Origin: a virus
Lineage: Duplodnaviria; Caudoviricetes
IMG/VR virus record: IMGVR_UViG_3300024252_000005
Reading direction: 5' to 3' (one strand)
DNA: 64,000 nucleotides
Shown here: one piece after another, positions 1 to 64,000 of the stretch
How the letters are laid out: every line of letters starts with the position of its first letter
Numbering within the stretch: position 1 is the stretch's first letter
The notes under the pieces: model-generated
Database searches by the model: none
Told to the model about the DNA's origin: nothing
The model's input: only the letters and a program-made list of their open reading frames with translations
Translations under genes and position numbers: made by a program

Positions 1-93
1 AAAATTAAGTCTAGGCAGTTCGAGTGATACAATAAAAGAATTTTTAGATGGAGATACTGGGAGTCGAGACAAGATCAAAAAACATTTAAAGCA

Positions 94-318
94 TTAAAGA
101 AATTTAACTATTTTTTTCTTGTCAATATAACAAATCTCGTAGTCTAGATCAGGAATTATAGCTTCATAATAGTTGTTTTGATAATCATCTTGATGGTAAT
201 TATGTATACACTTTACAAAACTTATTACAGATATATATTTTTTCCCAGGCTTACCGTAAACATAGTCGACAATCGCTAAGCCCCATCCTTCATTGACGTT
301 AACGTTTACTTCTATCAA
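94..318 (-). CDS. hypothetical protein
   Basis: ORF tightly packed in the minus-strand operon 94-2714. Confidence 0.55.
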   Translation of the reverse strand: MIEVNVNVNEGWGLAIVDYVYGKPGKKYISVISFVKCIHNYHQDDYQNNYYEAIIPDLDYEICYIDKKKIVKFL

Positions 319-559
319 AACATATTCCTAACTTGTTATCACAATTAATAAGACGCTGTTTATGTTGTCTTAAACTATTTAAACATTCATCATATCTAGT
401 GTTGACATGATTTATTTCTTTGTTTGTTTCTTTTAAGAATTCATTCTCTATCTTTAGCATTAAAGCTTTTTCTTTCAACCTTTTATGATTTTCAATAGAT
501 ATACAAGACGGTAGCAAAAAACATGTTACCCATAACAATACTAATAGATTATTTTTCAT
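299..559 (-). CDS. putative lipoprotein with coiled coil
   Basis: Basic N-terminus, hydrophobic stretch, lipobox-like LLPSC, heptad-like region. Confidence 0.55.
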   Translation of the reverse strand: MKNNLLVLLWVTCFLLPSCISIENHKRLKEKALMLKIENEFLKETNKEINHVNTRYDECLNSLRQHKQRLINCDNKLGICFDRSKR

Positions 560-560
560 A

Positions 561-929
561 TTAATTTAATCTAGTGCAATTTAAGTTTTTATCTTTATCG
601 AACCAGAAAACTTTTTTAATTCCTTTTCTTTTTAATAATTTTTTACATCCTTTACAAGGTGCGCCATGTGACAAACTCCCAGCGCTTGTTATTCTAATTG
701 CAAGCATACTTGATCCATGTATTTGATGAGCTCTCAAGCCGTTCAGACAATCTCGTTCAGAATGAATAGAAAATTTTCTAGAAATTACCCCTGGCGCTGG
801 CATGTGATAATTATAACCTGCAGCTAATATTTTCTTCCCTTTCCAAATTACTGCACCATGTTTATGATTCATAGGGCTTTTTTTTGCTTGAGATAAAGCT
901 AGTGCTAATGCTCCCGCTAGTAGTTTCAA
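561..929 (-). CDS. cytidine/dCMP deaminase family zinc enzyme
   Basis: HGAVI..GYN, HSE (HxE) and PCKGC (PCxxC) motifs, C-terminal GIKKV. Confidence 0.85.
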   Translation of the reverse strand: MKLLAGALALALSQAKKSPMNHKHGAVIWKGKKILAAGYNYHMPAPGVISRKFSIHSERDCLNGLRAHQIHGSSMLAIRITSAGSLSHGAPCKGCKKLLKRKGIKKVFWFDKDKNLNCTRLN

Positions 930-933
930 TTGA

Positions 934-1308
934 TTATTCTACGTAATTCAAACGAGAGCAATGCCAAACATCTACAACATCATTTAATGTCCTATCTTCT
1001 GAAACGTCTAAGAGAAAAAACTTCATTCCATTTTTCTTTTTTAATTCGAAATTATACTTGAATATTTCATAGAAATCTTTAATATTTTTGTATACATAGT
1101 TGTTTGTATTTAAATCAATAGCTCTTGACGTAAAAAAATCATCAAATAAGAAGTCTAGTTTTTTAGACCTATCTTTAACTAATTTATTCATTAAGTTTCT
1201 AAATATAAATAGTGATGCATCATAATCAGATATGTTATAAATAGTTACTTCCTCTTTTAACTTATTACTAATTCTTGGGTGTGTAAAACCAATATATACG
1301 CTATACAT
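934..1308 (-). CDS. hypothetical protein
   Basis: 124-aa ORF in operon. Confidence 0.6.
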   Translation of the reverse strand: MYSVYIGFTHPRISNKLKEEVTIYNISDYDASLFIFRNLMNKLVKDRSKKLDFLFDDFFTSRAIDLNTNNYVYKNIKDFYEIFKYNFELKKKNGMKFFLLDVSEDRTLNDVVDVWHCSRLNYVE

Positions 1309-1310
1309 CT

Positions 1311-1535
1311 TTAACTCTCGCTTATTTCTTTTAACTCATATGGCCAAACATATCTAACAATATCTTCAACCAAGACTGGTATCATATCATAATCAACATC
1401 GTTTACATCAGCATTAGCCCATGTACACTCATATAAACAATCTAGCGTAAGGGCAAAAACATTCATATTAACTGTATTATATCCAATTGTAGAATCATAA
1501 CTTAAACAATAAAGTTTGTTTTTTTCAATTATCAA
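1311..1535 (-). CDS. hypothetical protein
   Basis: ORF abutting neighbours. Confidence 0.5.
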   Translation of the reverse strand: MIIEKNKLYCLSYDSTIGYNTVNMNVFALTLDCLYECTWANADVNDVDYDMIPVLVEDIVRYVWPYELKEISES

Positions 1536-1765
1536 AAGCTTTCTTCCCCAACTTTAACTAAAGAAAATTTTCGATTAGGAGAAGAAGGTATCCAAAACTT
1601 TTCTTTTTTTTCACAATCGAACAAAATATAATCACTTATAATTACATTATTACTAGTTTCATATGTATCTATTTCTAAAATCATAATAATTTCTTTTCTT
1701 GCTAGCAAAGAATCATAATAAGTAATGTAAACTAAATCGCTTACTTTTAAGTTTTTATCATCCAC
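1532..1765 (-). CDS. hypothetical protein
   Basis: ORF overlapping both neighbours by a few nt. Confidence 0.55.
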   Translation of the reverse strand: MDDKNLKVSDLVYITYYDSLLARKEIIMILEIDTYETSNNVIISDYILFDCEKKEKFWIPSSPNRKFSLVKVGEESF

Positions 1766-2714
1766 TCATTACATCCAAAGCCCAGTCGTAATTTCTTGTT
1801 TCTGTATAGCTATAATGACCGTAACCTCCATTGTGATATTTTGTGCTAGACATAGTAATCTTACCTAGAAATAGAATCAAATCTTCTTTTTTAAGCTTAA
1901 TAATGTCATGAAGCCTTGTTAAGCACAAATTTTCAGGAGTTAAAGTGTTGTAGAAATTTTCTTCATATACTTTGTCCCAATCATTAGTCAATACTTTTAG
2001 ACAAAATGAGCTCAAAATCTTTTGATTTCTTTCAGATTCATATAATCCATCAAGGAATTTTTTCCTTGTAAGATACTTTACAATTCTATTTCCTAACAGA
2101 GGAGAATTGCAATGTTCAAGATTCAAAGCTTTTATTGTATCAAACTTTACAGCTTCTTTGTCATAATGAAGAATGAACTTTTTATTTGAAAAAGTTAATG
2201 CATATTTGCAATTCGTAAAGTCAAAATTATTAAAGCATTCTTTTATGTTTTTGTAAAAGAATTTATTTACAAATTGCAGTTTTATATGCTGAATGTTGTA
2301 TGGTCTAAGGCTTTGAGGGGTATTTATATCTAATCCCTTTTTTTCGGGAAAGTTGATATTATTTGAAAAACAACTATCGTAATTTAACTCAAAGCAATCA
2401 TTGATCGAAACTTTCTTTGCAGCTTGATAAAGTTTACCCCTAGTAAATTTCATATAAGCATTTTTAATATTAGATAAGCTAGAACTGAATATGTCTATGT
2501 CGCCATTGCTGTAAAGATATTCTTCAATATACTTATGATTTTTACTTTGTGATAATTTAAATTCATCAAGTGCTACAATTCTTGCAAATCCCCCAGCAAT
2601 CCAAGCATTATCTTTGACTACCCTAACAAGGTTTGTATGACTAAATAGATCTAATAAGTATAAGTTTAGAGAGTTGCTCAAAGGTCTAGATATAATATTA
2701 TTTTGTATATCCAT
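1758..2714 (-). CDS. Pol-beta superfamily nucleotidyltransferase (polyA polymerase/CCA-adding-like)
   Basis: AWIAGGFAR...GDIDIF (GG..DxD) followed by LQFV and FDFTNCKYAL. Confidence 0.7.
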   Translation of the reverse strand: MDIQNNIISRPLSNSLNLYLLDLFSHTNLVRVVKDNAWIAGGFARIVALDEFKLSQSKNHKYIEEYLYSNGDIDIFSSSLSNIKNAYMKFTRGKLYQAAKKVSINDCFELNYDSCFSNNINFPEKKGLDINTPQSLRPYNIQHIKLQFVNKFFYKNIKECFNNFDFTNCKYALTFSNKKFILHYDKEAVKFDTIKALNLEHCNSPLLGNRIVKYLTRKKFLDGLYESERNQKILSSFCLKVLTNDWDKVYEENFYNTLTPENLCLTRLHDIIKLKKEDLILFLGKITMSSTKYHNGGYGHYSYTETRNYDWALDVMSG

Positions 2715-2902
2715 TTAATCCTCGCTTTAAAGAATTGTTTATTTATATTAATATTATATTAAAAAAAAAAAAATGTTGCACGCATAAATATAATAACATT
2801 TTTTCGATTTACAAATTTATACAAAAAGGTTTTTTAAGTCTAAAGTGTTTAATGTTTCATGATACTTATTACATATAATTTAAATAAAGAAAGCTTATTA
2901 TT

Positions 2903-3373
2903 TTGTCATATACATTTGATATAAGATCTAAAAAACAAACACACTTACAACCTTCAGAAGGAAACTTTTCCGGGCAAACGAGCAGCACTTCTTATACAGA
3001 TGTTTCTGGTACTGAACTTAGTTTTGAGTGTGATACCGTATCTGGATATTCAAAAGTTATATTTGAAATATCTGTACAAACTGGTTGGGGACCAGACGCA
3101 AATAACAATACAGGCGATATGAAGTTACTTGAAAGTTCTGATCAAACAAACTGGTCTGATATAGAAAATTCAAAAGTAAGAATTTCCATGTCAGCATCTT
3201 ATCATGACAGTACTTTTGAACATAAGTTTACATTAAACCCTTGGTCAGGAACTAAGTATTTTAAACTACAAATAAAATCATCTAGCAGCAGTACAGATTT
3301 TAATATCAACAAAAGAGGTAGTAGCACATATCCTTGGCTTACACCACCAACTATCAGTATTAGAGTAATATAA
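2903..3373 (+). CDS. small beta-rich virion-like protein, triplet member 1
   Basis: TTG start, S/T-rich, similar layout to the next two ORFs. Confidence 0.6.
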   Translation: MSYTFDIRSKKQTHLQPSEGNFSGQTSSTSYTDVSGTELSFECDTVSGYSKVIFEISVQTGWGPDANNNTGDMKLLESSDQTNWSDIENSKVRISMSASYHDSTFEHKFTLNPWSGTKYFKLQIKSSSSSTDFNINKRGSSTYPWLTPPTISIRVI

Positions 3374-3374
3374 T

Positions 3375-3830
3375 ATGTCTTATAATAAATATAAAAACTA
3401 TAATGCTGGAACTACGACTAATAGTTCAACTCAAACAACAACAACAGCGGGTATTGTAGTTAATGGTTTAACCTTTAGCTATATACCTGCAAAGAACTCT
3501 AGTGAAGTTATTTTTGAATACAGCTTTTATGCTGAAAAAAATAACGGTATACCTTTTATACATACTGAGATCGAATACTCAACAGACAACGGCTCATCTT
3601 TTACTAACATTGGAGAAAAATATAAAATGTATAGCTGCTCTGGGCCTTATAATAATTTCTATATACACTATAGAGTTTTATGTAAACTATCGTCATGGTC
3701 AGGTGAAAGAATAATTAGAGTTAAAGCTTTTGAGCATAACTATAGCAGCACAACTAATGTTGCAATACTTCACTATATTTCTGACTTGTCTGAATATATT
3801 AATACAAATTATATTATCTATAGCGAGTAA
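3375..3830 (+). CDS. small beta-rich virion-like protein, triplet member 2
   Basis: MSY start; VIFEYSFY and STDNGSSF echo members 1 and 3. Confidence 0.65.
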   Translation: MSYNKYKNYNAGTTTNSSTQTTTTAGIVVNGLTFSYIPAKNSSEVIFEYSFYAEKNNGIPFIHTEIEYSTDNGSSFTNIGEKYKMYSCSGPYNNFYIHYRVLCKLSSWSGERIIRVKAFEHNYSSTTNVAILHYISDLSEYINTNYIIYSE

Positions 3831-3834
3831 ATTA

Positions 3835-4287
3835 ATGTCATATGATTCAAGCCTTCCTATAAATTATCAAATTATTGAAACTGTAAATTCTTCTACACAA
3901 AGTGTATCAAACTCTTCTGTTGAATTAGAAGGTTCTAAAATAGATTATAATTTTTCAATGGGAAACTTTGTTGTATATAAATTTAGTTTTTATATGAATT
4001 GTGATGGAACTTATACATCATCTATATTTAAACTAGAAACTTCTACAGATGATTCCAGTTGGAATCATATTACGGGATGCTCGCTTTTAATTGGCGATGA
4101 TCGAGCAGCTGAAAACCAAAAAACAAATGTTAATATTTTTTTTGTTATTCCTGCTAGTAGTATTTCTAGATACTTAAGAATTGTAGGTTATTCAAAATCT
4201 GCTTCAACTAGTTTTACACTATTTCAAAGTTCATTTGAAGGAACAAACAGATACATAAATTCAATATTAGAAGTATTTACTATTTAA
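3835..4287 (+). CDS. small beta-rich virion-like protein, triplet member 3
   Basis: ATG at 3835 (MSYDSS) follows the previous stop; the track start 3730 overlaps the upstream gene. Confidence 0.65.
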   Translation: MSYDSSLPINYQIIETVNSSTQSVSNSSVELEGSKIDYNFSMGNFVVYKFSFYMNCDGTYTSSIFKLETSTDDSSWNHITGCSLLIGDDRAAENQKTNVNIFFVIPASSISRYLRIVGYSKSASTSFTLFQSSFEGTNRYINSILEVFTI

Positions 4288-4288
4288 A

Positions 4289-4444
4289 TACCATCAACAG
4301 AGATCAAACCGGTACAGCCATAAATACTCCGAGCGGGATTCGAACCCGCAAGCCATAAGGCGCCTGATTTTAAGTCAGGTTTGTCTACCAATTCCAACAT
4401 CAGAGTTAATAATTTACTGCGTCTGCCTATTCCGTCATGGTGGC
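4289..4444 (-). pseudogene. degenerate tRNA-Leu-type gene split around the intact tRNA-Leu
   Basis: 5' half GCCACCATGACGGAATAGGCAGACGC (4444-4407); 3' half TTATGGCTGTACCGGTTTGATCTCTGTTGATGGTA (4324-4289); acceptor strands GCCACCA/TGATGGT pair at 6 of 7. Confidence 0.65.
4325..4406 (-). tRNA. trnL: tRNA-Leu(UAA)
   Basis: Acceptor ACTCTGA/TCGGAGT, anticodon arm CCTGA-CTTAAAA-TCAGG, long variable arm, GGTTCGAATCC; CCA not encoded. Confidence 0.92.
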
Positions 4445-4600
4445 TTGATTAATGTCATGTTTATGCCAGTCAGGATTACAAATAGTACACCAATTATCAC
4501 ACTTCTTGCAACCGTATATCTCTTGTACGCCTTTGACACACTCATGCAAGAAAAAATCATAAGTTTTTTTGCACTTTTTACATTTTGATTTTTTGCTCAT
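4427..4600 (-). CDS. small Cys-rich (CKKC x2, CxxC) protein, 57 aa
   Basis: Translated by hand: MSKKSKCKKCKK...CKKCDNWCTICNPDW...QATMTE*; not in the ORF track. Confidence 0.55.
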   Translation of the reverse strand: MSKKSKCKKCKKTYDFFLHECVKGVQEIYGCKKCDNWCTICNPDWHKHDINQATMTE

Positions 4601-4618
4601 GAATAATATTAACCTTTA

Positions 4619-4691
4619 AGCTAATGATGGGACTCGAACCCAGAACCTCTTGTTTACAAATCAAGAGCTCTGCCAATTGAGCTACACCAGC
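4619..4691 (-). tRNA. trnT: tRNA-Thr(UGU)
   Basis: GCTGGTG/CATTAGC acceptor, loop TT-TGT-AA, GGTTCGAGTCC; one anticodon-stem mismatch. Confidence 0.9.
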
Positions 4692-4814
4692 ATGTTCTTG
4701 TTTAGATTATATATTTACATATTCATATTGTTAATTTTTTTTGTTCTTATGTAATTAATCTCCTTTTTTATTATTATAATATTAAATTAAACTATTTACA
4801 CATGAGGAAAATGC

Positions 4815-5351
4815 ATGAGAAATAAACCTAATCAAATATCTTGGGATGATGGTAATAGACTATACAGCTTAGAGACTAAAGATATAATACATGTACTTGT
4901 TAGTAATGATGTTCAAGTAAAAAATATCTCTCCAGCTGGTTCATTAAGAAGAAAAAGACATAAAGTTGGAGACTTAGACATTGTAATAGAGGTAGATAAT
5001 CCTAAATTGGCAGGTAAAATACTAGAAGACAAAATGAATTATAATTTTATTGCTAAAAGCTCTTTTTACAAAGGTAAAATTCTTAATACAGGCGTTGACT
5101 TATTTGTTGCAGGCCATCACGATTATTACGCTATGCTATTTTTCTTAACTGGTTGTGAAGATTGGAACTTAAGAATTATGAAATATTTAAAAAACAATAC
5201 TGATATTAGATACACACCATTTCAGTTTATTAATAGTAAAAACAAAAAAGTGTATAAGTTTAACTCAGAAAAAGAAATATTTAAACTAATTAATCATAAT
5301 TATGTATTACCAGTAAATAGAAAACCTAACTACGTAAAATTTGGAGATTAA
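4815..5351 (+). CDS. polX: minimal X-family DNA polymerase (PolX palm + C-terminal domain)
   Basis: AGSLRR..VGDLDIV, GVDLF, LFFLTGC..WN, SEKEIF..YVLPVNR; 178 aa. Confidence 0.85.
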   Translation: MRNKPNQISWDDGNRLYSLETKDIIHVLVSNDVQVKNISPAGSLRRKRHKVGDLDIVIEVDNPKLAGKILEDKMNYNFIAKSSFYKGKILNTGVDLFVAGHHDYYAMLFFLTGCEDWNLRIMKYLKNNTDIRYTPFQFINSKNKKVYKFNSEKEIFKLINHNYVLPVNRKPNYVKFGD

Positions 5352-7541
5352 ATGAAGTTATTAAGAGAACACTATAAAGAGCTGTTAAACGAAGAAATTG
5401 ATTATTCTTCAAAGTTGGCAACAGTATATCATCTTACAGGATTTAAAACTGAACAATATGATTCTGTTTACGCAAAACTTAAAAAGAAAACGCCTAAAGA
5501 CCTTGAAGGTGAGATTGATGCAAAATATAGCTCAAAGCCAAAGTCTAGAGCACAGAGTATTTTATCTAAAACTGAGTACAAAGCAGGACTTAAAAATTTA
5601 AAAAAATACAAAACATCAGCAGGACAAGCTTATCATATAGCAAGAAATATTAGCAATAATTTATTTGATGTAGGAAGTTATTTTCAAGCAGGCGGTGGTG
5701 CAGCATACGGATCAGGTCTTTACACTTGTTATAGATTAAATCCAAAAATAGCGCAGAATTACGGTAACGTTATTTTAAGGTTTGATGTAGACATATCAAA
5801 CTTTTTAATATTCAATGAAGGAATAGCAAGAAAAATACACGGTAATGATCATTATAAGTTAGACGACCAATTTATGCAAATTCTTAAAAGAAAAGGATTT
5901 AATCTTCGCGGACACTACGAATACTCTGATTCTGTAGAAATGTCGGACGACGCTGAAGAGAACTTAGGTGACTATATTGCTTTGCTCGATCAAATGTCTT
6001 CTTCTGATGCTTTTAAGAATAGTGATTTTAATACAGACGTAAGAACAGCAGATATGGCAAATCATGCTTTGTATGAATTTAGCAAGAAATTTAAAAACGG
6101 CAGTGCTTTAAAACTAAGAGATATCATTGATGGTGTTATATTTTATGGTTATAGTGACGGCCCTGTTTGTGTAATATATCACCCAGAATCTCTAGGAACT
6201 TATAAACTTACAGGTGCAGGTTATTTTAAGAATGGTCGGCCTGTAATAGAGTCAGACATAGAAGCTTTAGTAGGTAGAACAGGAAGAGATCTCGCAAATT
6301 CTTTTCAAACTTCACAAGAACTAGATCAAGATGCTCAAGAGCGAGCTGAAGAAAGAAATCAAAGATTTAAAGATGTTCTTACAAATTACGAAATAAACTC
6401 AAAAACTTCAGAAGAAGAGTTTATCAACAATATTCCTTCAGAACTTACTAGCATTATTGAACCCTTAAGACTGGTACTTGAAGATAATATTCCTGAAGAT
6501 ATTATGATAGAAAGGTTAAGCTCAACTACCAACTGGGATAAATTCTTACAAGGCATGGCAGATTCATATCATTACATTCAATGTATTGTTTCTATACTTG
6601 CTGAGCCAATGTTAAAATTTATTGAACATTTTGGCCCAGGTTTGGAAATAATTAGTGAGGACGAGTTTAAAGAATATTTTAAGTTATTTAAACAATATGC
6701 ACAAAATAAAACTTCTAATGCACCAAAGCTTGCAGATTTTGAGTCTAGAGGTTTGAAGTGTGTAGCACAAAACGAAGAGGAGTTTTCTAATCTTGTTGAT
6801 CAACATTTAGGAAGTCTTATTGAGAATTATAATACAATGTTAAGAGATCAGATAGGCGCATATTTTGTTGACTTCGTAGTTGCAGCCATGTTTGACGGTG
6901 AGACCAGTAGCATTAATAATTCTATTGGCAGATGTACTTTGGATACAATTGATATCAATACTGACAATGATAAAAAAGTTATCGAGAAGCACATGTCAGT
7001 TATTAACAACATACTTTCTAACGTACAAAGCAAGTTAATTGAATTTATTACAAAAACAATACCGGAAAATGTACAATCTGATGAAGGCAAAAATGCAGTT
7101 CGAATAGCATTCAGACATGTAGACGCTTTTGATGAAAATGGCAACATTTTTCTTGATGAGATTATTGAAAGATATGGCTGGTATTCTGATTGGTGTCACG
7201 CTGGTACTGAGTTATTTTATACTATACATGAAACTTTTAACGTAGGTTCTTTCGATGCTTTCACTAGTGAATTAAATTCTTACAAAATTGACAGAGAAAA
7301 ATTTGATCCTGAATTCATACTTCATGAAATGTATGAAGTTCCTAATAATAATTTATTAGGTGATGTATCTGGCTTAGTTCTAGTAATGTTTAAAAACGGC
7401 AAGGATGTCTATAAAAGAAACAACATAATGTCAACTGAATATCTATATAAACAAATTCTTGAATCAAAAGCAACTAATGTAGCATATGCTGTTCAAGAAC
7501 AATTTTATGTAGGCTCGCCTGGGGGAAGCATTGATATTTAA
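5352..7541 (+). CDS. large protein with N-terminal ADP-ribosyltransferase-like motifs; probable virion cargo
   Basis: VYH..G and G..YGSGLY motifs typical of H-Y type ART folds; leader-like MKLLREHYKELLNEE. Confidence 0.55.
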   Translation: MKLLREHYKELLNEEIDYSSKLATVYHLTGFKTEQYDSVYAKLKKKTPKDLEGEIDAKYSSKPKSRAQSILSKTEYKAGLKNLKKYKTSAGQAYHIARNISNNLFDVGSYFQAGGGAAYGSGLYTCYRLNPKIAQNYGNVILRFDVDISNFLIFNEGIARKIHGNDHYKLDDQFMQILKRKGFNLRGHYEYSDSVEMSDDAEENLGDYIALLDQMSSSDAFKNSDFNTDVRTADMANHALYEFSKKFKNGSALKLRDIIDGVIFYGYSDGPVCVIYHPESLGTYKLTGAGYFKNGRPVIESDIEALVGRTGRDLANSFQTSQELDQDAQERAEERNQRFKDVLTNYEINSKTSEEEFINNIPSELTSIIEPLRLVLEDNIPEDIMIERLSSTTNWDKFLQGMADSYHYIQCIVSILAEPMLKFIEHFGPGLEIISEDEFKEYFKLFKQYAQNKTSNAPKLADFESRGLKCVAQNEEEFSNLVDQHLGSLIENYNTMLRDQIGAYFVDFVVAAMFDGETSSINNSIGRCTLDTIDINTDNDKKVIEKHMSVINNILSNVQSKLIEFITKTIPENVQSDEGKNAVRIAFRHVDAFDENGNIFLDEIIERYGWYSDWCHAGTELFYTIHETFNVGSFDAFTSELNSYKIDREKFDPEFILHEMYEVPNNNLLGDVSGLVLVMFKNGKDVYKRNNIMSTEYLYKQILESKATNVAYAVQEQFYVGSPGGSIDI

Positions 7542-7759
7542 TCTTCAAATGCGATTTTGATATCATTATAAGGATCATTTGTATTTGCATAAAACAATGC
7601 TAGTTTACCTTTGTCGTTCAATAAACGAAAAACGCACTTACAATAGAAGCCATTCTCAACTTCTTTATGTATAACCAAATGAACATTGTTGTTTTTGCCT
7701 TTCTCATAGTTCATTCCTGTAATTTCTACTAAGTCACCAACTTTTATTTGGCCATACAT
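7538..7759 (-). CDS. small hypothetical (KOW/SH3-like) protein
   Basis: MYGQIKVGDLVEI start at 7759. Confidence 0.5.
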   Translation of the reverse strand: MYGQIKVGDLVEITGMNYEKGKNNNVHLVIHKEVENGFYCKCVFRLLNDKGKLALFYANTNDPYNDIKIAFED

Positions 7760-7849
7760 GAAATAAAAACTCGATATACTTTTGAAATTAAATTTATGTG
7801 AATCATAGAATGATAATAGCAAAAAGTATTCTAAGAAGGAAATTTATTA

Positions 7850-7999
7850 ATGAAAAATAATAATGTATTGCAAAGATATATTGAAAATATTCTATTAGAA
7901 ATAGCATCAATTGGAAAACAATCTAACTTTAAGCTAGAAGAAGAAATAGAAAGTCTTGAAAGAAGACTAATTCATATGCAAACGCATGAGAATTATTAG
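7850..7999 (+). CDS. 49-aa peptide with leader-like LQRYIENILLE
   Basis: AAGGA SD, hand-translated ORF. Confidence 0.45.
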   Translation: MKNNNVLQRYIENILLEIASIGKQSNFKLEEEIESLERRLIHMQTHENY

Positions 8000-8003
8000 T
8001 TAA

Positions 8004-8024
8004 CACACTAGACAGGACTTGAAC
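8004..8024 (-). other. orphan tRNA T-loop/acceptor fragment
   Basis: GTTCAAGTCCTGTCTAGTGTG directly after the split-tRNA 3' half. Confidence 0.45.
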
Positions 8025-8063
8025 ACGCCTATCTGGACTCGAACCAGAACTCTTGGGCTTAAG
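8024..8063 (-). pseudogene. 3' half of split tRNA (partner at 9058-9091)
   Basis: CTTAA-GCCCA-AGAGT-TCTGG-TTCGAGT-CCAGA-TAGGCGT-G; TAGGCGT pairs 7/7 with GCGCTTA at 9091. Confidence 0.75.
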
Positions 8064-8150
8064 CACCTCCTGGAGGATTCGAACCTCGCACTCTCCAATT
8101 CCCCTATATTAATGAGACCGGCTTAGAAGGCCAGTGGGGATGCAGAAGGC
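8064..8150 (-). tRNA. atypical tRNA-Arg(UCU)-like element with rearranged D-arm
   Basis: Acceptor GCCTTCT/AGGAGGT, arm CTGGC-CTTCTAA-GCCGG, GGTTCGAATCC; no canonical D-arm; 23-nt insert after the anticodon arm. Confidence 0.55.
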
Positions 8151-8226
8151 ATATAACAATATTATTATTTTTTTGTTTATTGTTAAATTATTTTTGCATT
8201 AACATTGATCTAAGCATATTTATTAT

Positions 8227-9057
8227 ATGTTCAAGTTGAGGATAAATATGTATTGCAATAAATGTGAAAAAGAGATACCCAAAAAAGAAGCTGGTAATCA
8301 TAAAAGATGGTGTGGAAATAAAAAAACTATTAAAGATTCTTACTGTAAGATATGTAATTCTCCAATAAAAAACACAAGAACAAACTCAGTTAGAAAATAC
8401 TGTGCTAGAGAATGTTTTAACAAAGGAGTATATACTAAAGAGTTTAAACAAAAAATATCTAATAGCAGAAAAAAATATCTTAAGGAAAACCCTAACAGTC
8501 ATCCTTGGTGTAAAGAAAACAAATTTAAGTCTGCGCTAAAGAAGTTTCTTAAGGAAAATAATATAGACTTCATTGAAGAGCACCAGCCTCTGAAAGATAG
8601 ATTTTTCTCTATTGATATTGCCATACCAGAAGTTATGTTTGGAATAGAAGTAAATGGTGAGCAACATTATAATAGGGATAAAACTCTTAAGAAATATTAT
8701 CAAGAAAGACATAATTTAATTAAAGCACAAGGTTGGGTGATATATGAGATTCACTACTCTAAAGTTTATGACGATATTTTTTTATCGAGTTTAATTGAAA
8801 GAATAAGAAAAAATAATTTTAATAACTTTACAATAGACTTTGAGTTACGTAAAAACAAAGTTAAAAGAAGAAAAAATGTAAAGGAAGTCTCTCTAAAGCA
8901 TAAAGAAGAAAAAGCTAAAAAGTTGCTTGAAACAAGATTAGAACATATTAGTAAGGCTGAAAAGAATTGGGGTTGGATTTCCAAAGCTTCTCGAGATCTA
9001 GATATAAGTCATACTCATGTAAGAAGGCTCGTAAACAAGTATCTTTCTGATGCGTAA
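8227..9057 (+). CDS. free-standing homing-type endonuclease, Vsr/DUF559 (EDxHD-like) with Zn-finger, NUMOD3-like and HTH modules
   Basis: CNKC/CKIC/YCAREC, KQKISNSRKKYLKENP, IDIAIP..GIEVNGEQHY..RHNLIKAQGW.I; likely start ATG 8248. Confidence 0.75.
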   Translation: MFKLRINMYCNKCEKEIPKKEAGNHKRWCGNKKTIKDSYCKICNSPIKNTRTNSVRKYCARECFNKGVYTKEFKQKISNSRKKYLKENPNSHPWCKENKFKSALKKFLKENNIDFIEEHQPLKDRFFSIDIAIPEVMFGIEVNGEQHYNRDKTLKKYYQERHNLIKAQGWVIYEIHYSKVYDDIFLSSLIERIRKNNFNNFTIDFELRKNKVKRRKNVKEVSLKHKEEKAKKLLETRLEHISKAEKNWGWISKASRDLDISHTHVRRLVNKYLSDA

Positions 9058-9091
9058 AGGCCCCTGCTTTATCCTATTAAGCTATAAGCGC
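9058..9091 (-). pseudogene. 5' half of split tRNA (ends at U33)
   Basis: GCGCTTA-TA-GCTT-AATAGGATA-AAGC-A-GGGGC-CT; abuts the endonuclease stop codon. Confidence 0.75.
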
Positions 9092-9095
9092 TGAA

Positions 9096-9141
9096 TAGAT
9101 CTTTAATCAGAATTACTATTATTCTTTATATTAAAGATCTA
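9096..9141. repeat. 12-bp inverted repeat spacer between tRNA elements
   Basis: TAGATCTTTAAT ... ATTAAAGATCTA. Confidence 0.7.
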
Positions 9142-9143
9142 AA

Positions 9144-9216
9144 TGGGCACCCTGGGATTTGAACCCAGAATCGACGCTTTATGAGAGCGCTGCCTTAACC
9201 CTTTGGCCAGATGCCC
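9144..9216 (-). tRNA. tRNA with CAU anticodon (Ile2 or elongator Met)
   Basis: GGGCATC/GGTGCCC acceptor, GCGCT-CTCATAA-AGCGT, GGTTCAAATCC; lacks initiator hallmarks. Confidence 0.9.
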
Positions 9217-9256
9217 ATATAAGACCTTTTTGCTCTAACTACTGGGCTATAGGCCC
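9217..9256 (-). pseudogene. orphan tRNA 5' half (Ile2/Met-like) fused to the CAU tRNA
   Basis: GGGCCTATAGCCCAGTAGTTAGAGCAAAAAGGTCTTATAT immediately before +1 of the intact tRNA. Confidence 0.6.
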
Positions 9257-9317
9257 GTTAAAGGTGCTAAAAGCACCTAGATAATTATATAATCAAACTT
9301 TTAAAAGTTTAACAATA

Positions 9318-9704
9318 TTAACGTGGAGATACAACAAAAGTTTGATTATTAACTTGGTATGTATTAGTAATTCCTGAAGAATTGTAATTTTGTGCAACTT
9401 GCTGAATCCTTCTCAATTGATCATTAATTCTATGAAGCTTGATAAAACTCCCATTATTAGGCTTTCGATAATTAACACATGTATACTTAGATCGATTACG
9501 TGTTGTAGTTGTAGTTGTGCTGTTGTTTGACGCTGTTACAATCTTTTCATTAGTCTTAATAATTCTATTAATAGTTCCATTCCTGTTTGCTGAGTAATAA
9601 ACGCCTGGGTTCTGTGTATCCATAAACATCATTGTACCGTTGCTAATCTGGCGAACTGTTGAAGTCTCAATAAAACGATTTGTGTCAAAATTTGTGTTTC
9701 CCAT
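9318..9704 (-). CDS. early protein, paralog family A
   Basis: FIETSTVRQ..GTMMF..YYSA..GTINR resembles 15307 and 28829. Confidence 0.6.
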   Translation of the reverse strand: MGNTNFDTNRFIETSTVRQISNGTMMFMDTQNPGVYYSANRNGTINRIIKTNEKIVTASNNSTTTTTTRNRSKYTCVNYRKPNNGSFIKLHRINDQLRRIQQVAQNYNSSGITNTYQVNNQTFVVSPR

Positions 9705-9759
9705 AAAATGTACCTTTCTTATGGTGTTGAAATATTTGGGTTACTTAGCACTTACTATA

Positions 9760-10062
9760 TTATAGTAAATCTAAGTCAGAAGAACGAATAAATATGAATT
9801 CGCTCTCATCGGAATCATCTACGACAATAGTGATTCCACCTATTGAAAACAATAAGCACTTAAAACTTTTTTTACTTTTAGCAAAATAAATAGTTCCTAT
9901 CTTATTAGCAATATTCATTATCTTGCTATAAGATTCAATATTCTCTTTGCTATTTTCAATACAAACAATATCTTCTATATTTGATCTCAAGATAGAAGAT
10001 ATTTCTTTTGTCAACATATGCTTTTTATTCTGGATATTGTTTTTGTTTTTGCTAATATTCAT
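9760..10062 (-). CDS. hypothetical early protein
   Basis: ORF downstream of the promoter copy at ~10131. Confidence 0.6.
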   Translation of the reverse strand: MNISKNKNNIQNKKHMLTKEISSILRSNIEDIVCIENSKENIESYSKIMNIANKIGTIYFAKSKKSFKCLLFSIGGITIVVDDSDESEFIFIRSSDLDLL

Positions 10063-10335
10063 TTTTTTCTTTAAAAAGCATGTTGTTTTAATTTATATTA
10101 TTATTATATAATGTGATTCAAATATTTACACATTATATAATAATTAATTTTTCTTAGCTAAACTCTTTCCCTTAATGTGCAACGGCTTGTCAGAAAAGTC
10201 AATGTACTGAATATTGTTATTCATTTCTGAATATTCTTTGTATGATAATACAATACCCATCGATGTAAGCATTATTAGTGATGATAAATAATACGTAACT
10301 AACTTGTTTTTCATTTTTATTCTTTCTATGTAGAT

Positions 10336-10641
10336 TTAATCAATGCTGTTAAGATTGTCAATATGAAGCTGTAGAATATCGTTCCAATAAAATTCTTCTT
10401 GTCCTGACCCAAAATTGACTACAGTAATTTCTGCAGAGCCATAGTCTATTTCAAATGTATACTTAATCTCACTATCAGAAACAATTTCTGTATAAAAGTA
10501 TTCTGGTAAATCATTATTTTCAAAAGTCTCGCTAGACATATTAACGTTAAATCTTTCTTCTAACTCTGGAATAATAAACAATGCTCTTTTTTTAATATCC
10601 ATTTTATTCTTAACCCTTTTGTCTTGAATGATATATATCAA
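10336..10641 (-). CDS. hypothetical acidic protein
   Basis: ORF in operon. Confidence 0.55.
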   Translation of the reverse strand: MIYIIQDKRVKNKMDIKKRALFIIPELEERFNVNMSSETFENNDLPEYFYTEIVSDSEIKYTFEIDYGSAEITVVNFGSGQEEFYWNDILQLHIDNLNSID

Positions 10642-10885
10642 TATCTTTCCAATTTAAATTGTTTTCTTTTATTGTTAGTACTATCATTTTTGCTTTATCG
10701 TTTAAAATCAACATCTTGTCATCTAGTGGGTTTATTAAATAATTAAGCTTTCTAACACTTGCAAGAAAATTTAGCAAGTATTTTTTTGTAATTACAGTAG
10801 ATTCGTTTACTTCTTTAGATAAGCAAACACCAGTATCAGTAAGAACATGAATTTTAATTGTATTCAACTTTAAATTTGCTTCCAC
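10610..10885 (-). CDS. hypothetical protein
   Basis: ORF in operon. Confidence 0.55.
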   Translation of the reverse strand: MEANLKLNTIKIHVLTDTGVCLSKEVNESTVITKKYLLNFLASVRKLNYLINPLDDKMLILNDKAKMIVLTIKENNLNWKDIDIYHSRQKG

Positions 10886-10935
10886 TTACAAAACATATAT
10901 TTCTCCTCTTTTAGCAAAAACGAACTATAAACAAG

Positions 10936-11121
10936 CTATGCTTCAATTCCGTAATAGTAATAAATAATTCGTGTAATAGATATAAACCAAAAACAAATCG
11001 ACATGCCTGCAACAAGCAAGCTATCAGTTTTTATGAACATATAACCTCCAAAAACATAACCTAAAATAAAAGCTATCATCCAATAAGGACTAATTACAAC
11101 AACGTCAACATTTTCAATCAT
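10936..11121 (-). CDS. small two-TM membrane protein
   Basis: Two hydrophobic segments; SD and promoter upstream. Confidence 0.6.
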   Translation of the reverse strand: MIENVDVVVISPYWMIAFILGYVFGGYMFIKTDSLLVAGMSICFWFISITRIIYYYYGIEA

Positions 11122-11182
11122 TATGCCTCCTATATGTACTAATTATAATATTAATATTAACAATTTTACACGTATTAGATCA

Positions 11183-11578
11183 TCAAGAGTAAGTATCTAG
11201 CACTGTTGATGGGTAATATTCGTCAGTGTAATCTGTACCAATCATTAATATAACTTCACCATTATTTGATTTTCTCAATACCCAACCACAAAAAACTTCA
11301 TATTCTTCTGTTTTTACTTCATTCCACTTTTCTAAATAAGAATCTTCATCTATGTCATTGTTAATATTGCAATCTTGATCTCCATATACAACCCAGTCTA
11401 GCTGACTCCTATTACCATCATAAGTATCTTCTATTACCTCCCAAACAATGCTTGCAAATTTAAAAGACATGTTGGCGCTAGAAAAACCTCTATACTTAAA
11501 AGTAATACCAGACAAACTTTTAAAATGATCAAACATTGAATTATTTACAGAATTATCTATTCTCATTAGCACGCACAA
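11183..11578 (-). CDS. hypothetical acidic protein
   Basis: 131-aa ORF. Confidence 0.55.
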   Translation of the reverse strand: MCVLMRIDNSVNNSMFDHFKSLSGITFKYRGFSSANMSFKFASIVWEVIEDTYDGNRSQLDWVVYGDQDCNINNDIDEDSYLEKWNEVKTEEYEVFCGWVLRKSNNGEVILMIGTDYTDEYYPSTVLDTYS

Positions 11579-11715
11579 TCACAAGCCGGTTGACGAAACG
11601 GAACGTTTACATGGTAAGTCATTTACTCAATCAACCAATTAACGTATAAAAGATAAACAAGTGTTATTAACAAACAAACAAAAAGCTCGTCATGTGTTAA
11701 ATATAAAAACTTCAA

Positions 11716-12090
11716 TTAGTCCTCTTTTCTGACTGTATAGCATAAAACTCTATGATTTAAGAATTCTTTATGCATATTATCTAAATAATCTATTTTTATA
11801 CTTGAGTTTTTTCTAGAAAAATATCTCTGGCATGTTATCTTGTTTTTATTGTAGTTCATGTCAAAAAAACATCTATTACTCTCAAAACATCTCGCTAATA
11901 CAAAATCTTTATTGTGAGACAATGTTTTGTTAATCTCTATAAAGCTAAACTCGTTTGAATTGTATCTTTTGATATTGTTACAGGTAATTTCAATATATCC
12001 TGTATTTTTTAGTGTACTTATGACATTTTGATCATCAATAGAGCAAGATATATTAAAAGCTGTAAATAATAATATTGATTTTTTTAACAT
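11716..12090 (-). CDS. putative lipoprotein
   Basis: MLKKSILLFTAFNISC lipobox-like; paired Cys. Confidence 0.6.
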   Translation of the reverse strand: MLKKSILLFTAFNISCSIDDQNVISTLKNTGYIEITCNNIKRYNSNEFSFIEINKTLSHNKDFVLARCFESNRCFFDMNYNKNKITCQRYFSRKNSSIKIDYLDNMHKEFLNHRVLCYTVRKED

Positions 12091-12097
12091 GAAATCC

Positions 12098-12406
12098 TTA
12101 GGATACTGTTTGGTTTGTGTTCTTTTTTAATTCTTTAAATCTAAAGTTGAATTTTCTTTTTAGTATGCTTAAGTTTTCTTTGCTTCCAACATATAGCCCA
12201 ACTTCATCATTATTGTAAATTACAAACTTTACTTTTATGTTTTTTTCAATATAAGCTTTTTGTCTTTTAACTTCTTTAATAATTTTATTCGCATTGAAAG
12301 ATGCTAAGAAAAGCCTGTCTGTTTCTTTTTTATTATCAACTATTTTTTTTAGCTGAAGCATAAAGTCTTCATAGCTTAAAGAATTCATTAGTATTTTATC
12401 AATCAT
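12098..12406 (-). CDS. hypothetical protein
   Basis: ORF in operon. Confidence 0.55.
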   Translation of the reverse strand: MIDKILMNSLSYEDFMLQLKKIVDNKKETDRLFLASFNANKIIKEVKRQKAYIEKNIKVKFVIYNNDEVGLYVGSKENLSILKRKFNFRFKELKKNTNQTVS

Positions 12407-12656
12407 GATGTGCGCAGCTAATCATCCTTTTATTTACTATCTCATATTCGTTTGAGGAACTAATACAAAATCCAGATTTTAGATAGATATCAGTACCACC
12501 AGATATTCTATTAATCACACTGTTCTTAGAATCAGGATCTATAAATCTTTCTTTCCTAATTAAAGGTGTATAATACGCAATAAAGTCAACATTAATCGTT
12601 ATCGGTGTATCATCATCATATCTTTGAACAGTAATAGTTTTCATTAATAAAGTCAC
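12399..12656 (-). CDS. hypothetical protein
   Basis: GTG start with AAAAGG SD. Confidence 0.55.
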   Translation of the reverse strand: MTLLMKTITVQRYDDDTPITINVDFIAYYTPLIRKERFIDPDSKNSVINRISGGTDIYLKSGFCISSSNEYEIVNKRMISCAHHD

Positions 12657-12700
12657 CTTTTGTCTTAAATTATATATTACTTTATTTATTGTACATTATA

Positions 12701-12913
12701 TTATAATATTTGTGAATATAAATTGCACGTCAATAACAGCTTTTCCTGGCCAATTCGGTTTAAAAATAAAAAGACAGTACAATATATTACTAAAGAAGCA
12801 AGTATAAATATCTTTGCGTTAGCGTTTGTTATGACAGAAATTGCGACTGTAAACATACATAAAGCGGGTATTGAAGCTGCAACAACTGTTACAATATCAT
12901 AGTAGTCAAACAT
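12701..12913 (-). CDS. small two-TM membrane protein
   Basis: Two hydrophobic segments. Confidence 0.6.
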   Translation of the reverse strand: MFDYYDIVTVVAASIPALCMFTVAISVITNANAKIFILASLVIYCTVFLFLNRIGQEKLLLTCNLYSQIL

Positions 12914-12934
12914 TCATTTTCCTTTTTAAATACT

Positions 12935-13321
12935 TTATCCACCGTATATATCGTTGTATCTTCTAGCATCAGCAAATCCAGGCGTAGACCAAGCAATCAT
13001 TGACTCAAGACTTCTTGCAACTGCAACATGACCATTACTCCAGCTTCTTGGAGGCGGTGGATATTGAGATACAATCATTGCAAGTAAAGCTTTGAGATAA
13101 GGTCTTTTAGAACCACATTCTTCTTTCCAATTACTTTTAATTACTTTACTTATAATAGAATCATAATAATAAGATGCATCAAAGTTTTTGTTGCTGCATT
13201 CTTTTACAAGCTCATCAACAATTGGCTGTAGTTTTTTCTTGCTAAAAGATATTTCTACATAATTAGAAAACCATGGTGAAGGATGAGTATCAAATTTGAT
13301 TGTAAATAAATCATTAGTCAT
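12935..13321 (-). CDS. hypothetical early protein
   Basis: Directly behind the promoter copy at ~13385. Confidence 0.7.
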   Translation of the reverse strand: MTNDLFTIKFDTHPSPWFSNYVEISFSKKKLQPIVDELVKECSNKNFDASYYYDSIISKVIKSNWKEECGSKRPYLKALLAMIVSQYPPPPRSWSNGHVAVARSLESMIAWSTPGFADARRYNDIYGG

Positions 13322-13396
13322 TGTAATGCCCTTGATATTGTTGCCTTATGTTATCATTATAATATAATTGTCATCTAAGTTACACTATAAAAGTCT

Positions 13397-13681
13397 TTAC
13401 TCGTCACCTGTAACAATCATTGTGCTATCTGTATAACACGGTCCGTGTGTCTTGACTTCAATATTGTTTACGTCGGTAAACCTCCAAACACTGTTTCTAT
13501 AACCAGTAGCACGCTCCCATTCTGACTTAACTAAATGTATCCTTATTATATGGCCCATAGGATGATTACAAACTACTTCATATACATCATCTTCATGTCT
13601 GTTTTTGTAATCTAATTTGTCGCTGTTTTTGCAAGATATTAAAAGCTGAAATGATAGAAAGATCAAGATGCATTTTTTCAA
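13397..13681 (-). CDS. putative lipoprotein
   Basis: MKKCILIFLSFQLLISC lipobox-like. Confidence 0.65.
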   Translation of the reverse strand: MKKCILIFLSFQLLISCKNSDKLDYKNRHEDDVYEVVCNHPMGHIIRIHLVKSEWERATGYRNSVWRFTDVNNIEVKTHGPCYTDSTMIVTGDE

Positions 13682-13761
13682 GTTATACCCATTTAAACAT
13701 TAAATTGTTTTTCTCATAAAGTATTATATAATACTTTTAATTTAATTACAAACTATATGTG

Positions 13762-14016
13762 TTATTTAATTGTTAGCTTTTTTTCTTGATGACATATAGA
13801 GCTTCTTACTTTAACTCCCGCGAGATTGTAGAATGACCAACCTCCTTTAAAGAAAGGATCACCATCATAAGTGTAGTACTCTACCCATCCTTTGGGCGTA
13901 AAGCACCAGATCGGTGCCCTTGTAATCTTCATTCGTTCTTTTTGTTCGCGTGCTAACTGTTTGTGCTCGCATCCTGCAAAGAGCGCAATGAGCAGAAAGA
14001 ATGTAATATGCTTCAT
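13762..14016 (-). CDS. putative lipoprotein
   Basis: MKHITFFLLIALFAGC canonical lipobox. Confidence 0.7.
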   Translation of the reverse strand: MKHITFFLLIALFAGCEHKQLAREQKERMKITRAPIWCFTPKGWVEYYTYDGDPFFKGGWSFYNLAGVKVRSSICHQEKKLTIK

Positions 14017-14025
14017 AAGATCTCC

Positions 14026-14403
14026 TTAAAATGTACTAGCATTTCCATCCATAACCCACTCACAGACAATTGTTTCTGCCATCTCACCACCGTAGTCGTT
14101 AAAAAAGTTTCGAGCAATCTGCATGCCTTCTTCGAATGTAATAGGAGCTCTAGCCATTTCTGAAGCATTATGCACAGTTAATTTACCTAACTGATCGTTG
14201 TTTGCTATTACGAGATCAAAACCCGGATGATCAATTCGATCATAGTTGTCATAACAGTAAAACCGATTGCTGTACGTATTCTGCTTCGAACCACGATAAA
14301 GGACATCAGCTGGCCAGCATTTTGCTTCATCAATGTGCTGATCAACAGCCTCCATCAACTGATTCCACTGCTCAGCAGTAATGTTATTATTTTTTGTAGA
14401 CAT
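14026..14403 (-). CDS. hypothetical early protein
   Basis: Behind the promoter copy at ~14467. Confidence 0.7.
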   Translation of the reverse strand: MSTKNNNITAEQWNQLMEAVDQHIDEAKCWPADVLYRGSKQNTYSNRFYCYDNYDRIDHPGFDLVIANNDQLGKLTVHNASEMARAPITFEEGMQIARNFFNDYGGEMAETIVCEWVMDGNASTF

Positions 14404-14559
14404 TTTAAATCCTATGAATGGCTTGTTGTTATGTTATATTATATTTTGATGTGATCTAAGTTACACGCTCAGACGTATGAAATCGCTACCTGAAGTCATA
14501 ATAACTCTAGTCTCAGCTTCACATAACTCATCTAACTCTACATACTGAACGTAATAGTT

Positions 14560-15213
14560 TCACCTACAGTTGCCACATTTGTCATCACAATTACTACAAC
14601 CGTACACTTCATTATAGACAATCGTTTCAGAACAATTATGCATAAACGTTGAATAATCTTTTCCACATTCTGTACAATAACTTGCATCCTCTTCAGCCTG
14701 ATTATTAAACCCGGAACTTGTATAACTGTCATCTGTTAGATCAATCCACTCCTCAAGAGAATCCTGCATACTATGCATGCTTCGGCCCATAAAGTCGCTA
14801 TCATCATTCAATGAAGTAATAATATGTGCATACCAATAAGACTTAGCACAATTCTTCATGTTCTCAGGTAAGAGGCTAAGAGCTTCTTCAGCTAAGCTAC
14901 TAATTTCTTCAATAATCTCTTGAAATCTTTGTTTATCTTCATTCATTGCAGTTTGATCCTTTAAATCATCTAGACTAGTAACTTCAAAGCGTTGACCGTC
15001 TTTATATATACTAAAACAATACGTGTCATTATTTTTGTCAACCCATAAGATCATTCCAACTAAAAAACTTGGCTTGCCAAGCTTTTGCGTATATTCTTCG
15101 ATTAATGCATTGACTTCTGAAATTCTTAAGTTTTCAAACAAATTTCTATCGCCAAAATTGTGCGCACCTCTAATGATGTCAGAAGTAAAATCTATTGTAT
15201 AGACATTTTTCAT
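14560..15213 (-). CDS. hypothetical protein with Cys-rich C-terminus
   Basis: CTECG..HNC..GCSNCDDKCGNC; behind promoter ~15287. Confidence 0.7.
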   Translation of the reverse strand: MKNVYTIDFTSDIIRGAHNFGDRNLFENLRISEVNALIEEYTQKLGKPSFLVGMILWVDKNNDTYCFSIYKDGQRFEVTSLDDLKDQTAMNEDKQRFQEIIEEISSLAEEALSLLPENMKNCAKSYWYAHIITSLNDDSDFMGRSMHSMQDSLEEWIDLTDDSYTSSGFNNQAEEDASYCTECGKDYSTFMHNCSETIVYNEVYGCSNCDDKCGNCR

Positions 15214-15306
15214 ATTATACCCTTTTAAATGAATGATTGTTTATGCCTTATGGTTTATTATAATATAAACTTGATCTAAGTTACACGCTTGAGGACCTCT
15301 TTGGTT

Positions 15307-15930
15307 TTATCCTCTAGTCCTATCTACATTATCAATGTGATCAATCATACGATCGACAGATTGGCGTGCTCGAGACTGAAGGTGCTGCATAACGTTGTGG
15401 ATAGCTTCAACCTTTTCTTGATGAGAGTTAAAATTAAATCGATGTCCTGGAATATCTGATAACATCTGGTCTAGACGATTCGCAATCATATTAGGTGTTT
15501 CATTAAGCATCATGCTTGAATGCACAACTTGGACAATGTATGATGGCCACTTCAGATTCTTTCTAGCGCCTGTAAACGAACGGCTCTTTGTGGTTGTTGG
15601 TCTCACATTAGTTTTAACATTTGTGTTTAACATAACTTCTTCTTTCTTTACATTTATCATATTAGGTTTAAACTTTGAACTGCGTTGATTGATAAGATCT
15701 AGACGAGCTGATTCTGTAATTAGGCGTTCACGCTTAATCATATTAGAAACACCGGGAAACGGCTTAAAGGTCTTGTTAAGCTGATAACAGTGGGAGCTTG
15801 GGTTAGTTTTTCTTCTTACATAACCTGAAGCATAGCTTCCATAAATTGCACCTGTTCTGGTGCACCTAAACATACGTGTTCCGTTTTTAGTCTGACGTGG
15901 TGTTGTAATTTCGATTAGATTGGAATTCAT
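15307..15930 (-). CDS. early protein, paralog family A
   Basis: NLIEITTPRQ..GTRMFRC..YGSYASGYVRR. Confidence 0.75.
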   Translation of the reverse strand: MNSNLIEITTPRQTKNGTRMFRCTRTGAIYGSYASGYVRRKTNPSSHCYQLNKTFKPFPGVSNMIKRERLITESARLDLINQRSSKFKPNMINVKKEEVMLNTNVKTNVRPTTTKSRSFTGARKNLKWPSYIVQVVHSSMMLNETPNMIANRLDQMLSDIPGHRFNFNSHQEKVEAIHNVMQHLQSRARQSVDRMIDHIDNVDRTRG

Positions 15931-16056
15931 ATTTAATGTCCTTTTTAAAAAATTTGTTGTTGTTGCCTTATGGTTTATTATAATATAATGTTGAACTTAG
16001 TTACACGAATATAAAATCATAATATGATTACCTTTAACGTTAGTCATAGATTACTC

Positions 16057-16275
16057 TTAAGCAACAACATATGAATCTACAGAGACTGCAACCGGTAAGT
16101 TAAACTCATCAAAAGCTTGTATAACACTAATTACAGTAGACACATTTGGTATAACTTTTGTTCCGTCATTTAGATAATGATCAATCTTAAATCGATAGCT
16201 TGCTGCTCTTGAAACAAGCATGTTGTTCTTGTCAGCGCTATAACCCGCAGGTAGTTTCCATGTTGCAATACTCAT
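16057..16275 (-). CDS. hypothetical early protein
   Basis: Behind promoter ~16343. Confidence 0.65.
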   Translation of the reverse strand: MSIATWKLPAGYSADKNNMLVSRAASYRFKIDHYLNDGTKVIPNVSTVISVIQAFDEFNLPVAVSVDSYVVA

Positions 16276-16353
16276 TGTAAGCCTTTGATTTGAATTGTTG
16301 CCTTGTGATATTATTATAATATATTGTTTATATAAGTTACACGATATTAGATT

Positions 16354-16701
16354 CTACATACTCCAATAACTTTCTGAACTGGGAGAGCAATAGCTAGGTG
16401 TATCATATCTTTCATAAAACATCTCACCAGACATTATGCTCTTCCTTTTTGTGTAAGTCTTGATGATATCAAACTTATATCCGTTTTTAGGGTTCCAGCT
16501 TTCAGAAAGAAGCTCAATAATGTCACTTTCTGACATGTCTTTAAAGTCAACGCAATTAATATACCTCAGCCCTTTTTTGTTTTTGCTATACATCTTTTTG
16601 TTTTTAATACGGAGATCAACCTTGTAAACTTCAGCAGTCATCATGTTTTCTTTAATTGGGTCATAAAGTTTAAGTTCTTGGGTAGATATATCATTTTTCA
16701 A
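16354..16701 (-). CDS. early protein, paralog family B
   Basis: Ends ERYDTPSYCSPSSESYWSM, near-identical to 28397-28708. Confidence 0.75.
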   Translation of the reverse strand: MKNDISTQELKLYDPIKENMMTAEVYKVDLRIKNKKMYSKNKKGLRYINCVDFKDMSESDIIELLSESWNPKNGYKFDIIKTYTKRKSIMSGEMFYERYDTPSYCSPSSESYWSM

Positions 16702-16808
16702 TTTAACTGTCTCCTTAAAAGCATGGCATGTATCACTTCAATTACATTCAAAGCCACTTTAGCATTTTCAATATTCTTTTTTCTAATCATGTAACATCTA
16801 TAAGCTAA

Positions 16809-17231
16809 TTATATATAAGAAACCTCTAATAAAACAGCAGTATTCTGGAGTCTTGCTGAAACTGAATATTTGAAGTCGTATACTTCACTAAACTCGTCTA
16901 CATAAAAGTTTGCTTCTTTCTTTTTCATAGAGTCCTGCGCCCACTGTTTAATATCTGACGTTATCAAGCCCAACAAACTATCAGGCCCACTAGAATCAAC
17001 ACCTTTAACTTTTCTTGTTAACTCTTCTTTAAGCTCAGATGCATTAACTCCTGTAAAAGGCTCATCATGTGGAATCTTCCAGCAAAATGCATGTGTATAA
17101 TCAATCAATCCTTTAATGAAGCTCTTACTACTGGCTTTATGTAGTTCACCACGAGCTTTGAACAAAGCTGAATAGTTTTCTGTATTCAATGTCAACTCAG
17201 AATTTTTAAATGCAGCTTTAGGTAGGATCAT
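16809..17231 (-). CDS. hypothetical protein
   Basis: 140-aa ORF. Confidence 0.6.
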   Translation of the reverse strand: MILPKAAFKNSELTLNTENYSALFKARGELHKASSKSFIKGLIDYTHAFCWKIPHDEPFTGVNASELKEELTRKVKGVDSSGPDSLLGLITSDIKQWAQDSMKKKEANFYVDEFSEVYDFKYSVSARLQNTAVLLEVSYI

Positions 17232-17524
17232 TATTATCTCGCTTTCATGTTTTATTTAGGATGTGAGTGTTTTTAGTTATAAACTCTTTTTAAGAGCTTT
17301 CGATTACCGTTTTCTAGGACACCCCAGACTGAACCATTCCAAAGGTTAATCATGTCTGCACTTGCAAAACTGCTGAAAGTCATTCTCTTAAATCTTCTGC
17401 CGGAAGTATAACTACCCGTTACGTGAAATTCTTTGAAATACATATTATTATCCTTTTGGATGAATGATTGTTGTTGCCTTATGGTTTATTATAATATAAT
17501 ATTGAACTTAATTACACGTATAAT

Positions 17525-18166
17525 TTACAACATTTCTTTTTGATTATAAGGTTTAATACTTATATCTGCAATGTCTTTCAATAAAATATTGATTGTACTA
17601 ATTAGATAAGCAGCATTTTTATAACCATAGTTGTTTAAGAAATATATGTTATGACCATAAACATCTTTTCTAAAACCCCATAAAGACTTTTTGTTTCCTG
17701 ATTCTACTAGCCAGTTATTAACAAAGTCTTCTGAAACAATTATTGGCACTACTTTTTTATTGCTTATTTCTAAACTAGCATTGCTAATTAAAGATCTAAA
17801 CAGAAAAATTAGACGAACTTTATCGTCCAAAAGATTCCAAACAGAATTAATTAAACCACCTGCAGTAGAAACAACTTCTTTATCGTCCAAAGAAACACAA
17901 AACTTTTTTATATACCTAAAGCTTTCTAATTCAATTTTATCTTTTTTTGTTTCAAAGTTTATATTGTTTAACATACTTAAAAGTTCCTTGTTCTCTATAG
18001 GATTGTTTTCAAAAGCCTGATTTGGAGAAACAAAATAATCAGCGCCAACTTTGTTTTTTAGATAATATTTACCTGCTAAAGCAGTTGCTATTGCTATTCC
18101 CAATATTTCTCCTGATCTTGAAATAATGCCTTCTCCAAATCCATTGAGTAAAGCTTCAGAAATCAT
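17525..18166 (-). CDS. hypothetical protein with N-terminal hydrophobic segment
   Basis: 213-aa ORF, GAGGAAAAG SD. Confidence 0.65.
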   Translation of the reverse strand: MISEALLNGFGEGIISRSGEILGIAIATALAGKYYLKNKVGADYFVSPNQAFENNPIENKELLSMLNNINFETKKDKIELESFRYIKKFCVSLDDKEVVSTAGGLINSVWNLLDDKVRLIFLFRSLISNASLEISNKKVVPIIVSEDFVNNWLVESGNKKSLWGFRKDVYGHNIYFLNNYGYKNAAYLISTINILLKDIADISIKPYNQKEML

Positions 18167-18423
18167 TTTCTTTTCCTCTCTAAGGAAACGTATTTTTGAT
18201 GTCTAGATATGATACCAGCTGATCAGTTGTTAATGATTCTTTTTTTGCTTAGTATATTTTAGAACAATGTCTACTAATTCATTATAATGCTCATTTGGAT
18301 ATGTATAAAATCCGCAGTTCTTTGTAGCCTGTGTCCATTTACGATTATTAATAAACTTTTTTCAAGTCTAGCATTTCTTGTTTTTCTGACATGACATTAC
18401 CCTTTACTGTCTCTTAAAATAAC

Positions 18424-18870
18424 TCAGTAACAATCATACCAGCTCTCACCTGTCTCTTCCCCCCACTGGCTTCTAGAAGCTAACATGCTTCCGCTACCAT
18501 TATAATCAGCATTACAACTAGGACAAGTATTTGTAAAACTACCTAAGCTTAACCACTCACCACAGCACTTGAGCTTTGCAGGAGTTCTCTCGAAATAATC
18601 ATAGTTAAACTCTGTAAGCTTATAGTCTCCAGACTCAATAACTTTCAAAAGATTAGTGTAAGCTAGATCTTTTGAAACATCATAGACACCATTAACAAAA
18701 CAAGACTCGTTATATGTCATCTTTGCTCTTTCTTTTTTGAACAAATCTTTAAAGACTTCAATTCCTTTTGTCGAAGACTTAACATCAAAATGAAAACCTT
18801 TAGCAATGATCTCTGTCTTGGTAAACATTACTCTTTCCATCTTAGCTTTGATAAAGTTTTTATTTGGCAT
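18424..18870 (-). CDS. hypothetical protein with C-terminal Zn-ribbon
   Basis: CCGEW...NTCPSCNADY; behind promoter ~18938. Confidence 0.7.
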   Translation of the reverse strand: MPNKNFIKAKMERVMFTKTEIIAKGFHFDVKSSTKGIEVFKDLFKKERAKMTYNESCFVNGVYDVSKDLAYTNLLKVIESGDYKLTEFNYDYFERTPAKLKCCGEWLSLGSFTNTCPSCNADYNGSGSMLASRSQWGEETGESWYDCY

Positions 18871-19223
18871 TTTTAATTCCTTGTTTGGTTTGTTGCCTTA
18901 TATTAATATTATAATATAATTTTTATCTAAGTTACACGATTCAAAATCTATCTAAATCTTTCTTTCTTTTATTACCATATATAATATCCTCAAGCTTGAC
19001 GTGAGGTTACCAAATACACTTAATTAAGTCACCTATCTTGTTCATGACTAATTGATATGCGCTAATTCATAATATATGCAATAAACTATCCCGACGCAGC
19101 AAAATGTTAACGCATAGTCAGGGTTATAAGTTATTAGTTTAATTAAACCATATATAAAGCTAAGAAGCAAGATGCCATATAGACTTAATACTAAAAAGTT
19201 CTTCATCTTAAAGCACCTGTATA

Positions 19224-19424
19224 TTATAATAAGCCAAACTTAAACTTAGCTTTTCTAATATTATATTCTAAAGTTGAATAACTACTTGCGCCCCCTGCAA
19301 TAGTCACATTCTCTGTGCCTTTAACACCTGCATATATAATATAACCGCCACTCTTTTTTGACTCTGCCCATACTGTGTGGCTGTTTCTGTTAGTCTTTCT
19401 TTTTCTTACTATGTTAGCTCTCAT
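19224..19424 (-). CDS. small basic hypothetical protein
   Basis: AAGGAG SD upstream. Confidence 0.55.
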   Translation of the reverse strand: MRANIVRKRKTNRNSHTVWAESKKSGGYIIYAGVKGTENVTIAGGASSYSTLEYNIRKAKFKFGLL

Positions 19425-19732
19425 CTATAAGCTCCTTGCTCTTCTACTAGTAGTACAAACTATCATTATTGTCTTGCTGTCGCTCAGTGACCAAAGATTC
19501 ATAAGCTAGCTTACCAGCTAATGCCCACGACTCAGAGTCACAATCCATAGGGTCAACGTATATATTGGCATGCTGCCAAAATAAATCATAGCTGAACTCC
19601 TTTGAAGCTTTATTCTTCCAGATGTCATAAATATTTAAGTAAGTGTTGGGTTTAATTGTAGATAAAGTTAATCCTTTCTAGCCTGTTATATGTTATATTA
19701 TAATATCAATGATTGCAAATATGCACGTTAAG

Positions 19733-20059
19733 TCAATCTACGAGGTGAGGCACAGCTTCTTCAATAGCTTTCTTAATCTTTTCATAATCATCTTGGCTCA
19801 AAGAATCATGTTTACCATTAAAATAAATTGCTGCAATAGGCGACACCTTGTTTTTACTCATAATAGGCATCCAAAAAGAAATGTCCAAGTGAAGTTGCTC
19901 ACCTGCTCCTTTCTTCATCTCTTCATAACTACTCAAGAGACCCGCAATCTCAGCTGAAATGTCTGACATAACACTTACTTCTTTCATAAAGAAAACAATA
20001 CACAATGATCTTATATCTATATCATAGATGATAAGAAAAAACAATGCTGTTCGTATCAC
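19733..20059 (-). CDS. hypothetical protein (true start may be 19969)
   Basis: ORF track; internal MSDISAE. Confidence 0.5.
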   Translation of the reverse strand: MIRTALFFLIIYDIDIRSLCIVFFMKEVSVMSDISAEIAGLLSSYEEMKKGAGEQLHLDISFWMPIMSKNKVSPIAAIYFNGKHDSLSQDDYEKIKKAIEEAVPHLVD

Positions 20060-20131
20060 ACGAAAGCTATCGTTGTCTTGACGAAACCAAGGGCGGTAAT
20101 ATCAAGACAGTAGCTAGATACCTGTTATATC

Positions 20132-21187
20132 TCAGAAGATATCATCATTCAAATCATCATCAACACTAACGAAGTCTTCATAAACATTCTGAAGATTCTC
20201 TGGATCTAAACGATCTAACACAACTTCAGAATCGTCAACAACCTCTTCAGAAACTAGCACGTCGATTTCATCTCCAGCTGCTGATACTTCATCCTTTACA
20301 ACAACCTCAAACTTCAAAGATCTAGGCGTCCCACCCATAGATCTGATTGTCTCATCAAGAAGCTCAACGGGAATCAAGTGAAGCTGCTTAGGATGATCAG
20401 ATGTAGATCCACCAGTTCGAACCTCAAATGCTGCTGATTGCTTGCCATCTTCTGATACACGAGCTCCAGAATAACGGATCCAAGCTCCTCCCTGCATCTC
20501 AATTAGCGTCTTATAATCATCACAATCGACACCTTCTGATTCGAGCTGAGCAATAGTAGGATTAATCTCAGATAACGCAACTATCACCCACTTTGCTCCC
20601 TTCCCAGAAAAACGAGCCTTAAGCTTAGATCTCCAATCAGATCCATCAGCTGCCTTTCCAGACCTATGACACAAAGCCTTAACATTATCATTAATCAATG
20701 TATTAAGATGCATCTTAAAAGCTGTTACCTTAGGATCTCCACCCTCAGCCAAAAAACTCTTAAACATGCTCACAATCATATCTTGCTGAGACATAACTTC
20801 CTCATTATTATTTAGATTATCAACAGTAAAGCCAGAATCATTATCTGCCATAGAAATCTCCTCATTTGAACTAGGGGCTGAAATAGTTAAGTTGTCCATT
20901 TGATCCTCCAAAGGATTGATTGTTTGTGCCTGATGGTTTATTATATCAATGTCTTTATCTAAGTTGCACGCCTCATTAATCACCTCCCAGTTATTAACTA
21001 ACCAACCATACTCATCACTCAAAGCATCAGTAATCTGAAATTCGTCTGTGTTCTCAGGATCTTCAAAGTAATCGCTGAGATTAACTTCAAGAGGAATACC
21101 ATTATCAAAAGCAAACTTATCATGCTCTTCATCATAATAATCTACTGTAGTAGGCAAATCAAATTCCCATTGTATTTTAATCTTCAT
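20132..21187 (-). CDS. read-through fusion of family D domain and family C protein (family C also has its own promoter, SD and ATG at 20899)
   Basis: N-terminus matches 28037 and 29912; C-terminal part matches 30335 and 34022; promoter copy inside at 20931-20970. Confidence 0.8.
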   Translation of the reverse strand: MKIKIQWEFDLPTTVDYYDEEHDKFAFDNGIPLEVNLSDYFEDPENTDEFQITDALSDEYGWLVNNWEVINEACNLDKDIDIINHQAQTINPLEDQMDNLTISAPSSNEEISMADNDSGFTVDNLNNNEEVMSQQDMIVSMFKSFLAEGGDPKVTAFKMHLNTLINDNVKALCHRSGKAADGSDWRSKLKARFSGKGAKWVIVALSEINPTIAQLESEGVDCDDYKTLIEMQGGAWIRYSGARVSEDGKQSAAFEVRTGGSTSDHPKQLHLIPVELLDETIRSMGGTPRSLKFEVVVKDEVSAAGDEIDVLVSEEVVDDSEVVLDRLDPENLQNVYEDFVSVDDDLNDDIF

Positions 21188-21279
21188 ATTATTTAATCCT
21201 TGTTGGATGTGGGGTGGTGATGGTTTATTATAATATATTGTAGGTTGTTGTTACACGAAATACTTTTTATTAAATCTAA

Positions 21280-21687
21280 TTATTTATTTTTTTCTATCCA
21301 GATATCATCAAATTCAACATTGCTTATGTCACAGCAAATAATGTTGAATTTGATGATGGTTACAGCACTTTCCCAATTTACTCTTTTTAATCCTAGACTG
21401 CATGCTGTAGTAAAAAGCCTTTTTCTTGATTCTATGACATTATCTTCCATAATATCTATTCCATATAAGCTTCTTAAAGATTCTATTATAGAGTTACCGT
21501 GAAATACTTTTTTCTTTAAAATCTCTACTAAAAAGTTTCCTGTTCCGCAAGTAGGCTCTAAAAAACTTTTGTTAAGTTTCCAGTAGTTAGAAGGAATATT
21601 GTTTAACATTTTTTCTATTATAAACTCAGGCGTAAAAACTTCACCTAAATTATCTACTCTTTCTTTTGATTTAATTAAGCTTTTCAT
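21280..21687 (-). CDS. N6-adenine DNA methyltransferase, SAM-binding (motif I) half
   Basis: GEVFTP, FLEPTCGTGNF, LYGIDIMEDN; no NPPY. Confidence 0.75.
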   Translation of the reverse strand: MKSLIKSKERVDNLGEVFTPEFIIEKMLNNIPSNYWKLNKSFLEPTCGTGNFLVEILKKKVFHGNSIIESLRSLYGIDIMEDNVIESRKRLFTTACSLGLKRVNWESAVTIIKFNIICCDISNVEFDDIWIEKNK

Positions 21688-21691
21688 TTCA

Positions 21692-22843
21692 TTAAACCAC
21701 AAACTTATTATTTAGTATAAAGTCAATTGTATCTTGTGTTAAATTGTATTTAGAAAACAACATCTGATCTGTCCACTTTACGTTCCAGTCAACAATAGGC
21801 GTTGAACAAAACTTAGGATGAAAGTCTCTTTTCTTTATAAGCAGCATAGCTTTTGCAAAACGAGTATCTAAATAACTAACAAAATTCTCAGCCTCATTTT
21901 TGCTTTTAAACTCAAAATTATATGTTCTTGATAGACATTTATCTCCTGCGCTCATAACTTTTATCTTAGACTTACTGTAGTAAGTAAAAAAGTCATCTTT
22001 AAAAAACTTATTTTTGTCACCAACATTTCCTCTAAGTTTAGGAAGACCAACGTAGAAATAATTTGTTTTTTCTACATCGCTTTTTTTTAGCTTAATACTC
22101 TTCAAGCTTTTACTTAATTCTAAGTTGAAAAACATATCATGTAGCTGTTTATAACCTCTTAAACCTGTAAAAACATCTGGAGACATTGTTTTTTTGTTTA
22201 TTCCAGTTATCTCGTTTGAATAATCAACACTTGATGTGATGTGGTTTTTGTCAAAATATGTAATGCAGACTAATGATTGTATTTTAGCATCTGGAAATGA
22301 AGTTGATGAATTTACTATTTCAATACTAGACAAAGGCAAATCAATTTTTTCTAAATGCTTCTTGTATATGTTCTTTTTTCGCTGATCTAGAAAAGGATTA
22401 GAAGGTTGTATAAATGTAAGTATGTCACATTTTTTACTTAACTTGGATAAAATTTCTAGATGGAAATTCTTCTTATAAGGCGGGTTTCCTAAAATAACAT
22501 CAAATTTTGGCATTTTCTCTTCTTCCATATTTAACATAAACTCAATTAGATTTCTTTTCCATCTTGAACTTGTAATATTGCATTCTTTAACAGCATAAAT
22601 CTTTGATTGATGGTCTGCTAAAAAACTTATAGCGTCAGGTGAAACATTGAAATCTTCTACAAGAGAAATTACAATTTCGGGATTGAAAATAACAAGAAAC
22701 TTTTTCTTCTCAGACAATTTATTAATTTTAGAAATCATTTTTTTTATTAAAGAAAAAGTTGTGTGCTCATTTTGATCAGCACCCTCAAAAATTTGCAAAG
22801 ATCTTTCTGTTAGAAGCTTTCTTGTATAATCAATTTTGCTCAT
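21692..22843 (-). CDS. Eco57I-like methyltransferase catalytic/TRD half
   Basis: FDVILGNPPY motif IV; no FxGxG motif I. Confidence 0.75.
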   Translation of the reverse strand: MSKIDYTRKLLTERSLQIFEGADQNEHTTFSLIKKMISKINKLSEKKKFLVIFNPEIVISLVEDFNVSPDAISFLADHQSKIYAVKECNITSSRWKRNLIEFMLNMEEEKMPKFDVILGNPPYKKNFHLEILSKLSKKCDILTFIQPSNPFLDQRKKNIYKKHLEKIDLPLSSIEIVNSSTSFPDAKIQSLVCITYFDKNHITSSVDYSNEITGINKKTMSPDVFTGLRGYKQLHDMFFNLELSKSLKSIKLKKSDVEKTNYFYVGLPKLRGNVGDKNKFFKDDFFTYYSKSKIKVMSAGDKCLSRTYNFEFKSKNEAENFVSYLDTRFAKAMLLIKKRDFHPKFCSTPIVDWNVKWTDQMLFSKYNLTQDTIDFILNNKFVV

Positions 22844-22910
22844 GTCGTTCCTAATTGTTAAATTATTGATATTACTTTTTATTATATACTTTTATTATAA
22901 GTGTTACACT

Positions 22911-23561
22911 TTAAGTTAACTCATTGTAGAAGTTTTTCCAGAAGTTGCTATTATTGTTTCCAATGACTTTTTTAATTTTATCGTAGCCAAATACGGTAAT
23001 GCTTTCATGATACATGTGTTTATATGTATTTATATTTAAACCTTTACAAGTTGTAAATAAATACATTTGAGAATCTCTGAAAGCTTTGCTTGTCATTGTA
23101 TAAGCAACAAAATTAGAGATATGATCTTTGTTTGCTTCTAGTAAACTAGTTACATTTGACCTATACTTGCATTGAACTGTTACGCTTCTATCACTACCGT
23201 TCATCTTACCAACACCATCAACACCCCAATCTTCACCGAACTCAGAACTATCCCAAGGATGATAATCAGAAATTCCAATTCTAGGATCGCTGCTAAATGT
23301 TTTAATAAAATACTCTACAAAAATTTCAAATGCTGAACCTTTGAATTCATCAATAGCGTTGCTTCCGTATATATTGTGTGTAGTAAAGTTATCTTCGACT
23401 AATTCTTTATCACACTCAATTATCTTTTTTATATTACGCATAAAATCTTTTAACGATAAAACATTATGACACAATTTTTTTTTAAGAGACAAAGGGCAAG
23501 ACAACTTAAAATCATGATCTAACATACTAAATCCTTGTTCCTGCAGATACGCATTTTTCAT
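22911..23561 (-). CDS. Mrr-like PD-(D/Q)xK restriction endonuclease
   Basis: GSAFEIFV, DWGVDGVG, VQCKY. Confidence 0.7.
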   Translation of the reverse strand: MKNAYLQEQGFSMLDHDFKLSCPLSLKKKLCHNVLSLKDFMRNIKKIIECDKELVEDNFTTHNIYGSNAIDEFKGSAFEIFVEYFIKTFSSDPRIGISDYHPWDSSEFGEDWGVDGVGKMNGSDRSVTVQCKYRSNVTSLLEANKDHISNFVAYTMTSKAFRDSQMYLFTTCKGLNINTYKHMYHESITVFGYDKIKKVIGNNNSNFWKNFYNELT

Positions 23562-25047
23562 ACATCAAAGTGAATATGTCTATTTTGCTGTTTTTCTTTG
23601 ATTGCTCTATGATATTACTTAGTTCCTCTTCTTCTATATCTTTTTCTATTAAATGTTTTGCATCATCTAGTTTCTTTTGAACATTTTTCCTATGCTCTTC
23701 AGTTGATATTAGATCACATAAGTCTTGTTCTTCTTTTAAATTAAACAATTCTTTTGTATCTTTTACAAACTCTCGTGAAATATCAAATTCTTCGTTTAAA
23801 GGAAAACCGCCTAGTCTTAAAGCTATTAAATGCTTTTGAACATTAACCCAGTCATCCCTGTTTTTATTCCAAGCAACAATTGTTACTAAAGCATATTCTT
23901 TCTTATTTATACCTTTTACCTTATAAAGCCTTAAAGATCTTCCAACTGTTTGCAACAACTTACAAGTATTCATAGCTCTTAATATTACAACTCCAGTGAT
24001 CCCCGGAACATCAATACCTTCAGACAATATATCATAATGGAATATTAGACAGTTTTTTGATTCTTTTACTTCTTCTAAGAATTCATTTCTATTACTTATT
24101 TCTTTTCCATTTTTTGTTGCCTTTATTTCTTCTCTAGAATGAATAATAAATATATCATGATTAGGCAGAAATTCTTTGAATGATTCTTGACAACTCAATA
24201 CTTCTTTTATTTCACTAGATCCCGACATTGAAAATAAAGTTTTGCTGAATCCTAACATTTTATTGAATTTTTTGTTATGATAAACAGCAATTTTTTTACA
24301 TAAATCTAATGTTTTGTTTTTTCTATCTTCATCTGAAGTTTCTAATATATGAATTCTAGGCTTTACAATAATTTCTTTTTCTATTAGGACAGAAGCTTTT
24401 ACTTCATAAATTCTAGGCCCAAAAACACTTTCGTTATTTAAACCAAGCCCACAATCACTTTCTGTCCATTTTTCTGTAGCTGTAAAACATATCTTTTTAT
24501 TTGCAGATATTTTGCTATAAACATTATGATACTTTTCATGAACTAGAAATTGGCTTTCGTCTGCTATCATAACATCAAAAAGAATATCAGTTAGTTTGTA
24601 ATAGCTGTGATAAGTACTGAAAACTATTACATAATTTCCTTTTCTTTTTTGCAATTCAATAAATTCTTGCAGAACGCTACTTTTTGTTGTACTACACTCC
24701 GAGTATTTGCTTTTTCCCTTAGGAACATAATGTTCGCCACTATGGAAAGCTGCAGCAACCCAGTTGTCAATTCCAATCCACTCTCTAAAACCTTTTTTTT
24801 CTTGAATAGAAGATCCTAGGCCTACATGCTGTTGCCCTAAAGCTATGCGATGAAATAAAACTAGACTTGCACCTACATTGTTTTCTTTTTTAATTCCAAA
24901 CTCGTCAATTACCAAGCTTTCAATTCTTGACTTGCCTCCGCCAGTAGGAATTACAACTCTTGAAGAAACTTTTTTTTCGTCTAAGTAAAAGTTTCTAATC
25001 GCTAAAAGGCAGTCTTCTTGATGTCTATAGAGGGGAAGCGTAGTCAT
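23527..25047 (-). CDS. SF2 helicase/translocase (type III Res / ISP-like)
   Basis: PTGGGKS, IADESQ, TAT, LSEGIDVP, QTVGRSLR; start MTTLPLY at 25047. Confidence 0.85.
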   Translation of the reverse strand: MTTLPLYRHQEDCLLAIRNFYLDEKKVSSRVVIPTGGGKSRIESLVIDEFGIKKENNVGASLVLFHRIALGQQHVGLGSSIQEKKGFREWIGIDNWVAAAFHSGEHYVPKGKSKYSECSTTKSSVLQEFIELQKRKGNYVIVFSTYHSYYKLTDILFDVMIADESQFLVHEKYHNVYSKISANKKICFTATEKWTESDCGLGLNNESVFGPRIYEVKASVLIEKEIIVKPRIHILETSDEDRKNKTLDLCKKIAVYHNKKFNKMLGFSKTLFSMSGSSEIKEVLSCQESFKEFLPNHDIFIIHSREEIKATKNGKEISNRNEFLEEVKESKNCLIFHYDILSEGIDVPGITGVVILRAMNTCKLLQTVGRSLRLYKVKGINKKEYALVTIVAWNKNRDDWVNVQKHLIALRLGGFPLNEEFDISREFVKDTKELFNLKEEQDLCDLISTEEHRKNVQKKLDDAKHLIEKDIEEEELSNIIEQSKKNSKIDIFTLMYEKCVSAGTRI

Positions 25048-25240
25048 TTTTTTACCTTCGTCTTTGTTTTTCTTTTTAGTAAATAAATTCCTGATAAGAC
25101 TTTTAAGCAATATATACTCAACTTTCAATACATAAACAATATTTAATCGTTAAAATATTTTAACAATTAAATTAAAATTATTAATTCCTATTTACATTAG
25201 TATTATAACAACAAATGTTTTTCATTACACGAATATTAAC

Positions 25241-25510
25241 TCACATACTTATTAATTTAACAGATAAAACAGATGCAAACTGCCCAAACAAAAAACCGGA
25301 GAAGAAACATAAAAGAGAATTAAAACCCATCTCAGGATTAAATATATCTAACGCTAAACCACCAAAACATAACCCAAGCAATAAACCAAATATAACAAGC
25401 AAAGGCAAAGAACTAACATCTAACTTAACTTTCCAAACTACTCTCATAAAACCAAAAAAAGATAGTCTACACATTATATAACACCTTCCAAACCCAACCA
25501 AACCTACCAC
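25241..25510 (-). CDS. small membrane protein
   Basis: Two G/F/L-rich hydrophobic segments; start uncertain. Confidence 0.45.
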   Translation of the reverse strand: MVGLVGFGRCYIMCRLSFFGFMRVVWKVKLDVSSLPLLVIFGLLLGLCFGGLALDIFNPEMGFNSLLCFFSGFLFGQFASVLSVKLISM

Positions 25511-25543
25511 TCAAATCTTCACGAAAAACTTTAACAAACATAA

Positions 25544-25774
25544 TCAAACTCCCTCAATAACTCTAATGATAGCTACCTCAACAAAAAACGTTGACAAAGT
25601 TAATAACAAAATCCAATACACAGATAAATTACCCTCAACTAATGAATCAACGTATAAAGGCACAACAAAAGGCATGATTATCAATAAGACAAAACAAAAA
25701 GTCATACCAAAAATAAAAAAGCCACAAGCTAAACTAACACCAAATTCACGGGCAGTATCAAAAAGAAATTTCAA
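25544..25774 (-). CDS. small membrane protein
   Basis: Two hydrophobic segments. Confidence 0.5.
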   Translation of the reverse strand: MKFLFDTAREFGVSLACGFFIFGMTFCFVLLIIMPFVVPLYVDSLVEGNLSVYWILLLTLSTFFVEVAIIRVIEGV

Positions 25775-25811
25775 AATAACTCCACAATAAAAAGAAAAGG
25801 CAGCAGCTAAA

Positions 25812-26180
25812 TCAATAATAAAACCTAATCAACTCAATAAACTTCTCCAATAACATATAATCACTCTCTAACTCATACTGATCAGCTAACTCAGGATCAC
25901 ACACAATCTCTACTCCCTCCCTTAACAATATCTCAAATAACTCCTCACACGCCTTCTCATACTCCACTCCCATATCATAACTTATATATATCACCTCATC
26001 ATATACTCCATCACTTACCCCTACCTTGTAACCCTCATGCTGAATCAATACTAAACTACCATCTACTCGCTCAATAGTTCCACAACCACTCGGCGGAGAT
26101 CTATAATCCACAACAAATAATACCCTCCCCTCCAAACATAATCTACTCATAACCAAAACCTTTCTATTCTTATTCAACAA
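25812..26180 (-). CDS. hypothetical acidic protein
   Basis: 122-aa ORF, G/T-rich coding strand. Confidence 0.55.
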   Translation of the reverse strand: MLNKNRKVLVMSRLCLEGRVLFVVDYRSPPSGCGTIERVDGSLVLIQHEGYKVGVSDGVYDEVIYISYDMGVEYEKACEELFEILLREGVEIVCDPELADQYELESDYMLLEKFIELIRFYY

Positions 26181-26421
26181 GTGGCCAAAAAGACGTTCTG
26201 TGGGAACTTCTCAAAAAACATATGTTATACCTTATCTAGTTTATTCTAATTAAACGTAGATTAACGTCGTAACTGTTAACGCAACGCTAGGCTGATGACT
26301 CGGGACAAAGCTGAGCGCTGACTCGGAATATGAATCTCTATTCATTAGACTTTTTTTGACACCGGGTTGCGCAGAAGCTAGATCAATAGCTGTGCTACGT
26401 GCGCAGAATCGGCATAGAGCT

Positions 26422-26700
26422 TTAGATGGGATTATTGGTATTGTATTCGCGGAGAGCTTCGGCGACTTCTAACATTCCCGTCAGTGCTTTTCTGGTTGTG
26501 ATCTCGCGCTGATCAAACTTTCGTTTAGTCGACTGCACACCAGATGTTTGACCTTGTATTACCATGGATCTCATTACTTCGAGAGCAAGCTCTGAATCCT
26601 CTTCCCTGACATGAAGGTGTATTCTTCGGTCGCCGGGTGCGATATCGATGTAGGCTATGGCATACTTTGATTCAGTGTTAATGTTTCGAATTGAGGGCAT
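26422..26700 (-). CDS. hypothetical protein
   Basis: AAGGA SD. Confidence 0.65.
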   Translation of the reverse strand: MPSIRNINTESKYAIAYIDIAPGDRRIHLHVREEDSELALEVMRSMVIQGQTSGVQSTKRKFDQREITTRKALTGMLEVAEALREYNTNNPI

Positions 26701-26728
26701 ATTTTATTTCCTTATAATGCTATAGTTT

Positions 26729-26953
26729 TCAGAGATTATCCATATACTCCGTGACATCCCTTGCAACATCTTCGTATGAATCTGTAACATGGATGCATTT
26801 GCCGTTGTTAAAGTGTATCCAGCAAGTCTCGCCCAGCTTTTCAATAGTATTCTCTTTGCACTGATTGACATGAGAGATAGAGTCGAAGGGGACAAGAACG
26901 TTGATGTTAGAGTTGACTGTATTGTATGTTGTGTATCGTGAAGCGTTTGTCAT
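26729..26953 (-). CDS. hypothetical protein
   Basis: AAAGGATC SD. Confidence 0.65.
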   Translation of the reverse strand: MTNASRYTTYNTVNSNINVLVPFDSISHVNQCKENTIEKLGETCWIHFNNGKCIHVTDSYEDVARDVTEYMDNL

Positions 26954-27036
26954 GATGATGATCCTTTATTTATTTAAGAAAAGCTGCGACTAGATCTATG
27001 CGCAAGTAGATTAAAAGTTGTGTAGCGAACGAAGAG

Positions 27037-27243
27037 TTAGTCTTCGCTATTTTCGTCTAGTTGTTGTTGTAAGAGTAAGACATGGTTCATAATAGAAATG
27101 GCGATCTCTATGTCACCATCGATGAAAGCACTGTTAACTTTACCTTGAAGTGCTTTCATCTTTTTACGGATCTCTTGTTTATTAAAATATTGCTTTTTAA
27201 GTTTTTTGTTATCGCGAGGTTTGTGATTATCGGATTGAGACAT
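27037..27243 (-). CDS. hypothetical basic protein
   Basis: Start MSQSDNH; the track's longer N-terminus is the promoter copy. Confidence 0.6.
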   Translation of the reverse strand: MSQSDNHKPRDNKKLKKQYFNKQEIRKKMKALQGKVNSAFIDGDIEIAISIMNHVLLLQQQLDENSED

Positions 27244-27365
27244 ATCATCCACCTTGTGTGTGTGTTGTTGTTGATATATTATATCAATGATATTATGTAT
27301 TTGCACGTCGGGTTGATGACGCAGAGGGTTGTAGCCTCGAGGCTGCTTTTTCCCTGGGTGAAGAC

Positions 27366-27584
27366 TTAGTTTTGTTTAGGGTACATGAGTAGTTGAGCTT
27401 CGTGAGAAGACATCCAGTGGATATTCATTGCGTCGCCATCGTCGAAGACTTCTTGTCCGCCGCGAATATGAATTGGTTCTTTGAAGTCGATGGTTTGAAC
27501 AGGAGGCATGTTGTGTTTAACTGCGAAGAAAGCGCCAATTGAAAGAGTAAAGGAGATGAGGAGTGCGATTAAGTTACCTTGCAT
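27366..27584 (-). CDS. small protein with N-terminal TM/signal segment
   Basis: LIALLISFTLSIGAFFAV. Confidence 0.6.
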   Translation of the reverse strand: MQGNLIALLISFTLSIGAFFAVKHNMPPVQTIDFKEPIHIRGGQEVFDDGDAMNIHWMSSHEAQLLMYPKQN

Positions 27585-27610
27585 ATGTAGATCTTTCTTT
27601 AGTGTAGTGA

Positions 27611-27925
27611 TTAAATAAATAGTGCAGAAGCGACTAGGTTTAGCCAGGGAGAAGTCTTAGCGTTGTTATTCTTTGCTGGTTCATGTGTAACCTTGCACAC
27701 TTCAGCCCTTTGAATATCCTTGTAATATCTTGCTGTTAGCTCATCCTTGCATTGTAGAGCTTCTTGGGCATCGTTAAAATAGAAGCATCGTGAAGGTTTC
27801 TTCATGTCTGGGTGAAGTAATACATGAACTGCGAAAGTGTACTGTTCAGATGAGCTAAGCCATGAGACTTTGTCACCGTGAGAGTTAATAGCGATATTGT
27901 AGTATGAAGCGTGTTCGTCAAACAT
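27611..27925 (-). CDS. hypothetical protein
   Basis: 104-aa ORF behind class-2 promoter. Confidence 0.65.
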   Translation of the reverse strand: MFDEHASYYNIAINSHGDKVSWLSSSEQYTFAVHVLLHPDMKKPSRCFYFNDAQEALQCKDELTARYYKDIQRAEVCKVTHEPAKNNNAKTSPWLNLVASALFI

Positions 27926-28036
27926 ATTGTTAGCCTTGTAATGTTATTGTAAAAGTTGCGACCAGATCTACGCAAAAGTAGATCAAAAGCTGTTTCTTCT
28001 TATTTAGGATGACACGTTAGCGTTGATATACGCGAG

Positions 28037-28252
28037 TCACTCTGTATCTAGACTGTACCAATCATTGACCAACCAGCCATGCTCATCGCTCAGCGCGTCT
28101 GTAACTTGGAAAAGTGTAACTGTGCTCATGTCTTCGAAGTAATCAGATAGATCAACTTCGAGTGGCACTCCGTTAGCATTAGCAAATTGATCATGCTCTT
28201 CAGGTGTATGATTGGAAGGTAAGTCGAAGTCCCATTGGATTTGAATGATCAT
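28037..28252 (-). CDS. small acidic protein, paralog family D
   Basis: IQWDFDLP..GVPLEVDLSDYFED..QVTDALSDEHGWLVN. Confidence 0.75.
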   Translation of the reverse strand: MIIQIQWDFDLPSNHTPEEHDQFANANGVPLEVDLSDYFEDMSTVTLFQVTDALSDEHGWLVNDWYSLDTE

Positions 28253-28396
28253 GTTGATCCTTGATTGTTTGGGTAGTGGTGATGGTTTATTATAATATGA
28301 TATTAAGTTGGATTACACGTTAGAGCTGTCGACCAATATTTTTACCTAATCTATGCTTGAATAGTTAAAGTAGTGTTAGCTATATGTGTAACGATA

Positions 28397-28708
28397 TCAC
28401 ATGCTCCAATAAGACTCTGATGAAGGTGAGCAGTAAGAAGGTGTATTATACCTTTCCTTATACTCTTCACCTGACATCATGTTCTTTCGAATGACATAAG
28501 TTTCGTAGATATTTGTAACAAAGCGCTCAGCTTCAGGATACTGTGCTTTACATAATTCTTCAACTTCTTTCCTGCTCAATCCTTCATGATCATGAAATTC
28601 AACAAATCTTAATCCAGCCTTGTTCTTTCCCGAGCGAATAGACTTAGACCTAGATGTAATACGATTGTCTTTTTTGTATACTTCAACAGTAAATTGATTA
28701 GTTGTCAT
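28397..28708 (-). CDS. early protein, paralog family B
   Basis: Ends ERYNTPSYCSPSSESYWSM. Confidence 0.75.
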   Translation of the reverse strand: MTTNQFTVEVYKKDNRITSRSKSIRSGKNKAGLRFVEFHDHEGLSRKEVEELCKAQYPEAERFVTNIYETYVIRKNMMSGEEYKERYNTPSYCSPSSESYWSM

Positions 28709-28828
28709 ATTAAAGCTTTCTTGGTTGATTGATTTTTTGATGTTGCCTTATGATATATTATACACAACGAATTAACTAGTTTACACGCACAGAGTGCGAC
28801 GATGCCAGCCGTTGCCAGGCCAAGTCAG

Positions 28829-29239
28829 TTACTTCATGATGAGGGTGTGGCCAGGATTAGTGAATCGGCCGCGATACCCCTTGTAGTTAGCTGAGATACG
28901 ATCGATCATATCCATCCGAGCTTGAGCACAAGGTTCTTTGATAACTTTTTTAGAATTGAATCCCCACTGAGTTGGAATGCTCTTGCGACGATTGATAACG
29001 AACTGATCTTGGACCTTGTAGGTCTTAGACACACCTTCAGGTGGAGGAAAGGAGTTATAGATAGGATTGGTGTATTCTGCGTTGATCTCACGTCGTACGT
29101 AGCCATTAGCATATGAGATGTAAGATACTTTATGTTGTTGGCAGAAGAACTGTTGGTTGCCGCGACGTGCTTGGACTGGTGTTGTGGTCTCGATGAGGTT
29201 TGTGTTTTGAGGCTGAATGGTGTGGATATTGGTGTCCAT
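28829..29239 (-). CDS. early protein, paralog family A
   Basis: NLIETTTPVQ..SYISYANGYVRR. Confidence 0.75.
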   Translation of the reverse strand: MDTNIHTIQPQNTNLIETTTPVQARRGNQQFFCQQHKVSYISYANGYVRREINAEYTNPIYNSFPPPEGVSKTYKVQDQFVINRRKSIPTQWGFNSKKVIKEPCAQARMDMIDRISANYKGYRGRFTNPGHTLIMK

Positions 29240-29318
29240 GATGGTCCTTATTGGATGAGCGGTGTTGATGGTTTATTATAATATACGTGTTATTTAAGTT
29301 GCACGACCTAGTTATAAC

Positions 29319-29585
29319 TTAGCGCTTGATGAGCATATTTTCGTTGTTGAAAAAGTGTGCGTATGTGACAGCAAAAGAATCTACAAACTCTCTCTTTCGA
29401 TTATAGATGCACACATTGTAATCGTTATGCAGTTTCATCGATCGTGTTGTCATGCTCTTGCCTGAGTCAATGTCAGTAACTAAAACCTTGTGACCAGTAG
29501 CGAACGGTGCTTTGGAGCTTAGCCATAGAACGTGAGCCTGTAGAGGTTTAGGTGTGTCAACAATAATAATGTTTTGTGAATCCAT
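29319..29585 (-). CDS. hypothetical early protein
   Basis: Own promoter ~29651 and SD. Confidence 0.7.
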   Translation of the reverse strand: MDSQNIIIVDTPKPLQAHVLWLSSKAPFATGHKVLVTDIDSGKSMTTRSMKLHNDYNVCIYNRKREFVDSFAVTYAHFFNNENMLIKR

Positions 29586-29673
29586 GATGATCCTTATTGG
29601 ATGAGTGGTGGTGATGGTTTATTATAATATGGAAGTTAACTTAGTTACACGACGTGGGTTGGCGAGAGGATTG

Positions 29674-29859
29674 TTATAGATAGATTCCTCTGCTGATTTG
29701 AGACTTAAGCGACTCCTTGCGTTGCGAGATGTCTTCAAGCTTACCGGTCAAACCGTTTTTGTGTAGCTCTTTAGTGTAAGAAGCTGTAGCTTGACGAAGT
29801 AACTCTTTGAGTTCGTTGCGAGTGTGGACGATGATCATTGATTGTTTGTTGGAGTTCAT
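29674..29859 (-). CDS. hypothetical early protein
   Basis: Own promoter ~29922. Confidence 0.65.
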   Translation of the reverse strand: MNSNKQSMIIVHTRNELKELLRQATASYTKELHKNGLTGKLEDISQRKESLKSQISRGIYL

Positions 29860-29911
29860 GTTGAACCTTATTGTTTGGGTGGTGATGGTATATTATAATA
29901 TGATTATTAAC

Positions 29912-30223
29912 TTAGTTGCACGAAGGCTCGTGCCATGCGTAGTTATTGATGAGCCAGCCGAATTCGTCGCTGAGAGCATCAGTGATTTGCTCAGGTGAAA
30001 CACTTCGTGGGTCTTCAAAGTAATCAATGAGATCGACTTGTTGTGGGACACCGAATAACATTGAAACGTCTCGTTTATACCCAGCTAATCGCTCGGGATC
30101 TTCCAGGATGACCTCGATGTCTCCTTCAGATAGACCAAGCATCTCTTGAGTTTGTTCATCCTGTTCGATGTCAAACTCCCAGTCAATGTTAATGATTGTT
30201 GATTGTGTGTTTGGTGTTTCCAT
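29912..30223 (-). CDS. small acidic protein, paralog family D
   Basis: Start METPNTQ; IDWEFD..VDLIDYFEDP..QITDALSDEFGWLIN; stop codon lies inside the next promoter. Confidence 0.75.
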   Translation of the reverse strand: METPNTQSTIINIDWEFDIEQDEQTQEMLGLSEGDIEVILEDPERLAGYKRDVSMLFGVPQQVDLIDYFEDPRSVSPEQITDALSDEFGWLINNYAWHEPSCN

Positions 30224-30334
30224 TATATTAAATCCTTTGTTGGATAAGTAGTGGTGATGGTTTATTATAATATATGTGTTATCTAAGTTACACGAATAGG
30301 GTTGATGACGCCGCTGGTTGAACGGCCAAGACAA

Positions 30335-31141
30335 TTAAAAGATGTCGTCGTTGAGCTCATCGTCGGAGTTATCTTCAAGATCTGGATCTGCAAGACCTTC
30401 GGCTGCTAGAAATGCTTCCCATTCCTCAGGGTTGTCTGATGTTGGAGCTTCGTTTAGTTCTTCAAAAGGATCAGAATCTGTTTCTTTTACGTTAGGTCCA
30501 ATGACAACGTCAGCACGAGTTACAGCGCTTTTTTCCTTAGGCTCAGGCTTAACATCTTCAGGCTTAACATCTTCAGATTCAGCTTTTGCTGAGCTACTGG
30601 ACTCAAGGCCGAGAGCATGAGGGGTTTTATTCATTGGGCGAATTGCCTCATCAAGGACATCAATTGCGATATAGTGAAGTTGCTTAGTATGATCAAGTTT
30701 AGACCCACCAGTTCTGACTTCAAAAGCTGCACAGTTTTTCCCATTTGAGACTCGAGGTGCAGAAAATCTGATCCAAGCAGCACCTTTAGCTTCAGTGTTA
30801 GTTATGTAATCACTGCAATCAATGCCTTGAGATTGAAGTTCAGTTATAGTCAGACTGATCTCTTGAAGAGAAACGAAAACCCATTTAGCACCGGTGCCAG
30901 AAAACTTTGCTTTGACATCGCGTCGCCAAACTGCTTCGCCTTCTCCGGTCTTGCCTGATCTTGTTGTTAGATGCTTGATGTGACTGTCAATCAGTTCGTT
31001 AAGATGCTTCTTGAAGCCAGTTACGGAAGCTTTGTGTCCTTCAGCAATGAAGTTATCAAAAAGACCGCGGATCATTTCGTCGTCGTACTTATTCATTTCA
31101 GTTCCTTGACTGTTTGATTGTGGGAGAGAATTGTTATTCAT
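30335..31141 (-). CDS. family C protein with acidic tail ending NDDIF
   Basis: VTGFKKH..SGK..KFSGTGAKWV..AWIRFS..AAFEVRTGGS; internal EDVKP x2. Confidence 0.8.
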   Translation of the reverse strand: MNNNSLPQSNSQGTEMNKYDDEMIRGLFDNFIAEGHKASVTGFKKHLNELIDSHIKHLTTRSGKTGEGEAVWRRDVKAKFSGTGAKWVFVSLQEISLTITELQSQGIDCSDYITNTEAKGAAWIRFSAPRVSNGKNCAAFEVRTGGSKLDHTKQLHYIAIDVLDEAIRPMNKTPHALGLESSSSAKAESEDVKPEDVKPEPKEKSAVTRADVVIGPNVKETDSDPFEELNEAPTSDNPEEWEAFLAAEGLADPDLEDNSDDELNDDIF

Positions 31142-31224
31142 ATTGAATCCTTATTTATTGTTGGTTTGAAGGTGTGCCTTATGGATGTATTATATGTTAT
31201 GTTGATTGAAACTTACACGCGGTA

Positions 31225-31431
31225 TTAAACCTCATCATCTTTTTTGTTTTCTAGAACTTCATCGATGACACCAGTTTCTTTTAGATGGAACTCAAGAGCT
31301 TGACGTCCTTCCTCTGTGATGCTGATGTATTCTTCTTCGTTGCACATTGCTTCCTGATAGTAATCGAAGATCTTGCAGCCAAGGACAAAGCCTAAAGCTA
31401 GAATGATGATGTAGATTAGAGTGGAAAACAT
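31225..31431 (-). CDS. small single-TM protein
   Basis: N-terminal hydrophobic helix, acidic tail. Confidence 0.65.
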   Translation of the reverse strand: MFSTLIYIIILALGFVLGCKIFDYYQEAMCNEEEYISITEEGRQALEFHLKETGVIDEVLENKKDDEV

Positions 31432-31546
31432 TTGAATCCTTGTTGAGTGTTTGTTTGTTGTTGTCCTTACTTATATATTATATAATAAGGAATAACTTCG
31501 TTACACGAAGTGTCGACGACCTAGGTGGCTAACCCGTCAAGGAAGA

Positions 31547-31960
31547 TTACTGAACGAAGTTTCGTTTGATCTCTTCTTGATTAGCGATGTCAACGAGCTG
31601 TTTGCTGTGCTTAAGTGCAATCTTTCGTGCTCTGAACATAACAGACTTTCCTTGAGCATAGTGACCTAGAACGCGCTCGCATAATGGGTGTCGAAGATCC
31701 TTTTGTGGGTAGCGAACTTCGTTGCGATCGTTCATCCCAAGGAGCCACCGAGCCATGCGAGTCCCAGCTTTAGCGTCAGCAGCTGAGAAGCCGACAGAGT
31801 TCTCATACTTGGTCGTTGAAGTCTTAACTTCATCAGAAGTCTGCAAATTGAAGAGTCGCACGATAGCTCTCATCACCGCGATGTCGTTGTCGTTTAGAAG
31901 TTGATCGATCTCAGATCGTGTCCATATGCGTAGTGTCTTTGTTGATGTCTTGTCAGTCAT
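31547..31960 (-). CDS. hypothetical phage protein
   Basis: Own promoter ~32040. Confidence 0.7.
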   Translation of the reverse strand: MTDKTSTKTLRIWTRSEIDQLLNDNDIAVMRAIVRLFNLQTSDEVKTSTTKYENSVGFSAADAKAGTRMARWLLGMNDRNEVRYPQKDLRHPLCERVLGHYAQGKSVMFRARKIALKHSKQLVDIANQEEIKRNFVQ

Positions 31961-32040
31961 AGTTAATCCTTGATGGAGTGTTGAAATGTTGTTTTGGACC
32001 TTATGTTCTTATTATATATCAATGCAAGTTAAGTTGCACG

Positions 32041-32238
32041 TTATAGGTAACTCTCTGTCTCTGTGATGTATGTGTTGATTGGAGTGAGTTGCTCACCAGT
32101 ATGCAGTGTCATCCACTTATCCTGAACGTGAGTATATCCAGAACTCTTAAGCTCTTTAAGCTTATTAACACGTTGCTCAACGTCGTGGGGAAGATTAATG
32201 TTTTGATCATCTTGATCGTAGTGGACATGAAATACCAT
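32041..32238 (-). CDS. hypothetical early protein
   Basis: Own promoter ~32302; stop abuts the next promoter. Confidence 0.65.
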   Translation of the reverse strand: MVFHVHYDQDDQNINLPHDVEQRVNKLKELKSSGYTHVQDKWMTLHTGEQLTPINTYITETESYL

Positions 32239-32322
32239 GTTAAGTTCCTTTAGTGATATGGATTATGGTTTATTATAATACCTTTATTAACTGAGTTGCA
32301 CGCCAACTCGACGACCCAGAGC

Positions 32323-32847
32323 CTATGCAGGCTGTGTAAGATCCTCGTTGCGTGCCTTAACATCCTCTAGGAAATCAAGGATCTTCTTCTCATGGCCGTC
32401 AATGTGCGAAGTATCGAGACCACCAGAAGCCTGAACATCACGCATCTTGTCGAGGCGAAGCTGAAACCATTGGAATCCGTCAAGCAAGATAGTCTTTGGT
32501 GAAATGTTTACCGGAGTAAACTCTTCGCTCATATCGATGTCTTTGTTGTTCATGTGATCCCATTTGTTGACACCGTGATAGTGACCCAAGATGTCTTCAT
32601 AATCAGTACAATTCGACCAACCTGAGTTCCAGTAAACGTAGCCATGAACTTCTTTCATGAAAGCGTTCGCATCGTTGAATGACTTGCGAAGACCCGGATC
32701 AAGTGACTCGATGAAGTTGTCACGGATATCTCTGAGCTCTTGCGTCTCTCGGAATCGTTCACGTGGTGTCTCAATTGAGCTCCACTTTTCGTTATACGTA
32801 TTGTGGTTATATGTAATTGTATCTCGAACTTGTTGTCTCGTTGGCAT
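32323..32847 (-). CDS. hypothetical protein
   Basis: AAGGA SD, 174 aa. Confidence 0.7.
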   Translation of the reverse strand: MPTRQQVRDTITYNHNTYNEKWSSIETPRERFRETQELRDIRDNFIESLDPGLRKSFNDANAFMKEVHGYVYWNSGWSNCTDYEDILGHYHGVNKWDHMNNKDIDMSEEFTPVNISPKTILLDGFQWFQLRLDKMRDVQASGGLDTSHIDGHEKKILDFLEDVKARNEDLTQPA

Positions 32848-33110
32848 GTCAGTTTCCTTTAGTGAAGTGTTTTACGAATAGGCAGAGCGATAGAGTCATC
32901 GTACGACTTAAGAAGCTTTCGAACTTCTTGACGATCAATACGCGTGAAAAGTCGCAACTCATTACGACCAACTGCTGTATAACCAAGTCGTTTATTTGTA
33001 TGAGATCGCGAACCGAGGCGATGAGAGTGTCGATTAATTGCTGCCAAGTCACTGTCCTTTGTTGATGTTGATTATGGTTTATTATACCACGTCGTTAAAC
33101 GTATTACACG

Positions 33111-33335
33111 TCAAATGATCTTGGTTGTCGGGTTCTGATCGTCCATCACACCATCACAAATCTCTCCTGGGTCGAATTCGTAGAGATGAAAACTCCCGTC
33201 GCTCATAACAACTGTTATTACGTTACCACGCGTCGTCACAGTCTTTACTTCACGAGGATTCACGTTCAATTCGTCACACACTTCTTGAAGGTCGATCTCT
33301 ACTCGAGTTGAGTAAGTTATTTGAATCGTTGACAT
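33111..33335 (-). CDS. hypothetical early protein
   Basis: Own promoter ~33413. Confidence 0.65.
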   Translation of the reverse strand: MSTIQITYSTRVEIDLQEVCDELNVNPREVKTVTTRGNVITVVMSDGSFHLYEFDPGEICDGVMDDQNPTTKII

Positions 33336-33448
33336 AGTTAACCTTTCGAAACGTCGTTAATGATTGGTTGTCCTTACATCTATATTATAGACTAAGGTAT
33401 TGTTATTTGCACGCCGAGCTCGACGCTACAAGCCGTAGCCACTGCGAA

Positions 33449-33868
33449 TCAGTAACCCATGACTTCGTTGTAAGCTTCACACCCACCCATCATACCAGCC
33501 TCCATCGCGATCTCACGTCTCCAGTCTTCCATCCAGTCATCGTCATCACCATCCTCCGTCGCTTCACGAACAAGCTTGATGTCGTCAGTGTCCCAAGGAT
33601 TGAACTTTTGACCATATCTCACACCGCCGTTGAGGAGCTCCATATTCTTTCCCATGGCGTTTTCCTTGTCCTCCCAGTCTTCGCCTTCGTAAACCCAGAT
33701 CGCGTCACCATCACCACACCTCGCAAGACTCACCAACTCTTCGAGAGTATACTCTCTGCCCACCTCGAGAATAACCGTGTCACACCAGTCGTCGTTGTGA
33801 ATTGGGTCGACGTTGCTCCCAGTAGTCATTAAACATTTGATGATTCCCATAGTAAAACCTTTCGTCAC
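33449..33868 (-). CDS. hypothetical acidic early protein
   Basis: Own promoter ~33929. Confidence 0.7.
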   Translation of the reverse strand: MTKGFTMGIIKCLMTTGSNVDPIHNDDWCDTVILEVGREYTLEELVSLARCGDGDAIWVYEGEDWEDKENAMGKNMELLNGGVRYGQKFNPWDTDDIKLVREATEDGDDDDWMEDWRREIAMEAGMMGGCEAYNEVMGY

Positions 33869-34021
33869 GTTGTTAATGTTTGTTTGTCCTTACATCTATA
33901 TTATAGACTAAGGAATTGATTGTTACACGTCGTTTCGACGACGTGGAGCCTTGTCACGGCGAATCAGATCTTTGTAAGATCGATCCTATCGAAGCGAGGC
34001 CAAACGACCTAGGTCTTTGAA

Positions 34022-34801
34022 TCAGAAGATGTCATCGTTGAGGTCGTCGTCGTAGTCATCCTCGAACTCGTCGTTACTGAGGCCTTGTGATGAGAGGTAA
34101 GCTTCCCAAGCTTCAGGATCATCAGAGTCAGGGACATCACTCGGAGTCTCGTCGTCTGGTGTCTCCACCTCGTCAACGACTTCAGTTGTCTCGGTCTCCT
34201 CAGCTTCAGGCTCTTTGGCTTCGCTCGGTGAGGCAATGACCTCGAGCTTCTCTGAGTGGGGAGTTCCTCCTAATGGAGAGATCACATCGTCAAGTCCAAC
34301 AGCAGGTAAGATAAGCAACTGCCTTTGATGATCATCTTTGGATCCACTTGTTCGAACTTCGAAGGCTGCCATATGAGCCTTGCTTTTAGGGTCGACGCGA
34401 GGTCCTGAGTAGCGAACCCATGCGTAGCCAGCTTGCGTCGTCCATGCCTTGTAGGCTGAGCAATCGATGCCATCCTCCTCGAACTCGTCAAGACTTGGGT
34501 TAACGACGTCAAGGGCAACTTGAACCCACTTCGCTCCGCGACCAGCAAACATTGCCTTCTGCTCACGACGCCAATCGGAGCCAGATCCATTGGCAGTCTT
34601 GCCAGATCCTGAGCAAAGGTGCTTGATGTCAGTCTTGATGAGACCATCAATATGCTTCTTGAAAGCAGTTACCTTAGGATCGCCTCCAGCTGCAATAAAC
34701 TGCTCGAACAAAGCTTTAATATGATTAACTTCTGTCATTGTATCCTCAATTGTTGGGTTTGATGTTGGGATGTTTTGGGTAGATTGAGTATCAGTTGTCA
34801 A
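34022..34801 (-). CDS. family C protein with acidic tail ending NDDIF
   Basis: GGDPKVTAFKKH..GAKWV..AWVRYSG..AAFEVRTSGS; TTG start with AGGAG. Confidence 0.8.
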   Translation of the reverse strand: MTTDTQSTQNIPTSNPTIEDTMTEVNHIKALFEQFIAAGGDPKVTAFKKHIDGLIKTDIKHLCSGSGKTANGSGSDWRREQKAMFAGRGAKWVQVALDVVNPSLDEFEEDGIDCSAYKAWTTQAGYAWVRYSGPRVDPKSKAHMAAFEVRTSGSKDDHQRQLLILPAVGLDDVISPLGGTPHSEKLEVIASPSEAKEPEAEETETTEVVDEVETPDDETPSDVPDSDDPEAWEAYLSSQGLSNDEFEDDYDDDLNDDIF

Positions 34802-35195
34802 AATGACTCCTAAATGGTTGGGGTGATGTTTTATTATAATAGGATTAGATTAATGTTACACGATAGATGATGGACCTGTTGTTTCCTTAATAATTAACTT
34901 TGATTCATATTTAACTCCTTTCCTCTAGTACTTTTTATTATACCATCTGTCTCAATTAGTTACACGATCCAACTCGACGACCCGAAGGGCTGTCAACGCA
35001 AGTTCTCGAGATCAATGATGATCGATGCAGCTAAGAAGAGAATAATCAAGGTAAGCATATGATGCCTTTCAACTTAAGGCTCTAACATGAGGACGAAGGC
35101 CTCGTTTTTGCCTGACCTGTTATTATATAACCTTCAGGCGATAGTTACACGATTAATACGCCGGACGCCAGAGTTCTCACATCATCACCAAGAAA

Positions 35196-35500
35196 CGTGT
35201 AACTTGGTAATTCAACTGACCGGGAAACCAACGATGTCAAAGATCTGAAGGGAAGAGGCATGCCTCTTTTGGAACCACCGTTCCTATCCCCCCTTATGTT
35301 CTTATTATAATATGCCACGTCGCCGGTTACACGTAGGCCCCGGGGCTCTAGAGGGCCCCTTTTAGGCCCCCTCTGCGTGTATCTAAAACTCAGTGGGACT
35401 CCGGCCCAGGGGGGGTTTAGTCCGCTACCAGCATTTTCTTCCCGGGAACTTTTCGAAAAGCTTTTAGGTATCACATTTGAATACATCTAATTTGTGAAAA
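35196..35500. other. GC-rich palindrome cluster at the divergent transcription junction
   Basis: AAGAGGCATGCCTCTT (35253-35268), CCCCGGGG, CTCTAGAG, TTCCCGGGAA (35439-35448), CTTTTCGAAAAG (35449-35460); inverted promoter half-site at 35196. Confidence 0.7.
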
Positions 35501-35584
35501 AAACTCCAGGAGACTTTTTTAATAACTTTTTGATATTTAGAGATATATTTATATTTAGTTATATTAATAGAAAGAGTTTTAAAT

Positions 35585-36280
35585 ATGAGAATAACTGAGA
35601 GTAAATTACGAAGTTTGATAAGGAGTGTGATTAAAGAAACATTTGATCACGTAGGAAAATTTGCCGCAATGTATATGATGCCTAAAAGAGGAATATCATC
35701 AAGAGATATTAAAAACTTATGTCCTTCTAGAGAATGTGAATTTATATCTGTTGGAAATGTTGACAGTTATGATAGTTATAGACCTTTTGAAGATGATCAT
35801 GGTTTTTTCATAGATGCTTTTGAAAATTGTGTTAATCAAATTGACATAGGCGAAGGAAACGAAGAAGCTGAACGTGTTGTTAGTAGTTCTGGTTTTGTTA
35901 GTAGTATTATGCCTTTAAAAGTTTTTTATGATTCTAATGATGGTGGTCGTTTAGTATACTGTACAAAAGGTACCTTTAATACATCAGAGGGTGAAGGAAA
36001 TGTTTGGTTTAGTTTACCTATAGATACGCAAAAGTTTGAAAGAAGATGTAATAATGAGTTTGGTCAAATCAATTCATCAGGAGTTGAATATGAATCAATG
36101 ATTCATTCTAGAGAAAGAGAAGAGCAGGCAAAAAGAAGAGATAGATTAGATCGAGAATTTGGTCGAGGAGTCTATGCTAATCCTTACTCAGGAGAGACAG
36201 AAGCAGAAACTAGAGCAAGACTTCGAAGAGATGATACTGAGCGTGATCATCTAAGAAAAATTAGAAAAGAAATGCTTTAG
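35585..36280 (+). CDS. leader-family protein (putative internal virion protein)
   Basis: MRITESKLRSLIRSVIKE. Confidence 0.75.
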   Translation: MRITESKLRSLIRSVIKETFDHVGKFAAMYMMPKRGISSRDIKNLCPSRECEFISVGNVDSYDSYRPFEDDHGFFIDAFENCVNQIDIGEGNEEAERVVSSSGFVSSIMPLKVFYDSNDGGRLVYCTKGTFNTSEGEGNVWFSLPIDTQKFERRCNNEFGQINSSGVEYESMIHSREREEQAKRRDRLDREFGRGVYANPYSGETEAETRARLRRDDTERDHLRKIRKEML

Positions 36281-36411
36281 TATTTGCAAATAATTTAATT
36301 CTTGTCGAGCTGGGTGTCTCCTGAGTCATGACGTTTATGTGAGTTAAATATTTTATATTGACATGATTAAACATATGTAGTTGTGTTGAAATATTTAACA
36401 GGGATAACATT

Positions 36412-36915
36412 ATGAATCGAAAAGAAACAAAATTATTGGTTGAAGGTTGGAGAAATCTATTAAAAGAGACGCGTGAGACTGCAATAGCTAGTGATGTTGA
36501 AGTGGTATTTCCTGATGGCATACCGGAAGACTTGTTAATGAAGGGAGATTCTGATGGTGAGATAAGTGGTTTTGTTTATCCTCATGATGTGAGTAGAGCT
36601 CGAGGGGGAATATATTGGAGAGGTGACTTAGTTGGGTTTATGACGCCTAGAGAAGAGAAAGGCGGGTGGAGAGTTGGAGCTGTTTATATTGATAGTGAAG
36701 CGAGAGAGAGAGTCAAGGGTATAGGGAGTATAGCGATATCGAAGTTTTTCGAGTGTAGAGAAGCTGCTGATTTGCTTATTGGAGTCGATAATATTTCTTC
36801 GCAGAGAGCGTTTAGTAATGCTGGATTTGAAGATACAGGAAAGAAGTATGTTGATAAAAGTGATGGTTGGGAAGCGACTGTGTGGAGTAGGGTGTCTCTA
36901 GAGTCACAGACGTAA
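36412..36915 (+). CDS. GNAT-family acetyltransferase with variant leader
   Basis: VGAVYID..RVKGIGS, IGVDNISSQRAFSNAGFE; N-terminus KLLVEGWRNLLKE. Confidence 0.75.
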   Translation: MNRKETKLLVEGWRNLLKETRETAIASDVEVVFPDGIPEDLLMKGDSDGEISGFVYPHDVSRARGGIYWRGDLVGFMTPREEKGGWRVGAVYIDSEARERVKGIGSIAISKFFECREAADLLIGVDNISSQRAFSNAGFEDTGKKYVDKSDGWEATVWSRVSLESQT

Positions 36916-37051
36916 CAGAATAGTTTTGAGTTTGTTAAACTGTTTTGCTGAATTTGTGAAAAAAACTTCGGGAGAAATTTCGGAAAACTTTTTGTATGTT
37001 TAGTAATAAATAGAGTTATACAATATTGTTAAACAAAGAGAGGCTTAAGGA

Positions 37052-37153
37052 ATGAAAATAACTGAGAGAAGATTGAGAAGTCTTATAAGACAAGTGGTGG
37101 TTACAACACGCCCGGGAATCCTGACGATTATTGATCTTATTGTTAATTTATAG
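37052..37153 (+). pseudogene. orphan leader (MKITERRLRSLIRQVV) without cargo
   Basis: 33-codon ORF with AAGGA SD; overlapping out-of-frame tail GGYNTPGNPDDY*. Confidence 0.6.
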
Positions 37154-37255
37154 AGCTGGGTGCCTCCTGAGTCACGACGTTTATGCTTGTTAAATGTTTT
37201 ATATTGATTTGATTGTATATATATAGTTATGCTATAAGTTTAAGCAGGAGACAAT

Positions 37256-37657
37256 ATGAGAATATCTGAAAGAAGATTAAGATGCATGATAAGAGAAATT
37301 ATTATTGAGAGTGGAGAGGTTGATCCTTGGGTAAAAATCCAGAGAGACAATATAAATAAAGCAAATAGAAATATAGAGTCTCAGTATACTGTTGATGATG
37401 ATGAGACGGTCTTGGGCGTAGGATTATATGACTATGCTATTAGAGTTTTAGATAGATGTTCAAGCTTAGACTATACTAGGACATTTGTTGATGATGATTC
37501 AATGTTTTTGAAAGAGCCAATACAGATTGGAAAATCTTATAGAGACTTAGTTGATATTAGAGATGTTTTGAATAATTGTTTTAAAAATAGCATGTCTATA
37601 AGAGACTGTGCTGATGATTGTATTTTAAAATGGAAGAATATTAATAATATTAATTAA
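37256..37657 (+). CDS. leader-family protein
   Basis: MRISERRLRCMIREIIIE. Confidence 0.75.
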   Translation: MRISERRLRCMIREIIIESGEVDPWVKIQRDNINKANRNIESQYTVDDDETVLGVGLYDYAIRVLDRCSSLDYTRTFVDDDSMFLKEPIQIGKSYRDLVDIRDVLNNCFKNSMSIRDCADDCILKWKNINNIN

Positions 37658-37670
37658 GTAGAGATAAAAT

Positions 37671-38468
37671 ATGTTGTTAAGAGAATATGTTTCGCGATAT
37701 ATTAAAGAAGCTATATCATATAGCTTGTTAAATTTAGTTTCAACAGAGTTGAATAATATAACGAAAAATTATAAAGTTTCGAATAATAATCATCATATAT
37801 ATTATGATTTAGTTAAAGTTGTTGACAAGTTTGGTCTTAAGCCTATAGGCGCTGGAGTTTATCGTCATGTATATTCTATACCAGAAGAGGATTGGGTTTT
37901 AAAGTTTTCTTATGAAGGTAGTGGAGGCGAGTGGGCAAATGCTGAAGAGGTTGCAATTAGTGTTGGAAGTCACGGAATAGGAGCGCGAGATTTATTTGTT
38001 AAGATATTTGAATGGGACAAGATAAGTGAAAATCCAGAATGGATTATTGCAGAAAAAGTGATAACATTATCAGCAGCTGGAAGATCAATGTCATTTTCAG
38101 TCTTAAAGAAAATATTTCCTACTTTTTGGGATGCGTTATATAATGATGCAAACGAAAAAACTTCTGTCAGCTTTTTCTGTGATTTTGTTGCTGATACTTT
38201 GCGTGAGCTTAGTATAGAATCTGAGCCAGAGCAAAATGCTAGCGGCTTAAATGCTGAAGCATTTTATATTGCAATGAAGGAAGCAGCAATCTCAGAATTA
38301 AACATCATGCCTTTTGAAGCAATTAGATTTAGTGAAGATTTTTATATAATTGCTAGAGCATGTGCATATAGCAGGCCAGATGACATGCATAGCGGTAATA
38401 TTGGAATAATACCTTCAAGCCAACCTAGCCCAAAAGACATTGTTATTCTTGATTATCTAATATCTTGA
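37671..38468 (+). CDS. protein-kinase-like (ePK/APH fold) with variant leader
   Basis: IGAGVYRHVY, VLKF, NAEE, DDMHSGNIG, ILDY. Confidence 0.75.
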   Translation: MLLREYVSRYIKEAISYSLLNLVSTELNNITKNYKVSNNNHHIYYDLVKVVDKFGLKPIGAGVYRHVYSIPEEDWVLKFSYEGSGGEWANAEEVAISVGSHGIGARDLFVKIFEWDKISENPEWIIAEKVITLSAAGRSMSFSVLKKIFPTFWDALYNDANEKTSVSFFCDFVADTLRELSIESEPEQNASGLNAEAFYIAMKEAAISELNIMPFEAIRFSEDFYIIARACAYSRPDDMHSGNIGIIPSSQPSPKDIVILDYLIS

Positions 38469-38508
38469 AACATATATAGATATATTGAAAGATTAAACAG
38501 GAGTTAGT

Positions 38509-39804
38509 ATGTACATGACAGAGTGTAGACTGAGACAGATTATAAGAAGCGTTTTGATTGAAAACAGAAAGAATAGTATTTTAAAAGAAAGTAATGGATT
38601 AAAAAAAAGCATCCATGTTGATATGTTTACTACTTTTTGTGAACTAACTTTTTATCTTAAGAATGCTTTGCTTAATGAAGATGCTTCTCACAGTGTGTTT
38701 TTTTTTATTGCAAGTAAAATTTTAAGAAAAACTCATGAACCTATTTATATTAATGAAAACTTTATATCAAAGTCTAAAGAATTTTTAAAAGCAATTGGTG
38801 AAGTATTTTCAGTATATAAAAACAGTCTAGATGATGACTTACTTGATGAAAAAAATATTAATGTTTCAAATTATTTAGACGAAAATTATTCTTTTAGAAG
38901 TGATAGTAGAATAGCTTTGGAGAAATATTTTAGTTTAGTTTTGTATTTGAAAAGCAATGCAAATTTTCAAAAGTGCCTAAACGTTTTAAAAAAAAGGTTA
39001 AAGTCTATATCTATTTTTGATGAGTTTAATATTAACAATGTCAAAGGAAAACAATTAATCAATACAGCAACAGAGTTTTTAAATTACTTTTCTAAAGTAA
39101 ACAAGCTTTTAGATAAAAATAAAAAAGATTTCCCTTCAGAAGGAAGAACAAATATTGTCAAAGTTTTAAAAGTCATAGACAGATATTTAGAGAAATTACC
39201 AAAGAGCGTTGACATAGAAGCTCAAGAAATATTTGAAAAAGGTTTTATATTACAACGAAAATGGATGATTTTTACTAAAACCATAGAATCAGAAGATAAA
39301 GTGATTTATACAGAGCAGCCTTTTGATTTGAGTAGGATTTCTAGCATAGCGCTGAAGCAAGGATTAAAACCTGATGGTGTTTGGTATTCTTTTGGTAATG
39401 ATTGGGATGATTTCTGTCAGCAAAATAGATTTAATACTAATAAATATAATTTCAAGTATCTTATAGAAGTTGATGAATCTAAAATTTTTACAATTAGTGA
39501 TGAAAGTGATCTTAAGCAATTTGAAAGCTTATATTATATTGAACCTGATGAGATTGGTTTAGATTATATTGATTGGGGAAAAGTTGAAAATGACGGGTAT
39601 TCTGGTTTTCAAATAAAAAACTGGGATACTTTAATGTATAAAGCAATAAAAAATATGCAAACAGGACAAAACTGGCTATCAAAATATGATATTAGTTCTG
39701 GATGTATATGGAATAAAAATGTCGTAATAGATTTTCATGATTTGAGCTATAAATATACACCTGCTATTTTTGCACGTAACAAGCAAAAATTAGAAAATCT
39801 ATAG
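38509..39804 (+). CDS. leader-family protein with Trp-rich C-terminal domain
   Basis: MTECRLRQIIRSVLIE; KPDGVWYSFGNDW..IDWGKV..GCIWN. Confidence 0.7.
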   Translation: MYMTECRLRQIIRSVLIENRKNSILKESNGLKKSIHVDMFTTFCELTFYLKNALLNEDASHSVFFFIASKILRKTHEPIYINENFISKSKEFLKAIGEVFSVYKNSLDDDLLDEKNINVSNYLDENYSFRSDSRIALEKYFSLVLYLKSNANFQKCLNVLKKRLKSISIFDEFNINNVKGKQLINTATEFLNYFSKVNKLLDKNKKDFPSEGRTNIVKVLKVIDRYLEKLPKSVDIEAQEIFEKGFILQRKWMIFTKTIESEDKVIYTEQPFDLSRISSIALKQGLKPDGVWYSFGNDWDDFCQQNRFNTNKYNFKYLIEVDESKIFTISDESDLKQFESLYYIEPDEIGLDYIDWGKVENDGYSGFQIKNWDTLMYKAIKNMQTGQNWLSKYDISSGCIWNKNVVIDFHDLSYKYTPAIFARNKQKLENL

Positions 39805-39881
39805 TTTAAAAAATAATTGAAGAAATAGGCGGTTGTGAAGCGTGGATAGATAAATTGTATTAAAGATATTTTTAAATAATG

Positions 39882-40832
39882 TGTTGATAAATATATAATA
39901 GATAAAAGGAGTTTATTTATGCGTATTACTGAAAGGAAACTAAGAAATATTATAAAAAGTATTATTTGTGAAAAAAGGAGTAATAAGAAATTAAATGTTG
40001 AAATTGATAGACGAATACTAAAACAAGTAGAATATATGTTTGAATATAATTATTCTATTTTTGTAGAAGACAAAGAAAACCAATTAATTGTAGCTATGCA
40101 TAAGATGGATAGAGTTCGTAAAAGCCAAGAAGAACGTAAATTAAATACAATTGGAAGATTTAAAAGAAAGCCTGGCAAAAAAGTTGGTTCTGTTATTTTT
40201 GATAAATACACCAGAAAAGAAGGTAAAGTAATTCCTTTAGGGGTTAAAGTTGGTGGTAGTAAAAGAAAAGGTGTTTGGTGCGTTGGTTTATCAGAGCTTA
40301 AAAATCATGATGAATTAGGTTTAGGGCCTATCATGTATGAAGTTGGTATAGAGTATATAAGTAGGCATAAAAACTGTGCTGTTGGTGCTCATTTTAATGG
40401 TGGTTCATCTAAACATGCTTTTAGAGTCTGGGAAAAATTTGACAACAGAGAAGACTTTGAAAAATATCAATTTGATATAGATTTAGATTACGAAGACTTT
40501 AAGGGTAACAAGAGAGAGGAAAATAATTTAACAAAAAATATTTCTCAAATAACACCTGAAGATGATAGTGATGATATTGGATTTGGTTTGAACAACTTAA
40601 ATTACACTTTGAATTTAAAAAAGTCTGAATTTGTAAAAAGTTGGTTTAAATCACCTTTGACAAGAGGTTTTTTTAACAATAAAGGTAGAGTTATTAAGCT
40701 GTTACATTCTAAAGATTTAATATTTAAATGTTGACATTAATTAAGTATAGATAGATTATGTTGATAAATATATAATAGATAAAAGGAGTTTATTTATGCG
40801 TATTACTGAAAAGAAACTAAGAAATATCATAA
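39882..40832 (+). repeat. 74-bp near-identical promoter/SD/leader repeat (39882-39955 and 40759-40832)
   Basis: TGTTGATAAATATATAATAGATAAAAGGAGTTTATTTATGCGTATTACTGAAA(G/A)GAAACTAAGAAATAT(T/C)ATAA. Confidence 0.9.
39919..40734 (+). CDS. leader-family protein, possible divergent GNAT fold
   Basis: MRITERKLRNIIKSIICE; LGLGPIMYEVGIEY..SSKHAFRVWEKF. Confidence 0.65.
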   Translation: MRITERKLRNIIKSIICEKRSNKKLNVEIDRRILKQVEYMFEYNYSIFVEDKENQLIVAMHKMDRVRKSQEERKLNTIGRFKRKPGKKVGSVIFDKYTRKEGKVIPLGVKVGGSKRKGVWCVGLSELKNHDELGLGPIMYEVGIEYISRHKNCAVGAHFNGGSSKHAFRVWEKFDNREDFEKYQFDIDLDYEDFKGNKREENNLTKNISQITPEDDSDDIGFGLNNLNYTLNLKKSEFVKSWFKSPLTRGFFNNKGRVIKLLHSKDLIFKC

Positions 40833-41536
40833 GATATGTTTTGGCTGAAGCTGTTGTGCGACCAAAAGCTAGAGTAGATCATAAATTTATGTTCGATCAA
40901 TGGTTGCACACTGTATTTTTAGGTGTTGAAGATAATTTTAGACCTTACGTCAAAGCTGTATATAAGACAAAATCAAAGCAAGACAGGCTTTTAGCGAGAT
41001 GGATGCTGCTTAAGAGTAAAAAGAATCAAACTAACGAACCATTAGAAGTATTTTATGAATATATTAGCAATAGAGTAGAAAACAATGGAGATCTTTTTAA
41101 AAAAGAAATGCTAGGTGACTTTTTCATGGATAATGATGTTAATCCTTATGATATATTTTATTATTTGAAATATTTTATTAAACCTAAAAAAGATTTTAGC
41201 AAATTCAATAAAAATAAAATTCCTTCATCTACTGCTTCTTCTAAAGATTTTGCTATTGAAATTGATGTATTGGGTTGGGATATGTTAAAGTCAGTTAGAG
41301 AAAAGTACGGAAATGAAAGACTTGATCTTAATAATTTACAAGATAAAACTCATATTGACAATGATATGTATAATGATGATAGTGATGAAGTGCTCAAGAG
41401 ATTTTGCAAATTAATTGGAATTGACTTTAATGACAAAAGAGCACTAGCAAACTACTTTTCAGATCAAGCTGCTTCTTCAGGCGTTGATAGCTGGGGAAAT
41501 AGATTACCTAAAATAGATACTTACGAAGAACAATAA
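40796..41536 (+). CDS. leader-family protein
   Basis: MRITEKKLRNIIRYVLAE. Confidence 0.75.
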   Translation: MRITEKKLRNIIRYVLAEAVVRPKARVDHKFMFDQWLHTVFLGVEDNFRPYVKAVYKTKSKQDRLLARWMLLKSKKNQTNEPLEVFYEYISNRVENNGDLFKKEMLGDFFMDNDVNPYDIFYYLKYFIKPKKDFSKFNKNKIPSSTASSKDFAIEIDVLGWDMLKSVREKYGNERLDLNNLQDKTHIDNDMYNDDSDEVLKRFCKLIGIDFNDKRALANYFSDQAASSGVDSWGNRLPKIDTYEEQ

Positions 41537-41550
41537 AAAGGATACTAAAT

Positions 41551-41931
41551 ATGAGAATTACAGAGAAAAAATTAAGAAAGCTAATAAGAGAAACAATAGA
41601 GTCAACAATGAGGGAGTCAGATTATGACGAGTATAGCTCAGACCCTAGATTTAGAGATTTTGGAGATTCTGCAGCTATTGGGAGTGAAGATGACGAGCTA
41701 GAAGATAATGACATGTACGCTGAAGAACACTACATGTCTGACATGGAATCTTCTGATTTAAATTCATCTGGTACTTCTGGAATAGTACCAGATGACCTAG
41801 ATGATTGGAGAAATACAGATTCATACAGGGGTTTAGATGATGAAGAATTACAACCAGATGATTATAATCTAGATTTAATTGAAGACCCTATGTATATGGA
41901 TGCAGAAGATACTGATTATTTTGAAAACTAA
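41551..41931 (+). CDS. leader-family, extremely acidic protein
   Basis: MRITEKKLRKLIRETIE then a D/E-rich body. Confidence 0.75.
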   Translation: MRITEKKLRKLIRETIESTMRESDYDEYSSDPRFRDFGDSAAIGSEDDELEDNDMYAEEHYMSDMESSDLNSSGTSGIVPDDLDDWRNTDSYRGLDDEELQPDDYNLDLIEDPMYMDAEDTDYFEN

Positions 41932-42107
41932 GTTTAATTATTGCATAATACATTTACTGACTTGTCTATTTTAAGACGCTCTTCAGCTGTGAATGTATTT
42001 CTTTTAACAGCTTCTTCTAGAATAGCTATTAATATGTTAACACATTTAACTTGATTGTGGTTTATAACATATAAATTTATTTTTGTCATGATATTTATTT
42101 TATTGTT

Positions 42108-42350
42108 ATGAAAAAGTTTTATATATTATTGATAGTTTTGTTTTCTTTTACAATTAATTGTGATGACAAAAATAACAACGAAGATAAAAAGTCTTCTGAG
42201 TGTCAAAAAATAATAGAAAAAGTTGAAGATTGCATGAATTTACACAGAGGAGCATTTAGTTATATTAATTCATGTGGAAAAGTAGAAATAAATGAAGTTA
42301 ACAGACTAAATTCATGTGATCAGTTATTAGAATATATTCTTGGCAAGTAA
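42108..42350 (+). CDS. putative Cys-rich lipoprotein
   Basis: MKKFYILLIVLFSFTINC; four further Cys. Confidence 0.65.
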   Translation: MKKFYILLIVLFSFTINCDDKNNNEDKKSSECQKIIEKVEDCMNLHRGAFSYINSCGKVEINEVNRLNSCDQLLEYILGK

Positions 42351-42352
42351 AG

Positions 42353-43120
42353 TTACCAACTAAAAATTATTCCACCTTTCAGCATAAAGTCTGTATTTTC
42401 TACTTTTTCTGACGGTACTGTGTCGTACAAATAAGTAATAGCTGTATCTATTCCTAGACTATATTCACTTCTATTAACAATAGAAGATCTAAGTTTAATC
42501 TCGCTATTAATTCTATAGTCACTATGATTAAACAATAAGGGCTGATAGTAAGTTACAACAGAGACAAAACTGGAATCATTTTCATTGAAATATTTTGTTA
42601 AAGTAAAATAAGAAGTTATTCTTGAGTGTGTTGTTGTTTCATAAGATAATTGCTCATGATCTGACATTATGCCTAAACCTGAAGATATTTGGAAAAGATT
42701 ATTGTTTTGTAGAGGCTTTTCAAATCTTATACCGACACCATTGAGTTGTCTTAAGCTTAAGTCTCTAAATTCATTATACTGAGTTTGAGTAAATATTTCA
42801 TATCCTAAAAATTCATGCAACATAATAGTATATCTAAAGTGGACAAAAGCGTTATTCTTGTAAATCTCTTTGTCTTGAAATCCTTTGCTTGCTGAACCCT
42901 TTAGCAAGATATGATTTTTGTTTAATTTATAGTGTAAGTCTTTTTTAATTTCGTATACTTGAGAATTAACATTGCCTTTTTGAAATTGAATATTTACTTT
43001 AAACTCTCCGTAAAAGCCTGTTTTAGTTGCTGAGTTCCTAAAAGATTCAATGTTTACTTGCGCAAACAAAGTATTGCAAGAAAGCAATACTATTATTAAT
43101 GTTGATATTATGCTTTTCAT
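42353..43120 (-). CDS. DUF481-like outer-membrane beta-barrel protein
   Basis: Signal peptide ..LFA/QVNIE, alternating amphipathic strands, C-terminal GGIIFSW beta-signal. Confidence 0.7.
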   Translation of the reverse strand: MKSIISTLIIVLLSCNTLFAQVNIESFRNSATKTGFYGEFKVNIQFQKGNVNSQVYEIKKDLHYKLNKNHILLKGSASKGFQDKEIYKNNAFVHFRYTIMLHEFLGYEIFTQTQYNEFRDLSLRQLNGVGIRFEKPLQNNNLFQISSGLGIMSDHEQLSYETTTHSRITSYFTLTKYFNENDSSFVSVVTYYQPLLFNHSDYRINSEIKLRSSIVNRSEYSLGIDTAITYLYDTVPSEKVENTDFMLKGGIIFSW

Positions 43121-43137
43121 TTAAATTCCATTTGATC

Positions 43138-44532
43138 TTATAAGTTTCTCTGCAATTTGGGAAATACAGCTTTTAAGTTTTTAGGTAGTTTAACTCTACT
43201 ACTGTTTTTAATTTGATCTATAACTTCTTTAGACAAAGTTATGGCTTTAGGAGCAGATCCAAATATTTCTTTAAGATTAAGTATTTGTGCAATTTCTGGC
43301 ACACCTTTTTTACTCCCATCAATATATTTTTTATGTGAATAAACTGTGCCCCCACCACCTTCTGTATTTCCTTCTACAGTTTCATACCACATTCTACCTG
43401 ATTTGTTGTCTATTCCTACATCTTTGACAATAGCAAAATGTTGTGCATAAGGAGAATGTTTTTTAGGATAAAGTGCAACTATGCTCCCAACGAACAATAC
43501 TTTTTTAATTGCATTTGATTTTTCTTTAATAGATCTGTCTTTAAAATCTTCATGATTATAAGCCATATCTTCGCTATCTATATAATTTTTATATACTCGG
43601 CGAGCGCTAGCAAAAGATGATATTTTCGTATCTATTTCACCTCTAGATAGAATTCCAGCAATCATTACACCACACCAAGATACTTTCTCTAGACTGTCTG
43701 GAACTTTATCTGTGCTTATTCCTAAATCATTTTTTATATTTTTATAAAGGTCTTCTGTGAGCCATACTGTAATTGTGTTAGTTCTTGCAGTTGAAGCAAT
43801 AGATGAAACCATTGCTGAATATTCTTTCCATTTAGGGTGAGACTGACATTCTTTTTTAATTTCTGACATTTCTTTGTTTGATTCTATTGATTTCCCATCG
43901 TTAACTGTATACTTATAGAACAACTTGTATCTATTTTCTCTATTTAGCTCTAATGCTCTTTGACCCTTTTTAGCGCTACCTATTGTCTGGTAAAGTAATT
44001 TGTTTTTTGCAAAAAGTGTAGTTATCCATATAGATTTAAGATAAGGGTCGTTTTGATACTCTTGATAATCAGAAGTTTGTCCTTTGGCCGCTGACAAGAC
44101 TTTTCTAACTTTTTCTACTTGTTCCTCTATTTCTTTTGCTTTGTTTAACTTGCTTTTTAATGAAGCACCTTTTACTTTGCCTCTTTCAGAATATTTTTCT
44201 ATGTCTTTTTTTATTTCGTCAATTAACTCTTTTGGTGACTTCTTGCTCTTGTCAACAGTACCTGAATCACCGTCAACAGAAGCTATTTTTTCTAAATGCT
44301 TTATAGAATCCTTAGGCATTTCACTACTGATATCGCTCGTAGAATTACCAGCTAATATACCAGTTCCTATACCTGAGAGTAGAGCTGCCAAAGCTAACTC
44401 TTTTGTTCCTTCATTTAACAAAAGATCTTCTTCTATTTGTTCAAACAGCTTATCACTTTTATATGAAACATTATTTTTTTTCATTGACAATAGCTTTTTA
44501 TATGTTTCTATTTCTAGACTTTTTACTTTCAT
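43138..44532 (-). CDS. CHAP-like amidase with N-terminal hydrophobic segment
   Basis: SWCGVMI, QHFAIV, TVEGNT; LLLNE then LALAALLSGIGTGILAG. Confidence 0.7.
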   Translation of the reverse strand: MKVKSLEIETYKKLLSMKKNNVSYKSDKLFEQIEEDLLLNEGTKELALAALLSGIGTGILAGNSTSDISSEMPKDSIKHLEKIASVDGDSGTVDKSKKSPKELIDEIKKDIEKYSERGKVKGASLKSKLNKAKEIEEQVEKVRKVLSAAKGQTSDYQEYQNDPYLKSIWITTLFAKNKLLYQTIGSAKKGQRALELNRENRYKLFYKYTVNDGKSIESNKEMSEIKKECQSHPKWKEYSAMVSSIASTARTNTITVWLTEDLYKNIKNDLGISTDKVPDSLEKVSWCGVMIAGILSRGEIDTKISSFASARRVYKNYIDSEDMAYNHEDFKDRSIKEKSNAIKKVLFVGSIVALYPKKHSPYAQHFAIVKDVGIDNKSGRMWYETVEGNTEGGGGTVYSHKKYIDGSKKGVPEIAQILNLKEIFGSAPKAITLSKEVIDQIKNSSRVKLPKNLKAVFPKLQRNL

Positions 44533-44591
44533 TTTATTCCTTTATAAATAATTTTAATACAATACTTTAATTATTAAACAAAGAATGGAAA

Positions 44592-44894
44592 ATGAAAGTA
44601 AAAGATAATTTATATATAATACAGTCTGATTTAACTGGAATGATAAAAATAGGTAGATCTAAAGATCCAGCGAAAAGATTAAAACAGCTTCAAACTGGTA
44701 ATCCTAATAAACTAAAATTGATCGCTTGTTTTGAAGGTGAAGGATGGAAAGAAAAAATATTACATGAAAGATTAGAAAAGTTTAGATTGCAAGGCGAATG
44801 GTTTAGTTATAGTTGCGTAGGAAGTATACCTGATAGTATTTATGAAAAAATAAATTGGGGATCTTTTGATAATTGGTGGGAAAGTAATATTTAG
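44592..44894 (+). CDS. GIY-YIG/T5orf172-domain protein
   Basis: LYIIQ..IKIGRSKDP.KRLKQLQTGNP..EKILH..GEWF. Confidence 0.85.
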   Translation: MKVKDNLYIIQSDLTGMIKIGRSKDPAKRLKQLQTGNPNKLKLIACFEGEGWKEKILHERLEKFRLQGEWFSYSCVGSIPDSIYEKINWGSFDNWWESNI

Positions 44895-44915
44895 CTTTAA
44901 AAGAAAGGAATCTTA

Positions 44916-45390
44916 ATGAAAGTTTTTTTTAGAAGAAATTCGTAAAAGAGGCGGCTTTTCATGTCATCATGCACATTTTGATAAAGCTTACCTTGTAGAT
45001 AAAGAAAATTTTATAAGGTCACAGGCTTCTTTACAAGATAAAATAAAAATAGATATTGCAATTCAACCTTTAGAAGGCCTAGAAGATATAAAAAGTAGAG
45101 AAAATTTTATAGAAGCATGTAATAAAGCTGATTATATAGGAGGTTTGTCTGATAGGGACTCATCATCTGAGATCAGCACATACTACATTTGCGATGTTAC
45201 TATCTCAGGTGACTGTATTGCAAAGTTGAGCGGTGCTGCTAGTGCAAGCGGCTGTGACTTGTATGCTACATCAACAGGTCTATTGACAGCGTCTGCATCA
45301 CGTGATGTTGTTGCAATGCTAGCGCCTCGAGCTTATCCATTATTGAATGACTATGCAGACTCAGAGCTTGTCTCAGTAGTGATCAGATGA
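44916..45390 (+). pseudogene. metal-dependent amidohydrolase (cytosine-deaminase-like) remnant
   Basis: GGFSCHHAHFDKAY..SLQDK|IDIAIQPLEG..ADYIGGL in one frame; ATG 44916 is out of frame across a T8 run; tail diverges. Confidence 0.6.
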
Positions 45391-45408
45391 TCAATATCAA
45401 GTAACCTT

Positions 45409-45894
45409 TTAAATATCTTTTTCTCTATCAGTTTCTGGCAACCATTCAGCGACGTGTTTATTCAATATGATATCTTCTTCTGTATTGTGTTTTATTATTT
45501 TTTTTCCGTTCCATATAGGCAGTTTTTCAACTAGCGCAGTTTGAATGTCATTCAACTGCTCAGTTTTAAGTTGGATTTGTATTTGAGCATCTCTAAGTCT
45601 TCCTATTAGTGCTTCTCGATCAGCATTAGCAGCTGATAGCTTGTCTTTTAGCTCATCTATTTCTGCTGGGTCTTTACCTGCAGCAATCGAGAGCATGCTT
45701 GAAATGCTGCCAGTTAACATTCCTATTATACCTATTAGTATATCACGGTTTTCTTCTTGTATTTTAACGTACGTTAAAAATATGATCAATGCGACTATTA
45801 AAAGCATAAAGACTACAGACGCCCACCATCCCCTTTTAGCTTTTTCTATCTGATTAAACTGTTTATTTGTTTTTTCTTCTTTTTGATCGTTCAT
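45409..45894 (-). CDS. two-TM protein with coiled-coil tail (holin/spanin-like)
   Basis: WWASVVFMLLIVALIIFLTY and ILIGIIGMLTGSISSMLSI. Confidence 0.55.
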   Translation of the reverse strand: MNDQKEEKTNKQFNQIEKAKRGWWASVVFMLLIVALIIFLTYVKIQEENRDILIGIIGMLTGSISSMLSIAAGKDPAEIDELKDKLSAANADREALIGRLRDAQIQIQLKTEQLNDIQTALVEKLPIWNGKKIIKHNTEEDIILNKHVAEWLPETDREKDI

Positions 45895-45906
45895 TAGTAA
45901 ATCTCT

Positions 45907-46341
45907 TTATATGTCAACTTTTTTAATTAGAAGATAAGAGAAGTCGTTGTTTATAGAACATGTACCACCTACAGCAGTAACTTTTACTTTAACGGTCTTT
46001 GTACCTGACTCAACTGTTACAGCTGCAACAGATCCATCTATTCCTACTTTATTGTCTTGTGTAGATGAACCTTTAGTGTCTTGCTCAACATTGTCTACTA
46101 GTATGTTCCATTCAGCATAGTTTGAAATATTGTTTGAATTATTTATACCTAGACAACACTCTATAAGATAGTGTCCAGAGGATATAACAATATTATCTGA
46201 ATTTATTGTTGTTCCATTGGTATTATTATAAATAGCTGCAGTATTAAAGTCAACTAAGTCATTTAAAGACAAATTGCCTGAGTTGTTTGTTTTTATAAAC
46301 GCAACCTTCATCGTTTTATATTCTACAGATATATGTGTCAT
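45907..46341 (-). CDS. C1q/BclA-CTD-like small structural protein, triplet member
   Basis: Start MTHISV at 46341; SGHYLIECCLG. Confidence 0.6.
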   Translation of the reverse strand: MTHISVEYKTMKVAFIKTNNSGNLSLNDLVDFNTAAIYNNTNGTTINSDNIVISSGHYLIECCLGINNSNNISNYAEWNILVDNVEQDTKGSSTQDNKVGIDGSVAAVTVESGTKTVKVKVTAVGGTCSINNDFSYLLIKKVDI

Positions 46342-46342
46342 G

Positions 46343-46843
46343 TTAAAGTCTCCATATACAACATCTTGCTCTTCCTGCGTAGATTTGACTCGAGTCATCA
46401 TCGTCAATATCATCTATACCAACTGCGTTTAGTATTCTTAGCTCATATGCGTTGTTTTGATTTGTTATAAATATTGCTTTTTCATCAGCTACAGTACCGA
46501 ACGTTCTGCCTTCATTATAATTATAAGATCCAGCGATAAAAGCTTTTATTCCTACATAAGCAGCATTTGTTACGTCATACCACTGGTATGTTACATATGA
46601 ATCAAGTCCTCCACTAGCTAGATGTGTATTAGAAGTCAAATTAGCTTCTAAAATATATGTTTTGCTGTCATTTGGCAATGTAAATTGTGCTCCGTTTTTT
46701 GTTAAAGAAAAATTATTGCTAAAACTAGAGTCTAAACTAGACCATGTAACAGGTTCATCTTGCCCTATTGTCGCTGAACCGCTGTGATAAATATTTAGAT
46801 TTCCATTTATTTTTTTGTTAATAATGTCTTTAATATAAGTCAT
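46343..46843 (-). CDS. C1q-like small structural protein, triplet member
   Basis: MTYIK start; FTLP..TYILEANL. Confidence 0.6.
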   Translation of the reverse strand: MTYIKDIINKKINGNLNIYHSGSATIGQDEPVTWSSLDSSFSNNFSLTKNGAQFTLPNDSKTYILEANLTSNTHLASGGLDSYVTYQWYDVTNAAYVGIKAFIAGSYNYNEGRTFGTVADEKAIFITNQNNAYELRILNAVGIDDIDDDDSSQIYAGRARCCIWRL

Positions 46844-47256
46844 GACAGATCTATTCTTATTATTTTCATATTTGCTCTTTCAACATCTTGTGCTAGTGTT
46901 ATTGAAAGAGAGTTTTGATATTTTGGATAGTGTGAATTACCGTTATAAATAGCAATGTCATCGCTTCTTACAGATGCGCCAGCACCAGTAATAGAACTTT
47001 CAGGCATATTTGATCCCATTAGATGTAAATTACTAGTATTGCCGCTGTAATGAATTCTAGCTAGTCCGTAAGCATTTGAGTTTGGAGAAAAACAAGCCTC
47101 ACTATAATAGCTGCTATTATCAGAGGATAGTATATTGTCTCCACTCAAGCTTAACCAGTTAACATTAAAAGTATTAAACGTGGCGTCTGTAGTTCCTGAT
47201 ATTTTTCCTATATCGAAAGGTGAAACTTCTCTAGCAGTATTTTTTATATAAGTCAT
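46840..47256 (-). CDS. small structural protein, triplet member
   Basis: MTYIK start, S/N-rich. Confidence 0.6.
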   Translation of the reverse strand: MTYIKNTAREVSPFDIGKISGTTDATFNTFNVNWLSLSGDNILSSDNSSYYSEACFSPNSNAYGLARIHYSGNTSNLHLMGSNMPESSITGAGASVRSDDIAIYNGNSHYPKYQNSLSITLAQDVERANMKIIRIDLS

Positions 47257-47333
47257 TTTTCACCTACAGCCGTAGCATATCCATCTATTCCTGTTTTATT
47301 TTTTTGCTTCTTTATAGAAATCATTTTTTTTCT

Positions 47334-48200
47334 TTATATTATGTCTTTTATTTTTCTTATTAGAGGTTTTAAATTTTCAACAATGAAATCCCTTACTACA
47401 TCTAAGTATTCGAAAGGTTTTAATATTAAATAGTCGACACCCCAGAGATTTTTCGATTCGCTGTTAGAGATAAAAGGCCAAGTTATGCATATAATATAAA
47501 ATATTGATATAACAGCAAGTTTTGGTAGCAACCATAGTGTCAATTCTTTTATTTTTTTATCTCGCAGCTTACTTTTTACTTTTTTTGGTCCACCAAGTCT
47601 TTTAGCTTTTTCGTTGCCCTCTGGAGGTTGTAGTGATTCGATTAATTCTCCTACAGCGTATATAACTTGAGTCTCTGCTACACCTTTAAACTTATATAGA
47701 CCCACCATTACATATCTAGTGCCTTTTGGTGTCCAATGATTAGTTCTATTCTTAATTGCTGAAAATGCTTCTTTAGTCAAAAGAACTTGCTTTGGACCAC
47801 AAATGCTCATAGTTCGAGCAGCGATATTTTTGCCAATTCCTTCGAGTTCAACGCCCTTAGCACCCATAAGTGCATATAGTTCATCTTGTTGAACTTCTAT
47901 TACTTTACCCCAGTGAATACCTATTCTTGTATCTAATTTTGTTTTTTGTGGTATAGTTTTTTGGTAGTGCAAGGCAAAATTAACAGCGTCTATTGTAGTG
48001 TCAAAAGACATTAAGAAGCCGTCACTTCTATCTATTTCTCTTCCTTGAAATTTATAGCATAGATTTCTTGCCATTCTGTCGTGATATTGAAACCACTCAG
48101 CAGCTTTTACAGCGCCATACTTTTGAACAAAAGCAGTTGAGTCTATTATATCTAATAGAACTATAGCAAGATTTTTTTCTTTTAAAGTTATAGGTGACAT
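47334..48200 (-). CDS. class III nucleotide (adenylate/guanylate) cyclase with C-terminal TM
   Basis: LLDIIDST, SDGF, RIGIHWG, GKNIAAR, QVLLTKEA; hydrophobic segment near the C-terminus. Confidence 0.88.
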   Translation of the reverse strand: MSPITLKEKNLAIVLLDIIDSTAFVQKYGAVKAAEWFQYHDRMARNLCYKFQGREIDRSDGFLMSFDTTIDAVNFALHYQKTIPQKTKLDTRIGIHWGKVIEVQQDELYALMGAKGVELEGIGKNIAARTMSICGPKQVLLTKEAFSAIKNRTNHWTPKGTRYVMVGLYKFKGVAETQVIYAVGELIESLQPPEGNEKAKRLGGPKKVKSKLRDKKIKELTLWLLPKLAVISIFYIICITWPFISNSESKNLWGVDYLILKPFEYLDVVRDFIVENLKPLIRKIKDII

Positions 48201-48250
48201 ACTTATTACTTCTTAAATGTATAGTTATAATTATAATGTAGGAGTCTTAC

Positions 48251-48532
48251 ATGCAAGACAAAATGCCCTTGAAATCAAAAAAGTTCATTGCTTATCTATT
48301 AGCAGAGTTTGGATGGAAGTTAATAATTTTATTCCTGTTGTATCAAATACAAGGAAAGATTGATCATTATTCACTTGCGCTTTTAGTTACAACTGTCATA
48401 GTATCTGGATTCATTCAGATAGGTTATATACTAGGACAGGCAGCGCTGGACAAATATGTTAATGCTGCAGTAGAAATATTTGATAAAGACGAAGAAAAGC
48501 CAATAGAGCAACAAAAAAATGAAAAAAAATAA
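48251..48532 (+). CDS. small two-TM membrane protein
   Basis: Two hydrophobic helices, charged tail. Confidence 0.6.
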   Translation: MQDKMPLKSKKFIAYLLAEFGWKLIILFLLYQIQGKIDHYSLALLVTTVIVSGFIQIGYILGQAALDKYVNAAVEIFDKDEEKPIEQQKNEKK

Positions 48533-49016
48533 TAAAATTATCTTAAATGAGTTAAGATATAATAGGTGTTCTATTCTATTGGATGAAGTTAGCAATAAAT
48601 ATTTAAATGAAGAAATCAATAGACTAGCAAAAGAAAAGAATCTAAACCTAACTAGAATTGAACAATTAATAGAAAACATCTATATTAATAACGATATAAG
48701 ATATTTTAATAGTAGTCATATTACTGCTATATCTAAAGACATATTGGATAGAGTTAAAAAAAAACTAAGTGAAGCAGTTGGAAGAAATTTGCATACTGTA
48801 AATACAGATCCTATAGGCAATGAAGCAATTCTTACTTTAAATACTTTAAAGTCAGCTGATGACGCTGTTCCTGTATTTAAAAGCATAGAAGCCACAATAT
48901 GTCCTAATACGGGAAAGTGGACTGTAACATATATAATTGACACATCAAGAGAAGTAAAATACTTCAATACAGAAGCAGAATCAAATTTATTCATTCAGAA
49001 TTTAAGGAAATTTTAA
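48519..49016 (+). CDS. hypothetical protein with multiple (I/L)xE motifs
   Basis: ILNE, LLDE, YLNEE, LIE, LSE. Confidence 0.55.
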   Translation: MKKNNKIILNELRYNRCSILLDEVSNKYLNEEINRLAKEKNLNLTRIEQLIENIYINNDIRYFNSSHITAISKDILDRVKKKLSEAVGRNLHTVNTDPIGNEAILTLNTLKSADDAVPVFKSIEATICPNTGKWTVTYIIDTSREVKYFNTEAESNLFIQNLRKF

Positions 49017-49261
49017 ATCTTAGATTTCCAAATATTTCTTTCTTTATACATTAAATCAAAAAATGCTTGCATTACTTCTTTAGATACTTCTTCAATTTTT
49101 TTTTCATAGTTTTTGTCTATATCTTTTAAATCTTTAAATTCTTTTTTAACAATTGATTTTATTTTTTTCTCCAACTCTTTTTTCTTGAAATCTTTTATTT
49201 CTTTTTTAATCATTTTTTTTATTTTTGATATATCTTTTCTTGTCAAATCTTCATTAATCAT
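49013..49261 (-). CDS. highly charged coiled-coil protein
   Basis: K/E-rich, IKKMIKKE. Confidence 0.6.
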   Translation of the reverse strand: MINEDLTRKDISKIKKMIKKEIKDFKKKELEKKIKSIVKKEFKDLKDIDKNYEKKIEEVSKEVMQAFFDLMYKERNIWKSKI

Positions 49262-49299
49262 TTATTATAAACCTTTAAAGTTGAAAGCAAATTTATTAT

Positions 49300-50925
49300 A
49301 TGAGCAATACATGGATTAAATATTTTCCTTATGAGAAACCTAGAGAGCAACAAACTAATGTTATTGATAAAGTGCTTAAAGAATTTGAGAGTGGCAAAAA
49401 ATATGCTGTTATAGATTGCGGAACAGGAGTTGGTAAGTCTGCAATTGGTTTAACTATTGCAAGCAAAATAAACAATTCTTCTAATTTTGAAGGAAATTAT
49501 GAAAATGGTGCATATTTTTTAACGACACAAAAGATACTACAAAATCAGTATGAAAAAGATTTTTCAAAAAACGGATTAATTTCTCTTTATTCTTCTTCTA
49601 ATTATACTTGTACTACAGATAAAAAAGCTTCTTGCAAAGAAATACAGACTGGAATTAGATCTAACAGTCTTCCTGAAAAGTATAAGTCTTGTAGTTATAA
49701 TTGTGTTTATAAACAAAAAAAGAAAAGTTTTATAGAGAAAGATTTAGGAATAACAAACTTCAGTTACTTTCTTACAGAGAAGAATTATAGTAAAAAATTA
49801 CCGCATAAGAAAGTTTTAATAGTTGATGAAGCGCATAATTTAGAGAACGAACTTTCTAGATTTATAGAGATTAGTGTATCTTCCCACTTTTCAGACAAAA
49901 TATTAAAAACAAAAATACCTAGTGAGATTAACACTCAGTTTAAAGCATTTAAGTGGATTAAAGATGTTTATTTAGATAAAGTTACTTCAAAAGTTAATTT
50001 TATTAATGCACAAATAGAAAAATTTGGAATTACCTCTTCTAAGCTAGACGACTTTAAAAAGATAACAGCTAGGCTTGATATGTTATCTTCACATCAAAAG
50101 AAAATAAGTCAATTTATAGAGATATATGACAAAGACAACTGGGTTTTTGATTTTGAAAAATCATCAAAAGACAATTTCAAGTTTATTTTTAAGCCTATAG
50201 ATATATCTTCTTATGCAAAACAATATTTGCTTGATTTTGCAGACTATGTAATCTTTATGTCTGCTACAATTATATCACACGAAGGATTTAGTATATCTTT
50301 AGGTTTGTCTTATGAAAAAACTGTATTTATCAAAGAAGAATCACCTTTTCCAGTAGAAAATAGACCTGTTTTGTTTTGTCCTGCAGGCAGCATGTCATAT
50401 AGAGCTATAGATAAGACTTTGCCTAATTTAGTAAAAATGTTAGAAGCAATATTTGATAATCACAAAGAAGAAAAAGGTATTGTTCATACACATAGCAATA
50501 AAATTGCTTATTACATTAAGAATAATATAAACAAAAAGTATAAGAGAAGAATACTGCTTGCATTTGGTGAAGATCGAGAAAAAATGTTATTAAAACATAA
50601 GAACTCTAATCAGAAAACTGTTTTGATTTCTTCTTCTATGTCTGAAGGTGTCGATTTAAAAGGTGAGCTTTCAGAGTTTCAAGTATTATGTAAAATACCT
50701 TTTCCGTTTCTTGGCGACAAAGTCGTAAAAAAGAAGATGAACAAGTGGAGTTGGTGGTATAACACGGAAACTGTTAGAACTATTATACAAAGTATTGGAA
50801 GAAGCATAAGATCTGAAGATGACAAAGCAGTCACATATATACTTGATGGTGACTGGAAAAGAATCAAATCAAAATCATCAGGTATGCTTCCAAGCAACTT
50901 TTATAAAAACTATCACGAGTATTAA
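49300..50925 (+). CDS. dinG: DinG/XPD-family SF2 helicase
   Basis: GTGVGKS, DEAH, MSAT, SEGVDL, KIPFP, QSIGRSIR; Cys cluster. Confidence 0.88.
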   Translation: MSNTWIKYFPYEKPREQQTNVIDKVLKEFESGKKYAVIDCGTGVGKSAIGLTIASKINNSSNFEGNYENGAYFLTTQKILQNQYEKDFSKNGLISLYSSSNYTCTTDKKASCKEIQTGIRSNSLPEKYKSCSYNCVYKQKKKSFIEKDLGITNFSYFLTEKNYSKKLPHKKVLIVDEAHNLENELSRFIEISVSSHFSDKILKTKIPSEINTQFKAFKWIKDVYLDKVTSKVNFINAQIEKFGITSSKLDDFKKITARLDMLSSHQKKISQFIEIYDKDNWVFDFEKSSKDNFKFIFKPIDISSYAKQYLLDFADYVIFMSATIISHEGFSISLGLSYEKTVFIKEESPFPVENRPVLFCPAGSMSYRAIDKTLPNLVKMLEAIFDNHKEEKGIVHTHSNKIAYYIKNNINKKYKRRILLAFGEDREKMLLKHKNSNQKTVLISSSMSEGVDLKGELSEFQVLCKIPFPFLGDKVVKKKMNKWSWWYNTETVRTIIQSIGRSIRSEDDKAVTYILDGDWKRIKSKSSGMLPSNFYKNYHEY

Positions 50926-50926
50926 T

Positions 50927-51406
50927 ATGGAAAAAAAACAAAAGCCTTCAGGTGCAGGAATAGTATGTTACTTTGATAATAGGTCTGGTGATATAAAAAA
51001 ACATGAAAAAGATATTCTATATCTATGTTTAACAACTCATAAAGGAAGATACGACTTCCCTAAAGGAGCGATTGACTATAAAGAAGAAATTGAAGCATGC
51101 GCGCTTAGAGAAACATATGAAGAGTGTAATTTAGATCTTTTTGACTTTGCAAGTTTATCTGACTACAGCTTTCAGTGTGGAAGAGGATTGTTCATGTTTC
51201 TAGGAGAGATAAAGTCAAGTTCTATAAAGAGCATAAAGATAAAAATGAATCCTAAAATTAAAATATACGAACATACGGGATTTAAGTTTCTTACTATTGA
51301 AAGTATATTAAAAAAAGATGAAATTCTAGGCAAACAAAGACTTTACAGTTATCTAATAGATTCTCTAAAATGGGCAGATTATATTATACGTGATGCTCTA
51401 GAATAA
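50927..51406 (+). CDS. NUDIX hydrolase
   Basis: FPKGAIDYKEEIEACALRETYEECNL Nudix box; start MEKKQK at 50927. Confidence 0.88.
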   Translation: MEKKQKPSGAGIVCYFDNRSGDIKKHEKDILYLCLTTHKGRYDFPKGAIDYKEEIEACALRETYEECNLDLFDFASLSDYSFQCGRGLFMFLGEIKSSSIKSIKIKMNPKIKIYEHTGFKFLTIESILKKDEILGKQRLYSYLIDSLKWADYIIRDALE

Positions 51407-51432
51407 TATAATAAAATAAAAAAAGAGTAAAA

Positions 51433-52626
51433 ATGAATAGCAACTTATTATCATTACATAGTGCATTAAAAGTTTTATGCAAAAAAAACAAAGAAAATAA
51501 GTTTAGGTATTATACAAACAAAAATGTATATAACAGCAAGTTTTTGTTTTTTAACAATATTTTGTTAGACGAAAGAATAAAAGATAATCCGTATAGAAAT
51601 TTATTATTTAATTATCTTTTAAAGGCTGAGAATTATGTTCCAGGAGGATCTTATATACTGTCAGAAATGTTTTTAGAAATTTTTAATAGTAACAATAACA
51701 TTGAAGAAAAAAGATTAACTGGTAAAAAAATAGAAACATTTAAAAAGTTGCTCGATCAATTCGTAATGGAAGAAAAAAATAGAAGGCTAATTTTCAATAT
51801 ACTGAATTTCTCTGGTCCCGATGCTTCTATTGTTTGTATTCCTAGTAAGAACAATGAAATAGAAATTAAAAAGAGCAATCAGCCTAAGATAAGCATTAAC
51901 ATACACGAAGATTTTAGAGGAATATACTTTTCTAATCAAAAAACTACAACCAAAGATTTTATAACTGTAGCAATGGATTCTTACATAGAGCGAGAATCAG
52001 AAATAAATGAAATATTTGAACATGCAAAATTAAACAATCTTCCTATAGTTTTGTTCTGCAGAGGAATATCAGATAGTGCGATTAGAAATATAAAAAGTAT
52101 ATTATTAAAAAATAACATAAAGCTATATCCTTATTTGATAAAGTTTGATAATAATGATCCTTTTTTATTAAGCGACATATCTAAAGCCTTGGGCTCAAAG
52201 CTATTGTCTGTAGAGTCTGGCGGGTCTTTTAATAAAGATTTAGTCGGAAACTCTTCTATTAAAAAATTAAGATTAAGCACAGCTTTCATTGAAATATTCG
52301 AGCCAGAAGATGATTTGTCAAAAGAAATAAATGAAAAGCTAGCTGTAGTTAGTGATAAAGACTTATTAAAGTATTTACATAAAAGAAAGAAAAGGATATC
52401 ACCTAATATTGTTGAAGTAAAGATTCCTGAAAGTGATATTAGACTTATAAATGAAATAAAATCAATTATAAGGTATTATAATAATGCAGCAATTTCAGGC
52501 TTTACAGTATATAATGGTTTTTTATACCCAAAAAACGTAATAAACGCAATGAAAAACTTATCAATTAGCATGAAGAAAAATTTCAATAATATTGGATATG
52601 TCTTAAAGATTAAAGAAGATGAATAA
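51433..52626 (+). CDS. divergent GroEL/chaperonin-like protein
   Basis: Apical-domain-like DSYIE..EINEIFE..PIVLFCRGIS..LSDISKALG; no GDGTT. Confidence 0.5.
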   Translation: MNSNLLSLHSALKVLCKKNKENKFRYYTNKNVYNSKFLFFNNILLDERIKDNPYRNLLFNYLLKAENYVPGGSYILSEMFLEIFNSNNNIEEKRLTGKKIETFKKLLDQFVMEEKNRRLIFNILNFSGPDASIVCIPSKNNEIEIKKSNQPKISINIHEDFRGIYFSNQKTTTKDFITVAMDSYIERESEINEIFEHAKLNNLPIVLFCRGISDSAIRNIKSILLKNNIKLYPYLIKFDNNDPFLLSDISKALGSKLLSVESGGSFNKDLVGNSSIKKLRLSTAFIEIFEPEDDLSKEINEKLAVVSDKDLLKYLHKRKKRISPNIVEVKIPESDIRLINEIKSIIRYYNNAAISGFTVYNGFLYPKNVINAMKNLSISMKKNFNNIGYVLKIKEDE

Positions 52627-53101
52627 TAATCAATACGTTAAACATTTAGTAGAATGTCAATGCACATTACCTATTTTTAAAAACAAAACAGCTCCTGTAT
52701 ACCACAAGATCCCTGTTTTTTCTAAAGTTTTAGATGAAAACGATGAAATAGAAGAAAAGTATATTATCTGTGAAAATTGTGATATTGTTCATAAAGTACA
52801 CGAGGTTTTTAAAAGTGATCTTAAGTGGGGAATAGAAGGATTAAACAGCTTAGTATTGACAAAAGAAGACGTAAAGTTTAATTTAGTATCACAAGGTTAT
52901 GAAAGACTTGTCGATGTTTTAGAAAAAAATCAACTCCACGTTTCAGACTGGGAATTGACAGAATTCTTGATTGAAAACGAACAATCAGGAAACATTGTCC
53001 TAGAAAAAAACGAAACAGATAATAATATAATAATTAACATGTTGTCAATAGACAAAGGAAAATTTAAAATAAAAAAAGAGATTGTACAAAGGTATTTGTA
53101 A
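52619..53101 (+). CDS. hypothetical Zn-binding protein
   Basis: HLVECQC, ICENC. Confidence 0.65.
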   Translation: MNNNQYVKHLVECQCTLPIFKNKTAPVYHKIPVFSKVLDENDEIEEKYIICENCDIVHKVHEVFKSDLKWGIEGLNSLVLTKEDVKFNLVSQGYERLVDVLEKNQLHVSDWELTEFLIENEQSGNIVLEKNETDNNIIINMLSIDKGKFKIKKEIVQRYL

Positions 53102-53337
53102 TGAATTTAGATCCAAATAATCCAGACGACTTTGCTTCCTTTGAAAAATGTAGAAGCATACACAAAGAAATAATTGACTTTGGCATCAACCAAAAAGAAA
53201 TTATAAAAATAATAGAACTTTTATCTTTAGAGCTAGAAGATGTATCTACGATGAAAGATATTATTTCTATTATTAAAAAAGAAGAGGATAAAGAAAACAA
53301 AAAAGATTTACAGAAAGCTGAACAGCTGATATTATAA
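53101..53337 (+). CDS. hypothetical protein
   Basis: Stop/start overlap. Confidence 0.65.
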   Translation: MNLDPNNPDDFASFEKCRSIHKEIIDFGINQKEIIKIIELLSLELEDVSTMKDIISIIKKEEDKENKKDLQKAEQLIL

Positions 53338-53365
53338 TGCAATATTATATGAAAGGAATACTTAC

Positions 53366-53587
53366 ATGAGTATTGAAGAAACACTAATCGAAGAAGATAC
53401 TACTCTACCCACTCCTGATTCTGTAGAGGCTTATTATGGTAGGCTAAGACTGTTAGTTGAGTCAATGGAATCTGACGCTTTGAAGTCAAACAAAGGTAAC
53501 AAAGCTGCTGGAATTAGATTGAGAAAAGGTCTTCGTCACCTAAAAGGTTTTTCAGGGGACTTTGTTAAGTTTACATTGCAAAAGTAG
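53366..53587 (+). CDS. Hc1 (histone H1-like) family N-terminal-domain protein
   Basis: LVESMESDALKSNKGNKAAGIRLRKGLRHLK. Confidence 0.75.
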   Translation: MSIEETLIEEDTTLPTPDSVEAYYGRLRLLVESMESDALKSNKGNKAAGIRLRKGLRHLKGFSGDFVKFTLQK

Positions 53588-53819
53588 CTTTTTTTCTTAT
53601 CTTAGCTATTGATTGTTTTTCTATTTGACACACTCTCATTCTAGTAATACCAAATAGATTACCAACTTCCTGTAGTGTAAAATCTTCTTGCTTTTTGACT
53701 TTGTTTAGAATGCAATTAGATGAATCATTTAAATCGTGCCAAAATCTGCACGATTTATTTTGGCACGATTTGTTATTCTCTTCGTGAGCAGCAAAGCATG
53801 CTAATTTATTTGTTGACAT
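53571..53819 (-). CDS. stand-alone sigma70 region-4 HTH protein with Cys-rich N-terminus
   Basis: FTLQEVGNLFGITRMRVCQIEKQSIAKIR; C..C..C..C. Confidence 0.8.
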   Translation of the reverse strand: MSTNKLACFAAHEENNKSCQNKSCRFWHDLNDSSNCILNKVKKQEDFTLQEVGNLFGITRMRVCQIEKQSIAKIRKKATFAM

Positions 53820-53886
53820 ATTTTTAACCTTTCTAAATTGAAAAATATTTATATATTATCTTAGAATCATTTGAAAGGTTTTATAA

Positions 53887-55218
53887 ATGATACCAAATAA
53901 AAGCAAAAAACTTTTTATTGTCGATACGAGCGTTTTATTGTATGATAAAAATTGTATCAATAATTTAAAAAACAATGATATAGTAATCCCTATGATTGTT
54001 TTAGAAGAGCTTGATAAGTTTAAGTCAAGAGAAGGAATATTGGGCGAGAACTCTAGATATTTCAATAGATTTCTAGATGAAGCAAGGGCACATGGAAACT
54101 TACAGAAAGGTATTTACATAAAAGAGACAAATGCTTCAATAAAAGTTGAGGCAAATCAGAGCTGGGATAAAATAGAAGTTCTAGATAGAAGCCTTAATGA
54201 TAATATTATTATGTCTAATGTAAATTATTTGCAAAACAATTTTTCAGAACAATATTCAGATATTATTCTTATAACAAAAGATATCAATCTTAGAGTTAAA
54301 TGTGATGCAGCAAATATTGCAGCCAATGATTATTACGCTGATTATGAATTTATTGAAGAAGATAATTTATTCAAAGGCATGGCTAGCGTAGACTCTTCTC
54401 TTGATGTTATAAACGGTCTATACTCTAATAAAGTAATTAGAATAGAAAAACTAGAAATGCAGTCTTCTGATCTTTGTGAAAACGAGTGTCTTGTAGTAAA
54501 GTCAAATGAAAGCATTTCGTCTTCAGCGCTATGCATAAAGAAAAGAGATCATTTAAAGCTAGTACTTAGCAAAAGTGAAATACAGAAAAAGACTGGGATT
54601 GAGCCAAAAAACAAAGAGCAGATATTTGCTTTGAATTTATTACTAGACAAAGATATATCACTTGTTACTCTTACAGGTGTTCCTGGCAGTGGTAAAACTT
54701 ATTTGACTTTGATGACAGCTTTGAAAGAAATTGAAAAAGAAACTAAAAAAAGAATAATATTTACAAGGCCTATACAGACTGTGGGCAAAGATATTGGTTT
54801 TCTTCCAGGAACACTTAATGAAAAAATGGCACCATGGTTAGCACCTATTGTTGACAACTTCAGAAATCAGTTTGGTGATCTGTCTTATTTTGACATAATG
54901 ATAGAAAAAGGATTGATAGATGTAGCACCTTTATCTTACATAAGAGGAAGAAGCTTTAATGATGCTATAATTATAGTTGATGAAGCGCAGAATGCTACTG
55001 TCCATGAGTTAAAGACTGTTATTACAAGAACAGGAAGAAATTCAAAAATAATACTATTAGGCGATATTGAACAAGTAGATCTGCCATATGTAAATAAGTA
55101 TTCAAATGGTTTGACTATTGTTGCTGAAAAATTAAAAAACGAGACTTTAACTGGTCATGTTAACTTTGAAAAAGGTTACAGATCAGATCTTGCAAATATT
55201 GCAGCATTAAAGCTGTAG
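53887..55218 (+). CDS. phoH: PIN-PhoH protein (PhoH2/YlaK-like)
   Basis: VDTSVLL PIN, LITKDINLR, GVPGSGKT, YIRGRS, DEAQN, LLGDIEQVD. Confidence 0.92.
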   Translation: MIPNKSKKLFIVDTSVLLYDKNCINNLKNNDIVIPMIVLEELDKFKSREGILGENSRYFNRFLDEARAHGNLQKGIYIKETNASIKVEANQSWDKIEVLDRSLNDNIIMSNVNYLQNNFSEQYSDIILITKDINLRVKCDAANIAANDYYADYEFIEEDNLFKGMASVDSSLDVINGLYSNKVIRIEKLEMQSSDLCENECLVVKSNESISSSALCIKKRDHLKLVLSKSEIQKKTGIEPKNKEQIFALNLLLDKDISLVTLTGVPGSGKTYLTLMTALKEIEKETKKRIIFTRPIQTVGKDIGFLPGTLNEKMAPWLAPIVDNFRNQFGDLSYFDIMIEKGLIDVAPLSYIRGRSFNDAIIIVDEAQNATVHELKTVITRTGRNSKIILLGDIEQVDLPYVNKYSNGLTIVAEKLKNETLTGHVNFEKGYRSDLANIAALKL

Positions 55219-55226
55219 GAGTTATT

Positions 55227-55553
55227 ATGACAAAAATATATGATTTAAGTAGAATTAAAAAGACTTATCCTCTGTTGAGAGAAAAGCCTATTTATAAGCA
55301 ATTGTGTGATAGTGATGGTACTGTTTCATCAGGAATTGACGCTGAAGTAGAAATTTTAAACTTTGACAATACACATACTGGATCATATACTTTTAAAAAG
55401 ACTTATACGTCTATACCAATAATTGCTGCTACAGCTGCTGATGAAAATGTCAATGTTTTTGTGACATCATTAAATCTAACTTCAGTAACAATAGAATCTT
55501 CGGCAGAATTTACTGGTAAAGTACATCTACAAGTATTTAAGGATGACGAGTAA
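55227..55553 (+). CDS. small structural protein (H-type lectin-like tail accessory)
   Basis: YTFKKTYTSIP.I.AT, NVFVTSL. Confidence 0.55.
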   Translation: MTKIYDLSRIKKTYPLLREKPIYKQLCDSDGTVSSGIDAEVEILNFDNTHTGSYTFKKTYTSIPIIAATAADENVNVFVTSLNLTSVTIESSAEFTGKVHLQVFKDDE

Positions 55554-55762
55554 TGAAATCTGAAAAAGGTAAAGTTACCTTAAATAATGTGTCTGAGATA
55601 ACTGTAAATCTCAATAAGACGTACATTAAACCCGTTATAAAAATAACACCGAGTGAAGATATTAATGTTTACTTGTCTGAAGTGACTAATAGTTATTTTA
55701 AAATTAGTTCTAGTTCTGAAGTTAGTTCAGATATTTATTATGTAGTAATAGAAGGAAACTAA
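55553..55762 (+). CDS. small structural protein similar to the preceding ORF
   Basis: NKTYIKP.IKITP..NVYLS. Confidence 0.55.
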   Translation: MKSEKGKVTLNNVSEITVNLNKTYIKPVIKITPSEDINVYLSEVTNSYFKISSSSEVSSDIYYVVIEGN

Positions 55763-55764
55763 AA

Positions 55765-56292
55765 ATGGCAAAAGACTTTAAGAGTAATCAAGTTAAAGTA
55801 AAAAAAATAATAGCTTCAGGTTTAAACTCTAGCGATGAGCCTAAGCTGATTGTTTATGGAGACTCTAGTTCAACTGACAGTGTTGGTGGCATTAACACTG
55901 ACATGCTAAACAATGTTGGCAACGACGTATTTTTATTTGTTAGTGGATCAATTTGTGGCAAACAAAACAATATACCAAAGTCAGTAACGGTATTTGGTGG
56001 TGACGTTGTAGTAAGTGGATCACTTTATGGTTTGAAGTCTGATGCTACTTTATGGGAAATAGATTCTGTGTTTGATGACAGTTTAACACCTACAAATATA
56101 CTTGATGGTGATACAGGATTGTTTGCTATTGATTTTAATGAGTTTACTGATATTGACAGTACATTTATATATTCTCAGTATACAATGACGAATAGAAGAG
56201 AAGCAGCTGATAAGTATTTTGAATTTGATAGTGATGGTAATGTAATGCCTAGAGACTTAGTTGCAGATGCAGCTTTATGTCAAACTTCATAG
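55765..56292 (+). CDS. putative tail structural protein
   Basis: VFGGDVVVSGSL; FEFDSDGNVMPR. Confidence 0.6.
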   Translation: MAKDFKSNQVKVKKIIASGLNSSDEPKLIVYGDSSSTDSVGGINTDMLNNVGNDVFLFVSGSICGKQNNIPKSVTVFGGDVVVSGSLYGLKSDATLWEIDSVFDDSLTPTNILDGDTGLFAIDFNEFTDIDSTFIYSQYTMTNRREAADKYFEFDSDGNVMPRDLVADAALCQTS

Positions 56293-56376
56293 GTCAATAT
56301 TTTTAATTCTTTTTAAATAATACAATTGGCTAGAATAATTAAAATAAAACAATAATATATTAGGAGTCTTCATAAG

Positions 56377-59300
56377 ATGGCAACAAAAAATTTAGTACCA
56401 AGAGCAGACAATGAAGGTAAATTAGGCCTAAGAGATACAACGCCTAAAAGAAGATGGCTAGAGTCAAACGCTGTAAGTGGTTCTTTTGATTATTTAAGAA
56501 CAGATGAATTAAAAAACTTAAGCAATTTTGATTTATTAGAAGCTGGTGACAATATAACGATTGCTAGAGAGGAAGATGCAAATGAAGGCTGGAGATACAA
56601 AATATCTTCAACAGCTTCAGGCGGAAGTTCAGCTGAAACTCATAGGATATTTGCAGATGATACTGGAACAAGAAGCGAAGTTTTAGTATCAGATGACAAT
56701 ACACAAAGTAATACTTTTATTAATTTTAAGTTAGACGGAAATGATCAGTGGAGAATCTCAAAAACTAGTAGTAATGAGTTCCCATTCTTGCCTATGACAG
56801 ATGCTAGCGATTTAGGTAGCATAACAAATGAAGTAAGATCTTTATACGTCAAAAACACAGCTTCTTCAGGAGAATCATTTGGTATAAACTTTTCTGATGG
56901 AACTGAATGGAAGTCAAACTTAAGCTTAAGTTCTACAAATAGACTAAGATTTTCTAGCACAAAAGATGGCAGCAATTTAGTATTTGATAACATACCAGTT
57001 TTTAAAGAGCCTGTTAAAGTTGCGACAAAAGAAAACTTAAACTATACTTATAACTCTTCTACAGGAGAGTTAACTGAAGTTGCGACAACAGGTACATTAA
57101 GTATTGACGGTATAACTTCTTTTGTTGTCGGCGATAGAATTCTTGTTAAAAATCAAACAAGTTCAGTTCATAATGGCTTATATAAAGTAAAAACAATGAC
57201 AACTAGTTCATCTGTTGTCCTAGAAAGAGATATTGATTTAAAAGTAGGCGAAGACTTTGAAAACATTATAGTTTTTGCTTTACAAGGAACAAAAAATAGT
57301 GGAACATGCTTTATTTCTCGTCCTGACGGAGTGACAGCAAACACTGTAGGGTCTCATAATTTAAATTGGTCTACAACTACTTCAAGAGGAATTGAGTCTG
57401 TTAGCGAAGATACTGCTCCGTCACTGGGTGGTGATTTAAATGTAGGAACAAATTCAATAAAATCATCATCTAGCAGCATTAAATTTTTACCTGGAAGTCA
57501 AACTTTAAACGGCACAGAGATTTCTGATGGCTTAGTTTCAATAAACAATAACAGTACATCTGGTTCAGAGTTAAGGCTTTATACAAATAACTCTTCTAGT
57601 TCTAACTTATATGTTAGCATAAAAGCACCGGAAAATAGCTCAAACAGCATATTTGCAAATAATAGCAACATCACTCTAAATCTACCTACCCATGATGGCT
57701 CTAATAATAATACTTTAGCAACAGAAGAATGGGTTGATTTAAGAGGTTATGCTACAGAATCATGGGTAGGTATTCAAGGATTTATAACAAGCTCTTCGCT
57801 TAATGGTTATGCTACAGAATCATGGGTAGGTAGTCAAGGATTCATAACAAACTTGACCAACTATTCAACTACAACACAGATGAATGCAGCAATTGATAGT
57901 AAAATATCTGGATTTGATGAAATACTAACCCCGGTAAAAGCTGCAACAGAACAGAATCTAGGTTTTACATATAATAATTCATCACAAACTCTCACAGGAT
58001 CAGGCACTTCACTTGTAGTTGATACGAGTTACACAGTTTCAGCTGGTGATAGAATACTTGTTAAAAATCAGGCAGACAAGAAACATAATGGCGTCTATAC
58101 AGTAACAGCTTTAACGCCTGCAGTAGTATTAACAAGAGCAGATTTTGTATCTAACCCAGCAGCTGCAATAGATACAAAATTTGTTTTTGTAGAAGATGGT
58201 GCGTCTAATAAAGATTCTGGTTTTATATCGTCAGGAACTGGAAACGTAGGCGCTGTTGACCTTGAATTTAGAAAATTCTCTTCAGCAGCAAACTTTTCTG
58301 CTGGACTAGGATTAAGTCAAATTGGGAACACAATATCAGCAAAATTAAAATCAGCAGGTGGTTTAGCAGTATCTACAGATGGTTTATCAATAGCAACATC
58401 AGGTGTTACAAATGCAATGTTAGCTGGATCTATTGCTGATACAAAATTAAGTAAGATAACAACATCAGATAAAATAGGAATTACTGCTATTGATATAGAC
58501 GGTGGTACTGAGCTATCGTCTGATACACTTAAGTCTACTGGGCTTATTATTGCTGACATTGATGGGCAAGGAAACAATAGAAAAGTAAAAATATCAGAAC
58601 TATCTAATGTTATATTTGGAAGCAGCTCAAATAATGTTTCTTCTTGGGGTTTAAATATAGGAAGTGGCGGAGAAGTTTACTTAGACTCTGGAGGTTCTTC
58701 ACCTTTATTAAAAATTGTTGATAGTAAAGTAACTACTTCTAAGCTAGCTGATGGCTCTGTATCAAGTTCAAAGCTTAATAGCAATTTAATAACTGGCATT
58801 ACTAATACAATAACAGCAACTAATTTAAAAATTAACAGATCATCAACAAGGCTTTTAGTAGAATATAATAATGCTTTATATAAGCCTACAATATCTGATT
58901 TATTAACTGACGTGTTGAATATAGATAGTTATCCTACATACGCATCAGCTAGTCAAACGATATCAAAAGACAATGATATGCTTGTTGTTTATGATCTAGA
59001 CAAGCAAGTGCATAGAAAGGCATCAGTTTCTGAAATAGTTTCTGCAGCTGCAGATGCTATAACAAGCACAAGCAATCTAACGTTTGAAACATTTGACTAT
59101 AGTAATAATCATCTTCCTGGCACAAATAATTACTCTAATAATGAACCACTTAGCACAGACGGTGAAGATTTAATTTCTAATAGAGTTCATACAGTAATAC
59201 AAAGAAGTAATGCCGGCTTTTCTACAGCAAGTGGAGGTTATGTTCATAGATTTAATCTTCCTGCTATTAACAATATACACTCAAAAACTGGTGATCTTAT

Positions 59301-61488
59301 AATAATAAGATTTCAAATAAAAGATCACCCTAATCAAAGCAATAATATAAGTACTACAACAAGCACTTTTCAAACAAAGTATGGTGATAAACATAGTTTT
59401 GGCCTTCATGGAAGATTAGATATTAGGCCCAAAAGTGGTAGTGGTACATTAGCTTCATATGACATTAACAAGCTAGTAAACGGTGAAGTTTTATTAAGAT
59501 TTAATGGCACTGAATGGCTATTACCAAGTACTGTAACTAAAGAAGAAATACATCATACACCCGCTACTACATTAATTTTAGCGACTGGCGGGGTATCTTT
59601 GTGGGGAAAGACAGTCTTATTTACAGCAGAACAAGAAACGCCTAGAACAATTTATCTTCCTCCGCCAGACTTTGCCATTCATGGCAAGTCTTCTATGCGA
59701 ATTATTTCTTGGGGTAAAAGCCAGACATTTACAATTAATACAGGAGACGGTTCTGAGTCTATTCTTGATCATAAAAACTCTCCAGGCAATTCAGTCTCGC
59801 CAAGCCTTTCAAAAAGTATAACAATAAATTCTGGCCCAGGAATAATAGAAATTATTTATAGTAATTTAAATATTACAGCAGGCAGCAATGGTACACATAA
59901 TTTTCAATGTTGGGTAATTTCTTACCCTGAATCCGGAACATTTACAACACAAACTTTCCTTACAGCAATGAAGGGATCACCTCAAAGTGGAGATTCAGGA
60001 TTAAATGATAAGATTCCAACATTTCAAAGTAATTCGCCTACAGTAATTGAAGCTAGAAAAGTATACACAAACTTAATAGAAGACAGTGCAATAACAACAG
60101 GTAAAATTTTAGATGATGCAATAAGTTCAGGCAAACTACAATCCAGTGCAGTTGTAACTGCAAAGATATCAGATAGTGCAGTTATTGCTAGTAAAATTGC
60201 AGACAATGCTGTTGTGACATCAAAGATTCTTGACGACAATATTACAAAAGCGAAAATAGAAAAGATAAGTCCATATAAGATTTTAGGAAATGTACCACAA
60301 GATCCTACAGTATCAAATTCAAATGCAAACCCACTAGAAACGACTGTTGATGTAGAACTAGATGCACAAAATGTTGCTGGAAATCACTCTTCAATAGCAA
60401 CTACGAGAGCTATAAAATCTTATGTTATTCAAAAACTACAAGACTTTCAACCATCTGCTACTAGCGACCAATACAAATATATAACATTTAATGAAAGCAC
60501 ACCTCCGGGACAAATTTACTCAGTATCTGCTAACGATTTTATAGGTGATACAGCACATGTAGTAGTTAAAAACGAACGATGGAGAAGGAACCTTTCAGTC
60601 AATAAAATAAATCCTAGTTCAGAATCATGGGCAAACAAAGCTCCGACCGCAAGGTATAAAGATACAAGCACAGATGGATTTTTTCAAGGCAGATACCCTG
60701 TTTACCCAGTAATGTCAGGTGGTTATCAACAATTAATGGGTATAGAACTGCCTAAAACTTCTAATATTACTCCCGGAATAAAAATATGCTTCTACTATAT
60801 TTCTACAATAAATACGTCTTCACTTGACACAAGCTTAACTGGATCTTACACACACATTCCCGGTAATATAAAGCTGTTTACAAACAAAAACGATAAAATA
60901 TACCAAAATTTTAATGAAAAATATGTAGCATATAACCTTCATAATCCTAATAATACTCATGGTTACAGTGATAAATTTCAAGTAGATCTAAGTGATTCTA
61001 GCATTTATGATTCTAGCAAGTCTGAACAAGAAAACATGATTACAATATATAACAGTATTAAAAGTGCTATTACTAGCATAAATTTGCCAAGAACGGGTTT
61101 ACATGTTTATAATACTTATAATGCAATGCAATCAATAATGGTACCTAAAGGCTTCAGAGACTTTTCAGATACTAGTTTGATAACTTCTAATCTAAAAGAA
61201 GCGACGTTTATTAGGAGCTATACGGGGAGATTGCCATATCAGTCAGGTTTAATGGGTCTCACAAATCACCATTCAAGCAGTTATAGTCGAAACAATGGTG
61301 CTGATTCAGGATATATACAATACTTCAGAGGCCCAGGTATGGGCGCGCCGAGGAGATTTCCATCATCAACGCAACAAAACACGCATTGCGTTAAAAATAC
61401 TTATGAACTAGTTCATGAAAGAAATCTTGGCGTAACATGGAGATTTATGCTTGCTGAAGTCGTTGAAATACCAAGCACAATATCATAA
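56377..61488 (+). CDS. very large tail fibre-like protein (1703 aa)
   Basis: S/T/N-rich; two VK.AT..NL..GDRILVKNQ..NG.Y modules; AGLGL repeat; VTTSKLAD/AVVTAKI repeats. Confidence 0.8.
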   Translation: MATKNLVPRADNEGKLGLRDTTPKRRWLESNAVSGSFDYLRTDELKNLSNFDLLEAGDNITIAREEDANEGWRYKISSTASGGSSAETHRIFADDTGTRSEVLVSDDNTQSNTFINFKLDGNDQWRISKTSSNEFPFLPMTDASDLGSITNEVRSLYVKNTASSGESFGINFSDGTEWKSNLSLSSTNRLRFSSTKDGSNLVFDNIPVFKEPVKVATKENLNYTYNSSTGELTEVATTGTLSIDGITSFVVGDRILVKNQTSSVHNGLYKVKTMTTSSSVVLERDIDLKVGEDFENIIVFALQGTKNSGTCFISRPDGVTANTVGSHNLNWSTTTSRGIESVSEDTAPSLGGDLNVGTNSIKSSSSSIKFLPGSQTLNGTEISDGLVSINNNSTSGSELRLYTNNSSSSNLYVSIKAPENSSNSIFANNSNITLNLPTHDGSNNNTLATEEWVDLRGYATESWVGIQGFITSSSLNGYATESWVGSQGFITNLTNYSTTTQMNAAIDSKISGFDEILTPVKAATEQNLGFTYNNSSQTLTGSGTSLVVDTSYTVSAGDRILVKNQADKKHNGVYTVTALTPAVVLTRADFVSNPAAAIDTKFVFVEDGASNKDSGFISSGTGNVGAVDLEFRKFSSAANFSAGLGLSQIGNTISAKLKSAGGLAVSTDGLSIATSGVTNAMLAGSIADTKLSKITTSDKIGITAIDIDGGTELSSDTLKSTGLIIADIDGQGNNRKVKISELSNVIFGSSSNNVSSWGLNIGSGGEVYLDSGGSSPLLKIVDSKVTTSKLADGSVSSSKLNSNLITGITNTITATNLKINRSSTRLLVEYNNALYKPTISDLLTDVLNIDSYPTYASASQTISKDNDMLVVYDLDKQVHRKASVSEIVSAAADAITSTSNLTFETFDYSNNHLPGTNNYSNNEPLSTDGEDLISNRVHTVIQRSNAGFSTASGGYVHRFNLPAINNIHSKTGDLIIIRFQIKDHPNQSNNISTTTSTFQTKYGDKHSFGLHGRLDIRPKSGSGTLASYDINKLVNGEVLLRFNGTEWLLPSTVTKEEIHHTPATTLILATGGVSLWGKTVLFTAEQETPRTIYLPPPDFAIHGKSSMRIISWGKSQTFTINTGDGSESILDHKNSPGNSVSPSLSKSITINSGPGIIEIIYSNLNITAGSNGTHNFQCWVISYPESGTFTTQTFLTAMKGSPQSGDSGLNDKIPTFQSNSPTVIEARKVYTNLIEDSAITTGKILDDAISSGKLQSSAVVTAKISDSAVIASKIADNAVVTSKILDDNITKAKIEKISPYKILGNVPQDPTVSNSNANPLETTVDVELDAQNVAGNHSSIATTRAIKSYVIQKLQDFQPSATSDQYKYITFNESTPPGQIYSVSANDFIGDTAHVVVKNERWRRNLSVNKINPSSESWANKAPTARYKDTSTDGFFQGRYPVYPVMSGGYQQLMGIELPKTSNITPGIKICFYYISTINTSSLDTSLTGSYTHIPGNIKLFTNKNDKIYQNFNEKYVAYNLHNPNNTHGYSDKFQVDLSDSSIYDSSKSEQENMITIYNSIKSAITSINLPRTGLHVYNTYNAMQSIMVPKGFRDFSDTSLITSNLKEATFIRSYTGRLPYQSGLMGLTNHHSSSYSRNNGADSGYIQYFRGPGMGAPRRFPSSTQQNTHCVKNTYELVHERNLGVTWRFMLAEVVEIPSTIS
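57718..57850 (+). repeat. 60-bp-period tandem repeat (GYATESWVG.QGFIT)
   Basis: Units at 57745 and 57805, partial unit at 57718. Confidence 0.85.
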
Positions 61489-61517
61489 GAAATTATACTA
61501 AGACTAAAGGTAAAGAA

Positions 61518-63005
61518 ATGAACATAAATTTTTTAAAGATAACTGATAATATAGAATTTACAGACGACGACGGAAGAGTTTTCTATGAAATAGAAGGATA
61601 CAGCGGTGATTATGATGATCTAAACTCTGAATATTATGATGTATCAGAAGTACTGAAATTAGGTGATATTGAAAGCTTAGGCGACGTAAGTATAACAAGC
61701 ATAGCTGATAGTCATTTCTTTGTATACGATAATGCATCATCAAATTGGATAAATAAACAACCTTCAGATGCTATAATATCTTTAGGCATTACTGCAACAG
61801 CTGCTGAACTTAACTATTTAGATGTAACAACATTAGGTACTTCTGAAGCTGGCAAAGCAATTACTGTTAATGCAAGTGGAGATTTAATCATACCAGATAG
61901 TGATAAATTCCTGTTTGGTGCCGGGCTAGACATGACGTTATATCACGACGGTACAGACTCATATATCACAAACTCTACAGGCACTCTAAAGCTTGCAACA
62001 GAAACTAGTGGAATTGCAGTTCAAATAGGTCATGAAACGTCTGAGGTCACAATTGGTGATAACTTAACTGTAACTGGTAACTTAACAGTTAATGGTACAA
62101 CAACTACAGTTAACTCTACTGTAACAACATTAGACGACCCGATCATTACGCTCGGCGGTGATACAGCTCCTTCTTCAGACGATAACAAAGACAGAGGTGT
62201 AGAGTTTAAGTGGCACAACGGTTCATCAGCTAAAGTTGGCTTCTTTGGATATGATGATTCAGCATCAAAGTTTACATTTATTCCAGACGCTACAAATTCA
62301 TCAGAAGTATTTAGTGGTTCAGCAGGTGATGTTACATTTGGTGCTGCAGATTTTAGTGGAACAGTAACAACAACTTCAGACGTAGTCATAGATAACGCAA
62401 AGTCACTTAAATTAAGTGAGTTAGATTCTAATGGCTCGCATACTGTTTCTATCAAGGCACCAGATTCTGTTACAGCAGACATAACTCTAGTACTTCCTGA
62501 TGGCACGGGTTCAAATGGCCAAGCTCTTACAACTAACGGAAGTGGTGTTTTAAGTTGGTCAACAGTATCAGGTGGTTTAACTTCTACAGATATTACTGGT
62601 CAAACAGCAAAAACAACAGTACATAATGATGACTTAGTAATTTTAGCAGACTCACAAGACTCAAATAATCTAAAGAAGATGACAAGAGCAAATTTTGTTG
62701 ATGGTTTAACGGCAAACAAAACTTATTCTTCTAAAACATCAAACTTCACAGCTGCTGTAAACTATCATTATAGTGTTAATACAACAAGTGGTGCGATTAC
62801 TGTTAGTTTACCACAACTTTCAGCAACAACTTCAGGTGAAAGTATTACTATTAAATTTAGAGCAGGAACAAACTTTTTAACAATGACACCTTACTCAGGT
62901 AATACAATAGAAGGTTTAAACAATCTAATCTTAACTGATTCAGCAGCGCCTGGACAGAGTATAACTCTTGTTTCAAACGGATCTACAGCTTGGGAAATAA
63001 TTTAA
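61518..63005 (+). CDS. tail fibre-like protein
   Basis: LTVTGNLTVNGTTTTVNST, DPIITLG, NKDRGVEF, LPDGTGSNGQALTTNGSGVLSW. Confidence 0.8.
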   Translation: MNINFLKITDNIEFTDDDGRVFYEIEGYSGDYDDLNSEYYDVSEVLKLGDIESLGDVSITSIADSHFFVYDNASSNWINKQPSDAIISLGITATAAELNYLDVTTLGTSEAGKAITVNASGDLIIPDSDKFLFGAGLDMTLYHDGTDSYITNSTGTLKLATETSGIAVQIGHETSEVTIGDNLTVTGNLTVNGTTTTVNSTVTTLDDPIITLGGDTAPSSDDNKDRGVEFKWHNGSSAKVGFFGYDDSASKFTFIPDATNSSEVFSGSAGDVTFGAADFSGTVTTTSDVVIDNAKSLKLSELDSNGSHTVSIKAPDSVTADITLVLPDGTGSNGQALTTNGSGVLSWSTVSGGLTSTDITGQTAKTTVHNDDLVILADSQDSNNLKKMTRANFVDGLTANKTYSSKTSNFTAAVNYHYSVNTTSGAITVSLPQLSATTSGESITIKFRAGTNFLTMTPYSGNTIEGLNNLILTDSAAPGQSITLVSNGSTAWEII

Positions 63006-63020
63006 TCAAAGGAAAAACAC

Positions 63021-63296
63021 ATGTCTACAGGTATAAAAAAAATAAACGTTGACGAAAACAATAACGCATTTGCTACAACAACAAAAGTTGCAGGTGATGG
63101 TAGTGTTTTCATAAAAAGTGGTGATGATTATATCCTTCAAGATGATCTTAGAAACGGAACGGGAATATTCTTGGTTGATATTACAACAACAAATTCTTCT
63201 GGCGTACTTACTGTAAGTCCTCCAGTGAGTGTATTAACAAATTTAGATTCTAATTTTGAACTAGATTCAAATAATGATATTACACCAAAAACATAG
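63021..63296 (+). CDS. small structural protein
   Basis: FELDSNNDITPK resembles the motif in 55765. Confidence 0.6.
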   Translation: MSTGIKKINVDENNNAFATTTKVAGDGSVFIKSGDDYILQDDLRNGTGIFLVDITTTNSSGVLTVSPPVSVLTNLDSNFELDSNNDITPKT

Positions 63297-63345
63297 CTTA
63301 TATAATATATAATAACGTATTTACAGATCAAAAGGATATTAATTA

Positions 63346-64000
63346 ATGGCAAATTTAGTACCAAAGGTGGACAACAGTGGCACGCTAGGCACAAGCGCTA
63401 AAAAGTGGGCAAACGTTCATGCTACAACTTTAACACCAAGCGCTCAAGCTTCGTCGCTGAGCTTGAATTCTCAAAAAATAACAGACTTGGCAGCACCAAC
63501 ATCAGCAAATGATGCTGCAACAAAACAATATGTTGATCAAACTTCACAAGGACTAGACGTTAAAGCATCTGTAAGGGTTGCTACAACAGCAAACATTACA
63601 ATAGCAACAGCACTTAATGTTGGTGATGCTATTGATGGAGTAACTCTTGCTGATGGTGATCGTGTCTTAGTTAAAGATCAATCGACAGCATCACAAAATG
63701 GCATTTATGTAGCAGGTGCATCACCAGCAAGATCAGCAGACATGGCAGCTTCTTCAGAAGCTGCCGGTGTTTTTGTCTTTGTCGAAGAAGGCTCTACAAG
63801 CGCTGATCATGGATTTGTATGTACTACTAATGATAGTGCTGATACTGTTGGTACACACAGTTTAGCATTTGTACAGTTTTCTGGTGCAGGTCAAATTACT
63901 GCTGGCAGTGGTTTATCAAAAGCAGCAAACACACTTTCAGTTGATATTCCTGGATCCGCTGAGATGACCGGTGACGTCGCAGACACAGATGAGCTTTTAG
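63346..64000 (+). CDS. tail fibre-like protein, 3' truncated by window
   Basis: Hand-translated MANLVPKVDNSGTLG..DAATKQYVD..VRVATTANI..GDRVLVKDQ; N-terminus parallels 56377. Confidence 0.85.
   Translation, partial: MANLVPKVDNSGTLGTSAKKWANVHATTLTPSAQASSLSLNSQKITDLAAPTSANDAATKQYVDQTSQGLDVKASVRVATTANITIATALNVGDAIDGVTLADGDRVLVKDQSTASQNGIYVAGASPARSADMAASSEAAGVFVFVEEGSTSADHGFVCTTNDSADTVGTHSLAFVQFSGAGQITAGSGLSKAANTLSVDIPGSAEMTGDVADTDELL

Follow-up and report, generated by a model that had tools for sequence, protein, structure and literature searches.

In phage T4, a short N-terminal capsid targeting sequence (CTS) is carried by IPI, IPII, IPIII and Alt, the last an ADP-ribosyltransferase, and is removed by the gp21 prohead protease (PMC9026906, PMC3012670). 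This protease cuts after L/I-x-E, and the T4 targeting propeptides are 10–19 residues long (PMC9026906). The internal proteins of T-even phages are diverse and have only the CTS in common (PMC3012670, PMC9026906); the idea of one capsid-targeting tag shared by diverse cargo is thus already known. In the giant phages phiKZ, 201phi2-1 and SPN3US, many head-loaded proteins are trimmed after Glu by a gp21-related protease (PMC5694885). The PeSL cassettes of T4-type phages are described in outline as promoter and stem-loop repeats that drive modular gene shuffling (PMC2839356, PMC4122927).

We analysed a 64,000-nt stretch of DNA (the window) from an uncultured marine giant phage. Seven plus-strand ORFs between positions 35585 and 41931 open with a common start, M-[RK]-I-[TS]-E-x-[RK]-L-R-x-x-I-[RK]-x-x-[IVL]-x-E, as a preliminary description of this DNA had reported. 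The leader is 18 residues long and strongly basic. A type-A profile built from 18 leaders, all from other contigs, scores the window's seven leaders at 24–38 bits and the other candidate N termini of the window, internal starts of the same seven ORFs excepted, at <4 bits. The similarity of the seven is far above chance. Positions 16–18 read [ILV]-x-E in five of the seven leaders, where the preliminary description had six ending in (I/L)-x-E; the leader of the ORF at 37052 ends in VVVT and that at 41551 has the motif displaced. Hydrophobic-x-Glu is itself a short motif, frequent by chance. The leader has the shape of a short helix, basic in character and bearing a hydrophobic stripe, and its earlier labelling as amphipathic holds in moderate form (hydrophobic moment 0.5–0.6, p ~0.07 against shuffles).

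The leader resembles the T4 CTS in being a short N-terminal segment, ending in hydrophobic-x-Glu, on otherwise unrelated proteins. It differs in having no sequence similarity to the T4 CTS (MKTYQEFIAE), in its basic character and in length (18 residues against 10). There are also at least three interchangeable flavours of the leader, and seven to nine tagged genes stand in one tandem array. Neither the phage nor its host, both marine, is in culture. Nothing at or above 7 bits was found when the leader profile was run against a 37-kb T4 region covering genes 20–24 and alt (ipI–ipIII lie outside it), and the propeptides of T4 gp22, gp24 and Alt are like the leader only in their hydrophobic-x-Glu end. 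Judged by sequence, the leader stands outside the family of the T4 CTS, as its analogue or as a very remote relative.

All genes of the array are on the plus strand. The first (35585..36280; 231 residues) has the type-A leader MRITESKLRSLIRSVIKE, scoring 38 bits with the external profile, and its product has no match in Pfam or PHROG. The second (36412..36915; 167 residues) carries a different flavour, type B (MNRKETKLLVEGWRNLLKE), also found on four genes of the relative G007 and on two homologues of the kinase-like cargo described below (P0155 and P0156); its body contains an R-x-x-G-x-G-like motif, discerned by eye only, and its product has no match among PDB sequences. At 37052..37153 lies a leader-only ORF that scores 31.8 bits over leader positions 1–15 and lacks the terminal Glu. 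Since it is a stub of 33 residues whose leader ends in VVVT, we read it as the remnant of a cassette with no cargo gene, and not as one of the seven cargo genes first proposed. The following gene (37256..37657; 133 residues) joins the type-A leader MRISERRLRCMIREIIIE (23.9 bits) to an acidic body of pI 4.5, and the gene after it (37671..38468; 265 residues) joins a type-C leader, MLLREYVSRYIKE followed by Ala, to a protein-kinase-like cargo.

The next type-A gene was originally placed at 38515. It is a leader gene, and its start is more likely at 38509 (38509..39804; 431 residues; leader MYMTECRLRQIIRSVLIE, 31 bits), where MYMTE falls in the register of MRITE with AGGAG 8 nt upstream; its counterparts in relatives start MYITE or MYILE. 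The C-terminal 140 residues match phrog_8582 (function unknown; E 6e-12). Three further type-A genes complete the array. That at 39919..40734 (271 residues) encodes a putative GNAT-fold cargo and is missing from some natural variants. That at 40796..41536 (246 residues; 37 bits) has homologues of which six of the eight shown (P0002–P0004 and P0006–P0008) have a type-A leader ending L-x-E and then A or V, while P0009 has a degenerate leader and P0005 starts downstream of the leader. The last (41551..41931; 126 residues) encodes a very acidic small protein, 35% Asp or Glu, whose leader has I-R-E at positions 12–14 and M-R-E at 20–22 in place of [IL]-x-E at 16–18; leaders on acidic small proteins of this kind recur in L001, L003, L012, L013, L015, L017 and G007. 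Of the looser versions of the leader in the preliminary description, those at 36412 and 37671 are the type-B and type-C leaders, whereas two others are not statistically established: a possible, uncertain type-C-like leader (MKLLREHYKELLNEE), seen in translation only, on a 729-residue protein (5352..7541, plus strand) whose N terminus does not match the type-A profile, and a candidate type-C-like N terminus on a 49-residue ORF at 7850.

Structure prediction suggests that two of the cargo proteins are enzymes. The AlphaFold2 model of the 37671 product (pLDDT 89) has a helix at residues 2–11 and a stretch at residues 8–13 with pLDDT <50, after which the body begins. All top Foldseek matches to this model in the PDB are APH or eukaryotic-type kinases, at E-values of only ~1e-3, and an ESM Atlas lead points to a phage T7-kinase-like cluster at 0.98, in which 17% of members carry the Pfam family. 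Among 31 homologues, G62, K78, E93, D238 and D261 are invariant and N243 nearly so. The cargo is thereby assigned a predicted bilobal protein-kinase-like fold with a Gly-rich loop, a Lys–Glu pair, a catalytic Asp/Asn and a metal-binding Asp. For the 39919 product the model (pLDDT 72) has a leader helix at residues 5–17 and a linker at 18–25 with pLDDT <50. Its best 50 PDB matches are nearly all GNAT-fold acetyltransferases or acetyl-CoA-binding domains, weak as they are (best E 4.6e-3, TM at most 0.5); no match was found in Pfam, and ESM Atlas gives, as a lead only, Acetyltransf_1 clusters at 0.96 with the family on 14–15% of members. Both fold calls thus come from weak Foldseek E-values (1e-3 to 5e-3) and consistent top matches. 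To our knowledge, neither fold is known as T4 head cargo. In both models the leader forms a separate helix, and the low-confidence stretch after it falls precisely where the cut is predicted. Among homologues of the kinase-like cargo, leaders of all three flavours (A, B and C) occur, and they align at a hydrophobic-x-Glu that is nearly invariant. With three leader flavours on one cargo family, natural sequences suggest that the tag is a swappable module.

The leader is kept beyond the window. We scanned IMG/VR with an IUPAC pattern covering the leader's first 13 residues only; it was found on nine contigs, and all nine continue x-V/I-[IL]-x-E, outside the search pattern. Orthologues of two cargo families also have the leader, as do syntenic arrays in relatives, the peptide being conserved with different codons across contigs of 29–40% G+C, and the same leader stands on many unrelated bodies across contigs. 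Relatives of 45–51% G+C have a related motif on head-module proteins. Contigs of the lineage reach 240–255 kb.

The link between the array and a T4-type head module comes through the relative G007, ~70% identical to the window. G007 and the window are colinear, with equal spacing and identities of 70% in the helicase and 67% in PhoH. The relative has a leader array upstream of the helicase and encodes a head module of terminase, portal, S77 protease (PF03420, E 6e-31), scaffold and Gp23 major capsid protein (MCP; PF07068, E 4e-67). The leader array lies ~70 kb from the head genes; it adjoins early-looking genes. On another contig, G001, type-A and related leader genes are directly upstream of scaffold-like and Gp23 MCP genes. 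The protease of the colinear relative (L032:9252-9854) scores 103 bits with PF03420 against a cut-off of 27, and its GELDHP and GISSRG align with GELNHP and GVSSRG of T4 gp21; the His and Ser in these motifs we take to be the catalytic residues of gp21. It is accordingly classed, from its sequence, with the Peptidase S77 (T4 gp21 prohead protease) family. Homologues of the protease number >8000, at which the search reached its scoring limit, and the best 120 of these are at least 90% identical to the query. The N terminus of the relative's protease contains L-I-T-E, similar to L-L-I-E in that of T4. The maturation site of T4 gp23, FLTE followed by A, aligns with ALRE followed by N, LISE followed by A and IVSE followed by A in three far-T4 capsid proteins, so that hydrophobic-x-Glu is preserved at this site. 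Features in common with the T4 CTS system are, in the relative G007, an S77 protease, scaffold and gp23 capsid protein, and a predicted cargo that is diverse, varies between strains and includes enzymes. The likeness to phiKZ, 201phi2-1 and SPN3US is that of giant phages with many proteins loaded into the head and trimmed after Glu, which here is predicted from sequence. The propeptides of those phages are mostly >100 residues, with the cleavage motif S/A-x-E and no short shared tag, whereas in the present lineage the capsid protein is of the T4 gp23 type and the motif is L/I/V-x-E.

The leader motif, in the form [KR][ILMV][TS]xxx[LIM][KR]x[ILV][ILV], occurs at 20 of 367 protein N termini and once in 71,626 internal residues. 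Among the N-terminal matches are the two small proteins whose genes lie between those of protease and scaffold in G007; in four other relatives, small head-module proteins of these two kinds likewise bear the motif at the N terminus. T4 gp67 and gp68 are small prohead core proteins, encoded between portal and protease and cleaved by gp21. The small genes of G007 and the four relatives are like them in adjoining the protease gene and in an L-x-E end, which they combine with the array-leader motif; they differ in coming after the protease gene. These small proteins gave no sign of sequence homology to gp67 or gp68, and the core role that we propose for them is deduced from gene position only.

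These proteins bring in a second reading, in which the tag does reach the prohead core and is cut, and the tagged proteins are core or scaffold accessories that are not delivered but degraded or expelled, as gp67 and gp68 are during T4 maturation. It would account for the same motif being on two small conserved head-module proteins in gp67/gp68 position, and the small, very acidic products of 41551 and of its counterparts bring to mind the acidic core proteins of T4. We nonetheless consider it unlikely: kinase-like and GNAT-fold bodies with intact catalytic-type residues have no obvious scaffold role, the array varies between strains as host-interaction genes do and assembly parts do not, and T4 does package and eject IPI* as well as the enzyme Alt (PMC9026906).

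The leader might instead be an uncleaved helix that docks onto some other common partner outside the capsid, such as nucleic acid, a membrane site, a chaperone of phage or host, or a factory for replication or transcription. Its form, short and basic with a hydrophobic stripe, is a generic one for binding proteins or nucleic acids, and the array's distance from the head genes and its early-looking neighbours agree with such a role. Four observations that this explanation leaves aside make it quite improbable: the invariant terminal Glu at a fixed distance, the agreement with the protease site located by alignment in the capsid protein, the presence of the motif on head-module proteins in all relatives examined, and the leader genes adjoining scaffold and MCP genes in G001.

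Could the genes be one paralogous family whose bodies have diverged past recognition, the N terminus being merely the most conserved part? They form a tandem row on one strand, their sizes are similar, and some have upstream DNA in common. Pairwise BLASTP of the bodies, however, finds no similarity (best E-value 0.026 in a nine-sequence database), and the predicted folds differ, one body being bilobal and kinase-like, another a GNAT alpha/beta fold and a third a disordered acidic protein, so that the earlier statement that the bodies share nothing holds. With one cargo family bearing three leaders and one leader on many unrelated bodies, common descent of the whole genes is very hard to sustain.

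Repeats at the DNA level show how such genes can come and go. A cassette of putative promoter, RBS and leader (family D2; 39859..39972, plus strand) recurs at 40736–40849, 82% identical over 114 nt. In contigs of runs X5 and X7, position 39881 is joined to 40759, a natural 877-bp deletion that removes the 39919 gene and whose site is a 53-nt identical run in D2. The 39919 cargo gene has therefore been lost, in a natural metagenome variant, by recombination within the repeated promoter–leader cassette. An intergenic repeat (D3; 36302..36402, plus strand; second copy 37148–37248, 78% identical) precedes genes of different leader flavours, 36412 and 37256. A 44-nt repeat with a short palindrome (D4; 35489..35532, plus strand; second copy 36951–36994, 82% identical) lies upstream of 35585 and of the stub at 37052, and type-A genes of G007 are preceded by a D4-related GAAAACTTTTT...ATAAATAG stretch. 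The promoter role of the repeats is putative. The arrangement recalls the PeSL cassettes, in so far as the published outline describes them: variable genes have repeats of regulatory DNA on their flanks, and in natural populations a gene is lost when two copies recombine. Unlike in that outline, the repeat here reaches into the coding leader, and its promoter or stem-loop function is putative.

Nucleotide identity among the array genes is 64% in the leader, 40% upstream and 30% downstream. Same-residue codon pairs across leaders use the same codon in 105 of 189 cases, against 78 expected from random codon choice, and leader Arg is encoded by AGA, CGT, CGA and AGG; synonymous choice is near random, which argues for selection on the peptide. 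That the leader is a recently duplicated 5' gene end (promoter, RBS and translation-enhancing start) kept for expression and not for its peptide is hardly credible, for although some pairs share DNA-level cassette repeats (D2, 82% over 114 nt) within which recombination is seen, residues are kept in the seven leaders while synonymous codons are near random, upstream DNA averages only 40% identity, and the peptide persists in contigs of 29–40% G+C with a related motif in relatives of 45–51% G+C.

We therefore favour, as the probable explanation, a capsid-targeting propeptide system of the T4 kind, in which docking, cleavage, packaging and ejection are inferred. The 18-residue basic helix would dock the new protein onto the scaffold core while the prohead assembles, as the phage's small core proteins with the same motif would also do. 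Once the shell is closed, the T4-type (S77/gp21) prohead protease would cut after the Glu of the terminal hydrophobic-x-Glu, freeing within the head the mature cargo, among it small acidic proteins, the kinase-like enzyme and the putative GNAT-fold enzyme. Some of this cargo, at least, probably exits with the DNA at infection, and some tagged proteins could be core components that get degraded. The array would be plastic, with cargo genes gained, lost and re-tagged by recombination between repeated promoter–RBS–leader cassettes. Of the earlier proposal, the portable tag that ends in a T4 prohead-protease site on unrelated cargo gains comparative evidence from the S77 protease, scaffold and gp23 of a relative, the head-module N termini, the exchange of flavours and the disordered linker at the predicted cut site. 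Head loading and cleavage of the tagged proteins are predicted from these sequences, whereas co-injection and an 'effector' role would follow by extrapolation from T4.

A more tentative idea, which we put forward as a less likely possibility, is that the three leader flavours are distinct address codes, each imitating the N terminus of its own head component. Type A looks like the small core proteins; the likeness of type B is to the start of the gp23-type capsid propeptide (LL..W..LL.E, a pattern that T4 gp23 shares), and that of type C to the scaffold N terminus (..IKE followed by A). If so, cargo would be sorted to different docking sites on the prohead or to different copy numbers, and the injected proteome of the lineage, including protein-kinase-like and acetyltransferase-like enzymes, would be readable from sequence.

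The tag is most likely the T4 signal that takes a protein into the head and is afterwards removed, here with a new sequence. Delivery of proteins with the T4 tag was reportedly demonstrated in the 1990s, and as a capsid-loading tool the leader adds little in principle beyond T4. It does provide a natural series of tags for the same job, which helps to define what a capsid-targeting sequence must look like, and the system shows exchange of cargo genes via repeated promoter–leader cassettes. If the tag works as in T4, sequence alone suffices to predict which proteins these phages bring into the cell, which matters for a lineage that is very common in seawater and of which no member is in culture. 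Among the predicted cargo are enzymes that could modify host proteins just as infection takes place.

The window, phage DNA of ~30% G+C from seawater, carries the leader array together with genes for helicases, a PIN-PhoH protein, large virion proteins and tRNAs. The window stretch is present in seawater runs from many studies, and genes identical to its own were found on metagenome contigs as long as 255,678 bp. The array (35585–41931) comprises nine consecutive genes, all on the + strand, seven of which begin with the leader M-[RK]-I-[TS]-E-x-[RK]-L-R-x-x-I-[RK]-x-x-[IVL]-x-E, as the preliminary description had reported. Some of its details required revision. The leader assigned to 38515 is real, but 38509 is the most probable start of the sixth gene (MYMTE...). 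The 37052 ORF does carry the leader but is only a 33-codon stub lacking the final Glu, and the 41551 protein opens with the leader but has its usual site at residues 16–18 replaced by I-R-E at 12–14 and M-R-E at 20–22. The remaining two genes, 36412 and 37671 (both +), had been taken for looser versions of the same leader; their N-termini are indeed related to the seven but represent separate flavours, type B (36412, start MNRKETKLLVEGWRNLLKE) and type C (37671, start MLLREYVSRYIKE).

We ran the leader profile search proposed earlier across the N-termini of the window, using a profile built from 18 leaders, all from other contigs. The seven ORFs score 24–38 bits and all other possible N-termini in the window, internal starts of the same ORFs excepted, score 4 bits or less. 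No pairwise similarity was found among the bodies, upholding the original claim that they share nothing. Mean nucleotide identity is 64% over the 54 leader bases versus 40% just upstream and 30% downstream, and same-residue codon pairs in the leaders use the identical codon in 105 of 189 cases, with 78 expected at random when codons are drawn from the window's own usage. Codon choice at these pairs is near random, so the thing conserved is the leader peptide, not DNA or RNA.

The leader also behaves as a module. A large protein library contains 64 representatives of the 37671 protein. Among 31 aligned homologues type C leaders predominate; P0158 and P0169 have type A (the 18-residue flavour), P0155 and P0156 have type B, and all of these leaders align on a nearly invariant Glu with a hydrophobic residue two positions before it. 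One homologue in the 39919 family (P0135) likewise has a different leader. From these alignments the tag reads as a module whose flavours are exchanged on one cargo family. AlphaFold2 models of both proteins present the leader as a separate helix (residues 5–17 in 39919, 2–11 in 37671), after which model confidence drops precisely where the cut is predicted (pLDDT below 50 for residues 18–25 and 8–13, respectively). With cleavage after the Glu, the mature proteins would begin at residue 19 for type A and at residue 14 for 37671. Post hoc, and as hypotheses only, type B may be likened to the way gp23-type capsid propeptides begin, and type C to a scaffold N-terminus. On L011, a locus of the far-T4 marine phage contig G001, several small proteins (171–1230 and 3851–4537) carry a further flavour, MIKLKDLLTE or MAKLKDLLGEA; type-A leaders occur on the same contig and therefore several tag families coexist in one phage.

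The 37671 body is modelled as protein-kinase-like: the prediction has a pLDDT of 89, its top PDB matches are all aminoglycoside or protein kinases (with weak E-values), a Gly-loop, Lys, Glu, Asp/Asn and a second Asp are conserved, and the Atlas lead is to phage T7-kinase-like clusters. The 39919 body is predicted to be GNAT-like, nearly all of its top 50 PDB matches being GNAT-fold acetyltransferases or acetyl-CoA-binding domains (best E-value 4.6e-3), with an Atlas lead in the same direction. The 41551 protein is small and very acidic, as are its counterparts in many contigs. Pfam and PHROGs searches of the cargo bodies gave nothing useful, nor did the ESM Atlas for the 38509 protein or a PDB sequence search with the 36412 protein give anything usable; across Pfam, PHROGs, Atlas and PDB sequence searches, the array cargo other than these three had no assignable fold.

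Repeats within the array suggest how cargo may be gained and lost. A 114-nt promoter-RBS-leader cassette is common to 39919 and 40796, a 101-nt element precedes 36412 and 37256, and a 44-nt element precedes 35585 and the 37052 stub. A natural variant, found on contigs of two seawater runs that belong to different studies, joins 39881 to 40759 and so deletes exactly the 39919 gene; the joint runs through a 53-nt identical stretch that covers the ribosome-binding site plus the first five codons. The 37052 stub looks like the leftover of a similar recombination event. Short-sided joints at other cassettes in runs X4 and X5 suggest cargo replacement, with sides of 30–33 nt that are too short to trust. 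Deletion between repeat copies resembles the cassette-mediated gene shuffling of T4-type phages (PMC2839356, PMC4122927).

A scan of the array for sigma-70 promoters and terminators yielded no more sites than in shuffled sequence, and Rfam gave no match over 34–42.5 kb. The T4 late-promoter word TATAAATA occurs as an exact match upstream of the terminase gene, the major capsid protein (MCP) gene and one leader gene of G007, an IMG/VR contig colinear with the window, and several window leader genes are preceded by a match at 7 of 8 bases; the word shows no enrichment in this AT-rich DNA. RNA run X20 contains four short exact contigs within four array genes, for which DNA carry-over is possible and no claim of transcription is made. 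Elsewhere in the window, the octamer CGTGTAAC occurs 15 times in 14460–35333 (0.8 expected; none of 100 shuffles gave as many). Of these copies, 14 lie on the − strand, chiefly in the gaps that separate the called genes of that strand, and a cluster of five falls in a 780-bp divergent region (34802–35585) adjoining the leader array. The octamer probably serves this − strand gene block as a phage-specific promoter or operator. The octamer-bearing interval 26000–35500 has 40–44% G+C versus ~30% for the genome and contains − strand genes only. Several of these appear paralogous to genes at 14–21 kb, and paralogue-looking pairs include 28037–28252 with the start of 20132–21187 and 30335–31141 with 34022–34801.

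Leader genes also occur beyond the window. The leader is retained by most orthologues of the 40796 and 39919 proteins, with identity about equal to that of the body and higher than it in more distant orthologues, and Tara and other ocean assemblies include syntenic contigs with leader-gene arrays of their own. A degenerate DNA pattern covering only the first 13 leader residues matched nine IMG/VR contigs; the continuation x-[VI]-[IL]-x-E, although outside the pattern, is present in 9 of 9, and the bodies behind these leaders differ again. No match to the array DNA (blastn) or the acidic 126-aa protein (tblastn) was found in 50,697 phage records, a related-locus search of IMG/VR with the 40796 protein gave no relatives, and a literature search with the leader strings found no paper. 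Two neighbours are kept beside the array in relatives, a small lipoprotein-like protein (42108–42350, +) and a DUF481 outer-membrane-type protein with a signal peptide (42353–43120, −; PF04338 is on record for an identical gene in L007). A 100-aa T5orf172/MUG113 (GIY-YIG-like) protein (44592–44894) occupies the same place in all relatives examined. The region 53366–55218 encodes an Hc1-like (histone-like) protein of 73 aa, an 82-aa protein in antisense that matches sigma-70 region 4, and a PhoH with a fused N-terminal PIN domain (Pfam matches on record for L021), and three − strand tRNA genes (Leu-TAA, Thr-TGT and Met-CAT) lie in 4325–9217.

The head modules of relatives suggest a link between the leader and T4-type capsid maturation. 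The 95-kb contig G007 has a helicase and a PIN-PhoH protein 70% and 67% identical to those of the window at the same spacing, and its helicase is preceded by leader genes of types A, B and C. A T4-type head module lies about 70 kb downstream of these leader genes and comprises terminase, portal, a protease of the Peptidase S77 family (PF03420, E 6e-31), a scaffold-like protein that is long and acidic, and a Gp23-type capsid protein (PF07068, E 4e-67). The protease can be aligned with the T4 prohead protease gp21 via conserved His and Ser motifs, and its N-terminus contains ..L-I-T-E where the T4 counterpart has L-L-I-E. In T4, gp21 cleaves after L/I-x-E and the targeting propeptides are 10–19 residues long (PMC9026906). 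The T4 gp23 maturation site FLTE/A aligns with ALRE/N in G007, LISE/A in G001 and IVSE/A in Flavobacterium phage immuto.

Between its protease and scaffold genes G007 encodes two small proteins, with N-termini MAKVSRSMLKSIVKECLVELLAE/G and ..VKITPSTIRRLVKEERARLNE/T, both of which fit the array-leader pattern K/R-hydrophobic-T/S-xxx-L-K/R-x-I-I/V. In a set of 367 proteins from the window and related loci, this pattern occurs at 20 N-termini but only once in 71,626 internal residues. The same two kinds of small protein are present in head modules of four further relatives of 45–51% G+C; a peptide scan of metagenomes gave related head modules in this G+C range, distinct from the window phage. Pfam returned nothing for the small proteins. 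G001 has type-A and related leader genes directly upstream of its scaffold-like and Gp23 genes, and its capsid protein is 54% identical to that of the cultured phage immuto (vB_FspM_immuto), which represents the closest cultured phages bearing related tags. The gene order in immuto is gp20-gp21-scaffold-gp23, and its proteins include starts MKKSQLRQIIKEAL and MKKSQIVKAVQEVLEE, the latter on a protein encoded between portal and protease. The best 120 of the protease homologues, which number more than 8000, did not include the window's own protease, PF03420 had no match in five leader-bearing IMG/VR fragments that are only 3–23% complete, and the window's 495-aa structural protein has no counterpart in G007. 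Three genes at L011 5303–8127, between leader and scaffold/capsid genes, were read by eye as a 350-aa actin/MreB-looking protein, a 516-aa protein with a MKLTKSKLKELIKKE start and an 83-aa very basic protein resembling ribosomal protein S21.

The explanation we favour, as reasonably likely, is that the leader array is a T4-style capsid-targeting propeptide system. The concept of a shared capsid-targeting propeptide is already established for T-even phages, whose diverse internal proteins have only a capsid targeting sequence (CTS) in common (PMC3012670). The tag of the window, 18 residues long and basic, differs from the T4 CTS and is unrelated to it in sequence. The system would differ further in having at least three exchangeable leader flavours, seven to nine tagged genes packed into one compact array, and kinase-like and GNAT-like cargo, and in its setting, an abundant uncultured lineage of marine giant phages.
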